DNA from: an uncultured Bacteroidaceae bacterium
GTDB lineage: Bacteria; Bacteroidota; Bacteroidia; Bacteroidales; Bacteroidaceae
Reading direction: 5' to 3'
NCBI GenBank assembly: GCA_964512955.1
Contig: CAZEKX010000001.1
Coordinates: 7,659-71,658, forward strand
DNA: 64,000 nucleotides
Shown: positions 1-64,000 of the stretch, one piece after another
Numbering within the stretch: position 1 is the first letter of the stretch
How the letters are laid out: every line of letters starts with the position of its first letter
Notes under the pieces: model-generated
Seen by the model: only the letters and a program-made list of their open reading frames with translations
What the model was told of the DNA's origin: nothing
Database searches by the model: none
Position numbers and translations under genes: made by a program

Positions 1-1
1 G

Positions 2-400
2 GGTATGCTTGTTGCCGCATTGGCGTTCATGATACTTATGGTTGGCTCATGGTCTCTTCCTCCTGCCGGAGAGCAACTCGCTGCCGTTGAAGCAGGTACT
101 GCAACACTTGTATCTCCCAATTGGTTGATAGGTACATATTTCGTACTTACTGTTGCCGAACTGTTGCTTTCGCCAATCGGTATATCTTTTGTGAGCAAGG
201 TTGCTCCTCCCCAGTACAAGGGTATGATGATGGGTGGCTGGTTCGTCGCAACCGCTATCGGTAATTTCCTTATAATGATTCCCGGTTGGATGTGGGGTAT
301 GGATCTTTCTATTATTTGGGGAGTACTTATAGCAATCTGCCTTGTATCGGCGTTGTTCATTTTCTCTATCCTCAAACGTTTGGAGAAAGTTGCAAAATAA
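2..400 (+). CDS. POT/PTR2-family di-/tripeptide:proton symporter, C-terminal fragment (5' end lies outside the window)
   Basis: The frame is open from the window edge. The multi-TM C-terminus carries SPIGISFVSKVAPPQYKGMMMGGWF, typical of DtpT-like peptide permeases. A long hairpin terminator follows. Confidence 0.75.
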   Translation, partial: GMLVAALAFMILMVGSWSLPPAGEQLAAVEAGTATLVSPNWLIGTYFVLTVAELLLSPIGISFVSKVAPPQYKGMMMGGWFVATAIGNFLIMIPGWMWGMDLSIIWGVLIAICLVSALFIFSILKRLEKVAK

Positions 401-429
401 GAGTAGTCTTTAAATAATACCGATATATA

Positions 430-478
430 AAAACAAAACAGATTGAATTACGCATGTAATTCAATCTGTTTTGTTTTT
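430..478 (+). terminator. Hairpin terminator with a 22-bp perfect stem and 4-nt loop, A-tract and T-tract inside the arms
   Basis: aaaacaaaacagattgaattac / gcat / gtaattcaatctgttttgtttt lies directly after the transporter stop codon. Confidence 0.8.
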
Positions 479-566
479 ATGCAAAATTTAAAAGGTATGA
501 ATTGTTGTTTTGCATATATCTTTTTTCTATCTTCGCGGTATAAAGAACAGCTTCTTAATAGAAGAG

Positions 567-1538
567 ATGATTTACGTTGCACTGCCCAATGAAACACAGC
601 ATCGCCTTCCATTCTATCTTGCTATGGAAGAGTATGTTGCGCGCATGTTGCCCGCCGGCGACTACTTCTTTATGTGGCAAGTTGCTCCCTCTGTAATATT
701 TGGCAGAAATCAGTTGATAGATAGCGAAGTGGATATTGAGTATTGTCGCAAGAACAGTATTCAAATGTATCGTCGTAAGAGTGGTGGCGGGTGTGTGTAT
801 GCCGACCACAGCAACATAATGTTTTCGTATATTACTCCCGACAGCAACGTTAATTTTACTTTCAACCGTTATATGCTTATGGTGGAGCATGTGTTGCAAA
901 AATTGGGTATAGATGCAAAAACAACCGGTCGCAACGATATACTTATCGATGGGAAAAAAGTGTCGGGTAATGCGTTCTATCATCTTCCCGAACGCAGTAT
1001 AGTACATGGCACAATGCTATACGATACCGACATTGAACGTATGGTGAATTCGACAACACCATCCGATACAAAACTTAAGAGCAAGGGTGTGGAGTCTGTT
1101 CGTCAGCATGTAACAACTCTAAATAAGTACCTTACAATATCTATTGAAGAGTTCAAATCCTTTGTTCGCGAAAACCTTTGTAATAGCGAAATAGTTCTCG
1201 ATGATAATGCTGTAGAGCATATTAAAGAGATTGAACAGGAATATCATACCGATGAATTTATTTACGGACACAACCCTGCTTATACTGTTGCAAACAGAAA
1301 ACGAATTGAGGGAGTAGGGGAGTTTGATGTTCGTATGGAGGTAAAAAAAGGCATAATACGAAAGGTAAATCTCATGGGAGACTATTTCCTTGTAGGCGAC
1401 CTTGACGGGGTTCTGCTCTCTGCACTCTGTGGGGTGGAGTATAATCGCGAGGCTGTTGAGAATGCTTTACATGCCATAGATACTTCGAATGTGATAATGA
1501 ATTTAAAGAAAGAACAATTTATAGAAATATTATTTTAA
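567..1538 (+). CDS. lplA: Lipoate-protein ligase A
   Basis: Shows LplA-like features: LPFYLAMEEY at the N-terminus, RRKSGGGCVYAD and GKKVSGNA motifs, and a C-terminal LplA domain. The ATG at 567 is preferred over the TTG at 510 in the ORF track. It sits immediately upstream of the gcv genes. Confidence 0.85.
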   Translation: MIYVALPNETQHRLPFYLAMEEYVARMLPAGDYFFMWQVAPSVIFGRNQLIDSEVDIEYCRKNSIQMYRRKSGGGCVYADHSNIMFSYITPDSNVNFTFNRYMLMVEHVLQKLGIDAKTTGRNDILIDGKKVSGNAFYHLPERSIVHGTMLYDTDIERMVNSTTPSDTKLKSKGVESVRQHVTTLNKYLTISIEEFKSFVRENLCNSEIVLDDNAVEHIKEIEQEYHTDEFIYGHNPAYTVANRKRIEGVGEFDVRMEVKKGIIRKVNLMGDYFLVGDLDGVLLSALCGVEYNREAVENALHAIDTSNVIMNLKKEQFIEILF

Positions 1539-1540
1539 TT

Positions 1541-2632
1541 ATGGAAAACAAAAGAACTTGTCTTTATGACAAACATGTTGCTTTAGGTGCTTTAATAAGC
1601 CCTTTTGGTGGTTTTGATATGCCTATTCAGTATACAAACATTGTTGAAGAGCATAATGCTGTTCGTAATGCTTGTGGAATATTCGATGTGTCGCACATGG
1701 GTGAAGTGCTTGTAACCGGTCCCGAGAGCGAAAAGTTTGTGAATTATATCTTTACAAACGATATTACCGATGCACCCGATGGGAAAATCTATTACGGAAT
1801 GATGTTGCATCCTACAGGTGGTGTCGTAGACGATTTGCTTGTTTATAAGATGGCAGACAAACGATTTTTCCTTGTGATTAATGCCGGTAATATTGATAAA
1901 GATGTTGCTTGGATTATGGAACATGCAAAGCAGTTCGATGTAACAGTTGAGCATCAGAGTGCCCACTACGGTGAGGTTGCAGTGCAAGGACCAAAGACAG
2001 AGGCTATTATAGAGAAAATTCTTGGAATTCCATGTGCCGATATGGCTTTTTATACTTGTAAAGAGGTTAAATGTAATGGTGAGACAATAATCATAAGTCG
2101 TACCGGTTATACAGGTGAGGATGGTTTTGAACTTTACGGTTCGCATGCCTTTACAAACGAGGTATGGGACAAACTTATTGCAAGTGGCGAGGTTCTTCCT
2201 TGCGGTTTAGGTTGTCGTGATACATTGCGCTTTGAGGTGGGATTGCCACTCTATGGCGACGAACTTACCGACGAGATAACTCCGTTGGAGGCTGGTCTTG
2301 GCATCTTTGTTAAGTTAGAGAAAGATGATTTCATAGGTAAAGAGGCTATCGCAAAACAAAAGGCAGAGGGCTTGAAACGTAAAATTGTTGGTATAGAGTT
2401 GAAGGATAAGGCTATTCCTCGTCATGGATATGATGTTGAGGTTGCTGGCAAGGTTATAGGACAAGTAACAACCGGCTACAACTCAATATCTACAGGTAAA
2501 AGTGTTTGTATGGCATTGATTGATGCTGAATATGGAAAGTTGGGAACCGAGGTCGAGGTACGTATACGCAAAAGAGTCTTCCCAGGTGTTGTTACTAAGA
2601 AACGTTTCTACGAGAAAAATTATAAAAAATAA
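1541..2632 (+). CDS. gcvT: Glycine cleavage system aminomethyltransferase (T protein)
   Basis: 363 aa with FDVSHMGE, ISRTGYTGEDGFE and GLGCRDTLRFE motifs. It lies in the operon with gcvH and gcvP. Confidence 0.95.
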   Translation: MENKRTCLYDKHVALGALISPFGGFDMPIQYTNIVEEHNAVRNACGIFDVSHMGEVLVTGPESEKFVNYIFTNDITDAPDGKIYYGMMLHPTGGVVDDLLVYKMADKRFFLVINAGNIDKDVAWIMEHAKQFDVTVEHQSAHYGEVAVQGPKTEAIIEKILGIPCADMAFYTCKEVKCNGETIIISRTGYTGEDGFELYGSHAFTNEVWDKLIASGEVLPCGLGCRDTLRFEVGLPLYGDELTDEITPLEAGLGIFVKLEKDDFIGKEAIAKQKAEGLKRKIVGIELKDKAIPRHGYDVEVAGKVIGQVTTGYNSISTGKSVCMALIDAEYGKLGTEVEVRIRKRVFPGVVTKKRFYEKNYKK

Positions 2633-2756
2633 GAAAACTGTCATTCGGAATGTAGTGAAGAATCTTAATATATACATTTTAGATTCTTTGTTCCACTCAG
2701 GAATAACAATGAAAATTAAATATTTAAAACATTATTAATAATTAAATCAAACGATT

Positions 2757-3137
2757 ATGAGTAAAATTGTAGATGGTCTCTATTATGCAGAGTCACACGA
2801 GTATGTAAAGATTGAAGGTGAGTATGGTTATGTAGGTATTACCGATTACGCACAGCACGAACTTGGTAACGTTGTATATGTTGATATGCCCGACGTAGAC
2901 GACGAAGTTGAGGCAGGTGCCGATTTTGGTGCTGTAGAAAGTGTTAAGGCTGCAAGCGACCTTATCTCTCCCGTAAGCGGTACAGTAGTAGAGGTTAATG
3001 AGGCTCTTAACGATTCACCCGAATTGGTTAATGCCGACCCTTATGCAAACTGGATTATCAAGGTTCAACTTAGCGATGCTTCAGAGGCTGAAAAGTTGAT
3101 GGACGCAACAGCATACAAAGCATTTATCGGTGAATAA
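2757..3137 (+). CDS. gcvH: Glycine cleavage system H protein (lipoyl carrier)
   Basis: 126 aa with the lipoyl-lysine motif ESVKAASD and YTxxHEW-like SHEYVK near the N-terminus. Confidence 0.95.
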   Translation: MSKIVDGLYYAESHEYVKIEGEYGYVGITDYAQHELGNVVYVDMPDVDDEVEAGADFGAVESVKAASDLISPVSGTVVEVNEALNDSPELVNADPYANWIIKVQLSDASEAEKLMDATAYKAFIGE

Positions 3138-3184
3138 TCGATGGCTTGGGATATTGCATAAATAAAAACAAAAGAATAGAATAA

Positions 3185-4501
3185 ATGAAATATTTTCCCC
3201 ATACACAGGACGATATTGAACAGATGTTGGCTGTCGCAGGCTTAAAGTCGATGGACGACCTCTTTGGTGAAATACCGGAACAACTGCTGTTCAAACGCGA
3301 ATTTGACCTACCCGAGGCCATGTCCGAGGTGGAGATACGCAAATTCTTCGATGCTCTTGGCAAAAAGAACAGTCAACTTGTTTGTTTTGCGGGAGCAGGT
3401 GTTGAGGATCATTATGCACCCTCAATAATCAACCCCATTATTTCACGTGGTGAGTTCCTTACTGCGTATACACCCTACCAGCCCGAGATTTCGCAAGGCA
3501 CATTGCAGTATATTTTCGAATATCAGTCGATGATTTGCGAACTTACCGGAATGGATGTTACCAACGCATCTATGTACGACGGTTGCACTGCTACAGCCGA
3601 GGCTGTGATGATGTGTGTTGCCGCTGCAAAGAAACGTAACAAGGTGCTTGTTTCGGCAACTATGAATCCCAAAGTGAAACGAGTTGTAGAGACATACGCA
3701 AAGTATAACGGCGTTATTGTAGAGACTATAGCCGAAAAAGATGGTGTAACCGACCTAGCAGACCTACAGGCAAAACTCGAAGGCGACGATGTTGCAGGAG
3801 TTATACTTGCACAACCTAACTTCTATGGTATTGTAGAGGATTACTCGGGTGTTGCCGATATGTGTCATGCAAAGAAAACGCTTATGGTGATGAATGCCAA
3901 TCCTTCGGCTCTTGCTGTGCTTAAAACACCGGCAGAGTGGGGTGCTGACATTGCATGTGGTGATGGACAGACACTAGGTATCCCCATGAATTACGGTGGT
4001 CCGTACGTGGGTTATCTTGCTTGTACCAACTCGCTTGTTCGCAAACTTCCCGGACGTATAGTTGGAAGCACAACCGATGTAGATGGTAAACGTGCTTTTG
4101 TACTAACTTTGCAGGCACGTGAACAGCATATACGTCGCGAAAAGGCAAACAGTAACATCTGTTCCAACCAGTCTCTTATGGCTTTGTATGTAACAATATA
4201 TATGTCGCTCATGGGACACAACGGTTTGAAAGAGGTGAACAAATTATCTTATGCCGGTGCGCATTATCTTGCCGAGCAACTTGTTGCCACAGGTAAATGT
4301 ACAATGGTATATGACAAACCATTCCTTAATGAGTTTGCAGTGAAAACATCTGTATGCCCCAAGAAGATACAGGCTGCACTCTTAGAGAAAGGAATACTTG
4401 GCGGAGTACGTATTGCTGATGATATGTTGCTGTTCTGTGTAACTGAGCAACGTAGCAAAGCCGAAATAGATTTGTTGGTAGACACTGTTAAGAACTTATA
4501 A
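3185..4501 (+). CDS. gcvPA: Glycine dehydrogenase (decarboxylating) subunit 1
   Basis: 438 aa with TAYTPYQPEISQGTLQ and the GIPMNYGGPYVGY motif of split P-protein alpha subunits. Confidence 0.93.
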   Translation: MKYFPHTQDDIEQMLAVAGLKSMDDLFGEIPEQLLFKREFDLPEAMSEVEIRKFFDALGKKNSQLVCFAGAGVEDHYAPSIINPIISRGEFLTAYTPYQPEISQGTLQYIFEYQSMICELTGMDVTNASMYDGCTATAEAVMMCVAAAKKRNKVLVSATMNPKVKRVVETYAKYNGVIVETIAEKDGVTDLADLQAKLEGDDVAGVILAQPNFYGIVEDYSGVADMCHAKKTLMVMNANPSALAVLKTPAEWGADIACGDGQTLGIPMNYGGPYVGYLACTNSLVRKLPGRIVGSTTDVDGKRAFVLTLQAREQHIRREKANSNICSNQSLMALYVTIYMSLMGHNGLKEVNKLSYAGAHYLAEQLVATGKCTMVYDKPFLNEFAVKTSVCPKKIQAALLEKGILGGVRIADDMLLFCVTEQRSKAEIDLLVDTVKNL

Positions 4502-4518
4502 TTAAGGGAGGATACAAT

Positions 4519-5985
4519 ATGATACGCAATTATGATAAATTGATTTTTGAACTCTCAAAAGAGGGTCGCGTGGGATATTCCCTCCCCAAGAAAGAGATTG
4601 AAGGTTACTGTATGTGCAGTGGTTTGCCCGAAAACCTCAAACGTGAGAGTAAACCCGAACTACCCGAAGTAACTGAGTTCGACGTGGTACGTCATTACAC
4701 CAATTTGTCGAATAAGAACTTTGGTGTAGATACAGGCTTCTATCCTTTAGGTAGTTGTACTATGAAGTACAATCCACGTATTAACGAGGAAATGGCTGCA
4801 CACCCCGCCTTTACCGGTTTGCATCCCGAACTGCCTGCCGAGTGCGCACAAGGTGCATTGGAAGTATATTATAACTTGGCAAACTCTTTGGCGGAGATAA
4901 GCGGACTATCTGCCTTTACTTTAAATCCCTACGCTGGTGCTCATGGCGAGTTGACAGGACTTATGATTATGCGTCAATACCATATACAGCGTGGCGATTT
5001 GAAACGTACAAAGGTTATTGTTCCCGACAGTGCGCATGGTACTAACCCCGCAAGTGCCGCAGTTTGTGGTCTTGAGATTGTTGAGGTGAAATCTACCGCC
5101 AATGGTACTGTGGATGTAGAGGATTTGAAACCTCTTCTTGACGATACTATTGCAGGTATAATGATGACTAACCCTAATACCTTAGGTATATTTGAAACAG
5201 AAATCCCCGAGATTTCGCGTCTTGTACACGAGTGTGGCGGTTTACTTTACTACGATGGAGCCAATTTGAATGCTGTTCTTGGTAAGTGTCGTCCGGGTGA
5301 CATGGGATTCGATATCATGCATATAAATTTGCATAAGACTTTCTCTACACCTCATGGTGGCGGTGGTCCCGGTGATGGTCCTGTTGGAGTACGTGCCGGC
5401 TTGGAGCATCTGTTACCCAATCCTCAGGTTAAGAGAGATGCCGATGGAAAATTCTATATTGATACCGATGATAAGTCGGCAGGGTATGTTTCAAACTTCC
5501 TTGGCAACTTTGCTGTAATAGCACGTGCCTATACATATATTCTTACTCTAGGTCGTGAGAATGTGAAGATGGTAGGTCCTCTTGCTGTGCTTAATGCCAA
5601 CTATGTTAAGGAGTCGTTGAAGAATGAGTACTATTTGCCTATCGAGGGTGTTTGCAAACATGAGTTTGTATTCGACGGTCTTGCCGACAAGTCTACAGGA
5701 GTAACTACACTCGATATTGCAAAACGTTTGCTCGATTATGGTTATCATGCACCTACAATCTATTTCCCGCTTCTGTTCCATCAGAGTATTATGATTGAGC
5801 CTACAGAAACCGAGAGCAAAGAGACACTCGACGAATTTATAGCAGTTATGAAAAAGGTTGCAAAAGAGGCAATAGAGAATCCCGATGTTGTTAAGAGCGC
5901 ACCACACTCTACACCGGTACGTCGTCTCGATGAGACAACGGCTGCTCGATTCCCCAAAACAACCTATAGACAGATGAAAGGGTAA
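4519..5985 (+). CDS. gcvPB: Glycine dehydrogenase (decarboxylating) subunit 2
   Basis: 488 aa with YPLGSCTMKYNP and the PLP-lysine region NLHKTFSTPHGGGGPG. A GGAGG lies 8 nt upstream of the ATG. Confidence 0.93.
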   Translation: MIRNYDKLIFELSKEGRVGYSLPKKEIEGYCMCSGLPENLKRESKPELPEVTEFDVVRHYTNLSNKNFGVDTGFYPLGSCTMKYNPRINEEMAAHPAFTGLHPELPAECAQGALEVYYNLANSLAEISGLSAFTLNPYAGAHGELTGLMIMRQYHIQRGDLKRTKVIVPDSAHGTNPASAAVCGLEIVEVKSTANGTVDVEDLKPLLDDTIAGIMMTNPNTLGIFETEIPEISRLVHECGGLLYYDGANLNAVLGKCRPGDMGFDIMHINLHKTFSTPHGGGGPGDGPVGVRAGLEHLLPNPQVKRDADGKFYIDTDDKSAGYVSNFLGNFAVIARAYTYILTLGRENVKMVGPLAVLNANYVKESLKNEYYLPIEGVCKHEFVFDGLADKSTGVTTLDIAKRLLDYGYHAPTIYFPLLFHQSIMIEPTETESKETLDEFIAVMKKVAKEAIENPDVVKSAPHSTPVRRLDETTAARFPKTTYRQMKG

Positions 5986-5996
5986 TTTTTGATAAT

Positions 5997-6031
5997 ATAA
6001 TTAAGGCATCGCATTGCGATGCCTTAATTAT
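5997..6031. terminator. Bidirectional hairpin terminator between convergent gcvPB and purN
   Basis: ataattaaggcatcgc / att / gcgatgccttaattat, a perfect 16-bp stem. Confidence 0.75.
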
Positions 6032-6047
6032 ATATATGTATTAACAA

Positions 6048-6620
6048 TTAATCCAGTGTGTGAAGTATCTCCTCTATTACATGTGGAAAATGTTCGTATT
6101 CCAACGCATGAACCTTTGTTGCAACATCGTGCGGGGTATCTTCGGGTAAAACAGGGCATGTTGCTTGAAAGAATGTAATGCCTTTGTCGTAGTCGCTGTC
6201 AATAAGGTGAATTGTTATACCGCTCTCCTTCTCACCTGCTGCTACAACTGCTTGGTGTACACGGTCGCCATACATGCCCTTCCCACCATATTTTGGAAGT
6301 AGAGCAGGGTGTATGTTTACTATTTTACCGGGGTATGCCTCTATGAGTTTTTGAGGAACGAGTAGCAGAAAACCTGCAAGTACAATAAAGTCTATGTTGC
6401 GTTTCTGTAATTCGGTTATTAACTCATCGGCATCCATGAATTGTGCTTTATTTACAACAATGGACTCAATATTCAACTTCTTTGCGCGTTCCAAAACGTA
6501 TGCATTTGGGTTGTTTGCCACAATTAACGATATTTGGGCGTAGTCCGACCCCGAAAAGTAGTTTGCAATATTTTCGGCATTGGAACCGCTGCCGGATGCA
6601 AAAATTGCTATGTTCTTCAT
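6048..6620 (-). CDS. purN: Phosphoribosylglycinamide formyltransferase
   Basis: 190 aa with FASGSGSNAENI, NIHPALLPKYGG and the HLIDSDYDKG catalytic region. Confidence 0.9.
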   Translation of the reverse strand: MKNIAIFASGSGSNAENIANYFSGSDYAQISLIVANNPNAYVLERAKKLNIESIVVNKAQFMDADELITELQKRNIDFIVLAGFLLLVPQKLIEAYPGKIVNIHPALLPKYGGKGMYGDRVHQAVVAAGEKESGITIHLIDSDYDKGITFFQATCPVLPEDTPHDVATKVHALEYEHFPHVIEEILHTLD

Positions 6621-6633
6621 AATTTCTATGTAT

Positions 6634-7527
6634 TTACGATATTGGTATTAAACGACGTAGAACCTGCTCACCGTATGTCTTAGAGATGGGAATCTCTTTG
6701 ATATTTGGGTAACCCAACTCCAAAAACAGGTTCTCCTTCTCTCGGCGCATAACCTTTACAACATCTAAATTTACCATGTATGAACGATGACAACGTACTA
6801 TATTTGTTTCGGCAAGTTGCTCGCTAATCTCTTTCATGGTTATACGCATAAGTTGTTTCTTTAATTGTTCGTTCTTTATGTACCAAATGCATATATAATT
6901 ATCGGCCGACTCAATGTATAGCAAGTTTTCTTTTGCTACAGATAGTTGCAAAACTCCACGCTCATCGCGAAAAGAGATAAGTGAACTCCCTTTGAAGCCT
7001 ATATTCTCATTCATCAGTTCCTTAAGTTTTTCGTTCTTCTCTTTATACGAAAAATACATCATGCAAATAAGGTATGGAATGAATATGATGAACACTGTAT
7101 TTCGGAGTGCCTGCATATATATAACCAGTGGATCGTATGACTCCAATTTTATATTACCTCTCTCCGATGTAATTATTGCCAATATGGTAAATGCACCGGC
7201 AAGTAGGAGAAACTCCACAAAAATCCATATACCATATTTTAATATTGTTATGCTGTGAGTGGGCTTTTTGGAGTATTTATACATTATAACTCTGCTGATA
7301 GCCACAACAGTCATACCTAACAGTACCAATGCCGAGGACCATGCAAAATACCATGTGGCAGTGAAGCCTCTGTGTTCAATCCATTGACTCGATTCAAAAG
7401 GTTTGAAGATGTTTATGAATATTATAGCAAATATTGAAACAAACAGCACCATGATAATCTGGCTGCGTTTCTCCAGCAGATATTTTGGTACTTTTGAAAA
7501 TAAAATGGATGTATATGATGTTGCCAT
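6634..7527 (-). CDS. Membrane-anchored LytTR-domain DNA-binding protein
   Basis: About four or five N-terminal TM helices, followed by a C-terminal LytTR-like domain (IESADNYICIWY ... IVRCHRSYMVNL). Confidence 0.7.
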   Translation of the reverse strand: MATSYTSILFSKVPKYLLEKRSQIIMVLFVSIFAIIFINIFKPFESSQWIEHRGFTATWYFAWSSALVLLGMTVVAISRVIMYKYSKKPTHSITILKYGIWIFVEFLLLAGAFTILAIITSERGNIKLESYDPLVIYMQALRNTVFIIFIPYLICMMYFSYKEKNEKLKELMNENIGFKGSSLISFRDERGVLQLSVAKENLLYIESADNYICIWYIKNEQLKKQLMRITMKEISEQLAETNIVRCHRSYMVNLDVVKVMRREKENLFLELGYPNIKEIPISKTYGEQVLRRLIPIS

Positions 7528-7721
7528 TTTTTTATCTGTATTTATATATAAAGTATTTTATTGTGCGAAGATAATTAAAATTGATGAATAAATCTTGTAA
7601 AATTATCTCTTGCCAATAAGTTTTTTGAAAAATTAAGTGTATCTTCGCGACGGTATAATATGCCCTACTAGGCGGTTTTTTCTGCTTCTTTTTTGTTAAT
7701 GTGCTTATTTAAAGAGTATTA

Positions 7722-8444
7722 ATGTCAATTATTAAGTATAAAAATGTAAATATTCACATCGATTCCAAAATTATTTTAGAAGATGTGAACCTGACACTCG
7801 ATGCAGGTGATTTTGCATACATAACAGGTGCTGTCGGCTCCGGTAAATCGTCTTTGATGAAAACCTTGTATGGCGAGGTCGATGTTCACAGTGGCAATGC
7901 CATGCTGTTCGATGAATTTGATATGTGTAATCTTCGTCGCAGTAAACTTCCTGCACTGCGTAAACGAATAGGAATTGTTTTTCAGGATTTTCAGTTGCTT
8001 ACAGATAGAACCGTACACGACAACCTCGACTTTGTACTTCGTTCCACAGGGTGGAAGAGAAGGAGTGAACGTGAAATACGTATCGAAGAGGTTTTGGAAC
8101 AAGTGGGGCTGAAACAGAAAGGTTATAAGATGCCACACGAATTATCGGGTGGAGAGCAGCAACGTGTTGTGATTGCTCGCGCAATTCTGAATCGTCCGGC
8201 GTTATTGCTGGCTGACGAGCCAACAGGTAACCTCGATAGTGAAACCGGACATTTTATAATGAGGCTCCTGCACCGTATATGTCGTGAGGAACATACAGCA
8301 GTACTCATGATAACCCATAACGAACAGTGGCTCACAGATTATCCGGCAGGAGAGTTTTTGTGTCATGGCGGAAAACTGCAAATGAAACGCAGTTCGCGTA
8401 TAATTCATTCTGAAACATCTTTTTTTGAAAACGAAATAAATTAA
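7722..8444 (+). CDS. FtsE-like ABC transporter ATP-binding protein
   Basis: Walker A GAVGSGKSS, signature LSGGEQQRVVIARA and Walker B LLLADEPTGNLD. Size and sequence fit the FtsE / cell-division ATPase family. Confidence 0.75.
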   Translation: MSIIKYKNVNIHIDSKIILEDVNLTLDAGDFAYITGAVGSGKSSLMKTLYGEVDVHSGNAMLFDEFDMCNLRRSKLPALRKRIGIVFQDFQLLTDRTVHDNLDFVLRSTGWKRRSEREIRIEEVLEQVGLKQKGYKMPHELSGGEQQRVVIARAILNRPALLLADEPTGNLDSETGHFIMRLLHRICREEHTAVLMITHNEQWLTDYPAGEFLCHGGKLQMKRSSRIIHSETSFFENEIN

Positions 8445-8451
8445 ATAAAGT

Positions 8452-9777
8452 ATGAAAGTATTAAAATTTGGAGGTACATCCGTTGGCTCAGCCGAGCGTA
8501 TGAAGAGTGTTGTTAAACTTATTGCCGATGGTAATTCAAAGATAGTTGTCCTGTCGGCAATGTCGGGAACAACAAACTCTCTTATTGAATTCACAAATTA
8601 TCTGCGTAACGGAAACCCTAACGGTGCTTGTGAACACTCTACATTCCTGCAATCGAAATATAAACAGACAATAAAAGAACTCTATTCAACAGAACAGTAT
8701 GCAACTCTTGCAACAGAAAAGATAAATGAGGTTTTTGGTCATTTGCGTGAACTTGCACGTAAACCACTTACCGATGCGCTGGAAAGAGAAATTGTTGCTC
8801 AAGGCGAGATAATGTCTACCAATATGGTTGTATTTTATATGCAGGAGCAGGGTATAGATTCAGTCCTGTTGAACTCATTCGACTTCATGCGTCTGTCGGC
8901 GAATGGTGAACCCGACCTGGATTATATTCGTGAGCATATTACACCGCTCATTGACGTCGAAGCAACATCGCGTATATATATCGCACAAGGCTTCATCTGC
9001 TTAAACCACGAAGGTGGTATAGACAATCTGCAAAGAGGTGGTAGCGATTACACTGCAACCCTCATTGGAGCGGCAATAAAAGCCGAGGAGGTACAAATAT
9101 GGACCGACATAGACGGTATGCACAACAACGACCCACGTATTGTGGATAATACCTCGCCTGTTCGTCATTTGCATTTTGAGGAGTCGGCAGAGTTGGCATA
9201 TTTCGGAGCAAAGATTTTGCATCCCACATGTATACTTCCTGCAAAGTTGGCAGGTACACCGGTGCGTCTGCTAAATACCATGGACCCAAAAGCCGAAGGT
9301 ACACTTATTGACAACAATCTTACCTGTCCCGGAGAGATTAAGGCAATTGCTGCAAAAGACGGTATCACTGCCATAAAGATAAAGTCGGGTCGTATGTTGC
9401 TGGCATACGGTTTCTTACGTAAAGTGTTCGAAATATTTGAAACTTACTCAACATCAATTGATATGATATGTACATCGGAGGTGGGAGTATCAATGTCAAT
9501 AGACGATGACCGTAAATTGGACGATATAGTTGGCGAGTTGCAAAAGTATGGTACTGTTACTGTAGACCGTGATATGTGTATTATATGTATTGTTGGTGAC
9601 TTGAACTGGGAGAATGTTGGTTTCGAGGCGCGTGCAATGGAGGCTATGAAGGATATTCCTGTACGTATGGTTTCTTACGGAGGTAGTAACTACAACATAT
9701 CGTTCCTAATTAAAGAGGAAGATAAGAATCGTGCATTACGTTCTTTGAGCGAAACAATATTTAATTCAAAGAAGTAA
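8452..9777 (+). CDS. lysC: Aspartate kinase
   Basis: MKVLKFGGTSVGS at the N-terminus, the RGGSDYTA motif and C-terminal ACT-like repeats. It lies immediately upstream of lysA. Confidence 0.9.
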   Translation: MKVLKFGGTSVGSAERMKSVVKLIADGNSKIVVLSAMSGTTNSLIEFTNYLRNGNPNGACEHSTFLQSKYKQTIKELYSTEQYATLATEKINEVFGHLRELARKPLTDALEREIVAQGEIMSTNMVVFYMQEQGIDSVLLNSFDFMRLSANGEPDLDYIREHITPLIDVEATSRIYIAQGFICLNHEGGIDNLQRGGSDYTATLIGAAIKAEEVQIWTDIDGMHNNDPRIVDNTSPVRHLHFEESAELAYFGAKILHPTCILPAKLAGTPVRLLNTMDPKAEGTLIDNNLTCPGEIKAIAAKDGITAIKIKSGRMLLAYGFLRKVFEIFETYSTSIDMICTSEVGVSMSIDDDRKLDDIVGELQKYGTVTVDRDMCIICIVGDLNWENVGFEARAMEAMKDIPVRMVSYGGSNYNISFLIKEEDKNRALRSLSETIFNSKK

Positions 9778-9786
9778 GATAGTAAG

Positions 9787-10947
9787 ATGAAGACAAGTTT
9801 CCCTGTTGAGAAATTCGGAAATATAGATACACCGTTTTACTATTACGATGTAGAACTGCTTAAGGCTACATTGAATGTTGCATTAAACGAGGCTTCTAAA
9901 TACAGCGGTTTCAATATACACTATGCTGTAAAAGCAAACTTCAACCCTTCGATATTGCAAATAATATGTAATGCCGGTATGGGAGCCGACTGTGTGAGTG
10001 GTGGAGAGGTTAAGGCTGCACTTGCTGCCGGTATTCCTGCATCTAAAATAGTATTTGCCGGTGTTGGTAAAACAGACAAAGAGATTGCTGCATCACTCGA
10101 TGCTGGAATATTCTGTTTCAATGTAGAATCGCTTCCCGAAATATATGCCATTGAGGCATTGGCATCGGAGCGTGGTATAACTGCATCTGTGGCAATTCGT
10201 GTAAATCCAAATGTTGTGGCACATACACATGCAAATATAACTACGGGCTTAGCCGAGAATAAGTTCGGTATAAATTACGAACAACTCGACGAGGTAATAG
10301 ATGTTATAGAAAAATGTCGACATTTGTCTTTGATTGGTTTGCATTTCCACATTGGGTCGCAAATATTGGATATGAACGATTTTGTAACACTATGCAACAG
10401 AGTGAATGAACTGCAGGATATGTTGCAAGAGCAACGTAATATGGTACTTCCTCACATAAATGTGGGAGGTGGTTTGGGTGTACGTTACGATGTTCCCGAT
10501 GAATATCCCATTCCCGACTTTGCAAACTATTTTGCAACATACGCCAAACATCTTAAATTGCGTGAAGGACAGCAACTGCATTTTGAACTTGGACGCAGTA
10601 TTGTTGCACAGTGTGGAACATTGCTTTCTCGTGTAACTTATGTTAAGAGTGGAACACGAAAAAAGTTTGTAATTGTAGATGCCGGTATGAACGACCTGTT
10701 GCGTCCGGCACTTTACGATGCGCACCATTGTATTGAGAACCTGAGTTCGCACTCGGGTGAAGAGACTTATGATGTTGTGGGTCCTATATGCGAATCTTCC
10801 GATGTGTTTGACAAGGATATAAAACTGCCAATAACACATCGTGGCGACCTTATTGCAATGAGAACAGCAGGAGCATACGGTGAGGCAATGTCCTTTGGAT
10901 ACAATTGTAGAGAATTACCCGGGGTAGTCCTTTCCAACGAATTATAA
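9787..10947 (+). CDS. lysA: Diaminopimelate decarboxylase
   Basis: HYAVKANFNP (PLP lysine), HFHIGSQ, GGGLGV and GPICESSD motifs. Confidence 0.92.
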   Translation: MKTSFPVEKFGNIDTPFYYYDVELLKATLNVALNEASKYSGFNIHYAVKANFNPSILQIICNAGMGADCVSGGEVKAALAAGIPASKIVFAGVGKTDKEIAASLDAGIFCFNVESLPEIYAIEALASERGITASVAIRVNPNVVAHTHANITTGLAENKFGINYEQLDEVIDVIEKCRHLSLIGLHFHIGSQILDMNDFVTLCNRVNELQDMLQEQRNMVLPHINVGGGLGVRYDVPDEYPIPDFANYFATYAKHLKLREGQQLHFELGRSIVAQCGTLLSRVTYVKSGTRKKFVIVDAGMNDLLRPALYDAHHCIENLSSHSGEETYDVVGPICESSDVFDKDIKLPITHRGDLIAMRTAGAYGEAMSFGYNCRELPGVVLSNEL

Positions 10948-10957
10948 CAGTATCATA

Positions 10958-11608
10958 ATGGAAAAGAGATATACTGTAGGTGAAGAGTATGTGAACTCAA
11001 TATCGCATGGTCTGGGAACTATTATGGGACTGGTTGTCTGCGTGATATTTCTTATACAGGGATATCAAGAAGGTGATGCAATAGATAAACTCTCGTTGTG
11101 GTTGTATCTGTTCGGTGTGGTGAGTTCCTACCTTTTCTCAACCATTTACCATGCTTCTGCAAAGAGCAAATGGCGTTCTCTTTGGCGTAAATTCGACCAT
11201 GCAGCCATATATTGGCATATAGCAGGAAGTTACTCTCCAGTAGCACTTATTGCTTTACGCGATGTTGGTTATTGGGGGTGGGGTATCTTCATTTTTTGTT
11301 GGTTATGTGCAATAGTCGGTACAATTCTTACTTTCTTTAATTTAAAGAAACAGAGTAAGTTGGAAACGGTGTGTTATGTTCTTATGGGGCTTACTATACT
11401 CGTTGCATTAAAGCCTTTTTACGAGCATGTTGGTTTCTGGATATTCTTTTGGATTGTGGCAGAAGGAGTGGCATATATTACAGGTGCTGTGTTGTATAGT
11501 TTTCACAAAGTGAAATATATACATTCTGTATTCCACATTTTTGTGATTTTGGGAGATATATGCCACATGATTGCTGTTTGGAGAATTCTGACTAATTTGT
11601 TGATATAG
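10958..11608 (+). CDS. Hemolysin III / PAQR-family membrane protein
   Basis: 216 aa with 7 predicted TM helices. Motifs are EEYVNSISHGLG, HAAIYWHIAGSYSP and the C-terminal HxFV region. Confidence 0.85.
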   Translation: MEKRYTVGEEYVNSISHGLGTIMGLVVCVIFLIQGYQEGDAIDKLSLWLYLFGVVSSYLFSTIYHASAKSKWRSLWRKFDHAAIYWHIAGSYSPVALIALRDVGYWGWGIFIFCWLCAIVGTILTFFNLKKQSKLETVCYVLMGLTILVALKPFYEHVGFWIFFWIVAEGVAYITGAVLYSFHKVKYIHSVFHIFVILGDICHMIAVWRILTNLLI

Positions 11609-12036
11609 AGTAGTTTATACGTTGTGGTTTGCTCATGCTAAAAAAAATCTTGCATTTTTTCTTGAAAAAAGTGTAAGATTTTTTGTTTTTATCACACTAT
11701 ATAATGAACATTAAAACAAAAGTATCATGAATTCCAAAAAGAGTATTAATAGTATGGTTTTATTGCTAAACAATATTTTGAATTGTATGGGAATTAATAT
11801 TATAGTTGTTAGTAGTAAAAATGATTTTTTAAAACAGATATTTGAGAAAAAAATGAAATATGCAGGCTTTGTAATTGTAAAGTCACGTTATTGGTTTCGT
11901 GTATTTTATATAAATACCAATAAAATACTGTTTTCATCAAAAAAATAAGTATATCATTGATGCTTACCGGAGGGGGACTGTCCCGTATACCTAAACTGTT
12001 TTCTTATTCAGTCTTTGGTATTACGGGGCAGTATTT

Positions 12037-13128
12037 TTAAATAAGTTTTCTCCAGAAATAATGCCATGTTTTGAATATAGGTGCCCACAAAACCTCCGAT
12101 GGGTACATACTTATAAAACGCATATTTCGTACGCTATTATAATATACTCTTTTTATAAGGTTGTTGTATTCTTTGTGTTTTATACGTTCGTCGTAGTGTC
12201 CGAAGTTTCCTGCAAGCATAATCTCGTTTAATAGGAATTCTCCATCACTAACAGATTGTTCGGTAAGCATGAATCTCTCTTCCAGTCCAAAAGCCTTTTG
12301 CATTACATACATTGTTGCTTTTGTAAAGCGTATCATGCCAAGTTCTTTTAGTGTTTTTAGCGTGTCTTTTTTCTCTCTCTCGCTGAATCCTTGCTTTAGA
12401 ACGTAGTAGTAATCCAGAAGTTGTCTTAATCCTATACCCTCGCTAAAAAGATGTCGATATATGTGTACAAGTATATATACTCTGTTAAATGCTAAAGAAG
12501 AGAATGTACCTTTTTTCTCGCAATTATCAATACTTATATAATTGTTAAATTCATCTTTTGAGAATGTTTTAAAGAAGTCCTGCAATTTTTTGTTTTTAAA
12601 ATAGTTATTCATCCATGTAGGAGTAAAATGTATCTCAATATCAGCCTCTTTTAGTATTGGAAAATCTACATGGTGATACACCGGTTTGCATTCAGGAAAG
12701 AATTTGCGTACATATTTTATTGTCTCTTTTTTATTACCATCCAACCATATATCGATATCACCCGATGTACGAAGTGATGGTTGCGGATATAAAAGTGCAA
12801 CTCCTTGTCCCTTCAATACAACATTTTTGAACCCTTCCCGACGAAATTTATCGGAGACTCTTACCGAGACATCGTTCAATCTCATATTGTCGCTCTTAAT
12901 GCGCTCACACAAAACAATCCATTGCATTAGAATGTTTTTGGGTGGACGCTGTGTTTCGTTTAGCCTCTCTAAGGCACAAAACAATATACCAATCAGTGTC
13001 TGTTTTTTTGCGGTATCGAATAGTTCTTTCCAACACTCTTCGTCAATATTCTCAGGCAGAGTGAACCCCGACCCAATGGCACAGCGTAACAAATTAAAAA
13101 ATATTTCGGTGGTGGAGTTTTTATCCAT
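12037..13128 (-). CDS. Uncharacterised nucleotidyltransferase-family protein (NTP_transf_5-like)
   Basis: Carries GDIDIW..., a nucleotidyltransferase-type acidic motif, and overall resembles Bacteroidales proteins annotated as nucleotidyltransferase family protein. The ATG at 13128 is preferred, because the ORF-track start at 13194 is a TTG. Confidence 0.5.
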   Translation of the reverse strand: MDKNSTTEIFFNLLRCAIGSGFTLPENIDEECWKELFDTAKKQTLIGILFCALERLNETQRPPKNILMQWIVLCERIKSDNMRLNDVSVRVSDKFRREGFKNVVLKGQGVALLYPQPSLRTSGDIDIWLDGNKKETIKYVRKFFPECKPVYHHVDFPILKEADIEIHFTPTWMNNYFKNKKLQDFFKTFSKDEFNNYISIDNCEKKGTFSSLAFNRVYILVHIYRHLFSEGIGLRQLLDYYYVLKQGFSEREKKDTLKTLKELGMIRFTKATMYVMQKAFGLEERFMLTEQSVSDGEFLLNEIMLAGNFGHYDERIKHKEYNNLIKRVYYNSVRNMRFISMYPSEVLWAPIFKTWHYFWRKLI

Positions 13129-13220
13129 AATGTAGTAGTGTTTGTTATAATTCTGCAACTCGAAATTTTTATTCTGTTGTGAACTTTGGAGCAAAGTTAA
13201 GAATTTAAAATAGTATATGG

Positions 13221-13241
13221 TTAGAAGTTGTTCAAATTTCT
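13221..13241 (+). repeat. 21-bp motif copy 1 (TTAGAAGTTGTTCAAATTTCT)
   Basis: Direct repeat of 14087-14107 and 34554-34574, with 20/21 identity to each. It lies 46 nt upstream of the knob-domain gene. Confidence 0.85.
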
Positions 13242-13286
13242 TCGCAAAGAGACAAATCTATAATAAGTAACGTAAATAGTTGTATC

Positions 13287-14090
13287 ATGAAAAAAAGAAG
13301 AGTAGTATTAAGTCGCTCGGGTGTTACATCGTCTGTTGTGTATCATTCGGTAAACAGTGCAAAAAAAGAGGATAAATCGAACAAGGTTTCTCGCTTTAGT
13401 GAAGTTCCCGATGATGAGCATTATCCTACTGAAAAACTTCTGTTCGATGAAATTTCCAAGGAGTGTAATCGTGCAATGGAGAGTGAGAGTAAAATTAGTA
13501 AGAGAGTGGACAACTGCCAAACGATATATAATGTTACCTGGGGTGCAAAAAGTAATATAAACAATTTTGTAGTTGCAGGTATATATTGTTTGTTGGGTGA
13601 ACGTTTGTCGACAGACGATGGTTTGCCAATAGATAATGCCGGTTCCGGACATAAAATATCGGCAAGGTTGAATGTGATAGACTCATCTACAACTAATAAA
13701 AGATGCTTGACTCAAATTCTTGAACTTTCGAATAATGCCGGTGGAGACTCAAATATATATATAAGAACAGGAATATCTGCTTCGGAGTCATCCTCTTCAT
13801 CGTTGGTCTGGTCATCCTGGCAGAAACTTCAAGGTATTGTAAATATACCGGCAACATTGTCTTACGACACATTTATTGACAATGGTATGTATAGTGGTGT
13901 GCATTTGCCTATGGGTGATATGTTTCTTCTTATTGTATTGAATAACTATGCTGTAGTTTCAAAAATGGGAAAAACCCGTTCTATTGCCCAAATTAAAATA
14001 TTGTTGAGTGTGAGTGGCGGTATAACCCTGCAAAAAAGGGTGGGGCAAGGAGATACAGATATTACTTGGGGAAATTGGTCGAATATTTAG
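13287..14090 (+). CDS. Phage tail-fibre-like protein with two tandem knob-type (pyocin-knob-like) domains
   Basis: The N-terminal SEVPDDEHYPTEKLLFDEI motif is common in Bacteroidales phage fibres. Two repeats follow of the pattern N..V.(A/N)G(I/M)Y ... L.V ... (T/A)QI ... R ... W..W, spanning NNFVVAGIYCLLGE...LVWSSWQKL and DTFIDNGMYSGVHL...ITWGNWSNI. There are no other phage genes nearby. Confidence 0.5.
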   Translation: MKKRRVVLSRSGVTSSVVYHSVNSAKKEDKSNKVSRFSEVPDDEHYPTEKLLFDEISKECNRAMESESKISKRVDNCQTIYNVTWGAKSNINNFVVAGIYCLLGERLSTDDGLPIDNAGSGHKISARLNVIDSSTTNKRCLTQILELSNNAGGDSNIYIRTGISASESSSSSLVWSSWQKLQGIVNIPATLSYDTFIDNGMYSGVHLPMGDMFLLIVLNNYAVVSKMGKTRSIAQIKILLSVSGGITLQKRVGQGDTDITWGNWSNI

Positions 14091-14107
14091 AAGTTGTTTA
14101 AATCTCT
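14087..14107 (+). repeat. 21-bp motif copy 2 (TTAGAAGTTGTTTAAATCTCT)
   Basis: Overlaps the TAG stop of the knob-domain gene. It is a direct repeat of 13221-13241. Confidence 0.85.
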
Positions 14108-14112
14108 ATAAA

Positions 14113-14147
14113 AATTAAGGGTTGCACACAAAGTGCAACCCTTAATT
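14113..14147. terminator. Bidirectional hairpin terminator between the knob gene and the GH85 gene
   Basis: aattaagggttgcac / acaaa / gtgcaacccttaatt, a 15-bp perfect stem. Confidence 0.75.
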
Positions 14148-14164
14148 CGATATTATTAAAATTA

Positions 14165-17100
14165 TTACTTTTTAATTTTGAATGAACGTAGCGCTTTGCC
14201 CTCCTTCATTATAGTTACAACATATACTCCTTCGCTCGCTCCGGCAAGTGAAATGGTGCGTAACTCTCCTGCACGAGCCTCAAATATATCCGACGCAACA
14301 CGTTTTCCATCGGCTGAGAATACAATAACATCGTATATGCCATCTGCCGCGAACAGAACATCGGCAGTACCGTCGAATGCATTAGGATAAATCATATATC
14401 CGTTCTCTGCATTAACATCTTCAATGTCTGTTACTACAATGTAATCGGTAATGGTTTTTGATACAGAACCCCATGAGTTATTTGCAGTAAGTGTTACCGA
14501 ATATTTACCATCTTCTACCAATTTGTACTTTGCACTTGCTGTTTCGTCGGTAGAACCATTTAGTACTGCACCATCGAGCAACCAGCGCGAAGACTCATAT
14601 TTAATGGGGAAACTACCGGTTAGCATGGGAACACCAAGTGCTGTTGTCAATTGATTCTGTTTGTAGTCGGTATTTACATTGTTTTCACTCTTTCCTGTAG
14701 TCATATATGCACCGGCAACTGCTGTTGCATTCTTTCCACTGTTAGGGAAGTATATATAACCATCACTGTCTGTTTCTGTACTTTCAAATGTAAAGTATCC
14801 TTCAAGGTTATCGGGTATATCGGCTGCTTCGTAGCCCTTCATCGATGCCAATACCTCTGTAGCAGTAAGTGTCTTACTCCATATCTGTACCTCATCTACC
14901 CAACCTGTGAAACTTGCAAGGTTTGTCATAGAACCACCAACATAGAACTTTGCACCGTTCCAATTCTTAGGACCGGAACCACGTGATTGACAACTGATAA
15001 CCTCTTTGCCGTTAAGATACATCTTAATGTTTCTTCCGTCCTTTGTTACGCAGACATGGTACCATACACCGGGTTGTAAAGAGTAACCATCTGTCAAACC
15101 GTCTACATCGTTGTTGTGCTCATAGTTAAGTGTTCCGGCAGGAGGCGCATCGAAGCATACTGAAAGTTCGTTCTCTGCATTGTCGCGTTTGATGTTATTA
15201 TTTGCTGCATAACCGGCAGGACGTATTGCTGTCCACATCTCACCCCAAACTTTGTCGGTCCATGTTCCATTGTAATTACGATTTACCTTGGTCATGAGCA
15301 ATGTTCCTAATGATGCATGCTCGAACTTCTCAACTTTAAACCAAAGAGCAAAAGATGTATTCTTGTATTGGCTCATAATACCTGCATCAACAGTAAGTTG
15401 ATAAGGTTCACTCATGTATAGTGATTGTGATACTGTACATGGTGCATCGTCGTATTCTGTACCTTTGTTAATGTCAGCGGTAAAGTTTACCTCATTATTT
15501 GCCGGTGAAATCTCTGTAACATCCGATGTAATGTTGTTAATTTGTGGCAGGCGTCCGGTCTTCTCCGGGCTCACAAGGATAAGTGAGCGGTTCATCAACT
15601 CTTTCCCGTTTGTGGTAATCTTAACATCGTAACTTCCTACTTCGGGGAGAGTTGTTGTTGTCTTAAGTACGCCCTTTTCGCTTGCAACAAGTTCACCACT
15701 GAATGCATTGTATATCTCAATATCAGAAACAGAGTGGTTGGGATCTTCGAAACCAATAGTGAACTCTTCATTGGGCTTAATTACATCTTTGTCTACAGTA
15801 AGAGTCTCTATCAATGTGAGTTCTTGTACAATCTCGTCGCTCCATACAATTTCACTCTTTGTACGACCATCTTTGCCCACAGCGCGTACTCCAATTTGAA
15901 CAGCATCTACACCAATAATCATGGGGGCATCCACTGCGTATGCAGCCCAAGATGTTGTTGTTGTTACAAGTGTCTCTTTCTCTCCCTGTTTAACCCAAAT
16001 TTCGTAGTACCATGTATCAACCTCTTCGTTGTAAATGGGGCAACCCTCATATTCGGCTTTGCGTGATGCCGGTGCGGGCATATCCCAAATAATTTTAATG
16101 TCAGCACGGTCGTAGAAACGTTTCATAACCTCGGAATGGGTAATGATTGGTGTTGCAGGTGTCTCGTTGAACGATGCGGGAACAAATGCAAATTCACCGA
16201 GTAAAGCCTCGTAGTTTTCGGTTGTGTTTTGTACCGAAAGACCTACGCAACCAATAACATCGCCTGCTGTCAAGCCTGCTTCTGAAGCCTTAATAACAAC
16301 ACTGTTCCATTCGCCGGCCTTAATCTCTTTTGGTAAGGTTACATTGACAAAATTATTCTCAGAACCCTCCTTGGATACCATTAATTGCAAGTGTGATGTT
16401 GCAACATTTGGCTTGTATACAAGACGGAACTCGTCATCACCGCTCTCAACACTCCATTTTGTTGCAAACAGGCGAACATCTGAACGCTCTGTGGCACCGT
16501 GTATTTTTAAACATGAACCTGCAAACCATGCATCGTCGAATGTAAAGTCGAGTTGAACAGCCTGACTAGGAACAGTTCTGCCATCACCGTTATCTATCCA
16601 CCAACGCCATGTGGGCAATAGATCTTGCATTCCAATATTATACCATTTATGATTCCAGGTTGTAATACCTTCGTTATTCATGAAACGACCGTTACCAAGG
16701 TTGAAACGGGTTACAAAAGGTAATTCGTACAGAGTGGATTGTTCACGTACAGCCTTTGCATATCCATGCCATTTTTCAAGGTCGCTAAACGATGCAATTG
16801 TATTATCATTTTTTATAGCAGGAAGAGCAAGTACGTTTCTGTTACCGCCCGAGAATAGTAATTCTTGTTTCTTAACATATTCGTTCTGTACGGCATAGTC
16901 GCTCTGTCCTCCCTCTGTTGAACTAGTATAGAGTTGGCTGCGGTCGTGTGCGCCCCAAACTACAATACTTACCGGTTGACGCATAAGTGCTTCCCAGCCT
17001 GCATTTCCGTATGTTCCATAACCACGTCCTTGTTGGTCATAACCTGCGTAAACATCGAACGAGGAGCGTCCCAAACTCTTTGCTGTATTTACACTTGTAG

Positions 17101-17980
17101 AAAGTCCGCTTTCGCTCCAGTTGTAGTTAAGGAAAAACATATCGGTAACAGGTTGGTCCATTGTTTGATGGTGGAACCAATTCTGGTTGTTGCTACTAAG
17201 CATACAACCATTATCGTCTAACCCTCCATTGTTGTTGACAAATGCATACCAATCGACATGGAACGGGTGGTTTAATTCTTTAGCAATTTTGTGACATTCT
17301 GCAAGGAATGGAATAACGCGACTGTATACAACGTACCCCCAATAACCTTCAGGGTTAAATGTCAAACCGTCGATACCATAGTATTTAAGAAATTCAATCA
17401 GTTTTCGTGAATATTTATAACTATCTCCATGCTCGTTAGAAGCAGGAACTGCTAAATTAAATAAGGTTTTACCCGGTTCATCTAATTGATTTACAGCCAT
17501 AGCCCAGTCTATAAAATAGGTACATCCGGTAGCAACGCCATTCTTATGTGCTACGTCGTTGAATACTCCGGGTACACGCCACCAACTGTTCGACCAGTTT
17601 GAGTGGTATTTTATGTACTGCCACATACTGAAGTTATCACCGTCGAAATTGTAACGAGGCAAAGGACCCCATTTCTTGGTCATCTCTCCGGTGGGAACAC
17701 ACCAACCAAGGTTTTTGCCGTTTGTGTCGTCAAGGTCGGGGTTTGCTTGTGCTCCGGGGATAAAACGGTTTTTAATGGGTACACGTGAGATGAAGAAATT
17801 TTCATCGACATAGTTTGTGCCTGTACCCCAATTCTTACCCGGTTCCCAATTGTCTAATGCTTCTACAATGTTGTCGGGAATTGCATACTGCACATACATT
17901 TCGTGAGTTGGTACGCTTTGTGCAAACGCTCCCAAACACAACGATAATGTTGCTACTGAAAGTAAATGTTTGATTTTCAT
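14165..17980 (-). CDS. Secreted multidomain endo-beta-N-acetylglucosaminidase (GH85-like) with LamG-like lectin domain and T9SS C-terminal sorting domain
   Basis: Signal peptide MKIKHLLSVATLSLCLGAFAQ. GH85-like core with GIDGLTFNPEGYW (N-x-E catalytic pattern). LamG-like segment WYHVCVTKDGRNIKMYLNGKEV...VDEVQIWSKTL. The C-terminal ~80 aa beta-sandwich (YPNAFDGTADVLF...VYVVTIMKEGKALRSFKIKK) is typical of T9SS CTDs. Confidence 0.65.
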   Translation of the reverse strand: MKIKHLLSVATLSLCLGAFAQSVPTHEMYVQYAIPDNIVEALDNWEPGKNWGTGTNYVDENFFISRVPIKNRFIPGAQANPDLDDTNGKNLGWCVPTGEMTKKWGPLPRYNFDGDNFSMWQYIKYHSNWSNSWWRVPGVFNDVAHKNGVATGCTYFIDWAMAVNQLDEPGKTLFNLAVPASNEHGDSYKYSRKLIEFLKYYGIDGLTFNPEGYWGYVVYSRVIPFLAECHKIAKELNHPFHVDWYAFVNNNGGLDDNGCMLSSNNQNWFHHQTMDQPVTDMFFLNYNWSESGLSTSVNTAKSLGRSSFDVYAGYDQQGRGYGTYGNAGWEALMRQPVSIVVWGAHDRSQLYTSSTEGGQSDYAVQNEYVKKQELLFSGGNRNVLALPAIKNDNTIASFSDLEKWHGYAKAVREQSTLYELPFVTRFNLGNGRFMNNEGITTWNHKWYNIGMQDLLPTWRWWIDNGDGRTVPSQAVQLDFTFDDAWFAGSCLKIHGATERSDVRLFATKWSVESGDDEFRLVYKPNVATSHLQLMVSKEGSENNFVNVTLPKEIKAGEWNSVVIKASEAGLTAGDVIGCVGLSVQNTTENYEALLGEFAFVPASFNETPATPIITHSEVMKRFYDRADIKIIWDMPAPASRKAEYEGCPIYNEEVDTWYYEIWVKQGEKETLVTTTTSWAAYAVDAPMIIGVDAVQIGVRAVGKDGRTKSEIVWSDEIVQELTLIETLTVDKDVIKPNEEFTIGFEDPNHSVSDIEIYNAFSGELVASEKGVLKTTTTLPEVGSYDVKITTNGKELMNRSLILVSPEKTGRLPQINNITSDVTEISPANNEVNFTADINKGTEYDDAPCTVSQSLYMSEPYQLTVDAGIMSQYKNTSFALWFKVEKFEHASLGTLLMTKVNRNYNGTWTDKVWGEMWTAIRPAGYAANNNIKRDNAENELSVCFDAPPAGTLNYEHNNDVDGLTDGYSLQPGVWYHVCVTKDGRNIKMYLNGKEVISCQSRGSGPKNWNGAKFYVGGSMTNLASFTGWVDEVQIWSKTLTATEVLASMKGYEAADIPDNLEGYFTFESTETDSDGYIYFPNSGKNATAVAGAYMTTGKSENNVNTDYKQNQLTTALGVPMLTGSFPIKYESSRWLLDGAVLNGSTDETASAKYKLVEDGKYSVTLTANNSWGSVSKTITDYIVVTDIEDVNAENGYMIYPNAFDGTADVLFAADGIYDVIVFSADGKRVASDIFEARAGELRTISLAGASEGVYVVTIMKEGKALRSFKIKK

Positions 17981-18110
17981 AAAATCATTTTTTAAAGTTG
18001 TTATTTAAATATGGTATTAAACTATTTTTATGAAAGTAGGCAAATATGTGAATTTTTATTTTTATACACAATAATTACACCCTGTTTTTATGGACAATAA
18101 TAGAAATAAT

Positions 18111-18154
18111 ACATAAATCTGAGCACAAAACCGGTTTTGTGCTCAGATTTATGT
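18111..18154 (-). terminator. Hairpin terminator (44-bp perfect palindrome, 22-nt arms) downstream of the S41 protease gene
   Basis: acataaatctgagcacaaaacc | ggttttgtgctcagatttatgt. Confidence 0.75.
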
Positions 18155-18174
18155 ATTTTATAGAGAAAAATATG

Positions 18175-19800
18175 CTATTGGACTTCGAATTGTGTTGTCG
18201 CTTTTGGGAAGGATTCTCCTTTTTCGAGTACCTCTACTGCTTTTATTACAGTGGGGTCGAATGTGTTTATATATCTCACATGTTCCAACATTCCTTGTAT
18301 ATTATATATTATGTTTGCATAAATTGAACGTTCCAGCCTTTTACGTGATTTCTCTATCTGCCAATAGCGGGCTTTCAATCCTTTATTAGAAGCATAATTT
18401 ATAAAATCCTCCAAAATGTTTTGTTGTTCCATGTATGCCAAAGCCTCTTCGTATCTGTCGAATGTGCTTAACTCTTGACGGTGCTTGTCGCTATATGCAA
18501 AGGTGTATTGCTGAATCAGGTGTTTCGATAGAGCCTGTGTATAGTACGATGTTATGTCGGTTGTGTCGCTCGAAACAAAAATATCGGGCATTACACCACC
18601 TCCACCATAGACAGTGCGTCCCAAACGTGTTTTGTATATAAGGGTGTCGTTTTGGTGTATGCTGTCTTGTGAAAAAAACTCTCCACGTTCGTATCGTTTC
18701 ACAATATCCATGTCATACTCATCCTTTTCTCCTTTTAAATATGGCTTTTGAATACAACGACCCGATGGTGTGTAGTATCGTGCTATGGTAAGTCTTACAG
18801 CCGAACCATCTTTGAAGTCAAAAGGTTGCTGTACAAGTCCTTTACCAAATGTTCGGCGACCAATAATCATTCCACGGTCATTGTCCTGAACCGTTCCAGC
18901 TAAAATTTCACTTGCCGATGCCGATGTTTCATCGGTCAGAATCACAAGTGGCATGTTCTGGAAATTACCATGTCCGTTGGCATACTCTGTGTTGCGTAGC
19001 TGGTGTATACCCTCGGTATATACAATCATGTCGCCTTTTTTAAGAAATTCGTTGGCTATTTGCAGGGCAACGCCTAAGTAACCACCTCCGTTTCCTCTGA
19101 CATCTATAATTAATCCTTTACATTGTTGCATGTACATACGTGCCAATGCTATTATAAATTCAGTGAAAGTGTTCTCTGCAAAACGTCCCAATTGTATATA
19201 TCCCCATTTGTTGTCTATGATATATGCTGCCTCTATACTCTCTATGGGAATGTCGCCACGTATAATGTTGAACTGCAACAATTCATTATTGCCATATCGT
19301 TTTATACCAACTTTTACATCGCTTCCTTTAGGACCTTTCAACTTTCTTAGCGCCGCTTCGTTTGTACATGAATCTCCTGTGAAAAGGGTGTCGTTGATAG
19401 TTATTATACGGTCTCCTGCAAGAATTCCAACCTGTTCCGACGGTCCTCCTCTAATAACATCTGTAATGTGCAGTGTGTCGTCCTGAATGAGGAAACGAAC
19501 TCCTATTCCGCTGAAACTGCTTTTCAAATCGGCATTGGTGGCTTCAAGGTCCTTTGCCGGAATATATGTGCTGTGTGGGTCCAACTCTTTTAATATAAGT
19601 GGCATGGATTGTTCAATAATCTCTTCCATGCTCATGGAATCCACATAGCAGGTGTGGACCAACTCCATCAGTTCATCCACTTTGTTGTTTGTACTATAAG
19701 GTGTAAAAGCACTGTAGTACTGTTTTTGCGATATGTTAATCCCTATAATCACTCCGAATATTATGCAGAGAACCAATAGGGCAGGCGTATATTTCTTCAT
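18175..19800 (-). CDS. S41-family carboxy-terminal processing peptidase
   Basis: N-terminal TM anchor, PDZ domain (GIGVRF...GGPSEQVGILAGDRIITIND) and S41 catalytic region (TDETSASASEILAG ... GKGLVQ). Confidence 0.9.
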   Translation of the reverse strand: MKKYTPALLVLCIIFGVIIGINISQKQYYSAFTPYSTNNKVDELMELVHTCYVDSMSMEEIIEQSMPLILKELDPHSTYIPAKDLEATNADLKSSFSGIGVRFLIQDDTLHITDVIRGGPSEQVGILAGDRIITINDTLFTGDSCTNEAALRKLKGPKGSDVKVGIKRYGNNELLQFNIIRGDIPIESIEAAYIIDNKWGYIQLGRFAENTFTEFIIALARMYMQQCKGLIIDVRGNGGGYLGVALQIANEFLKKGDMIVYTEGIHQLRNTEYANGHGNFQNMPLVILTDETSASASEILAGTVQDNDRGMIIGRRTFGKGLVQQPFDFKDGSAVRLTIARYYTPSGRCIQKPYLKGEKDEYDMDIVKRYERGEFFSQDSIHQNDTLIYKTRLGRTVYGGGGVMPDIFVSSDTTDITSYYTQALSKHLIQQYTFAYSDKHRQELSTFDRYEEALAYMEQQNILEDFINYASNKGLKARYWQIEKSRKRLERSIYANIIYNIQGMLEHVRYINTFDPTVIKAVEVLEKGESFPKATTQFEVQ

Positions 19801-19805
19801 CTTTT

Positions 19806-20234
19806 CTATTCTTCGGTTTTGTTCAGGAATACTGTTTCAATACCGGCACGTTTCAGCAGGTCTATACCATCGGTCAAACGGTACTGCTCTGAGTATACAA
19901 CTCTTTTTATGCCGGCCTGAACAATGAGTTTTGCACACTCAATGCAGGGTGATGCAGTTACATAGAGTGTTGCTCCGTCGCTATTGTTGCCCGAACGTGC
20001 AATCTTTGTTATTGCATTGGCTTCGGCGTGCAGTACATAGGGTTTTGTCAATCCATCATCGTCTTCACAAATGTTTTCGAACCCCGATGGTGTTCCGTTG
20101 AAACCATCCGATATAATCATTTTATCTTTTACTATGAGGGCACCAACTTTGCGTCGTTGGCAATATGAGTTCTCGGCCCAAATCTTTGCCATGCGAATAT
20201 AACGCATGTCTAAGTCGTGTTGTTTCTTGCTCAT
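19806..20234 (-). CDS. Deoxycytidylate (dCMP) deaminase
   Basis: 142 aa with zinc-binding motifs HAEANAI and PCIECAKLI. Confidence 0.85.
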   Translation of the reverse strand: MSKKQHDLDMRYIRMAKIWAENSYCQRRKVGALIVKDKMIISDGFNGTPSGFENICEDDDGLTKPYVLHAEANAITKIARSGNNSDGATLYVTASPCIECAKLIVQAGIKRVVYSEQYRLTDGIDLLKRAGIETVFLNKTEE

Positions 20235-20236
20235 GG

Positions 20237-20659
20237 TTATCTGTTATGAAATTGCATATAAATGTTGTTCTGTTGCTTTATTTGCAGGTAATTTATATCT
20301 CCTTCGTATTTGCTTGCCTTTTCGAATATTACCTTCATCTTTTTTGCTATACTGTCGTTTGCAATATCCCCATTGCTTACATTTACCTGCGTGCATTGGA
20401 ATGTGCGGTTATCTCCGTCGGCACTCCATTTGCCGGTTATTGTCGCTCCTTTGGGTGTTGTTGTCGTAAATACACCATCGAAGAATTTAAGGTTGTATAT
20501 ACCCTTTGGGTCAATATTTCGTTCTCCCTCTTTTATGAATGATAGTTTCCATGTGCGGTTCATGAAAATATCTGTAATGTCATCGCTCTGCGAACATGTA
20601 CATAGCAAAATTGAGATAAACAGTATTGTTGTTAAATATATAATTCTCATTGCCTTCAT
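20237..20659 (-). CDS. Small lipoprotein of unknown function (lipocalin-like)
   Basis: Signal peptide with cysteines (SILLCTCSQ). 140 aa, beta-rich, and translationally adjacent to the dCMP deaminase gene. Confidence 0.45.
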   Translation of the reverse strand: MKAMRIIYLTTILFISILLCTCSQSDDITDIFMNRTWKLSFIKEGERNIDPKGIYNLKFFDGVFTTTTPKGATITGKWSADGDNRTFQCTQVNVSNGDIANDSIAKKMKVIFEKASKYEGDINYLQIKQQNNIYMQFHNR

Positions 20660-20716
20660 TCTGAATTGGTATAAATCCTATTAAACTGTTTTTTTAAGAA
20701 ATAGAGAATTTCACTC

Positions 20717-22792
20717 TCATTTTTTTATACCATCTCTTTCGAGCAATGGCTCTATTTGAGGTCTGTGTCCTCTGAAACGTATATACAACTCCATTGGTGG
20801 CTCTGTATCTCCACGTGATAGAATGTTTACACGAAACGATTCTGCTACCTTCATGTTCATTATACCTTGCTCCTTAAATAGTGAGAAAGCATCGGCATCG
20901 AGCATCTCTGCCCATTTGTAACTATAATATCCCGCGGCATAACCACCCGACATTATATGGCTGAACTGTGGTGTTATTCCACACTCGATTGGTTGATTCA
21001 TCAGCATCAATGCCTTTTTGGCTTTATGTTCATATTCCATTACGTTGCCTTCGAATGGGGTAATTCTATTGTGCCATGCTTGGTCTATAAGTCCTAATGA
21101 AACCTGTCTTATACATTGGTATGCCGAAAGGAAATTACGCGATTCATGTATCTTCTTAAGCAACTCTTCGGGAATACTTTCTCCGGTATCATGATGGAAT
21201 GCAAATGATTTTAAGAATTCTTTCTCTCCTGTGAAGTTTTCCATTATCTGCGATGGCATCTCAACAAAATCCCACAATACATTTGGACTACATTGACTTG
21301 CGTATGTAACATCTGAGAATATTCCATGCAGGCAGTGCCCGAACTCATGCATTAAAGTATTTACCTCATCAAAAGTTAGCAATGTGGGTTTTCCGGGTAA
21401 TGGTTTGCGGTAATTTGTCGACAACGTTACATGTGGACGGTGGTCGGTACCATCGGGGTCCTTGTATTGTGCTCTTAATGAGTCCATCCATGCACCGCCA
21501 TGTTTCCCTTTGCGGGTGTAGAAATCGCAATAAAGCAGTGCAAGATGTTTACCATCAAAATCCAATACTTCCCATACTTTTACATCCTGATGGAATGTGG
21601 GAATATCGTTATGCAATTTAAATGTTACACCATACAGACGTGTGGCAAGGTTGAATGCTCCATATATTGCTTGCTCCAGGTTGAAATATGGGCGTACCAT
21701 CTCGTCGCTCAAATTAAACTTTTTCTCTTTTAATTTTTCGGAGTAATATGCGAAATCCCATGCTTCGAATTGGAAATCCTCTCCTTCCAACTCCTTTGCT
21801 GTGGCAATTACCTCCTTTACATCCATTTGGGCGGCAGGTAGGTATGCCCATGTCAGTTTGCCTAACATTGAAAATACAGCATCGCTGTTTTGTGCCATGC
21901 GTTCAGCCAGTACGTAATCGCTGTATGTGTTATATCCTAATAAGTTGGCAAATCTTAGACGTCTGTTTACAATCTCTTTTACAATCTCTCTGTTGTCGTG
22001 TTTGTTGCCTTTTGCACCTATTGTATTATATGCCATATACATCTCTTTTCGCAAATCGCGGTTTTTGCAGAATGTCATGAATGGCATGTAACTCGGACGA
22101 TGCAATGTAAATATCCACCCCTCCTTTTGTTGTTCACGAGCAGTGTTTGCTGCACTCTCTACGAGGTCGTTTGGTAATCCTTCTAAGTGTTTGGAGTCGG
22201 TTATGTGTAGAGTGAATTCGTCGGTATCTTTTACAAGATTTTCCTGGAATTTCAAGGAAAGCGTTGTTAATCTTCTGCTTAAATTCCTATACTCATCTCG
22301 TTTTTCGCCTTGCAAGTTTGCTCCCGAGCGTACAAAAAAAGTATACGTCTCTTGTAACAATCTTTTTTGTTCACCGTTTAAATAGGAGTTCTCCTGCTCA
22401 TAAACAGTTTTAATTCTTGCAAAAAGAGTCTCGTTAAGGGTTATGTTATTTCTATGTTCTGTATGTAATTCCTGAATCTCCTCTTCTACCTTCAGAATTT
22501 CATCGTAACTATGCGAGTTGATAAGTGCCTCGAATGCATACAAAATATTACTTATGGTGCTACCCGCACGTTCAAAAGCCACTATGGTGTTTTCGAATGT
22601 GGGTTGCATGGGGTTGTTGCAAATCTCTTCTATCTCATGCTCTTCGCGTCTTATTCCCTCTTTTATGGCAGGAACAAAGTGAGACAATGTAATGCGGTCG
22701 TATGGAACAGCATTGAAAGGTGTTTCATACGGTATGCATAAAGGATTTTTATTTATCGATTCTTTGTTGTTTATATTGTCCATTCTATACAT
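20717..22792 (-). CDS. dcp: M3-family peptidyl-dipeptidase (Dcp) / oligopeptidase
   Basis: About 690 aa with the zinc motif LMHEFGHCLHG and a downstream E. Length matches the family. The start could be the ATG at 22783. Confidence 0.88.
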   Translation of the reverse strand: MYRMDNINNKESINKNPLCIPYETPFNAVPYDRITLSHFVPAIKEGIRREEHEIEEICNNPMQPTFENTIVAFERAGSTISNILYAFEALINSHSYDEILKVEEEIQELHTEHRNNITLNETLFARIKTVYEQENSYLNGEQKRLLQETYTFFVRSGANLQGEKRDEYRNLSRRLTTLSLKFQENLVKDTDEFTLHITDSKHLEGLPNDLVESAANTAREQQKEGWIFTLHRPSYMPFMTFCKNRDLRKEMYMAYNTIGAKGNKHDNREIVKEIVNRRLRFANLLGYNTYSDYVLAERMAQNSDAVFSMLGKLTWAYLPAAQMDVKEVIATAKELEGEDFQFEAWDFAYYSEKLKEKKFNLSDEMVRPYFNLEQAIYGAFNLATRLYGVTFKLHNDIPTFHQDVKVWEVLDFDGKHLALLYCDFYTRKGKHGGAWMDSLRAQYKDPDGTDHRPHVTLSTNYRKPLPGKPTLLTFDEVNTLMHEFGHCLHGIFSDVTYASQCSPNVLWDFVEMPSQIMENFTGEKEFLKSFAFHHDTGESIPEELLKKIHESRNFLSAYQCIRQVSLGLIDQAWHNRITPFEGNVMEYEHKAKKALMLMNQPIECGITPQFSHIMSGGYAAGYYSYKWAEMLDADAFSLFKEQGIMNMKVAESFRVNILSRGDTEPPMELYIRFRGHRPQIEPLLERDGIKK

Positions 22793-23035
22793 GTTTTCTT
22801 AAAATCTCCTCTCTTTAAGAGATATTCTTGCAAAGGTAAACAAATGTCCTCGCTTTTCCTCTTATATTTTTAAAATAATTGTGAAAATGGTACACGAAAT
22901 TAACATTGACCAAAGTAATCTCTCTCTCGTTTTTACATGAAAGTGATGGCGATAAAAGCCTTTAAACTTCTACCGCCATCAGTTATGAAGAAATAATCTT
23001 AATTAATTCTTTTCTTGTAGTATTTAAATTGGTTC

Positions 23036-24199
23036 TTAAATATTGAATGTTCCATCTACAAGTTTACCCATTGCCCATACGCCACGTATGTTCAAGTTCT
23101 CATCGAGAATCATAAGGTCGGCATCTTTGTCTTTCTGTAACGAACCCTTACGATCGTAAACATTCATTATTTTTGCAGGGGTCTCCGATGCCATGCGTAC
23201 TGCATCTTCCAAAGGTATTTCGGCTTTTTGTACAAGAGTACGTATCAAACGGTCCATTGTTGCTACACTGCCGGCAAGTGCAGAACGGTCGGCCAATTTA
23301 CAAACACCATCTTCAATTATTACACGTGGGTCGAACGCAACATTACTGTCGCTTGCCGCACAAGCCAACGCATCTGTGATTACACAAGCGCGTTCAACGC
23401 CTTTTATCTTGTGTACAAGACGCAGAATAGTGGGAGGTACATGAATACCATCGGCAACAACCTCTACTGTCATGTCGTCATGCAAGTATATACTTTCTAC
23501 AGTACCCTCGTATTTGTATTCGCGACGCTTATGGAATCCCGGCATAGCATTGTAGAAGTGTGTGGCATGTGTGTATCCGTTGGCATGTGCAGTGTGAATA
23601 TCGTCATATTCAGCCTGTGTATGTGCTACAGATGCAAGTATTCCCTTCGATGTGATATATTTACCGAACTGCATTGCTCCGGGTAGTTCGGGAGCAGCGT
23701 CCCAACGCTTAATACAATCCCATTTTTCTACAAGAGGAATATACTCTGCAGGGTCCGGGTCTTTAATATTTTCGGGAATCTGTCCGCCTGCCATCTTCAT
23801 GTTTAGGTAGTGCCCCTCTAAGTGAAGGCCTAAAATAGGGCTGTCGGGTTCGTTCATTAGTTTTGTACAAACTTCTGCGGCAGCCTCAATCATGGGAACG
23901 GTCGACGATGAAAGAGTAGGGAATATACTTGTTGTACCATGTTTCATGTGTGCGGCAACAGCAACACGGAATGCCTCTTCGTCGCCCTCCATGAAGTCGC
24001 GACCTCCACCACCGTGAACGTGTATTTCAACACCACCGGGAACAACATACATACCTTTGGCATCTACAAGTTCTGCGCCTATTACAGCAAGGTCGCAGTT
24101 GGTAACCTCTAAAATTTTGTTGTCTCTGATAATTACAGAACCATCCTTTAACCAACCTTGTGGTGTAAGGATTTTCGCATTTATAATTTGTGTCAGCAT
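23036..24199 (-). CDS. nagA: N-acetylglucosamine-6-phosphate deacetylase
   Basis: 387 aa amidohydrolase with VPGGVEIHVHGGGG and the HLEGHYLN and THFYNAM motifs. Confidence 0.88.
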   Translation of the reverse strand: MLTQIINAKILTPQGWLKDGSVIIRDNKILEVTNCDLAVIGAELVDAKGMYVVPGGVEIHVHGGGGRDFMEGDEEAFRVAVAAHMKHGTTSIFPTLSSSTVPMIEAAAEVCTKLMNEPDSPILGLHLEGHYLNMKMAGGQIPENIKDPDPAEYIPLVEKWDCIKRWDAAPELPGAMQFGKYITSKGILASVAHTQAEYDDIHTAHANGYTHATHFYNAMPGFHKRREYKYEGTVESIYLHDDMTVEVVADGIHVPPTILRLVHKIKGVERACVITDALACAASDSNVAFDPRVIIEDGVCKLADRSALAGSVATMDRLIRTLVQKAEIPLEDAVRMASETPAKIMNVYDRKGSLQKDKDADLMILDENLNIRGVWAMGKLVDGTFNI

Positions 24200-24378
24200 A
24201 TATAAAAATGTTAGTTAGTTTTTAAGTTTCTGTATATTAAAGTGTTATCCTGCTTGTTAGTGGTGTTTGTGCAACTCTTTGTGAGTTTCTGCACACAAAT
24301 TTATTTAAATTACTTATTATTTGATACTTTTTAACAAGAAATTTTATTCCATAATTTAATTTTATCGTTTTCCTTTTT

Positions 24379-24406
24379 TAGTATACTGTTTTTAGTATAC
24401 TGTTTT
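24379..24406. repeat. Tandem 14-bp duplication (TAGTATACTGTTTT x2) containing the palindrome AGTATACT
   Basis: Read directly in the nagA/glnA divergent intergenic region. A third TACTGTTTTT lies at about 24437. Confidence 0.8.
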
Positions 24407-24660
24407 TATACGTAAAACGATTTTTTGCTTAATGTTTACTGTTTTTCTGTATTTGTGGTAAAATGTAAATAAAATATCTGTATTAGGTGAAAAATTGTTA
24501 GTTTTGTAACTTGTGCTGTTTTTTTAATCTGCGGTTGTCGTTTATTGATAATGCATGGTTTTTTACCTCCTTTTTTCTGAATTTTCAGTCTGTTGTACGG
24601 AAAATTCGCCAAAAAACACCTCTTTTTTCTACTTTTCTTGTATGAATAACAATGTATGTG

Positions 24661-24668
24661 TATATTTG
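24661..24668 (+). promoter_or_regulatory. Candidate Bacteroidetes -7 promoter element (TATATTTG, consensus TAnnTTTG) for glnA
   Basis: Exact match to TAnnTTTG, 35 nt upstream of the ATG at 24703. A TTG at 24638-24640 lies at roughly -33 spacing. Confidence 0.4.
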
Positions 24669-24702
24669 CACAATATTGAAAAATGTAAACAAAGGTGTAT
24701 TT

Positions 24703-26886
24703 ATGTCAAAACTCAGGTTCGAAGTTGTAAGTGCCGCTTTTGGTAAAAAAGCAATAGAGGTTCCAAATCCTTGTAAACGTCCTTCGGAATTGTTCGCGGT
24801 GAACGTCTTTAATAGAGAAAAAATGTTCAAATATCTCCCGGGAGATGTTTATTCCAAACTGATAGATGTTATAGATAACGATGCTCCATTGGACAGTTCC
24901 ATAGCAGACAGTGTTGCCAAAGGTATGAAACATTGGGCTATAGAGAATGGTGCAACTCACTACACGCATTGGTTCCATCCGCTTACTGAGACAACGGCCG
25001 AAAAACACGATGCCTTTGTTGAGCATGACGGTAAAGGTGGGTTAATAGAAAAGTTTTCGGGTAAGTTGTTGGTTCAACAAGAACCCGATGCATCCTCTTT
25101 TCCAAACGGAGGTATACGTAGTACGTTCGAAGCGCGCGGGTATAGTGCATGGGATCCCACGTCCCCGGCATTTCTCATGGGTAACACGTTATGTATTCCC
25201 ACAGTGTTTATAGCATACACAGGCGAAGCACTCGATTATAAAGCACCATTGCTAAAGGCACTGCGTGCTGTGGACAAGGCTGCTACCGATGTTTGTCGTT
25301 ATTTCGATAAGAATGTGAAAAAGGTTATAACATATCTTGGTTGGGAACAGGAGTATTTCTTGGTTGACGAAGGTATGCTGTTGGCACGTCCCGACCTTTT
25401 GCTGACAGGTCGTACATTAATGGGACACGACAGTGCAAAGAACCAACAGTTGGAAGACCACTATTTTGGTTCTATTCCCGAGCGTGTTGCCGCATTTATG
25501 AAAGATTTGGAGATAGAGGCTCTTAAACTTGGTATTCCGGCAAAGACCTGCCACAATGAGGCGGCTCCAAACCAGTTCGAACTTGCACCTATCTACGAAG
25601 AGTGTAACTTGGCTGTAGACCATAATATGCTTATAATGGCAATTATGAAAGAGGTTGCCCGTCGACATGGATTCCGTGTCTTGTTGCACGAGAAACCTTT
25701 TAAAGGTGTAAACGGTTCGGGTAAACACAACAATTGGTCGCTTGGAACAGATACCGGTACCCTGCTTATGGCACCTGGCAAAACCGACAAAGATAATTTG
25801 CGATTCATTACATTTGTAGTAAACACATTGGCTGCAATATATCGTCATAATGGTTTGCTGAAAGCAAGCATAATGTCGGCTGCCAACTCGCATCGTCTTG
25901 GTGCTGCCGAGGCACCTCCGGCTATCATATCAAGTTTCTTGGGTTCGCATCTCTCATCTGTTCTCGACCACTTGGAGACCACCGATGACGTAGTAAGAAT
26001 ATTGAGCAAAAGAGAACTGCGTTTGAATATTCCGCAGATTCCGGAACTAATGATAGACAATACCGACCGTAACCGTACCTCGCCTTTTGCTTTTACCGGA
26101 AACCGTTTTGAGTTCCGTGCAGTTGGTTCCGAGGCAAACTGTGCATCGGCAATGATTGCTTTAAACACCGCTATGGCGGAGCAACTTGTAATATTCAAAA
26201 AAGAGGTGGATGCTCTCATAGAATCGGGAGTAGCAAAGGAAGATGCTCTTGTGAATGTAATAAGAAAATATATTAAATACAGCAAACCAATACGTTTCGA
26301 TGGTAACGGCTACTCCGAGGAGTGGAGACAAGAGGCCGAAAAGCGTGGTTTGGATTGCGAGGCAAGTGCGCCTATAGTATTCGACCGATACTTGGATAAA
26401 GAGAGCATTGCAATGTTCAGTAACATGGATGTTATGACAGCAAAAGAACTTAAAGCACGTAATGAGATAAAATGGGAAATGTACACCAAAAAGGTACAAA
26501 TAGAAGCACGTGTGTTAGGCGACTTGGCTTTGAATCACATTGTACCCACTGCCACAAAATATCAGAGTTCACTGCTCGATAATATAATAAAAATGGAGCA
26601 AGTGTTAGGCAGTGAAGAGGGGCGCAAGGTCTCGGCCGAGAATATTGCAACAGTTAAAGATATAGCAATGCGAGTTTCCGAGATTCGTCGTATGGTCGAT
26701 GAAATGGTAGAGCGTCGCAAGGTGGCAAATCGCATACTCGAGGAGCGCGAAAAGGCTGTTGCATATCACGATACCATTGCTCCCATGCTCGAGGAGATAC
26801 GTACTCACATAGATAAACTCGAAATTATGGTAGACAATGAATTGTGGACTCTTCCCAAGTACCGCGAATTGTTGTTTATTGTGTAA
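24703..26886 (+). CDS. glnA: Glutamine synthetase type III
   Basis: 727 aa, the GSIII length, with HYTHWFHPLT, NEAAPNQFELAP and GSGKHNNWS motifs. The ATG at 24703 is chosen; the ORF-track extension to 24652 lies in AT-rich leader. Confidence 0.9.
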   Translation: MSKLRFEVVSAAFGKKAIEVPNPCKRPSELFAVNVFNREKMFKYLPGDVYSKLIDVIDNDAPLDSSIADSVAKGMKHWAIENGATHYTHWFHPLTETTAEKHDAFVEHDGKGGLIEKFSGKLLVQQEPDASSFPNGGIRSTFEARGYSAWDPTSPAFLMGNTLCIPTVFIAYTGEALDYKAPLLKALRAVDKAATDVCRYFDKNVKKVITYLGWEQEYFLVDEGMLLARPDLLLTGRTLMGHDSAKNQQLEDHYFGSIPERVAAFMKDLEIEALKLGIPAKTCHNEAAPNQFELAPIYEECNLAVDHNMLIMAIMKEVARRHGFRVLLHEKPFKGVNGSGKHNNWSLGTDTGTLLMAPGKTDKDNLRFITFVVNTLAAIYRHNGLLKASIMSAANSHRLGAAEAPPAIISSFLGSHLSSVLDHLETTDDVVRILSKRELRLNIPQIPELMIDNTDRNRTSPFAFTGNRFEFRAVGSEANCASAMIALNTAMAEQLVIFKKEVDALIESGVAKEDALVNVIRKYIKYSKPIRFDGNGYSEEWRQEAEKRGLDCEASAPIVFDRYLDKESIAMFSNMDVMTAKELKARNEIKWEMYTKKVQIEARVLGDLALNHIVPTATKYQSSLLDNIIKMEQVLGSEEGRKVSAENIATVKDIAMRVSEIRRMVDEMVERRKVANRILEEREKAVAYHDTIAPMLEEIRTHIDKLEIMVDNELWTLPKYRELLFIV

Positions 26887-26917
26887 ATAAAGAACCATGT
26901 AAAGAGGATTGGTATAT

Positions 26918-27925
26918 ATGATAAAAAAGGAAAAATCATATTCATTACTTTTACATAACACCTTCGGTATAGATGTCGAAGCAGAGCAGTTTGTAGAGTT
27001 TGAAACCGAAACCGAACTTGTCGAACTCATAAAAAATGGAATTTCCTCACCCATATTGGTAATAGGTGGTGGCAGCAATCTTCTATTTATGAAAAATTAC
27101 AGTGGAACGGTTTTGCACTCCCGTATATGCGATATACAGGTTGTGGAGGAGAACGACGAGGTTGCTTATCTGCGTGTCGGCAGTGGTGTAGAGTGGGACT
27201 ATTTGGTGAAGTACAGTATCGATAACGGTTTGCAAGGTCTTGAAAACCTCTCAGCCATACCGGGTGAGGTTGGAGCAAGTGCAGTGCAGAATGTTGGTGC
27301 ATACGGAGTAGAGGCAGGTGAACTTATTCATTCGGTAGAAGCAATATCCCTGACCGATGCATCAAAAAGAATATTCATGCAGAACGACTGCTGTTTTGCC
27401 TATCGTTATAGCATATTTAAAAACGAGGAGAAAGGTAAGAATGTAATAACATACGTTACATATTGTTTGCGTAAGGTGCCCGAATATAAAGTTTCTTATG
27501 GAAATATGCTTTCGAAAGTTGAAGCATTAGGTGGTCTTTCTGCTCAAAATATCCGTACTGTGGTGTGCGAGACACGTGCCTCTAAATTGCCCTCTCCCTC
27601 TTGTCTGGGCAGTGCCGGCAGTTTTTTTATGAATCCGGTAGTAGATATTGCTGTTGCCGACAAATTAAAGAAACAATATCCCGAAATGCCACAATACGAC
27701 ACCCCCGACGGTAGAGTAAAACTGTCGGCAGGGTGGCTCATAGAGCAGTGCGGATGGAAGGGAAAACGTATAGGTAATGTCGGTTCATACCCCAAACAGG
27801 CACTTGTTATTGTTAATTACGGTGGCGCAACCGGTACCGAGGTCATGGCATTTTCCAATGCTGTATGCAACGCGGTTAAGGAATCCTTTGGTGTTGAACT
27901 GCACCCCGAGGTGAATACCATATAA
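26918..27925 (+). CDS. murB: UDP-N-acetylenolpyruvoylglucosamine reductase
   Basis: FAD-binding domain with VIGGGSNLLF, plus the C-terminal SAGWLIEQCGWKG motif. The ATG at 26918 is preferred, because 26909 is a TTG. Confidence 0.9.
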   Translation: MIKKEKSYSLLLHNTFGIDVEAEQFVEFETETELVELIKNGISSPILVIGGGSNLLFMKNYSGTVLHSRICDIQVVEENDEVAYLRVGSGVEWDYLVKYSIDNGLQGLENLSAIPGEVGASAVQNVGAYGVEAGELIHSVEAISLTDASKRIFMQNDCCFAYRYSIFKNEEKGKNVITYVTYCLRKVPEYKVSYGNMLSKVEALGGLSAQNIRTVVCETRASKLPSPSCLGSAGSFFMNPVVDIAVADKLKKQYPEMPQYDTPDGRVKLSAGWLIEQCGWKGKRIGNVGSYPKQALVIVNYGGATGTEVMAFSNAVCNAVKESFGVELHPEVNTI

Positions 27926-27930
27926 AGGTT

Positions 27931-28692
27931 ATGAGAATTAAATTATTAGGAACAGGAACATCTACCGGAGTACCGGAATTAGGTTGCTCGTGTGAGGTGT
28001 GTACATCGTCCGACCCACGCGACTCCCGTTTGCGTTGCTCGGCAATGGTTGAGGATGACAACGTGCGTCTGCTCATCGATTGCGGTCCCGATTTCCGTAC
28101 TCAACTGCTGCATGAACCTTTTCGTAAAATAGATGCTGTTATTCTCACCCATAAGCATTACGACCATGTGGCAGGGCTCGACGACCTGCGTCCATTCTGT
28201 TTCTCAGGCGACATACCTGTATATGCCGAACACGAAACCGAGATGCAGGTACGTAATATATTTCCGTATTGTTTTACCGAAAAGAAATATCCCGGAGTAC
28301 CCAATCTGCAACTCTGTACGGTGGACATAGATACTCCATTTAAAATTAAACATCTTGAGATAATTCCCATAAGAGTGTTTCATGGTAAGATGCCCATTGC
28401 CGGATATAGAATAGGGAAGTTGGCATATATTACCGATATGAGTTTTATTGAACCTGGAGAATTGGAGAAGTTACGTGGAGTAGAGGTGTTGGTTATGAAT
28501 GCATTGAGATATTCAAAACCCCATAGAACACACCAAACAGTACTTGAAGCACTTAGAATAGTTGATAATCTTAAACCGCGTGAAACATATTTCACACATC
28601 TCATGCATCATATCGGCCTGCACGCAAAGATTGAGAAATGTCTGCCGGTGGGGGTACATCTTGGTTACGATGGCTTAGAGATAGAAATATAA
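27931..28692 (+). CDS. MBL-fold metallo-hydrolase (PhnP-like)
   Basis: MRIKLLGTGTSTGVPELGCSCEVC at the N-terminus and the HKHYDHVAGLDDL (HxHxDH) motif. Confidence 0.75.
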   Translation: MRIKLLGTGTSTGVPELGCSCEVCTSSDPRDSRLRCSAMVEDDNVRLLIDCGPDFRTQLLHEPFRKIDAVILTHKHYDHVAGLDDLRPFCFSGDIPVYAEHETEMQVRNIFPYCFTEKKYPGVPNLQLCTVDIDTPFKIKHLEIIPIRVFHGKMPIAGYRIGKLAYITDMSFIEPGELEKLRGVEVLVMNALRYSKPHRTHQTVLEALRIVDNLKPRETYFTHLMHHIGLHAKIEKCLPVGVHLGYDGLEIEI

Positions 28693-28720
28693 CAACGAAC
28701 ATGTTCGTTGTTATATTTCT
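28683..28720. terminator. Bidirectional hairpin terminator (38-bp perfect palindrome) between the MBL hydrolase and hsp20 genes
   Basis: agaaatataacaacgaaca | tgttcgttgttatatttct. It overlaps the TAA of the MBL gene. Confidence 0.75.
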
Positions 28721-28741
28721 ATGTGGTAATTTCAACCTCTA

Positions 28742-29230
28742 TTACTCAATTGTAATCTGTTTGTTTGCCTCTTTATGTTCGGCAGGCATCTTTTTGGGTA
28801 TCTCAATATTAAGAACACCATCGGTAACCTTTGCTTGAATCTTGCCGGCATCTACATCGTCCGGAAGAATAAGTGTCTGTTGAAATTTTGTATATGAGAA
28901 CTCGCGACGCAAATATCGTCCTTTTCTATCCTCTTCGTTCTTTTCGTTGTGTTCATTATCCGAACAATTACATTTACCATCTTTCTCAGTACAATTGCAG
29001 TTTTTCTCCATTGTGATGGTGAGGTCGTTTTCTGAATTAAGATGAATCTTGAAGTCCGATTTTGTCATACCGGGTGCGGCAACCTCTACTGTATATTTGT
29101 TTTCACACTCAATAACATTGATAGCAGGTGCAGTTGCATTGCCACGTATCATCCACTCATTGTTAAAGAAATCGTTAAAAATGCTGGGAATCCAGTGCTG
29201 CGTTGTACCGCGTTTTACAGGCATACTCAT
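28742..29230 (-). CDS. Hsp20 / alpha-crystallin family small heat-shock protein
   Basis: Alpha-crystallin domain (PAINVIECENKYTVEVAAPGMTKSDFKIHL ... AKVTDGVLNIEIPK). The ATG at 29230 (MSMPVKRG) is preferred. An unusual Cys/Asn-rich insert (KNCNCTEKDGKCNCSDNEHNEKNEED) is present. Confidence 0.85.
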   Translation of the reverse strand: MSMPVKRGTTQHWIPSIFNDFFNNEWMIRGNATAPAINVIECENKYTVEVAAPGMTKSDFKIHLNSENDLTITMEKNCNCTEKDGKCNCSDNEHNEKNEEDRKGRYLRREFSYTKFQQTLILPDDVDAGKIQAKVTDGVLNIEIPKKMPAEHKEANKQITIE

Positions 29231-29371
29231 TTTTTTTGAAGTTTTAATGGTTAAACATGGTAGAACCACTCATGGTGGTTCCTATGCCTATAAAATGTAT
29301 TTCTTGGTTATTTGGTTCTTCTCTTTTGCAAATTTTGAACAGATTTCTAATCTGTTAGCATAAGAACCGTT

Positions 29372-30451
29372 TTATGCGATACATCCTGTTCCCTCAATCT
29401 CCACCAAAAGTTCTCTACGGCAAATATCACATTTCAGGTAAATCTTCTGTGGAGCAGGGTAGTTATTATCCATAAACTCTTTTATGGCTTTAATGTCTTC
29501 ATCATGTTTGACATATACTCTAAGTGTTGAGTATTTTGTCGATGTACAGTTAGTGGGTATGTTCTTTGGCGATATAAGACAATTCATAATCTCCATTGTG
29601 GCAGATGTTTGAATAACACTGTCATTAGAACAAATGCTCTCTTCGCCTTTAATGGCCGCTGTTCCCGAGATGTATATATGATCATCCACTAACCTTGCAC
29701 GTTCAAACTTAGGAGTAGTCTTGCACTCGCTCATGCCTGCCAAAACATTTTGGGAGTAGTTGTGTGCGGCAATTTGCATTGGGTTGTCTATGGCTGTGTT
29801 TGTCGTATTTCCCTTCGATGCAAAAATTTCAACCATTATACCACCGCCGTTTTGTCCTATACCGGTTGCCGATGGGTAACCATTCTGCCACTCTGTTTGT
29901 GAGTAAAACGAACTGCGAGCATCGTTGAACTCCTGGTAGTTCTGTAAACCGTTTTGCTCACCTGTTATGTCGTTAATGTAATTCCATTGACGGTATATAT
30001 CGTTAATGGAGAATCCCTCTTTTATAAGAATGTTATGTAAAGTATCGAAGATAATCCTCGATTGCTCTTTTACAGAGCAATCTAAATCCTTGCAAATAAT
30101 TCCTGCGGTTATAAGTTCTCTATTCTCACCTTTTTTAAGAACAGTATATTGTTGTTTGCGTTCAACAACCGTATCGTCATCGTACATAACAAGTACTTCG
30201 GCAACAAGTGAAGTTCCGTAGGGCTTCTGTGCAACATAACTTATAAGTGTGTTGTTATCAAAGAAATTACCAATGCACTCTTTTATTATATCTGTGTTAT
30301 ACAGATACTCCGCATTATCTTTTGGTTGGTGAAAGAATGTAATCTTAATGATATTCTGACATGCAGATAATTGCTCCAATACAGAGAGGCACATCTCTTT
30401 GAAATCCCCCTCTTTTGTTGCCGAGAATATAATCTGTTCCTTGTTAAACAT
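29372..30451 (-). CDS. Chorismatase-family protein (FkbO/Hyg5/XanB2-type, RidA-like fold)
   Basis: Matches family hallmarks from memory: YRQWNYINDI, YPSATGIG, IDNPMQIAAHNYSQ, PKFERARL, IYISGTAAIKGEES and CDICRRELLVEIEG. Confidence 0.6.
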   Translation of the reverse strand: MFNKEQIIFSATKEGDFKEMCLSVLEQLSACQNIIKITFFHQPKDNAEYLYNTDIIKECIGNFFDNNTLISYVAQKPYGTSLVAEVLVMYDDDTVVERKQQYTVLKKGENRELITAGIICKDLDCSVKEQSRIIFDTLHNILIKEGFSINDIYRQWNYINDITGEQNGLQNYQEFNDARSSFYSQTEWQNGYPSATGIGQNGGGIMVEIFASKGNTTNTAIDNPMQIAAHNYSQNVLAGMSECKTTPKFERARLVDDHIYISGTAAIKGEESICSNDSVIQTSATMEIMNCLISPKNIPTNCTSTKYSTLRVYVKHDEDIKAIKEFMDNNYPAPQKIYLKCDICRRELLVEIEGTGCIA

Positions 30452-30571
30452 TCTTTGCTTGTTATCTTTTTTGTGAGTTACAGCGTTGTTTTTCCGTTAT
30501 GCCGTTTCAGGTTGCGAATTTACAAAATTTTCCCGACAAATAGTCTTTGTTGTACAACTTTCTCTATAATA

Positions 30572-31036
30572 TCAAAGCAGTTTAAAGCGAAGACGCAGTG
30601 TTCCATTCTCCCAACTATGACTTATAATTTTGAACACTCCAATCTGTGATGTGTTTTCTACGTGTGTACCAATACATGCACAAGTATCGTAATCGCCCAC
30701 ACGTACCAAGCGTAGAGTGTCGCTTGCATCTGCCGGCAATTTTCCCAAATCAACATCATCGGGTACATCGGCACGTGTACAATATTCTATAGTAACCTGC
30801 ATGTTTTGTGATATAATCTCATTTACCTTCTCCTCTATGGCTGTAATCTGCTCTTCTGTTGGCGCAGTTGTCAATGTATAGTCGCATTTACTCTTTTTGC
30901 GTTCTATGTGCGCATTTCTACTTCTCTCGCAACCGAACATACGTACCATTGTTTGGTTCAATATATGTTCAACAGTATGCATAGGCGGGTATTCTGCCTT
31001 GTTGTGGTCGTTAAGTATGGGCGTTTCGGTAGTCAT
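30572..31036 (-). CDS. AlaX-like tRNA editing domain protein (Thr/Ala-tRNA synthetase second additional domain)
   Basis: 154 aa with zinc motifs HTVEH (HxxxH) and CACIGTH (CxxxH). Confidence 0.75.
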   Translation of the reverse strand: MTTETPILNDHNKAEYPPMHTVEHILNQTMVRMFGCERSRNAHIERKKSKCDYTLTTAPTEEQITAIEEKVNEIISQNMQVTIEYCTRADVPDDVDLGKLPADASDTLRLVRVGDYDTCACIGTHVENTSQIGVFKIISHSWENGTLRLRFKLL

Positions 31037-31072
31037 TATATTATTGGTTTTGTTGGTTAATAAGGTTTACAA
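30977..31072 (-). repeat. Direct repeat copy A (about 95 bp): promoter-proximal leader plus the first 20 codons of the alaX-like gene
   Basis: Aligns with 32028-32117. The 66-nt coding part has about 8 mismatches, and the upstream part is similar with small indels. Confidence 0.85.
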
Positions 31073-32087
31073 CAACTTTAATCATTATGTCCTTTTCTTC
31101 GGTGCTGCTCTCGGCAATCATAAGTGTGAGTGCTACAAGTGTGTTGTCGGCTATTCGCTTGCTGCCATCGGCACGGTAAAGTATTCCGTTGCGTTCCATA
31201 AACCATAGGAACAGCATTGCCGCAATACGCTTGTTGCCATCGTTGAATGAGTGGTTCTTTGTTACAAGATAGAGTAGTGTTGCAGCTTTTTCCTCAACGC
31301 TTGGATATAGTTCCTCGCCACCGAATGTCTGGTAAATCTGCCCGATTGAACTCTTGAATGAATTGTCCTTTTCGTTGGCAAACAGTTCACTCTCTCCAAA
31401 TTTCTCTTTCAGGCTCATTATTGCTTCCATTGCATTCTCGTATGTTGCATGGAAACGTTCTTTGCTTGTAGTCTTGTCAATTGTCAGTTGCTGATAGTCG
31501 TAACGGTCGAGCGTGTCGAGTGCGTAAACGTAATCGGCAACAACAGAGAACAATCCTTTTGATTGGTCATCGGTAAGTTTCTCCTGTGCATTGACAGTGT
31601 TTGCCATCAAACGAACAACATCTTTCAGTTCGTTATAATGCTCAATGCGTATTTTGTCATTTATGGCATAACCTTTAACAATGTAGTCTTTAAGTACGCG
31701 GTTTGCCCAAATGCGGAATTGTGTACCTCTCTTGCTTTTAACTCTGTAACCGACAGAGGTTATCATTTCGATATTATAGTGCTCTACTTGGTATGTTTTA
31801 CCATCTGTGGCAGTTGTCGCAAAATTTGCGACAACTGGTAAGCCCTCCAATTCTTCTTTTAGTGCATTGTTGATGTGTTTACCAATTGTTTTTATGTCTC
31901 TGCCAAATAAAAGAGCAATTTGTGAACGGTTGAGCCAAACTGTTTCATTTTCCAATTTGACATCAAGTGAAATTGTATTGTCTTCACTTGTGTATATTGT
32001 AATTGGTGATATCTCAGGCTCGCCGTTATGCATAGGTGGGTACTCCTGTTTGTTGTGGTCGTTAAGTATTGGTGTTTCGGTGGTCAT
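31041..32087 (-). CDS. RhuM-family / Fic-DOC domain protein with a chimeric N-terminus
   Basis: RhuM-like N-terminal half (TISLDVKLENETVWLNRSQIALLFGRDIKTIGKHI ... VGYRVKSKRGTQFRIWANRVLKDY). C-terminal Fic motif HSFNDGNKRIA. The first 20 aa, MTTETPILNDHNKQEYPPMH, duplicate the alaX-like N-terminus. The ATG at 32087 is preferred, because 32117 is a TTG. Confidence 0.75.
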   Translation of the reverse strand: MTTETPILNDHNKQEYPPMHNGEPEISPITIYTSEDNTISLDVKLENETVWLNRSQIALLFGRDIKTIGKHINNALKEELEGLPVVANFATTATDGKTYQVEHYNIEMITSVGYRVKSKRGTQFRIWANRVLKDYIVKGYAINDKIRIEHYNELKDVVRLMANTVNAQEKLTDDQSKGLFSVVADYVYALDTLDRYDYQQLTIDKTTSKERFHATYENAMEAIMSLKEKFGESELFANEKDNSFKSSIGQIYQTFGGEELYPSVEEKAATLLYLVTKNHSFNDGNKRIAAMLFLWFMERNGILYRADGSKRIADNTLVALTLMIAESSTEEKDIMIKVVVNLINQQNQ

Positions 32088-32117
32088 AGGTTGTTTTGGT
32101 TTGTTAGTTATTAACAA
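32028..32117 (-). repeat. Direct repeat copy B of the alaX 5' region
   Basis: See 30977-31072. It forms the start codon and leader of the RhuM/Fic gene. Confidence 0.85.
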
Positions 32118-32145
32118 AAAAGAGTGTCAATATTGACACTCTTTT
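32117..32145 (-). terminator. Hairpin terminator immediately downstream of tRNA-His
   Basis: aaaagagtgtcaa / ta / ttgacactctttt palindrome with flanking A and T runs. Confidence 0.7.
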
Positions 32146-32146
32146 G

Positions 32147-32221
32147 GGTGGATGGTGGGGCTCGAACCCACGACATTCAGAACCACAATCTGACGCTCTA
32201 ACCAACTGAACTACAACCACC
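32147..32221 (-). tRNA. tRNA-His (anticodon GTG)
   Basis: Manual cloverleaf fold of the minus strand: G(-1), GTGGTTG acceptor, GTTC/GAGC D-stem, TCAGA-TTGTGGT-TCTGA anticodon arm (GTG at positions 34-36), GTGGG-TTCGAGC-CCCAC T-arm, discriminator C. There is one U-U mismatch in the acceptor stem, and CCA is not encoded. Confidence 0.88.
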
Positions 32222-32298
32222 ATGTCACTTTAATTCCCTAAAGCGTTGCAAAGGTAAGAACATTTTTGTTACTATGCAAGTGTTTTTGCTGTTTTTTT

Positions 32299-32340
32299 AT
32301 CTGAATGCCCTCTTTTTTGCAAAAAAGAGGGTATTCAGAT
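32299..32340 (-). terminator. Hairpin terminator downstream of the aldehyde dehydrogenase gene
   Basis: atctgaatgccctctttttt / gc / aaaaaagagggtattcagat, a 20-bp stem with one G-U pair. Confidence 0.75.
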
Positions 32341-32344
32341 ATAT

Positions 32345-33727
32345 TTATAGCAGTCTCTTTACAAGTCCAAACATTTTGTATGGCATATATCTGAATGGCA
32401 GGTCGAGCCATGTAGGTGTAACCACAATCGATTTCTTGTGTGAGAATGCATCGAAACTTTCGCGTCCATGATATTGTCCTATGCCGGAATTTCCAACACC
32501 TCCAAATGGTATATTCTCGTTTGCAATATGCATAATGGTATCGTTTATGCAGGCACCGCCCGATGACAGAACTTTTGTTAGTTCATATCCATTGCGTACA
32601 TTACCAAAATAGTAAAGTGCAAGTGGTTTTTCGCGTTTGCGTACAAAATTCACTACTTCTTCTCGTGTGTCAAATGTAATCATTGGCAGTACCGGTCCAA
32701 AAATCTCTTCCTGCATCACCGGTGCATCAATGGATACATTGTCGAGCAGGGTAGGTTCAATATAGCGTTCTTTTTTGTCGTTGCTTCCTCCAGATGCAAT
32801 TTCTCCATTATCAATATACGAAGCAACACGTTCAAATGCTTTGTCGTTCACCATGCGCACAAAGTGTTTGCTTTCTTTTATGTTCTCGCCATGCAATTTA
32901 TGCAGTGCATCACTAAACTCCTTAACGAATACCTCTTTTACAGCACTATGTATAAGCAGATAGTCGGGGGCTATACATGTTTGTCCTGCATTAAGTGTCT
33001 TGCCCCATGCTATGCGTCGTGCAGCAATCTTAATATCTGCATCCTTGTCAACAATGCATGGACTTTTTCCGCCTAACTCAAGAACTACCGGTGTTAAGTG
33101 CTTTGCCGCAGCCTCCATTACTTTGCGTCCCAAGGTGGGGCTTCCTGTAAAGAAAATTATATCGAACTTTTCGTTGAAGAGCAAACTATTTACATCTCTG
33201 TTGCCCTGAACTATGGTAATATATTTTTCGTCGAATGTCTCTTTAATCATCTGCTCCAGTACGTCCGATACATTAGGTACATAGGGCGACGGTTTAAGTA
33301 CTGCGGTACATCCTGCCGAAATGGCACCAACCAACGGATTTAACAGCAGTTGAACAGGGTAGTTCCATGGTGAAACAATTAGAGCATTTCCAAGTGGTTC
33401 ACTTACAGTGTAACTACGCGAAGGCATCATCTTAAGAGGTGTACAGTGTCGTTTACGACGCATCCAACTCTTTAAATGAGCAAGGTGGTTCTTTATCTCT
33501 CCTTTTACAATGCTGGTCTCGGTAACAACAGCCTCCTCTTTCGACTTGTGCAGGTCGTTCCACAAAGCATCGTATATTTTGTTCTCCCAACGCTCAAGTG
33601 CCGACAAAAGTCTCTTTAGTTGCTCTTTACGAAATGCATACTCAAGTGTTGTACCTGTGGCAAAGAAATCGCGTTGTTTCAATACGATATCTCTTATCTC
33701 TTCTGCCGACATATTCTTTCTGTTCAT
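32345..33727 (-). CDS. NAD(P)-dependent aldehyde dehydrogenase (class 3-like)
   Basis: 460 aa with LELGGKSPCIV (catalytic Glu region), GQTCIAPDY (catalytic Cys) and EEIFGPVLP motifs. Confidence 0.9.
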   Translation of the reverse strand: MNRKNMSAEEIRDIVLKQRDFFATGTTLEYAFRKEQLKRLLSALERWENKIYDALWNDLHKSKEEAVVTETSIVKGEIKNHLAHLKSWMRRKRHCTPLKMMPSRSYTVSEPLGNALIVSPWNYPVQLLLNPLVGAISAGCTAVLKPSPYVPNVSDVLEQMIKETFDEKYITIVQGNRDVNSLLFNEKFDIIFFTGSPTLGRKVMEAAAKHLTPVVLELGGKSPCIVDKDADIKIAARRIAWGKTLNAGQTCIAPDYLLIHSAVKEVFVKEFSDALHKLHGENIKESKHFVRMVNDKAFERVASYIDNGEIASGGSNDKKERYIEPTLLDNVSIDAPVMQEEIFGPVLPMITFDTREEVVNFVRKREKPLALYYFGNVRNGYELTKVLSSGGACINDTIMHIANENIPFGGVGNSGIGQYHGRESFDAFSHKKSIVVTPTWLDLPFRYMPYKMFGLVKRLL

Positions 33728-33736
33728 AACTTCTTA

Positions 33737-34549
33737 CTACTGTTTTCTTCCGGTGAAATTATCCATTGCATGGAAAATACCTACCACTTCGCCAAAGATA
33801 TAATCGAAAATCGATGTAGGCAACAATGCTTGACAGAATCGTATAAAATGGTATCCGAAAGGAATACCTTTGAAATTTCTGTTCTTCTCAATAGCCTTTA
33901 AAATCTTTTTTACGGTAGGCTCGGGTTTTAATATGGGGAATATACGTGAATATACTCCGTCGAACATACCGGTGTTTATGAAGTAGGGTGCAATGGTTGT
34001 AATACGCACCTTGCTTTTTGCCTGTTGCAGTTCAATACGTACAGAGTCGCTCCAACCTATTACAGCCCATTTGCTTGCGGCATATACCGACATCTTTGGG
34101 TTCGACAACATTCCTGCTGCCGATGCAATATTACATATATGCCCATGGTTACGTGTAATCATATCGGGCAATACCTGTGCCGCCAGTACCATAGGTGCAG
34201 TGGCATTAATATTCATAGTACGTTCTATCTCATTAATTTTCAGTTTATCGAAAGTATTGTTACTTGTAACAATACCTGCATTGTTTATGAGAATATCAAT
34301 ATTTCCACACTCGGCACAGGTCTTCTCGTATGTTGCTACAACCTCGTTGTTGTTCGACACATCTACCTTGTAACCCTTTATATCTCCAATACTCTTAAAC
34401 TCCTCTATGGTTTCTTCAATACCCTTTTCGTTTATATCCCAAACTACAACACAACGTGCACCTTTCTCCAGTGCCATGCGTCCCATTAAGCGACCAATGC
34501 CCGATGCTCCACCGGTTATCAGTACGCAACTGCCTTTAATTTTTGTCAT
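33737..34549 (-). CDS. SDR-family oxidoreductase
   Basis: TGGASGIGR cofactor motif, NNAG, and the YAASKWAV catalytic Y-x3-K. Confidence 0.85.
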   Translation of the reverse strand: MTKIKGSCVLITGGASGIGRLMGRMALEKGARCVVVWDINEKGIEETIEEFKSIGDIKGYKVDVSNNNEVVATYEKTCAECGNIDILINNAGIVTSNNTFDKLKINEIERTMNINATAPMVLAAQVLPDMITRNHGHICNIASAAGMLSNPKMSVYAASKWAVIGWSDSVRIELQQAKSKVRITTIAPYFINTGMFDGVYSRIFPILKPEPTVKKILKAIEKNRNFKGIPFGYHFIRFCQALLPTSIFDYIFGEVVGIFHAMDNFTGRKQ

Positions 34550-34553
34550 AACT

Positions 34554-34574
34554 TTAGAAGTTGTTTAAATTTCT
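34554..34574 (+). repeat. 21-bp motif copy 3 (TTAGAAGTTGTTTAAATTTCT)
   Basis: 20/21 identical to the copies at 13221 and 14087. Similarity to copy 2 extends about 12 nt further (A-rich, ...AAAAATTAA). It lies 4 nt upstream of the SDR start codon on the minus strand. Confidence 0.85.
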
Positions 34575-34847
34575 AAAAAATTAATTCTTAATAGAAGCCG
34601 AAATATTTCACCGTTTTTTATATTCAAAAATGTCTGTTTCTCTCTTTTTTAGTCCACTATACGCTCTTAAAATTAATAAACATCCTATTCTTGTTCTATA
34701 AAAACCTGGCGATATGAATTTAAACGGTTTCTTAATGTTCAAAATACACATTGTACTTAAACGAGTGCAAAATTACACTAAAATGAACAATAAAATAGGG
34801 TGCTTTTTGTCTCTCAAATGTTTAATTATGTAAAAAACTTCTTAATA

Positions 34848-36179
34848 TTATTTGGTTGTGCGATACGGCATTCCTTTAATTTTCTCAATGGGGTACGACG
34901 CCTCGAGTAAACCACTTATAATAGTGTCGCGTGCCGATGTACTCTGGTAGGGGTATAGTTCAAATAGCGACATAACCGACGCGAAGTGTTCCATAATCTC
35001 AGCCTGTATGCTCTCGTACTGCGACCATTCGGTTGTCGATGTAAAGCAGTAGAATTGTACCGGCATCCCGTTCGATGTGGGAGCAAGTGTACGTACCATT
35101 ATAAGCATATCCTTGCGTATCAAAGGATGATGCCTCAAATACATATCGGCATACGCTCTAAACAATCCTGCATTGGTTTCAATTGTACCATTGGGAATAC
35201 CTGCATCGTTTGCAGTGTTGCTTATTTTTTCGTTAATGCTTTGCTCCTGTTTAAGCGATATATATTTATCGAATTCAGGGTCAATCCCTTTCAGTTTTTC
35301 AAGGAATTCGTTGTTACAAGGTTTAATGGTGTCCAATTTTATGGTATATCCTCGTGCAATACGTCTGCCACCGCTTTCGCTCATTCCTCTCCAGTTTATA
35401 AAACTATTGTTTATGAGTGTGTAGGGTGGAATTGTGGCAATTGTGTTGTCGAAGTTACGCACCTTGACAATTGTCAGTGATATATCAATTACAGTACCGT
35501 TTATTGCACTGTCGGGAATCTCAATCCAGTCGCCCAAGCGCACCATATCGTTCTCCAAAAGTAGAAATCCACCCACAAACCCCATTATACTATCCTTTGT
35601 TATGAGCATGAGTACAGCGGCAAATGCCCCCAAACCACCTATGAGGTAAACCGGCGATTTATCGGTGAGAATAGATATTATAAGAATGGCAGTAATAATA
35701 TACACCGTAATTTTTGCAACCTGAATGAACCCTTTAATAGGTCGGTCGTGAAACTTTCTGTTACGGAATGCAGTCTCGCCAACAGATGTTATTATAGCCG
35801 TTACAGCCATTGTAACAGCCACAACAAAGTATACCCATACAACATTCTCAATGTAGTGTAGCAGAGTGGGGTTGTGCCCGAATGCCAAAGGTAAAAGAGT
35901 GTTCATTATCACAGGCGGAAGAATATGCGCCTGTTTGCGCAGAGCATTATGCTCCAGCAGTTTTGCAAGAAATGTATATTCTTTGTGTTTAAGTATACGT
36001 TTGGAAAGTGCCAGAGCAATCCTATATACAATTTCGGCAATCAGAAATGCGATAATGGCTATTATTATAATGTATATAACCGGTTCTGCTTTATCCAGCA
36101 GGTGTATAGGTACACCCAACGATGCCAGGAATCTTTTAATTTCCAGCATAATATGTTCTGTAATATTGGTGGTGTTCAT
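34848..36179 (-). CDS. Mechanosensitive ion channel (MscS family)
   Basis: Several N-terminal TM helices and an MscS core (GGLGAFAAVLMLITKDSIMGFVGGFLLLENDMVRLGDWIEI...GTVIDISLTIVKVRNFDNT). Confidence 0.85.
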   Translation of the reverse strand: MNTTNITEHIMLEIKRFLASLGVPIHLLDKAEPVIYIIIIAIIAFLIAEIVYRIALALSKRILKHKEYTFLAKLLEHNALRKQAHILPPVIMNTLLPLAFGHNPTLLHYIENVVWVYFVVAVTMAVTAIITSVGETAFRNRKFHDRPIKGFIQVAKITVYIITAILIISILTDKSPVYLIGGLGAFAAVLMLITKDSIMGFVGGFLLLENDMVRLGDWIEIPDSAINGTVIDISLTIVKVRNFDNTIATIPPYTLINNSFINWRGMSESGGRRIARGYTIKLDTIKPCNNEFLEKLKGIDPEFDKYISLKQEQSINEKISNTANDAGIPNGTIETNAGLFRAYADMYLRHHPLIRKDMLIMVRTLAPTSNGMPVQFYCFTSTTEWSQYESIQAEIMEHFASVMSLFELYPYQSTSARDTIISGLLEASYPIEKIKGMPYRTTK

Positions 36180-36244
36180 CTTTTTATACTATCTCTTAAA
36201 GAGTATAGTTAAGAAACAACCACACAAAGAAATTGTTTTAATTA

Positions 36245-36940
36245 TTATTTGTATGAATATCCTCCGTTAATCTCAATTAAACTACCATTAACAAATGGGT
36301 TATCGATGCAGAACCTGTATGCATCCACAACTTCGTCGATAGTGGCAAAACGGTGAATAGCGGTTTTGTTGTAAATGTTCTGTTTAATCTCCTGTAGTTT
36401 CTCCTTTTGCCATGGTGTCTCCACAAATCCCGGTACAATAGCATTTACAGTGGTTCCGCTGCCTTCGAACTCCTTTACAAGGTTTTTGGCAAGAGCATGT
36501 ACCGCTGCTTTTGTTACTCCATATCCAAGCACCATGGCATGAGGCATAAGCCCCATTTGCGAACCGGTAAACAATATTCTGGAATTCTTGGGAATTAAAT
36601 TATACAGTTCTCTTATAATTATATAGTGCGAGTTAACAGCAACCTCCATCATGGCATCCCAGTCGTTGTCGGTTGTACCGGTAAATGGTTTTCTTATTGT
36701 AACTCCGGCATTGCAAACAATGCAATCGACCGTCTTGCACTCCTGTTTAATGAATTCAATGAAACCATAAACCTCTTCCCTGTTGGTTTGGTCCACTCTT
36801 TTAGCCACCATGCCCTCTGTTTGTTGAGTAAACTCCTCCCCAACATAAGTAACAAAAACATTATACCCTTTGGAAACCAACATTTTTGCCACTCCCAAAC
36901 CAATACCCGACGTTCCACCGGTTACAATTGCATTTTTCAT
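36245..36940 (-). CDS. SDR-family oxidoreductase
   Basis: TGGTSGIGLG, NAG and YGVTKAAV (Y-x3-K). Its start overlaps the stop of the upstream gene by 4 nt. Confidence 0.85.
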   Translation of the reverse strand: MKNAIVTGGTSGIGLGVAKMLVSKGYNVFVTYVGEEFTQQTEGMVAKRVDQTNREEVYGFIEFIKQECKTVDCIVCNAGVTIRKPFTGTTDNDWDAMMEVAVNSHYIIIRELYNLIPKNSRILFTGSQMGLMPHAMVLGYGVTKAAVHALAKNLVKEFEGSGTTVNAIVPGFVETPWQKEKLQEIKQNIYNKTAIHRFATIDEVVDAYRFCIDNPFVNGSLIEINGGYSYK

Positions 36941-38283
36941 ATCTCAATAACGTTTTTGCGTTCCATGAATTGTTGCATCATTCCTGCCATACATACACTC
37001 TCTCTGCGTCGCAGTCGTGTTGTAGAGAAACGGTTGTTCAATATACACGAAGTAAATTCTTGTATTTCGTATCGCAGTCCGTAGCCGTCCCATTTGTAGA
37101 AGAACTTCTTGTTTTCGTTCTGGTCCTCGTATCGCAGTTCAAAATAGTCGGTTTTCCACCATGGTGCCGGTACGTATGCATACCCTTTTGTTCCCGAAAT
37201 TACAAGGTTGCCCTCGGTCTTTACACCTAATCCCAGTTTGAACGAACAAATAGCATTGGAGTATCTTATAACTCCCTTGGTATAAATATCGATGTTATTC
37301 TCTATTCGGGAATATATGTTCATGTTTTTATAGTCTACACCCATAAGTCTTACAATGGGTAACAGTGGGTAACTACCCAATTCGTAAAACGAACCTCCTG
37401 CTTGTTGTGGGTCGAACTCTCTTAGTGTCTTGTCGTCAAGTAGTTTCGACAGTGAAGCCTCTATGTCTACCACTTCGCCAATCACCCCCGATTTAATCAT
37501 CACCATCAAGTGGTTGAATGCCGGGCAGTGTGCCGTTTTGTTAGCCTCCATCAGAATTACTCCGTTTGCCTCGGCAAGAGAGAAGAGTTCCTTTGCCTCC
37601 TCTCCGTTCAGAACCATAGGAGTCTCCACCAATACATGCTTTTTAGCCGTTATGGCACTTTTAATGTAATTGTAGTGAGTGAGGTGCGGAGTGGCAATAT
37701 ACACAGCATCTACATTGCCCAGCAACTCTTCGAAACTATTGTATGGTTCAATACCTTTGTAGGAGTTTGCAAACTCTCTGTTAATATTGTTATCTGTGTC
37801 ATACGATGCCACAATCTCAATACCGTTCACCACGCTTGCTTCGTGTGGGAAACGTTTGGCAACTCTACCGCATCCAATTATTCCCACCCTTGTGTTGGTG
37901 GTTGTCTTGGTACGTATCATTGTTGAACTTATTCCCTCGGTACGTGGCAGGTACACCACTTGACACAACTCGTTCAAGTAATCGAATTGTCCCTCCCAGT
38001 CGCTTCCAATAGCAAAGATATCTACATTATATCTTTGTATATCATCAATCTTTTGCCCCACATAATCCTCAATAATAATCTTGTCGGCGAATCTGGTCTC
38101 TCTTACAGCCTCCACACGCTCCAGAACATTGTTTCGCACGTTCAGTTTTCCTCTGCCTCGGTCGAAACTATCGCTGGTAACTCCCACTATAAGATAATCG
38201 CCCAACTCTTTGGCTCTTCTGAGCAGGTTTATATGTCCTTGGTGCAAAAGGTCGTATGTACCGTATGTTATAACTGTTTTCAT
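36937..38283 (-). CDS. Fusion protein: TagD-like cytidylyltransferase domain plus Gfo/Idh/MocA-family oxidoreductase domain
   Basis: N-terminal ~130 aa with TYGTYDLLHQGHINLL (HxGH) and RTEGISSTMIR (RTxGISTT-like). Then a Rossmann segment VGIIGCGRVAKRF and the Gfo/Idh/MocA C-terminal region. Confidence 0.72.
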   Translation of the reverse strand: MKTVITYGTYDLLHQGHINLLRRAKELGDYLIVGVTSDSFDRGRGKLNVRNNVLERVEAVRETRFADKIIIEDYVGQKIDDIQRYNVDIFAIGSDWEGQFDYLNELCQVVYLPRTEGISSTMIRTKTTTNTRVGIIGCGRVAKRFPHEASVVNGIEIVASYDTDNNINREFANSYKGIEPYNSFEELLGNVDAVYIATPHLTHYNYIKSAITAKKHVLVETPMVLNGEEAKELFSLAEANGVILMEANKTAHCPAFNHLMVMIKSGVIGEVVDIEASLSKLLDDKTLREFDPQQAGGSFYELGSYPLLPIVRLMGVDYKNMNIYSRIENNIDIYTKGVIRYSNAICSFKLGLGVKTEGNLVISGTKGYAYVPAPWWKTDYFELRYEDQNENKKFFYKWDGYGLRYEIQEFTSCILNNRFSTTRLRRRESVCMAGMMQQFMERKNVIEI

Positions 38284-38341
38284 GTACAGAACAGATAAGT
38301 AGTAAATGTAATGGCAAAGTTATTAAAAACTATTGAATAAT

Positions 38342-38385
38342 AAAACAAATAGAAACAGATGATATCATCTGTTTCTATTTGTTTT
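38342..38385 (-). terminator. Hairpin terminator (44-bp perfect palindrome) at the end of the ECF sigma operon
   Basis: aaaacaaatagaaacagatgat | atcatctgtttctatttgtttt. It overlaps the last codons of the 38365-38844 gene. Confidence 0.7.
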
Positions 38386-38844
38386 ATTCTCTCGTTCTCT
38401 CGACATCTTTTTGAGCATGTCGCGTTGAAACATATCCTCTGCTCGTTGTACCTCCATAATCTTTCTTGCCGGTATAACCTTAAGGTATTTGCCTATGTAC
38501 TCTTTTTCGAGCTCGGCAATCTTAATCTTTGCATCTGCAAACTCATTCACCAACTGTTGGCACTGTTCATCGGTGCATTGCTCACCACGTTTCATACCCA
38601 CCTTTTTTCGTGCCTCTCTGTTTATGAGCCATTTGTTCTTTTGCAGTTCAAAGAACAGAGGAAAGAACCCTTCACACTCCTCGGGCGATAGGTTGGCATG
38701 CTTTGCAATGAACTCTTTTTGCTTGGATTGGAACTCCTCGTGCGAGAATTCATGCTTTCCTTTCTGTCTCTCTCCTTGTTCTTGTGCCTGTATCCCTGTC
38801 GATAGGGTAAACAGCATTAAAAGTGAAAATAGTATATGTTTCAT
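38365..38844 (-). CDS. Periplasmic helical protein (Spy/CpxP-like, sigma-operon associated)
   Basis: Signal peptide MKHILFSLLMLFTLSTGIQA. Charged helical repeats follow. It is the third gene of the sigma/anti-sigma operon. Confidence 0.45.
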   Translation of the reverse strand: MKHILFSLLMLFTLSTGIQAQEQGERQKGKHEFSHEEFQSKQKEFIAKHANLSPEECEGFFPLFFELQKNKWLINREARKKVGMKRGEQCTDEQCQQLVNEFADAKIKIAELEKEYIGKYLKVIPARKIMEVQRAEDMFQRDMLKKMSRERENKTNRNR

Positions 38845-38857
38845 ATATGTGTAATTT

Positions 38858-39211
38858 TTAGAAATCGGTATCGTTGTTTGTGAGGTAGCAATAGAATGTG
38901 TAGTCATCTATCTGGTAGTTATCCATGACATCGTCTATCGAGTAGTCCATGTTACTTGCTATATCGTTATATGCAATATCCTTTTCGGTTGTATTGTATA
39001 TTGCTATAGTACCTATGAACAGTACAACTATTGCCGCAGCATAACTCCATCGCTTGAACAGTGCTGTACCTATACTGCGTGTGCGATGCTTTACCTCTGC
39101 TTTTGGTGCATGAGGCAGGTTTTTCATAAGGTTGTCATGAAAATCTTGGAAATAGCCTTCGGGTGTTACAAAGGGATTTCTGTTCTTGTATTTCCTCTCT
39201 TCGATATTCAT
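38858..39211 (-). CDS. Putative anti-sigma factor (single-pass membrane protein)
   Basis: 117 aa with one TM helix (WSYAAAIVVLFIGTIAIY), directly downstream of the ECF sigma gene. Confidence 0.45.
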   Translation of the reverse strand: MNIEERKYKNRNPFVTPEGYFQDFHDNLMKNLPHAPKAEVKHRTRSIGTALFKRWSYAAAIVVLFIGTIAIYNTTEKDIAYNDIASNMDYSIDDVMDNYQIDDYTFYCYLTNNDTDF

Positions 39212-39255
39212 TGTTTATCTGTCTCTATTGTTTGACTCTTATATGTATAAAAGGT

Positions 39256-39819
39256 TTAATTCTTCTCTTCCAGATAATTCTCTATTTTCTTTACTGCTAT
39301 GTGATACGATGCCTTAAGGGCTCCTACCGTTGTACCCAGTATGGTGGATATCTCTTCGTACTTCATCTCGTCGAAATATTTCATTATGAATACAAGTCGC
39401 TGCTTCTCGGGGAGTAGGTTCACCGCTTCGTGAAACAGGGCGTCGGCATAGTCGCCATTAAAGAATGTATCGCACTCCAGTTGCTCGGCAACAGCACCTT
39501 CGGGGGTGTTCAGGGATATTGTGTTCTGTTGTTTACCAAGGAATGTAAGCGTCTCGTTTATGGCTATGCGGTATAGCCATGTCGACAGTCGGGAGTTACC
39601 CTTGAAGTTATCTATGTTGTTCCACGCCTTTATAAATGTGTTCTGCAACAGGTCGTTGGTATCGTCGTGTGTAAGTACCATGCGACGTATGTGCCAGTAG
39701 AGTGGCTCGCTATATCTCTTTACCACATTAGAGAATGCTCTCTCTCGCATACTGCTGTTTTGACCTTGCAGTTGTGCGATAATCTCTCTCTCGTTATATG
39801 ATTTCTCTTGTGGTGTCAT
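39256..39819 (-). CDS. ECF-type RNA polymerase sigma-70 factor
   Basis: Region 2 (DDTNDLLQNTFIKAW...STWLYRIAINE) and a region 4 HTH (EEISTILGTTVGALKASYHIAVKKI). Confidence 0.9.
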   Translation of the reverse strand: MTPQEKSYNEREIIAQLQGQNSSMRERAFSNVVKRYSEPLYWHIRRMVLTHDDTNDLLQNTFIKAWNNIDNFKGNSRLSTWLYRIAINETLTFLGKQQNTISLNTPEGAVAEQLECDTFFNGDYADALFHEAVNLLPEKQRLVFIMKYFDEMKYEEISTILGTTVGALKASYHIAVKKIENYLEEKN

Positions 39820-39860
39820 CTATTATTAGACTGCAAATGTTGTCTTTGGTTTAAACAACA

Positions 39861-40778
39861 CTATTTTATACCGAAGATTCTGCTCTCATCGGCTTTCTCT
39901 GTTGCCGGAAAAATCTCACGTGCTTCGTCAAGTAATATATTGTCGTCGTTATATCTCGACGAGAAGTGTCCTATGATTAGTTGTCCGACATGTGCGTTGC
40001 GTGCAATCTCTGCCGCTTGACGTGCTGTGGTGTGGAATGTCTCTTTGGCACGTACCTTCTCACTTTCGGCAAATGTGGCTTCGTGATAAAGAAGGTCGAC
40101 ACCTCTTATATATTTGATGTTTTGATGGCAGGGGAGTGTGTCGCTGCAGTAGGCGTAACTGCGCGAAGGGTCGGCTTCACGTGTAAGACGCTCATTGGGA
40201 ATAACCACGCCATCGGGGGTGATAAAGTCGTTCCCATCCTTTAACCCTCTGCGTAAATACTCCGGCACTTTGTAGAACTCCATCATCTCGCCTATAATGT
40301 GTCTTTTCTTTGGCTTTTCGCGAAACAGAAAACCGCAACATGGCAAACGGTGTTCCTGCGGAATTGTCTCCACCGTTATGGCGTTGTCTTCGTATATTAC
40401 GGTGTGTGATGTGGCATCGATGTCGTGGAATATCAGTTTGTATGGCAATCCTTTACAAAAGAAATCGAGTTGCGGTTTCATTATCTGCCTTAGTAATTTA
40501 TCGGCATAGATGTGTAACGGGGCTGTACGTCCCAAGAGCGAAAAACTCGAAATCATGCCTATGAGTCCAAAGCAGTGGTCGCCATGCAGGTGTGAAATGA
40601 ATACGGAACTTATTTGCGAAAACGATATGTGTTGTTTGCGTAGTTGTTGCTGTGTACCCTCGCCGCAATCTATCATGAACCATCGGTTGCCAACTCTTAC
40701 AACTTGCGATGATGCATTGTGGCGTGTGGTGGGTAGTGCCGAGCCGCATCCCAATATCTGTATCTCAAATGGTTCCAT
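39861..40778 (-). CDS. rnz: Ribonuclease Z
   Basis: 305 aa MBL fold with ILGCGSALP, FISHLHGDHCFGL and the C-terminal IGHFSSRY. Confidence 0.9.
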   Translation of the reverse strand: MEPFEIQILGCGSALPTTRHNASSQVVRVGNRWFMIDCGEGTQQQLRKQHISFSQISSVFISHLHGDHCFGLIGMISSFSLLGRTAPLHIYADKLLRQIMKPQLDFFCKGLPYKLIFHDIDATSHTVIYEDNAITVETIPQEHRLPCCGFLFREKPKKRHIIGEMMEFYKVPEYLRRGLKDGNDFITPDGVVIPNERLTREADPSRSYAYCSDTLPCHQNIKYIRGVDLLYHEATFAESEKVRAKETFHTTARQAAEIARNAHVGQLIIGHFSSRYNDDNILLDEAREIFPATEKADESRIFGIK

Positions 40779-40837
40779 GATACCTCTTTTTAATTGTTAT
40801 CGGATGCGAAGATAACGATTTATTGTAAACTTAGAAA

Positions 40838-41521
40838 TTACAAGGATACCATATTTTTCAATAAAAAGAATATGATAGGTACAAGAAGAGATGGTAGCAG
40901 GTTCAATGTCTTGCAATCCTTAATCTCCAGAATACTCAACCCCGATGCGGCAATAAGCACTCCACCGACAATGGAGATTTCTGTTACAAGGTTGTTGGGT
41001 ATGATGTTACCGGCACACATGGTTACAAGATATATGCCTCCTTGCCATATAAACAGTACAGGTGCGGCAAGTATCATTCCTATACCGTATGTTGTGGCAA
41101 GTACAGCCGATGTTACAAGGTCGAGTGTAGCATTGGTGAACAGGTAGGTGTTGTCGTCGTATAATGCACTCATCACCGGGCCTACTATGGATAGTGTACC
41201 AATGCAGTATAATAAAATTCCGGTTGAGAGTCCTTGTGCAAGGTTCGATGCCGAGAAACGGTTTACCATTCTGTTGAATCGGGCATTTATATCTATTACA
41301 GTTCCAATGAGACCACCTATTGCAAGGCTGACAATAAACAGTACCGGGTATTCGCTCTTAGGCAGATTGTTGCTCACAGCATTGAACCCGAGTGCCATTG
41401 CCGCAAGTCCCATTGCGGTGAACATTACCTTTTGGTATCTCTTTTTTATACCTCTTTTTGCATAGTGCCCGACAATACTTCCAATGACAATTGTTACAGT
41501 ATTTACTATTGTTCCTAACAT
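40838..41521 (-). CDS. DUF554-family membrane protein
   Basis: 227 aa polytopic membrane protein starting MLGTIVNTVTIVIGSIVG, typical of DUF554/YdfK-like proteins. Confidence 0.7.
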   Translation of the reverse strand: MLGTIVNTVTIVIGSIVGHYAKRGIKKRYQKVMFTAMGLAAMALGFNAVSNNLPKSEYPVLFIVSLAIGGLIGTVIDINARFNRMVNRFSASNLAQGLSTGILLYCIGTLSIVGPVMSALYDDNTYLFTNATLDLVTSAVLATTYGIGMILAAPVLFIWQGGIYLVTMCAGNIIPNNLVTEISIVGGVLIAASGLSILEIKDCKTLNLLPSLLVPIIFFLLKNMVSL

Positions 41522-41547
41522 CTTTCCTATCTATTCTATTTATAACA

Positions 41548-41575
41548 ATTGGGTGCATCGTACGATGCACCCAAT
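41548..41575 (-). terminator. Hairpin terminator downstream of tnaA
   Basis: attgggtgcatcg / ta / cgatgcacccaat. Confidence 0.7.
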
Positions 41576-41584
41576 GTGATTTAT

Positions 41585-43036
41585 TTACAGACTGTCGCCA
41601 AAATCTTCGCGGAATTTAGCGGCAAGTTTCTCTTGCCAATCACCTATAGGCTCTAAACGGCCAAAGAAGAATCGAAGGACATTGGGCTCCTCAACCCATT
41701 TTAATCCACCAATAAGATGGCGGTTATCGTAGAGCCATTTTACTCTGTCGGCGCAATATTTTATCTGTGAAAGTGTGAATACACGACGAGGGCAGGCAAG
41801 ACGTACCAACTCCATCTCGGCAAAATGCTCTTTGCCATCGGGTTCACGCTGTTCCGACAATGTACCGCGTTCCATACCTCTTATACCACCTGCTATGTAG
41901 AGAGCCGCTGCAAGCGAACCTGCAGGGTATTGACTCTGTGGCATACCTTTGAGGAACTCCATTGCATTTATGTGTGCTCCAAGTCCTCCTGCCGGCAGAA
42001 TCATAGGAATACCGTAGGAGTGAAGTTCCTTAACTAATTGTTCAATGAATATAGGACCTTGGTTTATAATATCCTCGTCCATGGTCTCCAACAAACCTAC
42101 AGCCATAGCCTCCATAGAACGAACCTCCATACCTCCGTATGTGAGGAATCCTTCGTATAAAGGTATAAACTCTTTCATCTTTATAATAAGTTTCTCGTTG
42201 TTGGAAACAATTGCTCCACCACGTGCAAAACCTAATTTACGACTCGAGAAATATATGAGGTCCATTTGGTCGCATAGTGTGCGTGTTATTTCGCGGATAC
42301 TCATGTTCTTGCAAGCCTCTTCTCTTGTTTTGATAAAGTAGAGGTTGTCCTGTAGCAGAGATGCATCGAGTACGGTTAGAATGCCGTTCTTTCTACATAG
42401 TTCTGCTACCTGCAACATGTTTTCGAGAGAAAGCGGTTGACCACCAATGAGGTTTGTACCCGACTCGATACGTACAAACGGAATATGTTCCGCACCAACC
42501 TCTTTTATAAGTGCTTCCAGTGCCGGTATGTCGAAATTGCCTTTGAACGGTTCATTGTTTTGTGGCTCTAAACCTATTGGACGCAATACCTCTACAACTG
42601 TTCCTCCCTTGCGTGTTATGTGTGCCTTTGTGGTGGTGAAATGGTAGTTCATGGGAACTACATCGCCAGGCTTTACAAATGCCTCGGCAAGAATGTTCTC
42701 ACATGCACGTCCTTGGTGTGCAGGCAAGAAAAACTCGGTACCGAAAACCTCTTTTATAACCTTTAAAAGACGGTTGCATGTCTCGGAACCGGCATAGGAG
42801 TCGTCTGCCTGAAACATTGCTGCTACTTGATTGTCCGACATGGCGTTTACTCCCGAATCGGTGAGCATATCCATATATACATCCTTGTTCTGTAACAGGA
42901 ATGTATTATTTCCCGCTTCATTTATCTTTTTTACTCGCTCTTCTACTGTTGGCAAGTACAGTTTTTGTACTACACGCACTTTGTGCATTTCCAAAGGTAC
43001 CTGCTCCTCCGATTTGTAAAATTTAATAGTTGACAT
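41585..43036 (-). CDS. tnaA: Tryptophanase / beta-eliminating lyase family (tryptophan indole-lyase or tyrosine phenol-lyase)
   Basis: 483 aa with DMLTDSGVNAMSDNQ, NYHFTTTKAH and the PLP-lysine region FSSRKLGFARGGA. Substrate preference cannot be decided from sequence by eye. Confidence 0.82.
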   Translation of the reverse strand: MSTIKFYKSEEQVPLEMHKVRVVQKLYLPTVEERVKKINEAGNNTFLLQNKDVYMDMLTDSGVNAMSDNQVAAMFQADDSYAGSETCNRLLKVIKEVFGTEFFLPAHQGRACENILAEAFVKPGDVVPMNYHFTTTKAHITRKGGTVVEVLRPIGLEPQNNEPFKGNFDIPALEALIKEVGAEHIPFVRIESGTNLIGGQPLSLENMLQVAELCRKNGILTVLDASLLQDNLYFIKTREEACKNMSIREITRTLCDQMDLIYFSSRKLGFARGGAIVSNNEKLIIKMKEFIPLYEGFLTYGGMEVRSMEAMAVGLLETMDEDIINQGPIFIEQLVKELHSYGIPMILPAGGLGAHINAMEFLKGMPQSQYPAGSLAAALYIAGGIRGMERGTLSEQREPDGKEHFAEMELVRLACPRRVFTLSQIKYCADRVKWLYDNRHLIGGLKWVEEPNVLRFFFGRLEPIGDWQEKLAAKFREDFGDSL

Positions 43037-43148
43037 TGAATTTATCCTTTTTGTTCTTAATCTTTTTGTTTCGTTGCAAAAATGGTATAATTATTTTAAT
43101 TTTACAATAAAAAAGCAAGTAAAAGTTTAAAAATATGTAATTTATTGT

Positions 43149-45164
43149 CTATATACTTGCTTCGCTAACAATTTTAGTCCTTTTATTCCTGTATTTATCT
43201 GTTGTTACGCGAACAGGAAGAGGGTGATTGTAACATACCCAAACAAGTATTGCTGTTGCCATTACACGGTCGTCGTGGTTGCCCTCCACGGCACCCATCT
43301 CTTTGCCGTTCTCCTTTATCTCGTACAGGTCGAGTTCATACGTTGTTTCCAAACAGCGCTCTATATATAATTGGTCGCGCATGGCTTTTATGAGAAAGTT
43401 TATTACCATGGGTTTTGTCGATGAGTTTGTGTGGAACCCCCAGCGACGCGGGTGTCCCTGTCTTATCTCTTGTAGCGATGTACGACTGTACAGGTTGCTG
43501 TATCGTCCAGCAATCTCATTCAGAATATATTCGAAATTGTTGCCTTCGGTTCCTTCGGTCTCCAATGTGTTCGATTCTATAACCAAAAGAGCATTGTCGT
43601 AGGCACGTGCAATCTCCACAGCCTTCCATGCAAGTTTATCGTGTTCTATGTGTCCATGCCAACAGGCTACAATTTCGGGTACTCCTCCGTCGAGCATTGC
43701 AATGCGGTCGGCAACAACAATACATGAGTAGTCGGCTTTCTCCGATAATCCACCGACATCCACCGTTACTATGTAGCGGTCGCGAATATGTTGCTCGCAA
43801 TCGGGCATGAGCCATATCCATAAACTATTCTCGTTACAGTTTTCGCCGGCATGTGCCGGAACAAATCGGCATGTCGGTTCACTCTTGTCTTCATGCAATA
43901 TGCTTTTGTCGTTTGCCACAATGTCGCCTTTGAATATTGGTGGAACACACGTGGTACGTATATTATGTACGTAAGATATCTTGAAGACTCTGCGACCGGT
44001 ACTCTGAAATGCTTCGTTGGCTGTGGATGGAAACTCCGAAAAGAGACGCCACTCATCGGGTAGTTCGCGACGTTTATCCCTGTACCATGCTATAGCCTCT
44101 AATGTTGCACCAAGACGAAACAACTGCTGTTCGTAGTCGTTCATGCTCTCAATGAAACTGTTGTAATGGTTTTTGTCTATCTCTTTACTGTAAAGGTCGA
44201 TACTGTACCAAGGTATGAACACCGGAGTGAAGTTGTTGCGTCCCTCAACTGCCTCTATCCATGTGCGGTGAAAAAAGTTTCCCACTCCTTTTGCTGTCGA
44301 TTCAAGAACCTTCATTGTATATGGTCCGCTTGCAATGGAACCGAAGATGGATTGAACAAGGTCCTCGGGTTTGCGTCCTGCGGTGGACTTCCACAAACCA
44401 ACTTCGGTGAGGTGTGCCATGCTTATATCTTCGCTTCTCAATGAGTCGGGCTTTTGTGATGAACCAAGTGAGTAGCGACTGTTGCTCCAACTTATTACAC
44501 GTGTCTTTGTTATACCTTGATAGGGGCTGGTATAAATCTTTTTCCCCTCGGTTGCCCAACGTGGATAGTTCTTTATGACCTTTGCCAACATACCGGCTAC
44601 TATGGACGACTGTTTTTCTATATCTCCACATATTACACTGTTCCAGTTGTGCCTGTGTACAAGTTGTATCCATAACATATAAAGTTGTGTGAGTGTGGAA
44701 CCTCCCCATTGACGTGCTTTGCACAGAATTATATCTATTGGTCTTTGTTGCATGCGTAACTCCTCCATTGTTTGCAGATATTTACGTTGGGGACGGTTTA
44801 GTGTGAAAGGTATATCGCGTCCTCTACCTTTGTCCGATATTATTGCCATGCTTCTTGCCCAATATTCGAAATCGTGGCATATACGTGTTTTGCAAAACTG
44901 CAACCAAAGTGCAACGACATCGTGCTGAGTGGTTTTCTTACCACTCTCTTGCAGGTATTTCTCAACGCCACATTCTGCAAGTCGAATTATCTTCTCACTG
45001 TTGCACATGGTTATGGGAAGGTACATCTTCTCCAATGGAAAACCCTCTATATTAACCCATTTACGGGCGATGCTCGTTGAGCCCTCGCCCGTAATGGGGT
45101 TATAGTATGCCGAAATAGTCTTTAGACGTTCTATATTTGTACTTATAATCTCTGTTCTGTCCAT
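43149..45164 (-). CDS. terL: Terminase large subunit
   Basis: ATPase Walker A-like ILCKARQWGGSTL and Walker B/coupling ISMAHLTEVG. RNaseH-like nuclease with YIVTVDVGG, LLVIESNT and GNHDDRVMA. The ATG at 45164 is preferred, because the ORF-track start at 45200 is a TTG. Confidence 0.85.
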   Translation of the reverse strand: MDRTEIISTNIERLKTISAYYNPITGEGSTSIARKWVNIEGFPLEKMYLPITMCNSEKIIRLAECGVEKYLQESGKKTTQHDVVALWLQFCKTRICHDFEYWARSMAIISDKGRGRDIPFTLNRPQRKYLQTMEELRMQQRPIDIILCKARQWGGSTLTQLYMLWIQLVHRHNWNSVICGDIEKQSSIVAGMLAKVIKNYPRWATEGKKIYTSPYQGITKTRVISWSNSRYSLGSSQKPDSLRSEDISMAHLTEVGLWKSTAGRKPEDLVQSIFGSIASGPYTMKVLESTAKGVGNFFHRTWIEAVEGRNNFTPVFIPWYSIDLYSKEIDKNHYNSFIESMNDYEQQLFRLGATLEAIAWYRDKRRELPDEWRLFSEFPSTANEAFQSTGRRVFKISYVHNIRTTCVPPIFKGDIVANDKSILHEDKSEPTCRFVPAHAGENCNENSLWIWLMPDCEQHIRDRYIVTVDVGGLSEKADYSCIVVADRIAMLDGGVPEIVACWHGHIEHDKLAWKAVEIARAYDNALLVIESNTLETEGTEGNNFEYILNEIAGRYSNLYSRTSLQEIRQGHPRRWGFHTNSSTKPMVINFLIKAMRDQLYIERCLETTYELDLYEIKENGKEMGAVEGNHDDRVMATAILVWVCYNHPLPVRVTTDKYRNKRTKIVSEASI

Positions 45165-45186
45165 GTTTTGCGGTTTTACCTCTGTT

Positions 45187-45669
45187 TTATATACCTGCAA
45201 GATTGGTTGAACGACGTCTCACTTTCCTTTTGTTACAGAACATGGCGAATATGTCTTTTACTTTGCTTAACCAGATGCTGTGCGTTTGATAATATTCACC
45301 GGTTGATGCTGTTTGACGCAGATGCAACCAACTGTAAATTATTTCATTTACCAAGTAGTCTTTTATCCTTTGGCGTAGTATTGCAGTAAGTTCGTCCCTC
45401 TTCTCATTTTCATTCTCATCTTCGAATACAATGCTTACATACTCGTCGTTAACATTGAACCCTACCGATGCAAAACGCATGGCAATGCTTGCCGCAAGTT
45501 CGTTTACTGCTTTTTGCAAGAATATACCGAACAACTCTTTTTCGTCGGTGGAACTTTGAACAGTGTCGGCATCTGTATCCTTGCGTTTAATGGCTTCGCC
45601 CATGTAGTATGTCTTTAAATCTACCTCTTGTTGTAGTTCTTCACGCTTTATTAAAACAATTCTTTCCAT
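45187..45669 (-). CDS. Phage-island small protein, paralog family member 1 (possible head-completion/connector protein)
   Basis: 160 aa. It shares YY.GEA.K, I..Y(L/I)V......W(L/M) and a basic C-terminus with 45672-46184 and 54461-54877. Confidence 0.4.
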   Translation of the reverse strand: MERIVLIKREELQQEVDLKTYYMGEAIKRKDTDADTVQSSTDEKELFGIFLQKAVNELAASIAMRFASVGFNVNDEYVSIVFEDENENEKRDELTAILRQRIKDYLVNEIIYSWLHLRQTASTGEYYQTHSIWLSKVKDIFAMFCNKRKVRRRSTNLAGI

Positions 45670-45671
45670 TT

Positions 45672-46184
45672 CTACATGTTTATGAGTTTATCGTGGGAGT
45701 TGCTTTGTTGTATCTGTGGACGTTTACGCAGTGTAAACATCTCCCTTAAGTTGAAAATAATCTGTTGTACTTCACTTGCCGCAATCGCTGCCTCGTCGGG
45801 CTTGTGTTGTAACATCCATAATTGCAGTGTACGCATTACGATGTAGTTCTCTATCATGGTTTCTAACTGTGGCACTGCTTCGTCGGGGTAGTTCTGCGGT
45901 ATATCTACCAAGAATACTGTATTGTTTGTATCTTCAGTTGCATCGTTGCTTGCAGTTTCTCTACTGCATAGAGCAAAATACCTTGACAACATTCTTGAAA
46001 CTTCGCCGGTAGGGGTATTGATGTGGTCGATGATTTGTGTTTTGTCGTCGCTCGAGGCTTGTATGTTTGCTGCTGCTTTTTCCGGGAATCCCACCTGCTT
46101 ACGTGCCTCTCCTGTGTAGTAGCAATGTGTGTATATGCGTTGCAACACATTGTTAATGTTTAAAACTATTCTTCTCTTTTTCAT
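45672..46184 (-). CDS. Phage-island small protein, paralog family member 2
   Basis: 170 aa. IPQNYPDEAVPQLETMIENYIVMRTLQLWMLQHKPDEAA...LRKRPQ aligns with MPVNWKNSQLTNLCMQCIAYVKQSLVARWLDFVKPDSAM...LRKKPD of 54461-54877. Confidence 0.4.
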   Translation of the reverse strand: MKKRRIVLNINNVLQRIYTHCYYTGEARKQVGFPEKAAANIQASSDDKTQIIDHINTPTGEVSRMLSRYFALCSRETASNDATEDTNNTVFLVDIPQNYPDEAVPQLETMIENYIVMRTLQLWMLQHKPDEAAIAASEVQQIIFNLREMFTLRKRPQIQQSNSHDKLINM

Positions 46185-46234
46185 TATATATATTTATATG
46201 TAATTTAAAATTCAAAAACTTCTTAAACTGTTGC

Positions 46235-46651
46235 TCAGACAACTGCAATCTTTCTCTCTTTAATAGATTTATAAATAAGTCCGCGGAATGTACCCTCGTC
46301 GATGTAAAAAGATGGTGCAGGCTCTTCTATTATACTACCTAAAATTGTGTAATTGTCGCATACATCTTTAATTCTTTTCCTGTAGCGTTCGTATATCTCT
46401 TTGTACATTGATATCTTATTGCTGTTTGCTATTGGCAGACGCTTTTTTCTCATTAAGAGCGATATGAAACGACGAGCATTCTCGTAACTTATGTAGAACC
46501 GGGGTGCGGTAGATTTTACAGCCTCATGTATCACTTCGCTAATTGTTGTCTTAGGGTCTGCCTTGCGCATCTTCTTAAGGGTGTCGAAGAAAATTTCTAG
46601 AACAGCCTGCTTACGCATTTCGCTAACTTTTTTCTCTTCAATCTTTGTCAT
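46235..46651 (-). CDS. Hypothetical basic helical protein (possible small terminase or DNA-binding regulator)
   Basis: 138 aa and the first gene of the terL-containing operon. It is Lys/Arg-rich and helical, with no motif I can name. Confidence 0.25.
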   Translation of the reverse strand: MTKIEEKKVSEMRKQAVLEIFFDTLKKMRKADPKTTISEVIHEAVKSTAPRFYISYENARRFISLLMRKKRLPIANSNKISMYKEIYERYRKRIKDVCDNYTILGSIIEEPAPSFYIDEGTFRGLIYKSIKERKIAVV

Positions 46652-46811
46652 AATAGGTTTTGTTTTTTCTTACAAAAATATAGCCAAAAATGGCTGAATG
46701 GTTGCGGATTTATGATAATCTTTTCAACAGTTTTTGAATTTGATGTAATAATTCTGCAACCTTAAACTTTGCTCATGCCCCCATCTTTGCCAACGAAAAA
46801 ACAAAATAATC

Positions 46812-47600
46812 ATGAATAAGAATTTTACAAACCAAGGACAAGAGGAGATGCAGACAGTGCAGACACCGTCTAGCGAATTTCCTCAACAGAGTAGTGTGGG
46901 ACAGGTTCCCGTAAATCCTTATGAGGATTTCGAAACCGAATTGCAAGAGATGTTTGGTGAGGGCTTCAGACTCGATGATGAGTCTTCGCAGGAGTTGTTA
47001 TTGAGACATCTTAGAATTAACAGAGAACAGAACGATAAGTTGGCAGATGCCTTGGAACGCGACCCGCGTCTTGCACAAATGTTGTCGGATGTGGTAGAGG
47101 GAAAGAGAAATGCCCATGCCTCTATGGCACGTTACTTTGGACGCACTCTTATGGATATGGATGAGGACAGCCCCGAATACGAAGAGATGATGATGGCAGA
47201 CGAGGAGCGCCGCGAAGAGGTCTTTCGACTTGCCGAAAATCGTCGTGAGTATGAGGCTAATTTAGAGATAAGCAGGCCCATAATAGAAACATTCTGCCGC
47301 GACAGAGGGTATGACCCTTCCGACTTTATGGAGATGGTGTGGGAGAAGGTTGTATTCCCAATACTTTCGGGTAAATATTCCTATGAGGTGTGTACTGCAC
47401 TCGACCACTCGCTAACCTATGAACAGGATGTGGAAGATGCTTTTGCTGCCGGTGATGTCAAAGGACGTAACACAAATATTCAACGAATGAAAGAGGATAT
47501 CGGCGATGGATTGCCAAAAGGACTTAGCAGTGTGGCACCCGATACCGCTCCTGTAAAACGTAGAACAAACAGTCTTATAGAGGCTGCTCTGAAAGCATAA
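46812..47600 (+). CDS. Putative scaffolding protein
   Basis: 262 aa, strongly acidic and helical (EEMMMADEERREEVFRLAENRREYEANLE), immediately upstream of the capsid gene. Confidence 0.4.
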   Translation: MNKNFTNQGQEEMQTVQTPSSEFPQQSSVGQVPVNPYEDFETELQEMFGEGFRLDDESSQELLLRHLRINREQNDKLADALERDPRLAQMLSDVVEGKRNAHASMARYFGRTLMDMDEDSPEYEEMMMADEERREEVFRLAENRREYEANLEISRPIIETFCRDRGYDPSDFMEMVWEKVVFPILSGKYSYEVCTALDHSLTYEQDVEDAFAAGDVKGRNTNIQRMKEDIGDGLPKGLSSVAPDTAPVKRRTNSLIEAALKA

Positions 47601-47636
47601 CTTACAATATTTATTAATTATTTTAATCCTTTTTTT

Positions 47637-49265
47637 ATGAAGAAATTTTTGAATTTTTTGAAAGAAAATCCGTTGTTCGTTTTTCTTTCGTTGGTATCTG
47701 TAGCACTTCTCTTGTCGGGTGGTGAAGAGGGTGGCTTAATGTTGGCAACAGTGAATGTTATTGCTCCCGGCACACCGCGTGCATCGCGTGGAATAGCAGG
47801 TTTGCCATCCCATGGCTATGGCGATGCGACAACTGTTTCAAATGCATCGGAACTTGGTAATGATTTTCTGGAACCCGATTTTGATGAGGATATTGTTAAA
47901 ATTGCAAGCGACGAGAGTGTTATCGATACTATAAAAAGACGTGTCGACAGACAGGTTGCGGTTAACTCCTTTGAGGTGAACCATTACATGATTGACGAAA
48001 AACGATCCAAGGCTTACACCAATCAAACATGCTCCGGAGCAGGTTCTGCACGAGGAGAGATTCCTTTCTCTACCGTTGGTGAAAGAAAAATATTCCAGGA
48101 GTATTTTACTGCAATATGTAAAGGCGTGAATGGATACGACCCTACAGGCCAGATAGAACTTCCCGGTGTCGACCTCATGATATTCTTTGTTGGAAAAAAT
48201 CCTACAACAGAGGCTCCTATCGCTATGGCTGTCAACGGACCTAAGATAAATCCTACCGATGACTATTGTGTCCTTCCTGAAATTCCTGCAGGTACCGAGG
48301 TAATATTACTCTCGTCGGCAGCCTATGAGACACAGAAATTTATTGCTCCAAGTACTGTCGTTCCGGTTCCCGAACGTGTATATCTGCAAAAACAACTTTG
48401 TAATAATATTGTCAGCGACTATTTTAAAGCACAAAGAAAGAAGGTTGAGTTTGGCGAGGCACAGATTGCCGAAGCGGTTGTACGTCAGTTCCGTTTGGAG
48501 AGTTGTCGTACAGCGTGGGTGGGACAGCCCGGTAAATTCAAAGTACAGGCTATGGATGCCTCTATGGGTTACCAGTGGGACTACTTCTCCAAAGGTTTGC
48601 GTTGGCAGTTTAAACGTCAGTACGACCTCTCTTCTACAATAACATTTGCTGATTTAATAAACCTGTCAATGGTGAAGTTTACCGGATATAATTGCAGCAA
48701 GAAGGCTGTATGGCTCTTAGGACGTCAATTGCTGAACGATATACAAAAAATAGATATCACTTTGCATAAAAACATATCTATGTCGGGTAGCAGTGTGTTT
48801 GGATTGAAATGTACCCGCATACAAACAGTGTTCGGTGAAATTAATCTTGTACACGATCCCACACTCGATGCTCTTGGCTACTCAAACTGTGGAGGTCTTA
48901 TAGATGAGAACGGCTTGGTACGTTACTTTATGAAAAATGAAGATACCAAAACAGAAAATGTCGATGGCGAGGAGGCTAAGCGTCAGGTGGTAATGACTAT
49001 CGACTGTTTGTGTCTTAAAGGATACAGCCATATATGGGTTAACGGCTCGGCAGAAAAGAGTGATATTCCCGGTGCATCGCATGTAACAAGTTCGGCTACA
49101 TTACCCGAATCGCCAAATGCGAACGATGTGGTGGTTCTTACTGCCGATGTCAATCACTCGGTAAACGGAGTGTCGCAGTTGTGGTTCCCTGCTGGCAGTG
49201 TGGTAACATATAACGGCAATACATGGGTGGAGTATACAGGCGAAATACTTACTGTTGGTGAATAA
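47637..49265 (+). CDS. Major capsid protein (HK97-fold, SU10/DUF5309-like)
   Basis: The pattern FLEPDFDEDIVKIASDESVIDTIKRRVDRQVAVNSFEVNHYMIDE matches the N-arm/E-loop signature of this capsid family (i..i.p..tP....i......v.s...eW.e.d). Size, position after the scaffold gene and a hairpin after the gene all fit. An alternative start at 47739 (MLATVNV) is possible. Confidence 0.6.
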   Translation: MKKFLNFLKENPLFVFLSLVSVALLLSGGEEGGLMLATVNVIAPGTPRASRGIAGLPSHGYGDATTVSNASELGNDFLEPDFDEDIVKIASDESVIDTIKRRVDRQVAVNSFEVNHYMIDEKRSKAYTNQTCSGAGSARGEIPFSTVGERKIFQEYFTAICKGVNGYDPTGQIELPGVDLMIFFVGKNPTTEAPIAMAVNGPKINPTDDYCVLPEIPAGTEVILLSSAAYETQKFIAPSTVVPVPERVYLQKQLCNNIVSDYFKAQRKKVEFGEAQIAEAVVRQFRLESCRTAWVGQPGKFKVQAMDASMGYQWDYFSKGLRWQFKRQYDLSSTITFADLINLSMVKFTGYNCSKKAVWLLGRQLLNDIQKIDITLHKNISMSGSSVFGLKCTRIQTVFGEINLVHDPTLDALGYSNCGGLIDENGLVRYFMKNEDTKTENVDGEEAKRQVVMTIDCLCLKGYSHIWVNGSAEKSDIPGASHVTSSATLPESPNANDVVVLTADVNHSVNGVSQLWFPAGSVVTYNGNTWVEYTGEILTVGE

Positions 49266-49279
49266 TATATAATTCGCAT

Positions 49280-49301
49280 GGTGTGCCGTTGTCGGCACAC
49301 C
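49280..49301 (+). terminator. GC-rich hairpin after the capsid gene (partial terminator or RNA-stabilising element)
   Basis: ggtgtgccg / ttgt / cggcacacc. There is no strong T-run, so read-through into downstream genes is likely. Confidence 0.45.
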
Positions 49302-49319
49302 TGCATAAATTAAAATATC

Positions 49320-49742
49320 ATGAAAAAAATAGTTACTTACGAAATACACGGACAGGTTGAGAGAAACAGTTATTTCCGTGTGGGAAAGGCTTTGATACGT
49401 ATTGAGTTCAAGGGTGGTTCAATAAATTCGGCAGAATGTATACCGGCACGATTTATTACCGATAACCCTCTGATGCAAAAGGCAATTGAGGAAAGTGCCG
49501 CATTCCGTTGCGGCGAAATAAAGAAAGGTAAAGTGGATATTATTGAGGATGTAAACGAGTGTGCTGCTTCATCTGAAAACGCAACAGAGGTTACAGTTTT
49601 CTCCGATGTTAAGAATATGCAGCAGGCACGTGCTGTTTTAATGGCTGAACCTTTCTTGTGCCAATTGTCGGAGTTACAAACAAAAGCGGCTGTTAAGGCT
49701 ATGGCCGAGGAGAAAGGTATTACATTTCCCAACTGGTTATGA
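49320..49742 (+). CDS. Hypothetical virion-associated protein (beta-rich N-terminal domain plus a HeH/SAP-like C-terminal helix pair)
   Basis: 140 aa. The C-terminus VKNMQQARAVLMAE...LQTKAAVKAMAEEKGITFPNW resembles short HeH-type modules common in phage head proteins. Confidence 0.3.
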   Translation: MKKIVTYEIHGQVERNSYFRVGKALIRIEFKGGSINSAECIPARFITDNPLMQKAIEESAAFRCGEIKKGKVDIIEDVNECAASSENATEVTVFSDVKNMQQARAVLMAEPFLCQLSELQTKAAVKAMAEEKGITFPNWL

Positions 49743-50392
49743 TAACAACAGAGAATTTAAAGGCAAAGGTGCGCTTTTTGCTAAATGAGGCGAATGATGA
49801 CAGCGATGTAACGTTACTTGCAGCAGATACACGAAAAATAGACGATTACATAGAGTCGTTGCTTCCCGAAGCAGTGCTTTTTGTACAGATGAACAGTGAA
49901 CGTTGCGGTGTTAATCCTAAAAGTATAACCATTGCCAAAGAGAAAATAACCACTGCCTCCGATGGCAGTGGATATTTTCCTCTGCCCGACGATTTTGTAC
50001 GTCTTGTGCAGTTAAACATGACAGGATGGAAACGTCCGTGCAAAATACTCTATCCCGACAATTCGTCTATGGCATTGGCGCAAGGTAACTTTTATACAAG
50101 AGCCGGGTGGTGCAAACCTGTTGCTGTTCTGGGTTATACTGCCGATGGCATGAAAGCACTATATTTCTACTCTTTGCCTATTGGGGTATCGCCTAATGTT
50201 GATAGTTTTATATATGAAGCACTGTATGTCCCCGATAATGGTTTATGTGGCAACGATGATGTCCTGCACGAGGCTGTAGCGTACAGGTGTGCAGCACTTG
50301 TCTTTAATGTGTTTGATAAACACGATAGCGCCGCTTCAATGCTATCTATTGCGGCATCGTTGTGTAATGGTAATAGAAACAATGAAAAATAG
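49739..50392 (+). CDS. Hypothetical protein (possible gp6-like head-tail adaptor)
   Basis: 217 aa with an ATGA start/stop overlap with the upstream gene. The N-terminus LKAKVRFLLNEANDDSDVTLL...IDDYIESLLPEAV resembles adaptor N-termini. Confidence 0.3.
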   Translation: MITTENLKAKVRFLLNEANDDSDVTLLAADTRKIDDYIESLLPEAVLFVQMNSERCGVNPKSITIAKEKITTASDGSGYFPLPDDFVRLVQLNMTGWKRPCKILYPDNSSMALAQGNFYTRAGWCKPVAVLGYTADGMKALYFYSLPIGVSPNVDSFIYEALYVPDNGLCGNDDVLHEAVAYRCAALVFNVFDKHDSAASMLSIAASLCNGNRNNEK

Positions 50393-50397
50393 GAATT

Positions 50398-50679
50398 ATG
50401 GCTGTTAAGAACTTGACAATATCCAAGAATGGAATTTTCTGGGAGACAGAACCTCTGCAATGTGTAGGTGGCGATATAAGGGTTAGAGTACATAAAAACG
50501 GACTCTATCCGGTGGAGATCTTAGTGAGTATAGATGGCGAAGAGGAGTATTTGCGACACGATGACTTTGGTTTCGACGAATATAAATGCGAGATAACAAT
50601 AGAAGGAGTTATGCCGGAGCAGTTCATTATGTTGCGCTCACGTAGCGAACTGACATTGGTAAAAACATTGGAAATGTAG
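50398..50679 (+). CDS. Hypothetical small beta-rich protein
   Basis: 93 aa intact ORF, tightly spaced within the operon. Confidence 0.3.
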   Translation: MAVKNLTISKNGIFWETEPLQCVGGDIRVRVHKNGLYPVEILVSIDGEEEYLRHDDFGFDEYKCEITIEGVMPEQFIMLRSRSELTLVKTLEM

Positions 50680-50686
50680 AGCCGGT

Positions 50687-51157
50687 ATGGACGAAGTGAA
50701 ATTTTTTGTGGCATCGTTCTTTGCAAATTTTGCAAGTATACTGTTCCCGATAAAGAACGATATATTCGGGCTTATAATGCTATTTACTCTGAACTTTGTA
50801 ATAGGTTTGCTTGCCGACCTTAGCAACAGACGAGAATGGAGTTTTAAAAAAGCATTTCGTCTATTCAGAGATGCGGCAATATACTTTGTATTGGTAGCCT
50901 CTATCTATCTGCTAGGACATATAAAAGGTGAAGATGCTACCGCAGTGCAGTGTGTTTCGTTCCTTATATATATTGCAATATATTTCTATGGAACCAATAT
51001 ACTGCGTAATGCACGCATGATAACCCAACACGGAAGTACTTTATTTCGTATTCTCGATTTTCTTTACTATCTCCTTAGTCTGCGTATTGTGGAACGGTTC
51101 AGTTATTTGAAAGGCTATGTCAATGAATATGAGAAAGAGAATAAAAGCATACTTTAG
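50687..51157 (+). CDS. Holin-like membrane protein
   Basis: 156 aa with about 4 TM helices. The segment FTLNFVIGLLADLSNRREWSFKKAFRLFRD resembles phage holin family 4-type proteins. It lies directly upstream of a spanin-like gene. Confidence 0.45.
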   Translation: MDEVKFFVASFFANFASILFPIKNDIFGLIMLFTLNFVIGLLADLSNRREWSFKKAFRLFRDAAIYFVLVASIYLLGHIKGEDATAVQCVSFLIYIAIYFYGTNILRNARMITQHGSTLFRILDFLYYLLSLRIVERFSYLKGYVNEYEKENKSIL

Positions 51158-51539
51158 TCTGTTACTTTTTATATCTGTTGCGTCGTGTGCTGTAACACGT
51201 TCGGGTGAAAGTACGATACGTACACTGTATAATAGTTCCGACAAGCATACTCGCGACAGTATTTTTATTCGCGACAGTATAATTGTGTATACAAAATCGG
51301 ATACGGTATATAAGGATCATTGGCACACTCTCTATCGCGACCGTATACAAACAGATACACTTCTCATAACCGATACGCTCTATTGTGAAAAAACTATTGA
51401 AGAACCTGTGAAATGTAATGAGGATGTTTCTGCAAAAAGTGTATTCCGCTTTGCCTTTTTGATTTTTTTGTTCATTGTTCTGTGGAAGTGTGGTCTGCTC
51501 GATGTGATTGCAAAACTGTTAAAACGTCTTGTTAATTGA
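51129..51539 (+). CDS. Unimolecular-spanin-like protein (N-terminal lipoprotein signal plus C-terminal TM anchor)
   Basis: MRKRIKAYFSLLLFISVASC contains a lipobox (VASC). The C-terminal TM is FRFAFLIFLFIVLWKCGLL. At 136 aa it has the same architecture as T1 gp11-type u-spanins. It overlaps the holin 3' end, and alternative ATGs lie at 51117 and 51123. Confidence 0.4.
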   Translation: MRKRIKAYFSLLLFISVASCAVTRSGESTIRTLYNSSDKHTRDSIFIRDSIIVYTKSDTVYKDHWHTLYRDRIQTDTLLITDTLYCEKTIEEPVKCNEDVSAKSVFRFAFLIFLFIVLWKCGLLDVIAKLLKRLVN

Positions 51540-51559
51540 TTTTATTAATAATATATATT

Positions 51560-54454
51560 ATGCAAAAGAGTTTTTCTTTTCGTGGCATTGTACGTAATAC
51601 CGATAATTTGTTTGCTCGCGAGGGTGAATGTATGGAACTTGTAAATATGAGAATCTGTAATGGCTCACTGGAACCAATTGCTCCACCTTTTGAGGTGAAA
51701 AGTTTGCCATGTTCCTATTCTGCTGTATATTTCCACAGTGAAACTTCGGTATATATGTGTATAACCAAAGATAAAGGAATGGTGCATCTCTACGATATAT
51801 CTTTCTCTCCATTGTCTTCGGCTGTATCTCTGTATGGTATCCCTCTGCTCTCTACCGAAGCGGTAGATGTTTGTCGTATAGAATTTTCGGGTAATATAGC
51901 CTGTTTACTTACATCCAAAAGCACTTTATATGCAATCTATGACAATGGTGTATATAAGTGGCTTGGTGCGTCCCCTAAAATGCCGACATTGACGTTTACC
52001 GTCGATTCCATTATTCATAAAGTTACTACTGACGATGAATATTATCAGGGGTTTACACGCGATAACGAAAAAGTTGCTCTCTACTGGAATAATGCATCAA
52101 AAGGTTATTTCGATGAGTGCGTGGCAAAACTTAATGAACAGGGATATTATGTCGATAGGGCACTTTTTCGTTTTGCTTTCAGGCTCTTCGATGGTAGTTA
52201 TGCCTATTATTCTCCGGTTTATTATGTAGAGGACAAGAATAGCATAAACGGCTTGTCGCGCGATAAAGGTAATTTCGTATTTACAAGGGTGAATGAATCG
52301 GATACAATAGGATTATCGAAATACAATGTAATGGTGCAGGGTTTTAAACCAACATTTCATTTCTCGGACTTCAATTTAAAAGAGTGGGAGAATATAATTG
52401 TATCGGTCGACCTCTTTACTACAGGTTCCATAATGGGGCATAAGATTGTAAATAACGGTACAGAAGTATCTTCTCGTGTCGATAATGTCAACACATCTTC
52501 GTCCTATGGATTCGATTATTACGACAATAAAACAAATCTGGAAATATTTAACGACACCGCTACTGCATCATCCTTTTATAAGATTGCCGAATATAAATTA
52601 AATGGGGTGTTGGTCGATAATGAAGAGAATGTCTCATCCGAAAAACTCGTATTGTCGGACTCTTTGCCTGCCGATAGTGGAAATCTCAACGACTGTTCTG
52701 CCCAATACAGTTATATGTTCAACGGTTGTCTTCACTTGGCATCTTTACGCGAGAAACTATTTAAAGGGTACAATGGCGATTGCTTTCTCCCATCGTCACT
52801 CACTCCTAAATATATAACGGCAACTGTATATACAGAACTGAATACCACAAATGGAACATCTGTTGTAAAAAGGGAATATGATGGAGATTTTCTCATTGGA
52901 GAAACCGATGCAGGTTATTGCATATCGCCTTACATATCCTATCCCGATATGCGTGCTGTTAAGATGACATTTTCGCTATTGATAGATGGGACGTATTACA
53001 ATAAAACTTTTTCACTAATACAGCATAAAATGCTGAATATGGCATACTATCTTAATACAAAAGATAGAGGGTTGACACTTACGGTAGATATAACAAATTC
53101 TTCTGTAACATCGGTGCATGTATACTACGAGGAAATTTTAAAATCCTATTTCTCATATAAAACAGGAAGTTACAATATTGTTTATTCAACCTCTACCGGA
53201 TGGATGTATGGCGACAAGGTTTTTACCTTAAATACTAAGGAGGGTACGGGAGAACGCTATCCGGCTATAACGTGGAGAGGAACACCAACCGACGGTGATG
53301 TCATTGTTATATCCATAGCCCAAAGTGCCGACGACGACAAGAAAGGTACAATAGAGAATATTGCAATAGATTCAACTTGGGAAAGCAGTACATCGAAAGT
53401 CGATATCTCGGAGATGAATACGGTTGAGGTTCGTAAAAATATACTCAAGGTCTCTTCTGTCGATAATCCTTTTTTGTTTCCTGCTATACAAACCTATGCT
53501 CCCACAAATGAAGAAATAATAGGTGTGTGCAGTAATACCGTCGCTCTTTCACAAGGACAGTTTGGACAACATCCGCTCTACATCTTTTGCAGTAATGGAA
53601 TATGGGCAATGTCGGTCGATACATCGGGTACACTTGCTTATAATGGTTCTTATCCAATGTCGCGCGAGGTTTGTACAAATGCCAAATCTATACGTGGTAT
53701 CGATGCCGGAGTGATATTTGCAACAGCAAAAGGTGTTATGTTAATGCATGGTGGCAGCATAAAACAATTATCGGCTTCAATGGATGCCGATTTTCATCCA
53801 TTGAAGTATCTATCTTCGACAAACATCTTCAGCAGAGTGGCTGCAATTGTCTCATTAAATAATTTCTCGAACAATGAGACATTTTACAGTTATTTACAAC
53901 AGGCAACCATAGGTTTCAATTACCCCAAGCGTGAAATTATAGTCTCTAATTCGGGATACCCGTATAGTTATCTCTGTTCTTTGGAAAACGGAGAGTGGAG
54001 CAAAATATCATATAATTTCGATTTTGTATTGAATAGTTATCCCAACCTATGGTGCATAAAAAGTGATCTTAACAAAACTATTATACTTACTCCAAACAAT
54101 TATGTTTCTAGTGAAAACTCGGTGTTGCTGATATCGCGACCTTTATTGTGGGGTGGTAAACTATATAAAAGAGTGCTGCAGATGATGCTGCATGCTACTG
54201 TTAAGCCTGCAAAAGGCGATAATACTTTCAATGGATTGGCTTGTTACCTGTTATGCAGTAACGATGGAGTGAACTTTAAACTTGTTACAGGCAATGAACG
54301 TAGAGTGGAGTTTTGCGACATGGTATTCCCTTATATACCAACTCAATCTTATCGATATTTTGCCATAGTACTTGTGGGAAATATATCTACCGAAAGTAAA
54401 ATTAATGCTGTTGAGATGTATATCGATTCGGCATGGAATAATCGTTTACGTTAA
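51560..54454 (+). CDS. Large (964 aa) protein of unknown function; portal or tail/receptor-binding candidate
   Basis: Longest ORF of the island, with no motif I can assign. The ATG at 51560 is preferred, because 51536 is a TTG. Confidence 0.3.
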   Translation: MQKSFSFRGIVRNTDNLFAREGECMELVNMRICNGSLEPIAPPFEVKSLPCSYSAVYFHSETSVYMCITKDKGMVHLYDISFSPLSSAVSLYGIPLLSTEAVDVCRIEFSGNIACLLTSKSTLYAIYDNGVYKWLGASPKMPTLTFTVDSIIHKVTTDDEYYQGFTRDNEKVALYWNNASKGYFDECVAKLNEQGYYVDRALFRFAFRLFDGSYAYYSPVYYVEDKNSINGLSRDKGNFVFTRVNESDTIGLSKYNVMVQGFKPTFHFSDFNLKEWENIIVSVDLFTTGSIMGHKIVNNGTEVSSRVDNVNTSSSYGFDYYDNKTNLEIFNDTATASSFYKIAEYKLNGVLVDNEENVSSEKLVLSDSLPADSGNLNDCSAQYSYMFNGCLHLASLREKLFKGYNGDCFLPSSLTPKYITATVYTELNTTNGTSVVKREYDGDFLIGETDAGYCISPYISYPDMRAVKMTFSLLIDGTYYNKTFSLIQHKMLNMAYYLNTKDRGLTLTVDITNSSVTSVHVYYEEILKSYFSYKTGSYNIVYSTSTGWMYGDKVFTLNTKEGTGERYPAITWRGTPTDGDVIVISIAQSADDDKKGTIENIAIDSTWESSTSKVDISEMNTVEVRKNILKVSSVDNPFLFPAIQTYAPTNEEIIGVCSNTVALSQGQFGQHPLYIFCSNGIWAMSVDTSGTLAYNGSYPMSREVCTNAKSIRGIDAGVIFATAKGVMLMHGGSIKQLSASMDADFHPLKYLSSTNIFSRVAAIVSLNNFSNNETFYSYLQQATIGFNYPKREIIVSNSGYPYSYLCSLENGEWSKISYNFDFVLNSYPNLWCIKSDLNKTIILTPNNYVSSENSVLLISRPLLWGGKLYKRVLQMMLHATVKPAKGDNTFNGLACYLLCSNDGVNFKLVTGNERRVEFCDMVFPYIPTQSYRYFAIVLVGNISTESKINAVEMYIDSAWNNRLR

Positions 54455-54460
54455 AAGAAT

Positions 54461-54877
54461 ATGGAAATAACAATAAACAAACAGGATGCAATAGATAATT
54501 TGCACAGGGTAACAGGAAATTTAGGGCTTAAACTTGGTGCTCCGGAATTGGTGGCATCTACCGAAGAGGATACAGAGAGAATAACTCCGTTATGGAATGG
54601 TGCAACAACTGAATTGTTACAGTTATTACAGCCTTATGCCAATATGAACTATAACACTGTGGGTGTTACATACTCTTTACAAATGCCTGTCAATTGGAAA
54701 AACTCTCAATTAACCAATTTGTGTATGCAGTGTATTGCCTATGTAAAGCAGTCGTTGGTGGCGCGTTGGCTCGACTTTGTGAAACCCGACAGTGCAATGC
54801 TCTACAGAACGCTTAACCGGGATATAGCCGATGCAGTCTTGCATATCCTTGCTCTGAGAAAGAAACCCGATAGATAA
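54461..54877 (+). CDS. Phage-island small protein, paralog family member 3
   Basis: 138 aa. See the alignment with 45672-46184. Its stop codon sits inside the shared terminator hairpin. Confidence 0.4.
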   Translation: MEITINKQDAIDNLHRVTGNLGLKLGAPELVASTEEDTERITPLWNGATTELLQLLQPYANMNYNTVGVTYSLQMPVNWKNSQLTNLCMQCIAYVKQSLVARWLDFVKPDSAMLYRTLNRDIADAVLHILALRKKPDR

Positions 54878-54905
54878 AAAGCCGCATAAGCGGCTTTTTA
54901 TCTAT
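54870..54905. terminator. Bidirectional hairpin terminator shared by the phage island and the DUF1573 gene
   Basis: tagataaaaagccgc / ataa / gcggctttttatcta, a 15-bp perfect stem. Both convergent stop codons are embedded in the arms. Confidence 0.8.
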
Positions 54906-55330
54906 TCATTAACTTCAATAATTTCAGTCTCTTGTTCCTGCTTGGGTAACATCTTTCCGGTAAGGTAGAGTTTTACCATCTCTGTATTGGAATTGTTGTG
55001 TACCGTAACTCTTTTTCTTATTTTCCCGGGAGCATTACGTCGACCATCATATTTAACGGTAATTGTATCACTCTCTCCGGGTTTAATGGCATCTGTATTA
55101 TGTGATGCAATGGTACATCCGCACGATGTGAATACCTGATGTATATAAAGGTCGGCATCACCGGTGTTGGTAAACTTATAATGACATGTGATAACAGCAG
55201 AATCCGCAGGGAATGTTCCCATGTTGTACACAAGTTTCTCAAACTCAATTTTTGCTTTTCCTCGGTTTTGACTATTCACAACAGGAGTCAAAACAAATAA
55301 TGTAAAAAGTAGTATTATAAAATTTTTCAT
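54902..55330 (-). CDS. DUF1573 domain-containing secreted protein
   Basis: Signal peptide, followed by the typical DUF1573 pattern (FEKLVYNMGTF...FKFTNTGDADLYI...SCGCT...PGESDTITVKYD). Confidence 0.8.
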   Translation of the reverse strand: MKNFIILLFTLFVLTPVVNSQNRGKAKIEFEKLVYNMGTFPADSAVITCHYKFTNTGDADLYIHQVFTSCGCTIASHNTDAIKPGESDTITVKYDGRRNAPGKIRKRVTVHNNSNTEMVKLYLTGKMLPKQEQETEIIEVNE

Positions 55331-55391
55331 TATCAGTTATTTTGGACACAAAGGTAAAACTTTTTTGGGAGTTAATGTTACTTTTTCTATT

Positions 55392-57596
55392 TTAAACTCG
55401 TCTCACCTGTTTCACTCCCTTAATTCCTTCAATCTTTGTAATTAACTTTTTAAGTTTTGCAGTGTCATCAATCATCAATGTAAGTGTTCCCGAAAACAGT
55501 GTGTCGTGCGACTCAATATTTATTCCACGCATAACAACATCCTTCTCTTGTGTTATTAGTGATGTTATATTGTTTACAATACCTATGTCATCATGTCCTA
55601 CGATGCGCAGTGTAACAGGGTAGAGTGCTTTGTTCTTTCCACTATCACTCCAGCGTGCTTCTATCACTCTGTAGGGATAACGTTCTCGTAACTGTTTGGC
55701 GTTTGTACAATCCTTTCTATGTACCGAAATACCACCGTTAATAGTTACAAATCCGAATATCTCATCACCAAAGATGGGTGCACAACATTTCGAAAGTTTA
55801 TAATCGATACCCTTTAAGTTACGTTCAATTACAAGCACATCACTCGATGTTCCACTCTCCTTGTCGGGTATCAGAGTAAAATCCTGTGCGCTTTGAACTG
55901 CCTCGTTACTTTCGGGGTTGGCCAATTCATTATATCTTTTGTATATGTCGGTTATGTCTATTCCCCCTTCTGCAACACGCTGATAAAAGTCGCTTAGACG
56001 TTTGTAACCCATTTTACGTATAAGGTGGTCAATCATCGACTCGTCATACTCAATCTTGTGGTTCTTGAATTTGCGTATAAGCATCTCGCGAGCCATATCA
56101 GCCTGACGTGCAGTGATGTCTTTAAGAGCCTGACGTATCTTTGAACGGGCACGACTTGTCTGTGCAATATTTAACCATGCCTGTTTAGGTGTTTGACTGT
56201 TCGATGTTATAATCTCTACTTGGTCGCCATTGTTCAGTATATGTCTTATTGGAACATTGCGTCCGTTCACTAAAGCGCCGGTACATTTACAGCCAATTCC
56301 ACTATGTATGCAAAATGCAAAATCCAGAATTGTAGCCCCTTTGGGTAGACGGAATAGGTCGCCTTTGGGTGTAAAGATAAAAATCTCATCTTTGTAAAGT
56401 TCCATTTTGAACTTGTTCTCGTTTACCTCTTCCTGTGCCAGATGTTCCAACGTGTCTCGTATAGACGCAAGCAGATTGTCGAGCCCCTTTTCGCTTTTAA
56501 TACCTTTGTAACGCCAGTGTGCTGCCAAACCATGTTCGGCAATGGCATCCATTCGCTCGGTACGTATCTGTACCTCTACCCAACGTCCTTCGGGACCCAT
56601 CACAGTTGTGTGTAACGACTCATAACCATTGCTTTTGGGTACCGATAACCAGTCGCGCAGACGGTGTGGGTTGGGTGTATACATATCTGCTATAATAGAG
56701 TATACTTGCCAACATTCACTCTTCTCATTTAGTATTTCACTATCCAGTATTATACGTATGGCAAACAGGTCGTAGATGTTCTCAAAAGGCAGTTTCTGAC
56801 GTTTCATCTTTTGCCAAATGGAATTTATCGACTTTGTACGTCCCTTTATTCTGAACTTAAGATGTGGATGCTTGTACAGTTCCAGTTCAATAGGGTGTAT
56901 GAACGATGCGATATAATCCTCACGCGATGCTGCCGTCTCTTCCAATTTTCTGCTCAGTTCAGCATATATGTCACTTTCGGTATATCGTAGAGCAAGGTCC
57001 TCCATCTCCGATTTAATCTTGTAGAATCCTAGTTTGTGTGCCAGAGGAATATACAACTTCGATGCTTCGTTTGCCACCTGTTTACGTGCTTCTGTGTCGT
57101 TGTAGTCGAACAGGCGGCGAAGCAAAACCAAACGACTTGCAATCATTATGAGAATAATACGCATGTCATTGGCAAACGATAATAGCAGGTTTCTAAAGTT
57201 TTCACTCTCTATTGTAGGACTTTTGGCATATAATGCATTTATTTGAGTAAGGTTAGCAAGAATTTTTGTTGTGTTTTCGCCACATTCTGCAGCAATCTCT
57301 TCCATGCCAATGGTACCCATCTCGACACAACGACTGAGCAGAATACTTATCATTATCTCTCGATGAAAACCAATCTCTTGTCCAATGAGTTCCGCAGTTT
57401 GCATGTCAAGTATAACAGGGTTGAATCCGAAACTGTCACGTACAATCTTTCCATCCTCTATTGCCTTGGTAACAGTCGTTTTTATGAACCTGTAATCGCT
57501 TTTATGCAGTTCGCCCGCAGTCTCATTGCGGAGTATACGGCATAAATTTAAAAGTTCTTTGCGCTCGCAATCCCTAAATATGATTTTTTCCGACAT
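55392..57596 (-). CDS. RelA/SpoT-homolog (p)ppGpp synthetase/hydrolase family protein
   Basis: Synthetase domain (RTKSINSIWQKM...YDLFAIRIIL...GYESLHTTV), a TGS domain (FIFTPKGDLFRLPKGATILDFAF) and a C-terminal ACT domain. The ATG at 57596 is preferred over the long AT-rich N-terminal extension. Confidence 0.88.
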   Translation of the reverse strand: MSEKIIFRDCERKELLNLCRILRNETAGELHKSDYRFIKTTVTKAIEDGKIVRDSFGFNPVILDMQTAELIGQEIGFHREIMISILLSRCVEMGTIGMEEIAAECGENTTKILANLTQINALYAKSPTIESENFRNLLLSFANDMRIILIMIASRLVLLRRLFDYNDTEARKQVANEASKLYIPLAHKLGFYKIKSEMEDLALRYTESDIYAELSRKLEETAASREDYIASFIHPIELELYKHPHLKFRIKGRTKSINSIWQKMKRQKLPFENIYDLFAIRIILDSEILNEKSECWQVYSIIADMYTPNPHRLRDWLSVPKSNGYESLHTTVMGPEGRWVEVQIRTERMDAIAEHGLAAHWRYKGIKSEKGLDNLLASIRDTLEHLAQEEVNENKFKMELYKDEIFIFTPKGDLFRLPKGATILDFAFCIHSGIGCKCTGALVNGRNVPIRHILNNGDQVEIITSNSQTPKQAWLNIAQTSRARSKIRQALKDITARQADMAREMLIRKFKNHKIEYDESMIDHLIRKMGYKRLSDFYQRVAEGGIDITDIYKRYNELANPESNEAVQSAQDFTLIPDKESGTSSDVLVIERNLKGIDYKLSKCCAPIFGDEIFGFVTINGGISVHRKDCTNAKQLRERYPYRVIEARWSDSGKNKALYPVTLRIVGHDDIGIVNNITSLITQEKDVVMRGINIESHDTLFSGTLTLMIDDTAKLKKLITKIEGIKGVKQVRRV

Positions 57597-57816
57597 AATC
57601 AGTAGTTTTACTAGTCTTTGTACAAACTTTATGCGCGAAGTTAATTTATAAATTTTTAAATAATTGATTTTTTTACCTATTTTTAGAAAATTATCTATAT
57701 TTTTGCGAAGATGGGATATGGTAATGCGCAAAATTGGAATAACTTTGTTTTTATATACCACCAAATTATTATTTTTGTTTGAACGATAATTGTAAAACCT
57801 AATTAATATTACGGCT

Positions 57817-59334
57817 ATGATGATTAGTAAAGCAGATCAAGCATTGTTGAACAAGAAAGGAATCTCGGTAGAAAAGTTTACCGAACAGTTGAAAACATTT
57901 AAGACAGGTTTCCCCTTCCTGAAAATAGAGGCTGCGGCAACTGTCGACAACGGAGTGTTACGCCCTACATGCGACGAGGTTACTAACTATCTTACAGTGT
58001 GGGACAACTATTGTAAGGCAGGAAATTCGGTGCTTAAATTTGTACCTGCTTCGGGTGCTGCCAGCAGAATGTTTAAGGATCTGTTTTCTTTCCTTAGTGC
58101 CGAATACGATGTGCCAACATCCGATTTCGAGAAGAATTTCTTTAATAACATAGAAAAGTTTGCATTTTACAATGAGTTGAATGCAATGTGCCAAAAGAAT
58201 AATTCTGCATCTATACAGGATTTGATTTCTGCAGGAAATTATAAAGCCGTAGTATTTAATCTGCTCGACTTTACAGGTATGAACTACGGTTCTTTACCCA
58301 AAGGATTACTTAAATTCCATACATACGAAAATGATGTAAGAACATCGGCAGAGGAACATTTTGTCGAGGGTGCTCTCTATGCAGCAATGGGTAGCAAAGT
58401 TCGTTTGCATTTTACAGTTTCTCCCAATCATAAAGCATTGTTCGAGGAACTTGTTGCAGAACGTAAATCGTATTACGAAAAACTATTCGGTGTAGAGTAT
58501 GAGATATCATTTTCGGAACAGAAGCAGAGTACCGATACTGTTGCAGCCGATGCCGACAACGAGCCTTTCCGCGAAAATGGAGCGTTAGTCTTCCGTCCCG
58601 GAGGACACGGCGCGCTCATTGAGAACCTGAATGATATTGATGCCGACGTTATCTTTATAAAGAATATCGATAATGTTGTTCCCGACAGGCTCAAAGACGA
58701 AACTGTAACATACAAGAAACTTCTAGCCGGTATACTTGTCGATTTGCAAAATAAAGCATTTGAGTATATTCGTCTTATCGATAGCGGTAAATATACTCAT
58801 GAGCAGGTTGAGGAGATGATTCGCTTCGTTCAACAGAAACTTATGTGTCGCAATATGGAGGTAAAAGAGATGGAGGATTGCGATTTGGTACTCTATTTGC
58901 GTAAGAAATTAAATCGTCCCATGCGTGTATGTGGAATGGTTAAGAATGTCGGTGAACCCGGAGGCGGACCATTCCTCGCTTATAATCCCGATGGTTCGGT
59001 GTCGTTACAGATATTGGAAAGTTCACAGATAGATATGAATAATGCCGATGCCAAGTCGATGTTCGAAAATGGAACACACTTTAATCCCGTTGATTTGGTT
59101 TGTGCTGTGAAGAATTATAAAGGAGAGAAATTCAATCTTCCTGAATATGTCGACAAGAATACAGGTTTCATTTCACACAAATCCAAAAACGGAAGAGAAT
59201 TAAAAGCAATGGAATTGCCGGGTCTGTGGAATGGTGCCATGAGCGATTGGAGTACAATATTTGTTGAGGTTCCTCTTATCACCTTTAACCCTGTAAAGAC
59301 AGTCAATGACCTTTTGCGCGAAGTTCATCAGTAA
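57817..59334 (+). CDS. DUF4301-family protein (nucleotidyltransferase-like fold)
   Basis: 505 aa. FVPASGAASRMFK near the N-terminus and RPGGHGAL are as recalled for Bacteroidetes DUF4301 proteins. Confidence 0.6.
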   Translation: MMISKADQALLNKKGISVEKFTEQLKTFKTGFPFLKIEAAATVDNGVLRPTCDEVTNYLTVWDNYCKAGNSVLKFVPASGAASRMFKDLFSFLSAEYDVPTSDFEKNFFNNIEKFAFYNELNAMCQKNNSASIQDLISAGNYKAVVFNLLDFTGMNYGSLPKGLLKFHTYENDVRTSAEEHFVEGALYAAMGSKVRLHFTVSPNHKALFEELVAERKSYYEKLFGVEYEISFSEQKQSTDTVAADADNEPFRENGALVFRPGGHGALIENLNDIDADVIFIKNIDNVVPDRLKDETVTYKKLLAGILVDLQNKAFEYIRLIDSGKYTHEQVEEMIRFVQQKLMCRNMEVKEMEDCDLVLYLRKKLNRPMRVCGMVKNVGEPGGGPFLAYNPDGSVSLQILESSQIDMNNADAKSMFENGTHFNPVDLVCAVKNYKGEKFNLPEYVDKNTGFISHKSKNGRELKAMELPGLWNGAMSDWSTIFVEVPLITFNPVKTVNDLLREVHQ

Positions 59335-59516
59335 TAAAACAGTCGTATAGAAAAGTATGAGGCTGACATCTAAAGTCGTATAGACTTTTTTGTCAGTCTC
59401 ATTGTTTTGCTGCAAACTGAAACTATATGATATATTTCTATTTGAAAGAACTATATTCCTATTGTTGATAGATAAAAAATAAAGCATTATCTTCGCGTAA
59501 ATTTTATTAATTTAAT

Positions 59517-60083
59517 ATGACAACAGATTATACAGAATATCTGCGCGATTTTGAAAGCCGTTTGCAAGACGACATATTACGTTTGTGTACATCGTATAAG
59601 ATGCTCGACAAGGTGTTACTCTCTTCCGAAGATGTGAATGCTCGTTGGGAGTCTCTTGCACTCGATTACATTGCCGATGCTGTTGCGCAAATAAATGAAT
59701 ATCCTGCTGTGGCTGTTGCATGGGCAGGGTATATGGGAATGGCTATAGCGCATCGTTGGGACGAGGATTGGGAAAAATATTCAACCGAAGAGTATAAATC
59801 GTTATATGGCGAAAATGGTTTCGATGATATGGATGAGCATATAATGCGCGATATATTGGGACTTTCTCTAGATTCGGATGAGGCAAAAAATATTGAAGAG
59901 GTTCTTCGCAGATGTGCCTACTCGATACTAACTCTCATTCGTCGCGAAAATATAGAACCGCAAAGCCCTATGGCATACTATACGTTTGCTCGTGCCGCCA
60001 AAGTTATGTATAAAACAGGAGCGGCAATAGAACTTAAGCGGTTAGGGTATAAGTTTGAGAAGGTAAATATGCCAACCTGTTAA
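59517..60083 (+). CDS. Hypothetical cytoplasmic protein
   Basis: 188 aa intact ORF with a TATCTTCG promoter-like element upstream. No recognisable motif. Confidence 0.4.
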   Translation: MTTDYTEYLRDFESRLQDDILRLCTSYKMLDKVLLSSEDVNARWESLALDYIADAVAQINEYPAVAVAWAGYMGMAIAHRWDEDWEKYSTEEYKSLYGENGFDDMDEHIMRDILGLSLDSDEAKNIEEVLRRCAYSILTLIRRENIEPQSPMAYYTFARAAKVMYKTGAAIELKRLGYKFEKVNMPTC

Positions 60084-60199
60084 AATGTTAAAGTTAAATG
60101 TTATAATTTAATAAACTATATATAACTTTTGAGTACTTATAGTCTTTTTACACTATATTAGCGCATAAAAATATAATAACAGAAAATAATTTTATAACT

Positions 60200-61483
60200 A
60201 TGACAAAAGATTTCAATAAAGGAACATTATGTGTACAGGGTGGGTGGCAACCAAAGAAAGGTGAATCTCGTGTACTACCCATTTATCAGAGTACTACATT
60301 TAAATATGAGACAAGCGAACAGATGGCACGTCTTTTCGATTTGGAGGATTCCGGATATTTCTATTCACGTCTGCAAAATCCTACAGTGGATGCTGTTGGC
60401 GCAAAAATTGCCGCTCTCGAAGGTGGTGTTGCAACTGTCATGACAGCATCGGGACAGGCTGCCAACTTCTATGCAATTTTCAATATCTGTCAAGCGGGTG
60501 ATCATTTTGTTTCGGCAAGCACCATTTATGGTGGAACATATAATCTCTTCTCTGTTACAATGAAGAAATTGGGAATAGATGTAACTTTTGTCGATGCCGA
60601 TGCTTCTGCCGAAGAGATAGAGAAGGCTTTCCGCCCCAACACAAAGGCTCTCTTTGGTGAAACTATTTCAAACCCGGGAGTAAATATTCTCGATATTGAA
60701 AAATTTGCCGAGATTGCACACAAACATGGAGTTCCACTTATTGTAGATAATACCTTTGCTACGCCTGTAAACTGTCGTCCTTTTGAATGGGGTGCCGACA
60801 TTGTTACACACTCCACTACAAAATATATGGATGGTCATGCTGTTGCTGTGGGTGGTGCTGTTGTCGATAGTGGTAATTTCGATTGGGAGGCATGGCACGA
60901 CAAATTTACATGTCTCACAGAACCCGACGATTCCTATCATGGGTTGGTATACACCAAGGCATTCGGTAAGGCTGCATACATAACAAAGATGGTTGCACAG
61001 GTGATGCGCGACTTGGGTTCTATGATGGCACCCGAAAATGCTTTCTTGCTGAACTTGGGTTTGGAGACATTGCATTTACGTATGCCACGCCATTGCGAAA
61101 ATGCTCAAAAAGTTGCAGAATATCTTGAGCAGCATCCTAAAGTAGCATGGGTGAAACATTGTGGTTTGCCAAGCAATAAATATTACTCTCTTGCAAAGAA
61201 GTATCTTCCCAACGGTGCATGCGGTGTGTTGGCTTTCGGTGTTAAGGGTACCAAAGAGGATGCAATACGTTTTATGGATAGTTTGAAACTTATCTCTATT
61301 GTTACCCACGTGGCAGATGCTCGTTCATGTATCTTGCATCCGGCAAGCCACACGCATCGTCAGTTGTCCGATGAACAACTTATAGAGGCAGGTGTTGCTC
61401 CCGATTTGATGCGTCTTTCGGTTGGTATAGAGGATGCCGAGGATATCATTGCCGATATTGAACAAGCAATGCAGGCTTTGTAA
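60200..61483 (+). CDS. metY: O-acetylhomoserine aminocarboxypropyltransferase (sulfhydrylase), PLP-dependent
   Basis: 427 aa Cys/Met-metabolism PLP family with the STTKYMDGH PLP-lysine motif and VTHVADARSCILHPASHTH. Confidence 0.88.
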   Translation: MTKDFNKGTLCVQGGWQPKKGESRVLPIYQSTTFKYETSEQMARLFDLEDSGYFYSRLQNPTVDAVGAKIAALEGGVATVMTASGQAANFYAIFNICQAGDHFVSASTIYGGTYNLFSVTMKKLGIDVTFVDADASAEEIEKAFRPNTKALFGETISNPGVNILDIEKFAEIAHKHGVPLIVDNTFATPVNCRPFEWGADIVTHSTTKYMDGHAVAVGGAVVDSGNFDWEAWHDKFTCLTEPDDSYHGLVYTKAFGKAAYITKMVAQVMRDLGSMMAPENAFLLNLGLETLHLRMPRHCENAQKVAEYLEQHPKVAWVKHCGLPSNKYYSLAKKYLPNGACGVLAFGVKGTKEDAIRFMDSLKLISIVTHVADARSCILHPASHTHRQLSDEQLIEAGVAPDLMRLSVGIEDAEDIIADIEQAMQAL

Positions 61484-62265
61484 TGACCAACGAGATTTTG
61501 CAATATAATATTGGAGAAGGTGTCATAGCCTTCTCCACCACTCGTAAGGGCGGAGTAAGTACAGGAACTTATTCTGCCTTTAATATAACACATTATTGTG
61601 GCGATAATCCTAAATGTGTGAAGCAGAACCGGGAGACTCTATGCCGTTTCTTAGGCATAACTGATGAGAGTCTCTTTTTGCCACGTCAGACACATGATAC
61701 AAAGGTGTTGTGTATCGATGACTCCTTTCTTTTACTATCGTCCGAGGAACGCATTATGCAACTCGATGGTATTGATGCTGTTATAACCAATATACCCAAT
61801 ATTTGTATAGGTGTTTCCACTGCCGATTGTGTACCTATACTACTTTTTGATAGAAAAAAGAGAGTAGTGGCGGCAGTTCATGCAGGGTGGCGCGGAACAG
61901 TAGCAAGAATATTGGAAAGAACTATTGCGCAAATGATGGATTCATATAACACTGACCCTAAGGATATATCTGCTGTGATAGCACCAAGTATTTCACTCGA
62001 TAGTTTTGAGGTTGGCGACGAGGTTTACGATGTTTTTGCCACTAATGGCTTTGCCATGGATAATATTGCGAAGCGTTATGGTGAGCGTTGGCATATCGAT
62101 TTATGGGAAGCAAATTGCATACAACTGCTTTTGTATGGAGTTCTTTCGTCTTCTATTACCGTTTCCGGTATATGCACTTATAAAGAGTATGACCGCTTTT
62201 TTTCGGCACGCCGCTTGGGAATAAACTCCGGCAGAATTTTCAATGGAATAATGTTGAAAAATTAA
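61483..62265 (+). CDS. pgeF: Peptidoglycan editing factor PgeF / YfiH (laccase-domain) family protein
   Basis: 260 aa with TADCVPILL, HAGWRGT and FSARR motifs. Its start overlaps the metY stop (TAATG). Confidence 0.85.
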   Translation: MTNEILQYNIGEGVIAFSTTRKGGVSTGTYSAFNITHYCGDNPKCVKQNRETLCRFLGITDESLFLPRQTHDTKVLCIDDSFLLLSSEERIMQLDGIDAVITNIPNICIGVSTADCVPILLFDRKKRVVAAVHAGWRGTVARILERTIAQMMDSYNTDPKDISAVIAPSISLDSFEVGDEVYDVFATNGFAMDNIAKRYGERWHIDLWEANCIQLLLYGVLSSSITVSGICTYKEYDRFFSARRLGINSGRIFNGIMLKN

Positions 62266-62288
62266 TTGATAAAACAACATCCTATAAT

Positions 62289-62332
62289 ACATAAATAGGG
62301 GTTTAAGTTTAAACTTAAACCCCTATTTATGT
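62289..62332. terminator. Bidirectional hairpin terminator (44-bp perfect palindrome) between pgeF and the hydrogenase gene
   Basis: acataaataggggtttaagttt | aaacttaaacccctatttatgt. Confidence 0.75.
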
Positions 62333-62342
62333 ATCTTGTATC

Positions 62343-63782
62343 TTACTTTTTCTTCATTTCTGCTTCGAAACGTCGTGAAGCCTCGCCACCGTCCGAGCAA
62401 GAACAGGGACCGGTGATACATCCACCGGGGCATGACATAACCTCTACCATTTTACCGGGGCATTTGCCGGTTTTTGCATAGGCACGCAAAACACCTATGT
62501 TCTTTTTGTTAAGGTCGGCAATGACAACACCCTCAATCTCTTCTCCACCGAGAATATTTTTGACAGCGGTAAATACACCTCCGGTTTTTGCAAAGCCATG
62601 TGCATCTTTTCCTGCTGTTTCATCGGGTGTAAACGGCTGGCATTTATCAATGTCAATCTCCATTCCATCGAGTACTGCATCAACTTCGCGGAATGTCCAT
62701 ACAAAATCCACACAATCGTGTTCGCGACATTCTGCTTTCTTTGATGCACAAGGTGAAATGAATACATTTATTGCATCGGGGTGTTTCTTGCGGGCATATT
62801 CGGCTGTATAAACCATAGGCGATGCGGTAGTAGATACATACTGCATCAGTTCGGGTATATGTTTACGAGCCAAGTTTACGTATGCAGGACAACAACTTGT
62901 TGTCATAAAAGGAGCACCTTCTTCCATTTTCTCTTTGAATTCAGCCGACTCACGACGTGTAGTCTCTTCTGCTCCGTAGGCAACCTCTATTATATCGTGG
63001 AAACCAATCTCTTTTAATGCTCCAAATACTTGCTCTATCGGTTTACCGAACTGTGCAAGTACCGACGGCGCAACCATGGCAACAACCTTTTTACCCTCTT
63101 TAATACGTTTCAGTACATCGAATACGGTACATTGGTCGAATATAGCACCAAATGGACAGGCATTGAGACATTTTCCACAGTAGATACATTTCTCGGGGTC
63201 GATATGCTCAACTCCATATTCATCTTTTGATATTGCTTTAACGGGACATGCCTCTTCGCAAGGTACAGGCATATATACGATTGCATGATAGGGACATGCT
63301 TGGTGGCACTTTCCACAACTTATGCATTTTTCGTGGTCTATATGTGCTTTTCCTTCTCTGTCGTACGAGATGGCATCCTTGGGACAATTTGTGTAGCATG
63401 GACGAGCAACACAACCACGACACAAGTCGGTAATTTCGTAATTGATTTTTACGCACGACGAACAAGCCTCGTCCATAACATTAAGGATTCCGCGTTTATC
63501 ATCGGGCATTTCGCGTTCCATCATGCGTCTTACATAACTGCTCAATCTGTCCAGTTCGTCATGCTCATCCTCCATGCTGAATCCAAGCATAGCCATGGTT
63601 TTATACTTCATAACTCCGCGCTCCTTGTAAATACAGCAGCGACCTTTGGGGTTGCGTTTGCGTGGGTAGCGGTTTATAAGCATGCGATCGATATTCTCTT
63701 CGAGAACATTCTCTTTCCACATCTTAACCATCTCAGCAAGCAGATTGTATCTGATGAACATAACATTGTTATTATATGCCAT
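62343..63782 (-). CDS. [FeFe]-hydrogenase catalytic subunit with N-terminal 4Fe-4S ferredoxin domains
   Basis: Two CxxCxxCxxxCP clusters and the H-cluster motifs TSCCPAYV (L1), SPCASKKAE (L2) and EVMSCPGGCITG (L3). The ATG at 63782 (MAYNNNV) is preferred. Confidence 0.85.
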   Translation of the reverse strand: MAYNNNVMFIRYNLLAEMVKMWKENVLEENIDRMLINRYPRKRNPKGRCCIYKERGVMKYKTMAMLGFSMEDEHDELDRLSSYVRRMMEREMPDDKRGILNVMDEACSSCVKINYEITDLCRGCVARPCYTNCPKDAISYDREGKAHIDHEKCISCGKCHQACPYHAIVYMPVPCEEACPVKAISKDEYGVEHIDPEKCIYCGKCLNACPFGAIFDQCTVFDVLKRIKEGKKVVAMVAPSVLAQFGKPIEQVFGALKEIGFHDIIEVAYGAEETTRRESAEFKEKMEEGAPFMTTSCCPAYVNLARKHIPELMQYVSTTASPMVYTAEYARKKHPDAINVFISPCASKKAECREHDCVDFVWTFREVDAVLDGMEIDIDKCQPFTPDETAGKDAHGFAKTGGVFTAVKNILGGEEIEGVVIADLNKKNIGVLRAYAKTGKCPGKMVEVMSCPGGCITGPCSCSDGGEASRRFEAEMKKK

Positions 63783-63847
63783 AGTAGTTCTTTTTGAAGT
63801 TACGTTTAAATTTTGCGGTAAAAATAGTAAAAAAGAGTCAATTTTTG

Positions 63848-63855
63848 TAATTTTG
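63848..63855 (+). promoter_or_regulatory. Candidate -7 promoter element TAATTTTG (TAnnTTTG)
   Basis: Exact consensus match, 23 nt upstream of the ATG at 63878. Confidence 0.35.
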
Positions 63856-63877
63856 CAATAATCTTTCTTCATGTGGT

Positions 63878-64000
63878 ATGAAAAATTATTTCGGAAGTGA
63901 AAATTTAACTCTGATAGATGCTTTGTACGAGCAAAAAAAGATAGAACGGAACAACTGGGTTGCTCTGTTGACAATGCTTACTCCCGAAGAGAAAGATTAT
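63878..64000 (+). CDS. 5' fragment of a CDS running off the window; possibly the [FeFe]-hydrogenase maturase HydE (radical SAM)
   Basis: Open frame MKNYFGSENLTLIDALYEQKKIERNNWVALLTMLTPEEKDY reaches the window edge. It is divergent from the hydrogenase gene, and the N-terminal pattern resembles HydE/BioB-like leaders. Only 41 codons are visible. Confidence 0.35.
   Translation, partial: MKNYFGSENLTLIDALYEQKKIERNNWVALLTMLTPEEKDY

Follow-up and report, generated by a model that had tools for sequence, protein, structure and literature searches.

A putative off-cluster tail-fibre gene of a phage-derived particle system in an uncultured Bacteroidaceae bacterium, and the 21-bp repeats at its edges

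In the 64,000-nt stretch of DNA analysed here (the window), which comes from an uncultured Bacteroidaceae bacterium, a 267-aa open reading frame at 13287-14090 (+ strand) lies between two copies of a 21-bp sequence. We think it fairly probable that its product is a short phage-type tail fibre and that the gene, called the fibre gene below, is an off-cluster component of a domesticated, phage-derived particle system. The gene itself is a fixed part of the chromosome and passes by vertical descent within a small clade of uncultured Bacteroidaceae from the ruminant gut. The particle system it may serve is genus-wide and presumably short-tailed, with head and packaging genes at 43-55 kb of the window and a portal block on another contig, C86. 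The fibre gene would be transcribed from the same special type of promoter as the head, packaging and portal blocks, and would supply the post-adaptor part that the main island is itself without. The two 21-mers would play no part in this, one having been inserted into the presumed 5' UTR and the other onto the stop codon. This interpretation is built on sequence comparison. The initial annotation of this region had considered two possibilities, a single-gene cassette inserted into a pre-existing 21-bp leader motif and a dispersed component of the head island, and the evidence below bears very differently on each of them.

The fibre gene, its protein and its relatives

The gene is intact and under purifying selection. 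Against the orthologue in L012, dN/dS is 0.20 with dS near saturation, and the value is 0.10 for the N-terminal module and 0.25 for the distal domain, while the neighbouring genes range from 0.02 to 0.13. Residues 1-47 of the protein, which are probably disordered or flexible, hold MKKRRVVLSRSG and the fibre motif KEDKSNKV..PDDEHYPTEKLL. In an AlphaFold2 monomer model (pLDDT 71), they are followed by a helix at residues 47-75, which probably forms a trimerising coiled coil, and by a beta-rich domain at residues 80-267. Two knob-like repeats had been described in this distal part; instead, there is one conserved domain of about 185 aa, composed of two halves that are weakly alike (hhalign E 5e-5 over 43 columns). 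The protein may form a trimer, attach to a particle and bind a receptor.

The fibre-type motif at the N-terminus, already pointed out in the initial annotation, is real. In the form KEDKSNKV...PD(D/x)xHYP(S/T)EKL it is present in 47 IMG/VR viral contigs, in ORFs of 65-2434 aa that are mostly several hundred residues long and fibre-like, and one protein of genome G059 carries it in six tandem copies. The beta-domain belongs to a family of 566 clusters whose partner domains include SGNH, GDPD and phosphoesterase. In most members it lies near the N-terminus of a much longer protein, and members match tail-protein and tail-fibre PHROGs. Searches with the 267-aa protein itself returned nothing above threshold in Pfam (the best being Hyd_WA, E 0.011), a weak match to phrog_3971 alone in PHROGs, no match in a sequence profile search of the PDB and none by tblastn against 50,697 phage records. 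Foldseek of the model against the PDB gave no match at E <=0.001, so that no solved fold is alike. In BFVD, 8 fold matches were obtained at E <=0.001, but with TM-scores of 0.22-0.36; the named ones among these and just below the threshold are tail-fibre, baseplate and minor-tail proteins.

Both modules of the protein are homologous to genes that occupy fibre positions in related phage-type clusters, and the fibre-like character first assigned to the gene is supported by these homologues as well as by the motif. For example, a paralogue in the prophage remnant on contig C36 adjoins holin and endolysin genes, and IMG/VR contig L132 encodes a homologue within a tail/fibre module. In that contig, where roles are predicted from a reading of the sequence, a tape-measure-like ORF is followed by a 1163-aa protein, the domain protein, a holin-like and an amidase-like gene. 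On contig C6 of genome G019, in a cluster with related TerL (58%) and major capsid protein (70%), a 608-aa domain protein overlaps the end of the adaptor gene, and endolysin and spanin genes come after it. In G005, G057, G072 and G075, genes with the N-terminal module immediately precede holin and spanin genes of the island type, and in the last two genomes they are divergent from a homologue of the island's 972-aa protein. IMG/VR contig L112 has the gene order of the island, and in it a 936-aa ORF that contains the motif follows the head genes.

In fibres and other receptor-binding proteins of tailed phages, the N-terminal part that serves for attachment is typically conserved, and the distal domains can be exchanged. 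The 267-aa protein resembles them in its KEDKSNKV..YPSEKL motif, its probable coiled-coil segment and its beta-rich distal domain, in having homologues in tail modules just ahead of lysis genes, and in an N module that evolves more slowly than the distal domain. It differs from them in its length of only 267 aa with one globular domain, in the position of its gene outside a phage genome and in the absence of a match to a solved fibre.

The promoter element and the particle island

The phage-derived island (43149-54877) encodes TerL, a capsid protein and an adaptor of the SU10 type, holin-like and spanin-like proteins and the 972-aa protein. After the adaptor gene (49739-50392), there is only a 93-aa ORF (50398-50679) and no fibre gene. 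The portal block is found on contig C86 (portal phrog_156, E 4e-26). Among the ORFs inspected, covering part of the 29-kb interval around the fibre gene, no further phage gene was met. The C36 prophage remnant was considered as the missing half of the island and rejected, because the island proteins have no blastp match (1e-4) in the rest of the genome, C36 included, with the exception of one weak match for the edge ORF 54902-55330.

The link between the fibre gene and these blocks is made by a cis-element. The predicted fibre-gene promoter (13147-13188, + strand) consists of ATAATTCTGCAAC (13147-13159), a 21-nt spacer and the -7-type box GAACTTTG (13181-13188). The predicted promoter of the head operon in the island (46748-46789, + strand) has ATAATTCTGCAAC, again 21 nt, and CATCTTTG, and the ATG of the gene at 46812 lies 22 nt downstream. 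Upstream of the operon running from 46651 to the terminase gene, a variant of the same class, AAATCCGCAAC-N24-TTTG, is present on the opposite strand (46673-46711, - strand); it departs from the pattern by one mismatch. When the architecture ATAATTCTGCAAC-N21-nnAnnTTTG was reduced to the strict pattern TCTGCAA[CA]-N25-TTTG, 8 matches were found genome-wide, compared with 0-3 at other spacings. Besides the one at the fibre gene, they include matches at the head operon, at the portal block of C86 and at a second fibre-like gene, and 3 or 4 of the 8 precede genes without an established relation to the particle. The exact 12-mer ATAATTCTGCAA occurs six times in the genome, where less than one occurrence is estimated by chance from base composition, and four of these copies are placed 21 nt from a -7-type box, namely those of the fibre gene, the head operon, the C86 portal block and a 918-aa fibre-like gene.

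The arrangement is also conserved in front of the corresponding blocks of other species. Element and spacing are kept at the fibre orthologue loci L012, L131 and L156, with a variant in G019, and the head-operon promoter is kept upstream of the orthologous operon in G019, G005, G057, G072 and G075; in G075, an exact-pattern counterpart is additionally found upstream of the terminase operon. The genome-wide scan found no such architecture in the C36 prophage remnant, nor was it found in the scanned C6 locus of G019, and a sigma-70 scan was uninformative for this phylum. Scattered blocks share a cis-element. It may work as a promoter, and the fibre gene, the island operons and the portal block, which have this rare architecture in common, may be co-regulated. 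Such a shared element would allow the whole gene set to be listed in any genome and its regulator to be sought.

Another link had been seen in the N-termini MKKRRVVL of the fibre gene and MKKRRIVL of the island gene at 46184. No other ORF among the 2463 with 100 aa or more starts with MKK[KR]R, but the orthologues that G019, G005 and G057 have of the island gene do not conserve MKKRRIVL. The match was dropped as evidence of a link to the island because these orthologues start differently. The TTAGAAGTT element found upstream of both genes carries no weight either, as it is a degenerate copy of the dispersed 21-mer repeat described in the last section.

The distribution of the genes is uneven. 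TerL is present in 60 of the 61 genomes of the genus, the best copy being 73-81% identical in 58 of them (44% in G045) and an extra copy occurring in G019 only, whereas the N-terminal fibre module is found in 7-8 of the 61 and the beta-domain in 33. Therefore, the particle genes are kept without the fibre gene in most species. As for the suggestion that the gene is a dispersed component of the head island, substantial computational support comes from the rare promoter, from the N-module genes that directly precede holin and spanin genes of the island type in four congeners and from the beta-domain in the post-adaptor slot of the related TerL/MCP cluster; co-occurrence of the gene with the particle cluster, on the other hand, was not seen across the 61 genomes.

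Genomic neighbourhood, a possible host function and comparison with RcGTA

The fibre gene is divergent from a nucleotidyltransferase gene of the NTP_transf_5 family (PF14907; 12040-13128, - strand) and convergent with a GH85 gene, from which it is separated by a terminator hairpin of 15 pairs (14113-14147) that is kept in relatives. The order HlyIII-(NTP)-gene-GH85 is conserved, and the fibre locus is syntenic in five species-level lineages. Between the two divergent genes lies the palindrome AACTTTG-GAG-CAAAGTT (13182-13199), in which the predicted -7-type boxes GAACTTTG of the fibre gene and TAACTTTG of the NTP_transf_5 gene (minus strand) face each other; it is invariant or nearly so at five loci (alignment A4). 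An Rfam scan of the window returned a tRNA and nothing else.

This neighbourhood is the basis of the principal alternative, in which the gene is an orphan left over from an old prophage and now has a host function apart from the island, working with the NTP_transf_5 or polysaccharide genes. The protein might, for example, modify or recognise the cell's own surface glycans or block phage receptors, and the promoter likeness would then reflect a phage ancestry that the genes share, or else a promoter class in general use by the host. Several observations agree with such a role. In at least 16 congeners, an orthologue of the NTP_transf_5 gene lies within 5 kb of a protein with the same beta-domain, often bordering glycosyltransferase or Wzz-type loci; the intergenic palindrome is conserved; the distribution of the fibre gene is unlike that of the island; and most NTP-adjacent fibre-like genes of other species have no special promoter within the stretches fetched. 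However, the G019 orthologue retains both locus and promoter with no NTP gene alongside, and the promoter element is infrequent and preferentially located at particle genes. PADLOC, run on the 267-aa protein, the NTP gene and a 73-aa ORF, found no defence match. Moreover, inspected by eye, the protein shows neither a clear signal peptide or lipobox nor a sorting domain of the T9SS, and it has no Por_Secre_tail match; it would therefore need lysis or a particle to get out of the cell. A host function of this kind is thus possible but, in our judgement, rather unlikely.

The off-cluster fibre of a particle system has a precedent in RcGTA of Rhodobacter capsulatus. There, the tail-fibre-type gene rcc00171 and the head-spike genes rcc01079/rcc01080 are encoded off the cluster (PMC5026251), and off-cluster genes have receptor-binding roles (PMC10218006). 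The gene rcc00171 is reported to be far from the main head cluster and to evolve faster than it; prophage regions contain homologues, as does the fibre position in related phages, and relatives are found beside polysaccharide-synthesis genes (PMC5026251). The 267-aa gene shares all of these traits: it is off-cluster and faster-evolving, its homologues are in prophages and fibre positions, and its relatives are beside polysaccharide-synthesis genes. The two systems differ in that the present one is in Bacteroidota and has a podovirus-like frame, with SU10-type capsid and adaptor, in place of the siphovirus-like frame of RcGTA. In addition, the protein families are unrelated, the fibre gene is limited to a small clade within the cluster-bearing genus, and the particle system is known here from genes alone. 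As the off-cluster fibre that we favour, the gene is a concrete candidate for the missing host-recognition part.

A broader proposal can be put forward only tentatively. ATAATTCTGCAAC-N21-(-7 box) could mark a dedicated regulon that defines the entire "genome", spread over several loci, of a domesticated particle system with a short tail in Bacteroidaceae, with interchangeable off-cluster fibre genes. Its members might be the head operon, the terminase operon, the portal block, the 972-aa protein, the lysis genes and the fibre genes. As the last of these are often parked beside surface-polysaccharide loci, particle specificity and the capsule type of the species itself could be inherited together. 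If true, this would be a gene-transfer-agent-like system with lock-and-key linkage and the first in this phylum; no description of such a system in Bacteroidota was found in the literature searched.

The 21-mers at the edges of the fibre gene

The first 21-mer, TTAGAAGTTGTTCAAATTTCT (13221-13241, + strand), is located in the presumed 5' UTR, downstream of the predicted promoter and ahead of the ATG. The second, TTAGAAGTTGTTTAAATCTCT (14087-14107, + strand), immediately precedes the ancestral TAA and provides the TAG that is now the stop codon. As originally annotated, they bracket the 267-aa ORF, and the second copy overlaps its stop codon. The copies are direct, 19/21 identical, and one lies at each edge, 5' and 3', of the transcription unit. 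Each of them has its own history. The first is a lineage-specific insertion of about 20 bp, present in the same-species contig L130 and not in L012, L131, L015 or G019. The second is a clean 21-bp insertion with TA on either side: the window reads ATT/TAGAAGTTGTTTAAATCTCTA/TAA, and L012 reads ATT/TAA (alignment A5). In three sister species, the gene is found at this locus with neither copy, and both 21-mers are absent from the fibre locus of L012/L156, L131, L015 and G019.

The repeat is not special to the fibre gene. With up to 3 mismatches, 30 copies are found in the genome, with unrelated flanks, compared with 1 for the reversed control. A stricter scan against a single consensus gave 28 copies, all of them intergenic and 27 in regions that contain a gene start. 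The 21-mer also occurs in 20 of 24 congeners, at up to 55 copies each (range 0-55), with reversed controls at 0. It has short inverted ends (TAGAAnTT...AAnTTCTA). TA, which on both sides of a copy could be a target-site duplication, is present at the right end of only about half of the copies. In the window, it forms the terminal inverted repeats of a complete MITE-like element of about 180 bp (34554-34735). Further short units bounded by inverted 21-mers are found on contigs C90 and C20 of G000, and inverted pairs about 145-175 bp apart in six other genomes of the genus, including G007, G013, G014, G015 and G022. A variant of the 21-mer starts a multicopy repeat at at least 24 places, mostly contig ends, the interior of which is unassembled. 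No transposase partner was identified for the 21-mer element because this multicopy element is unassembled.

From these features, the two 21-mers are probably independent insertions of a genus-specific mobile repeat, corresponding to the terminal inverted repeat of a MITE or IS family. They could instead be binding sites of a regulatory protein, such as an operator, selected at the fibre gene so that the two copies control its expression. The exclusively intergenic location of the copies, nearly always in regions with a gene start, their short inverted ends and the copy in the presumed 5' UTR would fit such a site. Nevertheless, no rule of orientation or distance relative to gene starts or -7 boxes was found, the number of copies varies from 0 to 55 across congeners, the 21-mer forms the ends of MITE-like units and of the multicopy repeat, and the fibre orthologues manage without it, which makes an operator improbable. 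A promoter role of the 21-mer itself was rejected, since one copy only shows -33/-7-type geometry and positions relative to starts vary. Direct 21-mers exactly at the transcription-unit edges would fit a mobile cassette, a single gene inserted between two copies of a 21-bp site that it duplicated, but this reading is refuted by criteria given in the initial annotation itself: the motif is a common genus-wide repeat with unrelated flanks, and in the relatives, where an empty site with a single motif had been anticipated, the gene stands at the same locus with neither copy. In addition, the two copies are distinct indels of 20-21 bp, and no recombinase is encoded by the adjacent genes (NTP_transf_5 and GH85) or the other flanking ORFs.

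As a mobile repeat, the 21-mer is similar to MITEs and REP-type repeats in being short, intergenic, multicopy and limited to one lineage, and in its three forms, namely single copies, inverted pairs close together and terminal repeats of units of about 180 bp. It is unlike MITEs in that single units of 20-21 bp appear as clean insertions; MITEs are not known to be as short as this. The case shows that two repeats neatly placed around a gene can be there by coincidence. In this genus, a mobile repeat of very small size spreads through intergenic DNA, and in this case it replaced a stop codon and left the protein unchanged.

The fibre gene and its flanking repeats

The genome under study (2.14 Mb in 149 contigs, 40% G+C; the window is C1:7659-71658) carries the fibre ORF of 267 codons at 13287-14090, with a divergent NTP_transf_5 gene on one side and, on the other, a convergent GH85 gene whose 1271-aa product has a T9SS sorting domain. 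A terminator hairpin of 15 pairs lies at 14113-14147. The 21-bp direct repeats that the initial annotation placed around this ORF are real (13221-13241 and 14087-14107, 19/21 identical to each other). Its proposal that they are the borders of a cassette, inserted at a duplicated 21-bp motif, is refuted by related genomes, which are labeled as uncultured Bacteroidaceae of the sheep and water-buffalo gut. Instead of an empty site with a single 21-mer, all relatives examined have the gene at the same locus and neither 21-mer; their proteins are 68% (L012 and L156), 62% (L131), 54% (L015) and 49% (congener G019) identical to that of the window. Both copies are also present in another contig from the species of the window. 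Alignments with the relatives contain two clean indels, of about 20 bp upstream and of exactly 21 bp downstream. Since the downstream insert sits directly before the ancestral TAA (ATT-TAGAAGTTGTTTAAATCTCTA-TAA), the present stop codon comes from the insert and the length of the protein is unchanged.

The distribution of the 21-mer also speaks against cassette ends. The genome holds 30 copies with up to three mismatches (one for the reversed control) and 59 with up to four, and their flanking sequences are unrelated to one another. In a stricter scan with a single consensus, 28 of 28 copies were intergenic in a genome that is about 90% coding, and the intergenic region contained a gene start in 27; no orientation rule was found among these 28. 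The 21-mer is a genus-wide repeat, held by 20 of 24 congeners in 1 to 55 copies each (reversed controls, 0) and nearly missing from other families of the order. It also forms the inverted ends of a MITE-like unit of about 180 bp, with equivalent pairs in six other genomes. A complete element, at 34554-34735, is flanked by two genes on the minus strand, with only 4 nt separating it from a start codon, and its inner sequence is found again on contigs C20, C90, C23 and C21. Another repeat, opening with a variant of the 21-mer (TTAGAAGCTGTTTGAATTTTA + TTGAAAAATATTTTTATGTAAACGTATAATTTA), occurs in at least 24 places, mostly contig ends (C13, C42, C54, C71, C87, C95, C104, C115, C8, C51 and others); its interior is unassembled, so that the repeat may belong to an IS or to some other multicopy element.

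The fibre protein and its relatives in phage-type gene clusters

No relative of the 267-aa protein was found in Pfam, PADLOC or PDB. A word-indexed search gave seven close relatives only, and a profile run against 1.84 billion representatives matched 566 clusters (373 at E 1e-30 or better). In their members the ~185-aa domain is detected one to three times, mostly towards the N-terminal end of proteins 290-1800 aa long. Of 68 family members, 12 hit phrog_3971 and others hit PHROGs for tail proteins, tail fibres, virion structural proteins and head fibres; some have SGNH/GDSL esterase, GDPD, phosphoesterase or BspA-LRR partner domains. The AlphaFold model (pLDDT 71) consists of a disordered stretch (residues 1-47), a helix (47-75) and a beta-rich domain (80-267). 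No PDB structure is significantly similar to it. In BFVD, eight neighbours reach E 0.001 or better; those that carry a name, among the eight and slightly beyond this threshold, are tail-fibre, baseplate-wedge and minor-tail proteins with low TM-scores. What had been described as two knob-like repeats is one domain of about 185 aa, whose two halves resemble each other weakly.

The fibre-type N-terminal motif noted initially, KEDKSNKV..PDDEHYPTEKLL, is present in 47 IMG/VR contigs and is a genuine phage-fibre motif. Together with homologues in fibre positions, it supports the reading of this protein as a phage-type fibre. Against the L012 orthologue, with dS near saturation, dN/dS is 0.20 overall, 0.10 in the N-terminal module and 0.25 in the domain, and 0.02-0.13 in neighbouring genes. 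In congener G059 (C29:10343-11002), a 783-aa frame contains six tandem KEDKxNKV..YPSEKL motifs with a period of 33-37 aa.

Homologues occur in several phage-type clusters. In a prophage remnant of the same genome (C36:10000-21297), a 497-aa paralogue that has the domain twice is encoded upstream of genes for a holin, an endolysin, a spanin-like lipoprotein and an integrase; the structural genes of this remnant are unrelated to the island, the phage-derived gene set at 43149-54877. One IMG/VR contig has, in this order, a tape-measure-like ORF, a 1163-aa protein, a 757-aa domain protein, a holin-like gene and an amidase-like gene, with roles read from sequence. A second island-related cluster, in G019 (C6:26000-45999), has TerL, capsid and adaptor 58-70% identical to those of the island (TerL 58%, capsid protein 70%), and a 608-aa domain protein, whose gene overlaps the adaptor gene at its end, is followed by endolysin and spanin genes; a 199-aa protein is also encoded there. 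This cluster may be a true prophage, akin to the ancestor of the island. The C-terminal part of the 608-aa protein is shared with the fibre-like protein adjoining NTP_transf_5 in G019 itself (E 1e-46). Another IMG/VR contig (L112) has the island gene order, and its head genes are followed by a 936-aa ORF that bears the motif. In G005, G057, G072 and G075, the N-terminal module is found in genes that immediately precede homologues of the holin-like and spanin-like genes of the island; in G072 and G075 these genes diverge from a homologue of its 972-aa protein. In G005 and G057, where the island was inspected, the terminase-capsid island is without those lysis genes. In the genome under study and in G019, the post-adaptor position holds a 93-aa ORF only (50398-50679 in the window, between the adaptor and holin-like genes), where related clusters have a fibre gene.

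A putative promoter type shared with the particle operons

The predicted promoter of the fibre gene consists of a 13-mer, ATAATTCTGCAAC, at 13147-13159, a spacer of 21 nt and GAACTTTG, which we take to be a -7-type box of the Bacteroidota kind (consensus TAnnTTTG). The predicted promoter of the island head operon (46748-46789) has the identical 13-mer and 21-nt spacing to CATCTTTG, and a one-mismatch variant of the element precedes the terminase operon. Genome-wide, a 17-mer occurs three times and the exact 12-mer six times (fewer than one by chance, as estimated from base composition), and TCTGCAA[CA]-N25-TTTG has eight matches versus 0-3 at thirteen other spacings. Four of the eight precede the fibre gene, the head operon, a portal block on C86 and a 918-aa fibre-like gene on C7 (17364-20187; phrog_7158 plus a metallophosphoesterase domain). 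The C86 block (976-7928) is a second block of the phage-derived set and encodes proteins of 196, 179 and 1491 aa and a portal (phrog_156, E 4e-26), inside whose gene the contig stops. With this portal, the 972-aa protein of the island is no longer the only portal candidate of the set. Other matches precede an 82-aa protein and a 191-aa protein whose DTGA motif resembles that of retropepsins (C125:1127-2073), and a 128-aa protein (C43:2597-3136); a further predicted promoter of the class, at C7:14263, is not followed by any obvious gene.

The architecture is kept at the fibre orthologues of L012, L131 and L156 (in variant form in G019). It also precedes the head operons of G019, G005, G057, G072 and G075; the portal block and the 972-aa homologue in G057; and, in G075, both the fibre gene and the 972-aa gene that diverges from it. 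The genome-wide scan gave no match in the C36 remnant, and none was seen in the G019 C6 locus scanned; the architecture therefore distinguishes the host-fixed set from related prophages.

Relation of the fibre gene to the island

The best-supported reading is that the fibre gene is probably an off-cluster component of the island particle system. The initial suggestion of a dispersed component gains from the common promoter type and the homologues in fibre positions, and loses from the gene being rarer than the terminase. Across 61 genomes of the genus, the terminase is found in 60, the domain in 33 and the N-terminal module in 7-8, distributions that count against the link. So does the neighbourhood: at least 16 genomes have a domain-bearing gene adjoining the NTP_transf_5 orthologue, frequently at a polysaccharide locus, and most of these genes lack the special promoter within the stretches scanned. 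The eight-residue N-terminal match to an island gene, initially offered as weak evidence, is not conserved in the orthologues of that gene.

Among known systems, the closest parallel is RcGTA of Rhodobacter capsulatus, which is encoded in at least five loci; its off-cluster recognition genes evolve fastest, have homologues in prophages and, in a related phage, have homologues adjoining the structural genes, and one locus, rcc00171, adjoins polysaccharide genes (PMC5026251).

In the island gene at 45672-46184, the first ~10 codons (MKKRRIVL...) are unlike all orthologues examined and the remainder aligns; a degenerate 21-mer lies upstream, and the 5′ end of the gene was apparently replaced in this species. 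Across the genus (loci L030, L035, L038, L040-L044, L048 and L133-L137), NTP_transf_5 genes at the edge of polysaccharide loci are found time and again next to genes for fibre-like proteins, 346-1135 aa long, and a small sigma-70-like gene separates the two in several cases.

Follow-up and report, generated by a model that had tools for sequence, protein, structure and literature searches.

A podovirus-derived gene set in two chromosomal loci of uncultured gut Bacteroidaceae, probably a domesticated GTA-like particle system

What kind of element is a compact block of phage genes that lies among the housekeeping genes of a Bacteroidaceae chromosome and carries neither an integrase nor a replication gene? 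An earlier note on the 64,000-nucleotide stretch analysed here (the window) had described such a head, packaging and lysis island and had offered a GTA-like element, a capsid-forming satellite or a domesticated capsid system as explanations. Apart from its claim of a missing tail the description holds, but the island turned out to make up just one half of the gene set, with the portal and a polyvalent protein encoded in a second locus. In our view the two loci probably represent a domesticated, chromosomally fixed, podovirus-derived particle system, a GTA-like 'viriform' of an uncultured gut Bacteroidaceae clade. Particle production and DNA transfer are what we infer from the genes.

The island in the window

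The coordinates of all 13 ORFs were borne out (Table 1), with a minus-strand operon running from 46651 to 43149 and a plus-strand operon from 46812 to 54877. So was their tight spacing, which includes a 2-nt gap (45669/45672), an ATGA overlap (49739-49742) and the overlap of the holin-like and spanin-like genes (51117-51157). The island is bounded by host elements, as had been claimed: the TerL stop codon at 43149 is ~110 nt upstream of the tnaA start (43036), and the terminator hairpin on the right is common to the island and a convergent host gene (DUF1573). Housekeeping genes directly flank the island, and those large ORFs of the window outside it that were scanned proved to be of the housekeeping type as well. 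The sole tRNA of the window is at 32146, ~11 kb from the island, and the search of the island flanks for att-like direct repeats came back empty, in line with the note. Base composition, judged host-like by eye, is indeed so by measurement (GC 0.409 in the island vs 0.404 in the remaining window; GC3 0.404 vs 0.406). The reported lack of an integrase, replication gene, repressor, protease or endolysin was likewise confirmed in Pfam, PHROGs and PADLOC scans of the island; PADLOC defence-system models gave no meaningful match to its genes. What did not stand is the claim that tail genes are missing, as the 217-aa ORF is an SU10-type adaptor according to Pfam and the 972-aa ORF a podovirus nozzle according to its fold.

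Table 1. Features of the island and its control region (window positions)
Feature	Position	Strand	Details
Island (locus 1)	43149-54877		11.7 kb; 13 ORFs, two divergent operons
Large terminase TerL	43149..45200	-	phrog_2 match, E 1e-19
160-aa protein	45187..45669	-	phrog_19255 family, weak PHROG match; dN/dS 0.20
170-aa paralog	45672..46184	-	phrog_19255, E 9e-10
138-aa protein, first gene of packaging operon	46235..46651	-	phrog_27246
Divergent control region	46652..46811		between the two operons
-7 box of minus operon, TATTTTTG	46673-46680	-	read on minus strand
Operator-like palindrome AGCCAAAAATGGCT	46682-46695
GGTTGC	46700-46705
Plus-operon promoter motif GCAACC-N22-TCTTTGC	46756-46790
Acidic scaffold-like protein, 262 aa	46812..47600	+	phrog_22323; putative role
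Major capsid protein (MCP), 542 aa	47637..49265	+	SU10/DUF5309 type
140-aa conserved protein between MCP and adaptor	49320..49742	+	44% identical to same-position ORF of phage contig L085
Head-to-tail adaptor, 217 aa	49739..50392	+	Pfam SU10_adaptor (PF24175), 28.9 bits vs cut-off 27, E 1.9e-6
93-aa protein	50398..50679	+	in 56 loci; dN/dS 0.22
Holin-like membrane protein	50687..51157	+	Phage_holin_4_1, E 6e-4, below curated cut-off; dN/dS 0.11
Unimolecular-spanin-like protein	51117..51539	+	N-terminal lipoprotein signal, C-terminal transmembrane segment; putative role
Podovirus tail nozzle, 972 aa	51536..54454	+	AlphaFold2 + Foldseek fold match
138-aa third paralog, phrog_19255 family	54461..54877	+	weak PHROG matches; detected in 36 loci
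Bidirectional terminator hairpin	54870-54905		16-bp stem, T-runs on either side; spans both convergent stop codons

In the packaging operon, TerL shares 39.5% identity with its counterpart in Bacteroides phage BF1-TP2 (gp60) along the entire protein and is intact in 63/63 loci (dN/dS 0.088); its true start is probably ATG 45164 rather than TTG 45200. The 160-aa protein, which is without a PDB or Pfam match, is one of three paralogs and aligns (alignment A4) with the p170 and p138b families. The 170-aa paralog evolves fast, with cross-species identity of 25-50% and a dN/dS of 0.33, and the third paralog is a homolog of BF1-TP2 gp34, whose gene adjoins the nozzle gene in that phage; this match of p138b to gp34 was seen in relatives of the window. 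The first gene of the operon encodes a homolog of both BF1-TP2 gp58 and the ORF directly upstream of TerL in the phage contig L085. Having no PDB match, this 138-aa protein is, by position alone, a candidate small terminase or regulator. PDB sequence-profile searches with this protein, the three-paralog family, the nozzle and MCP gave nothing significant.

The scaffold-like gene of the plus-strand operon (intact in 77/78 loci, dN/dS 0.19) lies directly upstream of MCP, as it does in BF1-TP2 (gp57) and L085. MCP itself, a homolog of BF1-TP2 gp56, is intact in 80/80 loci with a dN/dS of 0.054. The window copy matches SU10_MCP (PF17236) weakly (E 9e-4, under the cut-off), and 9 of 14 aligned family members match it as well (best E 2.5e-33); a single-sequence AlphaFold2 model of MCP reached a pLDDT of only 32. 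The 140-aa protein that follows is found intact in all 80 loci (dN/dS 0.17) and matches no family; a part in completing or decorating the head is possible. The adaptor is a homolog of BF1-TP2 gp54, and the 93-aa protein is missing, or undetected by tblastn, in part of clade 3. For lysis, there is the holin-like protein, a homolog of BF1-TP2 gp48, whose gene adjoins the phage endolysin gene, and the spanin-like protein, which is without a Pfam or PHROGs match and has the highest dN/dS among island genes (0.43).

The AlphaFold2 model of the nozzle (pLDDT 85.6, pTM 0.76) matched in Foldseek the cyanophage A4 portal-tail complex (5e-17), the SU10 virion and tail (2e-15; 7z4b/7z47) and the crAss001 muzzle (2e-15), as well as the T7 and P22 tail complexes. 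Since the model is nearly all beta-strand and matches nozzles, we rejected the 972-aa protein as a portal. It is a full-length homolog of BF1-TP2 gp33, intact in 62/63 loci, and its translation probably starts at ATG 51560, M9 being nearly invariant in alignment A1. Whole-gene replacement of nozzle alleles was seen between near-identical elements. For the nozzle-less clade 1, cluster P0076 was tried as the nozzle and dropped, as it belongs to an ordinary human-gut phage.

A second locus, long-term selection and common control

With the portals of BF1-TP2 and L085, the latter being closer, as queries, neither the window nor any of the 80 loci yielded a portal; a weak adaptor-like match at 62125-62451 was dismissed because it lies inside unrelated host ORFs. 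The portal resides in a second locus outside the window, which is known from relatives, the window's own genome having given no locus 2 reading. In GCA_017522785.1, the MAG of the closest relative, it was found with hexapep on one side and ligA on the other, and it also occurs in the sequencing run that gave a contig with island genes 97-100% identical to those of the window; about 26 further copies of locus 2 are intact. The order is an 81-aa gene, two small genes, a polyvalent protein of 1.1-1.7 kaa, the portal and a 140-aa gene. The portal matches PF16510 (P22-type, E 4.5e-43) and has a dN/dS of 0.055, while the polyvalent giant protein is of the ejection type, the kind carried in phage virions, here shortened. 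Locus 2 adjoins ligA-dapA, with ligA directly downstream wherever the contig reaches far enough, and portal and LigA pairwise identities are strongly correlated (r = 0.84, Mantel 0/5000). Loci 1 and 2 are adjacent in three species and have the F1Fo ATP synthase operon between them in most (at least 27); in the lineage of the window they are on separate contigs, in different parts of the chromosome. Over both loci, the SU10-like podovirus structural module (MCP, adaptor, portal and nozzle) is complete. In Pfam and PHROGs scans locus 2, like locus 1, gave no integrase, excisionase, primase or replication gene, and neither has an att site. Holin-like and spanin-like genes are present, but the search of the two loci turned up neither an endolysin nor a recognisable fibre or receptor-binding protein.

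The note had taken the intact, compact state of the island as an argument against simple decay and had suggested looking at related genomes. Both points gained support: the gene order over 11-12 kb is identical at 80 loci of 79 species-representative Bacteroidaceae genomes, genes are full length in 60-80 species, no degraded copies were seen, and dN/dS is 0.05-0.43 with saturated synonymous sites (pS ~0.7-0.78), that is, purifying selection across about 80 species. The surface-facing parts (nozzle, adaptor and giant protein) turn over fast. The island MCP correlates only weakly with host AtpD (Mantel p ~0.13), and co-divergence of locus 1 with AtpD is weak overall (Spearman 0.09-0.29). Host pairs that are close carry elements that are close, but we make no claim of strictly vertical inheritance for locus 1. 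In two species an 8.5-kb segment is 97-99% identical whereas their atp operons are 91-95% identical; as the segment is more alike than the adjoining host operon, inheritance of locus 1 is not purely vertical. An integrase gene adjoins TerL in only a few species (L018, L030, L032 and L042), and in L018 it is followed by unrelated cargo (radical SAM/SPASM); for these reasons it was rejected as the element's own.

Both loci have a promoter motif in common, GCAACC-N~22-TTTCTTTGC, and this GCAACC motif is found in 59 of 70 locus-1 regions and also upstream of locus-2 operons. The palindrome AGCCAAAAATGGCT occurs once in the 64 kb (0.04 expected) and in 33 of 70 orthologous regions, compared with 0.6% of shuffles. 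Most relatives carry an S24 autoproteolytic CI/LexA-type repressor, this module being absent from the window, and in relatives the palindrome is present two to three times between the c0 and S24-repressor genes. The window palindrome is likely the operator of the S24 repressor, overlapping the packaging-operon promoter. The repressor co-varies with MCP (rho 0.68) but not with AtpD (0.16).

Phage relatives and rival explanations

Proteins homologous to those of the element are found in the temperate Bacteroides podoviruses BF1-TP2, BS-TP4 and BKO1-TP3 (PQ571263, PQ571277 and PQ571269) and in uncultured phages (L085, which is IMG/VR UViG_3300022661_000338, and L100, L125, L126 and L131). Homologs common to both sides are TerL (39-65% identity), MCP (24-66%), the adaptor, nozzle and portal, the holin-like protein and the gp58-like protein, and the layout, a TerL operon diverging from a scaffold-MCP operon, is alike. 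Of the BF1-TP2 proteins, 7 of 27 tested have homologs in locus 1, and locus 2 adds two more, namely homologs of the portal and of part of the giant protein. The phages are 55-68 kb long, with integrase, repressor, replication and recombination genes, an endolysin, giant proteins of 3.6-4.2 kaa, other large virion proteins, and portal and nozzle genes side by side, whereas the element has kept about 20 genes and the shorter giant protein and is fixed by ligA. A related complete prophage (L080/L101) and an island (L082) were found in one MAG. The note had held that its proposal would fall if the closest relatives were complete prophages and the locus a truncated remnant under relaxed selection; large phage relatives do exist, but selection is not relaxed and the copies are intact.

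How does the element compare with known systems? RcGTA-type agents of Alphaproteobacteria share with it a domesticated set of head and tail genes that lacks integration and replication functions, additional loci and long-term purifying selection. They differ in being siphovirus-like, with a head reduced in size and with control by host regulators (CtrA, quorum sensing), whereas the element is podovirus-like, its head gives no sign of reduction and its S24 repressor is of phage type. Capsid-forming PICIs are small and have their own capsid and packaging proteins, an integrase, att sites and replication modules, and they borrow tails; the element is similarly small, with its own capsid and packaging genes, but lacks the integrase, att and replication parts and has adaptor and nozzle genes of its own. 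PBSX of Bacillus subtilis resembles the system proposed here in being defective and phage-like, at a fixed chromosomal site, under a repressor, inducible by SOS and able to package host DNA, but its particle has a contractile tail, serves for killing and is encoded in a single contiguous cluster of ~28 kb (see also PMC12946183). FpGTA of Faecalibacterium is a two-locus podovirus-like GTA whose particles and 8.5-kb packaged DNA were shown experimentally (PMC12946183, Nat Commun 2026), and its loci are 10.5 kb (TerL, portal, scaffold, MCP) and 5.5 kb (tail and lysis genes) long (PMC12946183). Like the element, it is chromosomal, integrase-less, of podovirus type and divided between two loci, and it is near-ubiquitous in its gut genus. 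In FpGTA, however, the head locus includes the portal and the second locus holds lysis and tail genes, while here the portal and giant protein are set apart and the element is known from genes alone; FpGTA belongs to another phylum, and the comparison is one of gene layout.

The FpGTA precedent favours the GTA-like reading. As in GTAs, chromosomal phage-derived structural and packaging genes occur without integration or replication functions, are kept over the long term under purifying selection (with interspecies recombination in locus 1) and occupy more than one locus with a common promoter motif. MCP and scaffold are 542 and 262 aa long in the window, 557 and 273 aa in L085 and 478 and 283 aa in BF1-TP2. 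As both are similar in length to their phage counterparts, a packaging capacity below the size of the gene cluster, another GTA trait, is possibly lacking. Also speaking against the GTA-like reading are a regulator that is of phage type rather than a host regulator, the lack of the repressor module in the window, the endolysin and fibres that were not found, the weak correlation of MCP with AtpD and the not purely vertical inheritance. Of the note's three options, a GTA-like or domesticated system fits the comparative data well, given the gene order, the selection, the missing integrase and replication genes and the co-divergence of portal and ligA, while the satellite is not supported. A relative of capsid-forming PICIs would rely on a helper of the BF1-TP2/L085 type and spread in helper-assisted particles. 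The CI-like repressor with its divergent small gene, the mosaic 8.5-kb segment, the related prophage in one MAG and the failure to find an endolysin and fibres would all suit it. Yet mobility genes and att sites are missing from both loci, locus 2 stays at one position and co-diverges with LigA, the tail core and portal belong to the element itself, and about 80 species carry it with no degraded copies. Moreover, most genomes have the atp operon between the loci or carry them on different contigs, so that they cannot move as one unit, and we consider a satellite quite improbable.

The particles or genes might instead serve another use, either PBSX-like killing, in which DNA is packaged and not transferred, or the blocking of superinfection by related phages, for example through assembly interference. 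This has the precedent of PBSX (PMC12946183), and both the prophage found alongside an island and the fast turnover of surface-facing parts agree with it. It seems unlikely nonetheless, as TerL, portal, capsid, scaffold and polyvalent protein, which killing or exclusion would not by itself need, are under strong constraint and nothing matches known defence families. An inert, decaying prophage remnant could be suspected from the gene content, about one third of that of related phages, and from the endolysin not being found; with saturated synonymous sites, full-length genes under constraint in so many species and conserved promoter and operator motifs, we find decay hardly credible.

A possible mode of action

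On the GTA-like reading, stress, probably of the SOS kind, would inactivate the repressor and the four GCAACC-type promoters would then fire. Procapsids would form from scaffold, capsid protein and portal and be filled by headful by TerL, perhaps together with the 138-aa protein as small terminase. Because the element cannot excise or replicate, the packaged DNA would have to be chromosomal. Adaptor and nozzle would close the portal, the giant protein would be loaded for delivery, the holin-like and spanin-like proteins would aid release, and the particles would bring DNA to related cells.

It is tempting to go further and to see here the first GTA of the phylum Bacteroidota, clade-wide and repressor-controlled, with near-full-size heads that package chromosomal DNA in situ, although this we put forward only tentatively and with some doubt. 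If it is true, the packaged DNA could, where the loci are close, cover the system's own genes and the ATP synthase operon next to them, and the system would drive the inter-species recombination observed around its loci in gut Bacteroidaceae. In mammalian guts Bacteroidales are the dominant group, and genes pass between them at high rates, the known routes being conjugative elements and transducing phages. In the literature searched, neither a GTA nor a domesticated particle system like it has been described from Bacteroidota; for capsid-packaged gut DNA, the one paper found reports GTA-like packaging in Bacillota only and lateral transduction in Bacteroides (PMC12946183). As a candidate for gene flow by capsids in Bacteroidales, the element can be tested directly. 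It also exemplifies how a temperate podovirus of 55-68 kb may be pared down to about 20 genes and split by host rearrangement, yet remain one unit with a recognisable regulon of common promoter motif, operator and S24 repressor.

Gene content and conservation of the island

The layout described in the earlier note was recovered: the island holds 13 tightly spaced ORFs in two divergent operons, one on the minus strand (46651-43149) and the other on the plus strand (46812-54877). On the right it ends, as reported, at a hairpin that holds both convergent stop codons. Housekeeping genes form both flanks (left: tnaA, DUF554, MBL-fold and ECF sigma factor genes; right: DUF1573, relA/spoT and DUF4301); the other large ORFs scanned in the window are ordinary chromosomal genes, and its sole tRNA lies 11 kb from the island. 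A search for direct repeats flanking the island found none, in agreement with the reported lack of att-like repeats. Base composition resembles that of the neighboring genes, as had also been stated, GC (island 0.409, host 0.404) and GC3 (0.404 and 0.406, respectively) being indistinguishable.

The identity of TerL is clear, as previously proposed: the protein has a phrog_2 match and, along its entire length, shares 39.5% identity with the TerL of BF1-TP2, a temperate Bacteroides podovirus. The 542-aa protein is a capsid protein (MCP) of the SU10/DUF5309 type; the Pfam match of the window protein itself is weak, and 9 of 14 aligned relatives in the family match Pfam, the best with an E-value of 2.5e-33. 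The claim that tail genes are lacking turned out to be wrong. The 217-aa protein scores above the Pfam threshold for the SU10 adaptor, and the 972-aa protein, for which AlphaFold2 gave a confident model from a 37-sequence alignment (pLDDT 85.6, pTM 0.76), is matched by Foldseek to podovirus nozzle/muzzle proteins of cyanophage A4, SU10, crAss001, T7 and P22 (E 5e-17 to 1e-9). Adaptor and nozzle together make up the core of a short tail. The holin-like protein has a homolog in BF1-TP2 gp48, a neighbor of the endolysin in that phage, and the 140-aa protein after it resembles a unimolecular spanin, carrying a lipoprotein signal as well as a membrane segment at its C terminus. The 160-, 170- and 138-aa proteins are paralogs of one another. 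A different 138-aa protein is encoded at the start of the minus operon; its gene is a homolog of the one preceding TerL in related phages, and it is a candidate small terminase or regulator. Profile and homolog searches of the island detected neither a portal gene nor any for an endolysin, integrase, repressor or replication protein, and the reported absence of the last four stands.

Scanning a single genome for each GTDB species gave 86 matches, of which we kept 80, all from uncultured Bacteroidaceae or Bacteroidales and mainly from ruminant hindguts. These loci share the same 11-12 kb island with constant gene order, except for a prophage (L080) and a ten-member clade with an 8-kb version that has no holin, spanin or nozzle genes. 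The latter corresponds to MCP clade 1 (L059, L061, L062, L064, L067, L068, L070-L073), where the remaining genes are intact; in these genomes the nozzle may be placed after the portal, as in phages. The earlier note had proposed looking for purifying selection in relatives, and it is evident. Genes are full-length wherever the contig permits (TerL 63/63, MCP 80/80, nozzle 62/63), while synonymous sites are saturated across loci (pS 0.71-0.78), and dN/dS computed among unsaturated pairs ranges from 0.054 for MCP and 0.088 for TerL up to 0.43 for the spanin-like gene, compared to 0.026 for tnaA. Intact genes and low dN/dS despite saturated synonymous sites rule out a decaying remnant.

A portal locus beside ligA-dapA

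Comparison with true phage relatives reveals which parts are missing. BF1-TP2 (68 kb, with an integrase, a repressor, Erf, RusA, a replication initiator, an endolysin and a 3633-aa giant protein) has it directly after TerL, and the IMG/VR phage contig L085, whose MCP and TerL are 66% and 63% identical to those of the window, has the order giant protein, portal, nozzle. A search with the L085 portal retrieved P0326 (IKJ31_00985) from MAG GCA_017522785.1. The same MAG holds L074, the closest relative of the island (MCP 92% identical, same tnaA-to-relA context), and P0326 lies on a different contig, between a hexapeptide-transferase gene and ligA-dapA, in a second locus. Phage portals form a separate group, being only 58-61% identical to P0326 and followed by nozzle, TerL and MCP genes.

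Features of the island (locus 1) and of the portal locus (locus 2) in GCA_017522785.1
Feature	Position in the window	Remarks
Island left end, TerL stop codon	43149	~110 nt upstream of the tnaA start codon
Palindrome, 14 nt, AGCCAAAAATGGCT	46682-46695	after GCAACC, before TATTTTTG
Packaging-operon GCAACC	46700-46705	minus strand
Scaffold-operon promoter motif GCAACC-N22-TCTTTGC	46756-46790	~21 nt before ATG
Hairpin, 16-bp stem	54870-54905	spans stop codons of the last island gene and the convergent DUF1573 gene
Locus 2 gene, 81 aa		opposite strand
Locus 2 genes, 196 aa and 181 aa
Locus 2 giant protein, 1492 aa		has an LPD23 'polyvalent protein' domain; homolog of the central part of the giant protein of phages
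Locus 2 portal, 666 aa		P22-type
Locus 2 last gene, 140 aa

A contig from SRR14307664 carries locus 2 in the same arrangement with a portal 89% identical to P0326, and the same run also gave a contig with island genes 97-100% identical to those of the window, so the organism of the window very probably has locus 2. A metagenome scan added about 26 further copies of constant gene order, with portals 71-83% identical to P0326 and ligA-dapA directly downstream wherever the contig reaches. The non-phage copies are intact and constrained (dN/dS 0.055 for the portal, 0.12 for the giant protein, 0.03 for ligA). Pairwise identities of portal and LigA fall in the same range and are strongly correlated (r = 0.84, Mantel 0/5000), which, with the caveat that the two genes are physically linked, indicates that locus 2 descended along with the chromosome.

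Several minor features of these contigs are worth recording. A 170-aa hexapeptide-repeat transferase gene with weak PHROG matches, either a host gene or cargo of the element, lies on the upstream side of locus 2 in L091 (3413-3925), L093 (3891-4403), L116, L122 and L135 (3151-3663). The metagenomic copy on L127 has a ~3.5-kb insertion between the 140-aa gene and ligA (7868-11363); compared with the other copies, the match to its portal is broken or extended. L080/L100/L101 (JAFYRW010000048.1 and a near-identical ENA scaffold) is a real prophage of a related phage lineage in the same MAG as island L082; its gene products include a giant protein of 4176 aa, a portal, TerL, an antirepressor of the KilA-N/ANT type and a nozzle, the last called as one 948-aa ORF in the ENA copy and as two (683 and 270 aa) in the NCBI copy. 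Human gut metagenome contigs L133/L134 represent a phage with a distantly related nozzle (P0076), whose late region contains a GH108 endolysin gene and a reverse transcriptase gene (RVT_1), possibly a diversity-generating retroelement.

Arrangement of the two loci and shared regulatory signals

Sufficient right flank was available for 61 species. In 39 of them, the nozzle operon is followed by a divergent gene pair, c0 (~125 aa) and c1 (~210 aa), the latter with an HTH and an S24 peptidase domain, a GTSMEP serine motif and matches to CI-like repressor PHROGs. c1 co-varies with MCP (rho 0.68) but not with AtpD (0.16), and thus belongs to the element. A complete F1Fo ATP synthase operon comes next after the pair in 27 of the 39 species. 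Contig NODE_112 has the order locus 1, c0, c1, nine atp genes, a DUF4369 gene, locus 2, ligA (NODE_112_length_102673; the intervening genes are at L102 15096-22146 and L098 1-3351); the locus-1 side of this atp-split arrangement is present in at least 27 species. Locus 2 directly follows c1 in three species, and in one further genome a hexapeptide-transferase gene alone separates them. In 22 species, including the lineage of the window, locus 1 has moved away from c0-c1. The most economical history is an ancestral contiguous element of ~21 kb beside ligA, later broken up by host rearrangements. Such a divided element can no longer be mobilized in one piece; both halves are nevertheless intact.

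The two loci also have a promoter motif in common, TGTCATTnCAGCAACC-N~22-TTTCTTTTGC. Upstream of the scaffold operon it is found in 59 of 70 orthologous regions; it recurs upstream of the locus-2 operon and, inverted, upstream of the 81-aa gene, and the 15-mer ATAATTCTGCAACCT is identical in locus 1 of the window and locus 2 of SRR14307664. The 64-kb window holds two motif matches versus 0.34 expected. The only other match to GCAACC-N16-28-YTTTGC (63931-63963, minus strand) is at the 5' end of ORF 62343-63974, Fe-S/hydrogenase-like by sequence, and may be due to chance, as 3 of 100 shuffles gave two matches.

The packaging-operon palindrome has the form of a putative operator, AGCCA-N4-5-TGGCT, and TATTTTTG after it fits the Bacteroides -7 consensus, TAnnTTTG. 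It is unique in the window (0.04 expected), occurs in 33 of 70 orthologous regions versus 0.6% of shuffles, and is present in two to three copies between c0 and c1 in 32 of 40 relatives, an arrangement typical of repressor operators. c1 is predicted to repress the packaging operon and c0, and a GCAACC-recognizing sigma factor or activator, for which the 138-aa, 81-aa and c0 proteins are candidates, would co-activate all four promoters. The regulon is predicted to have additional members, such as an endolysin, a fiber or receptor-binding protein and, in genomes resembling that of the window, the S24 repressor. In a single species (L069 4990-6680), the divergent promoter region is interrupted by inserted genes for membrane proteins of 262 and 121 aa, the latter a possible anti-sigma factor, and for a 175-aa sigma factor of the ECF type.

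Nature of the element and exchange between species

Between them, the two loci encode every part that a podovirus-like particle filled with DNA needs: capsid, scaffold, portal, TerL, adaptor, nozzle and a virion-type polyvalent protein. No excision or replication functions were found in either, and constraint spans roughly genus-to-family-level divergence (LigA 72-100% identical). Along with the shared regulatory signals, these properties favor the GTA-like or domesticated reading proposed in the earlier note and match the signature of a GTA-like viriform, the cargo and role of its putative particles being inferred. The closest described analogue is FpGTA of Faecalibacterium, a two-locus podovirus-like GTA (PMC12946183). 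The literature searched held no description of a comparable system in Bacteroidota. Points against this reading are that neither locus revealed an endolysin or a receptor-binding protein and that the head appears unreduced; a PBSX-like or anti-phage role is a less likely alternative.

Inheritance of this GTA-like element is not purely vertical. Species L018 and L075 share 97-99% DNA identity over the stretch that begins with TerL and ends with the spanin-like gene, compared to 91-95% for their atp operons; the nozzle genes are only 60-69% identical, evenly along the gene, and the left flanks are unrelated. Segments of the element are thus exchanged between species, and the nozzle acts like an interchangeable specificity module. 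The left junction of the element is the TerL stop codon with a terminator. Unrelated variable islands lie beyond, which explains the diversity of left flanks, and the junction looks like an insertion hotspot. Past the TerL stop, L018 has tyrosine integrase and radical-SAM/SPASM genes (867-5285), whose place in L075 is taken by genes for a KAP-family NTPase and for an S41-like peptidase (56-5074), with seemingly just the first few integrase codons left. The tnaA and DUF554 cassette with gene cluster c26, between the MBL-fold gene and the island, is present in some species and absent in others (window 39256-43036 versus L021, L031 and L055); where it is absent, the MBL-fold gene abuts the island directly.
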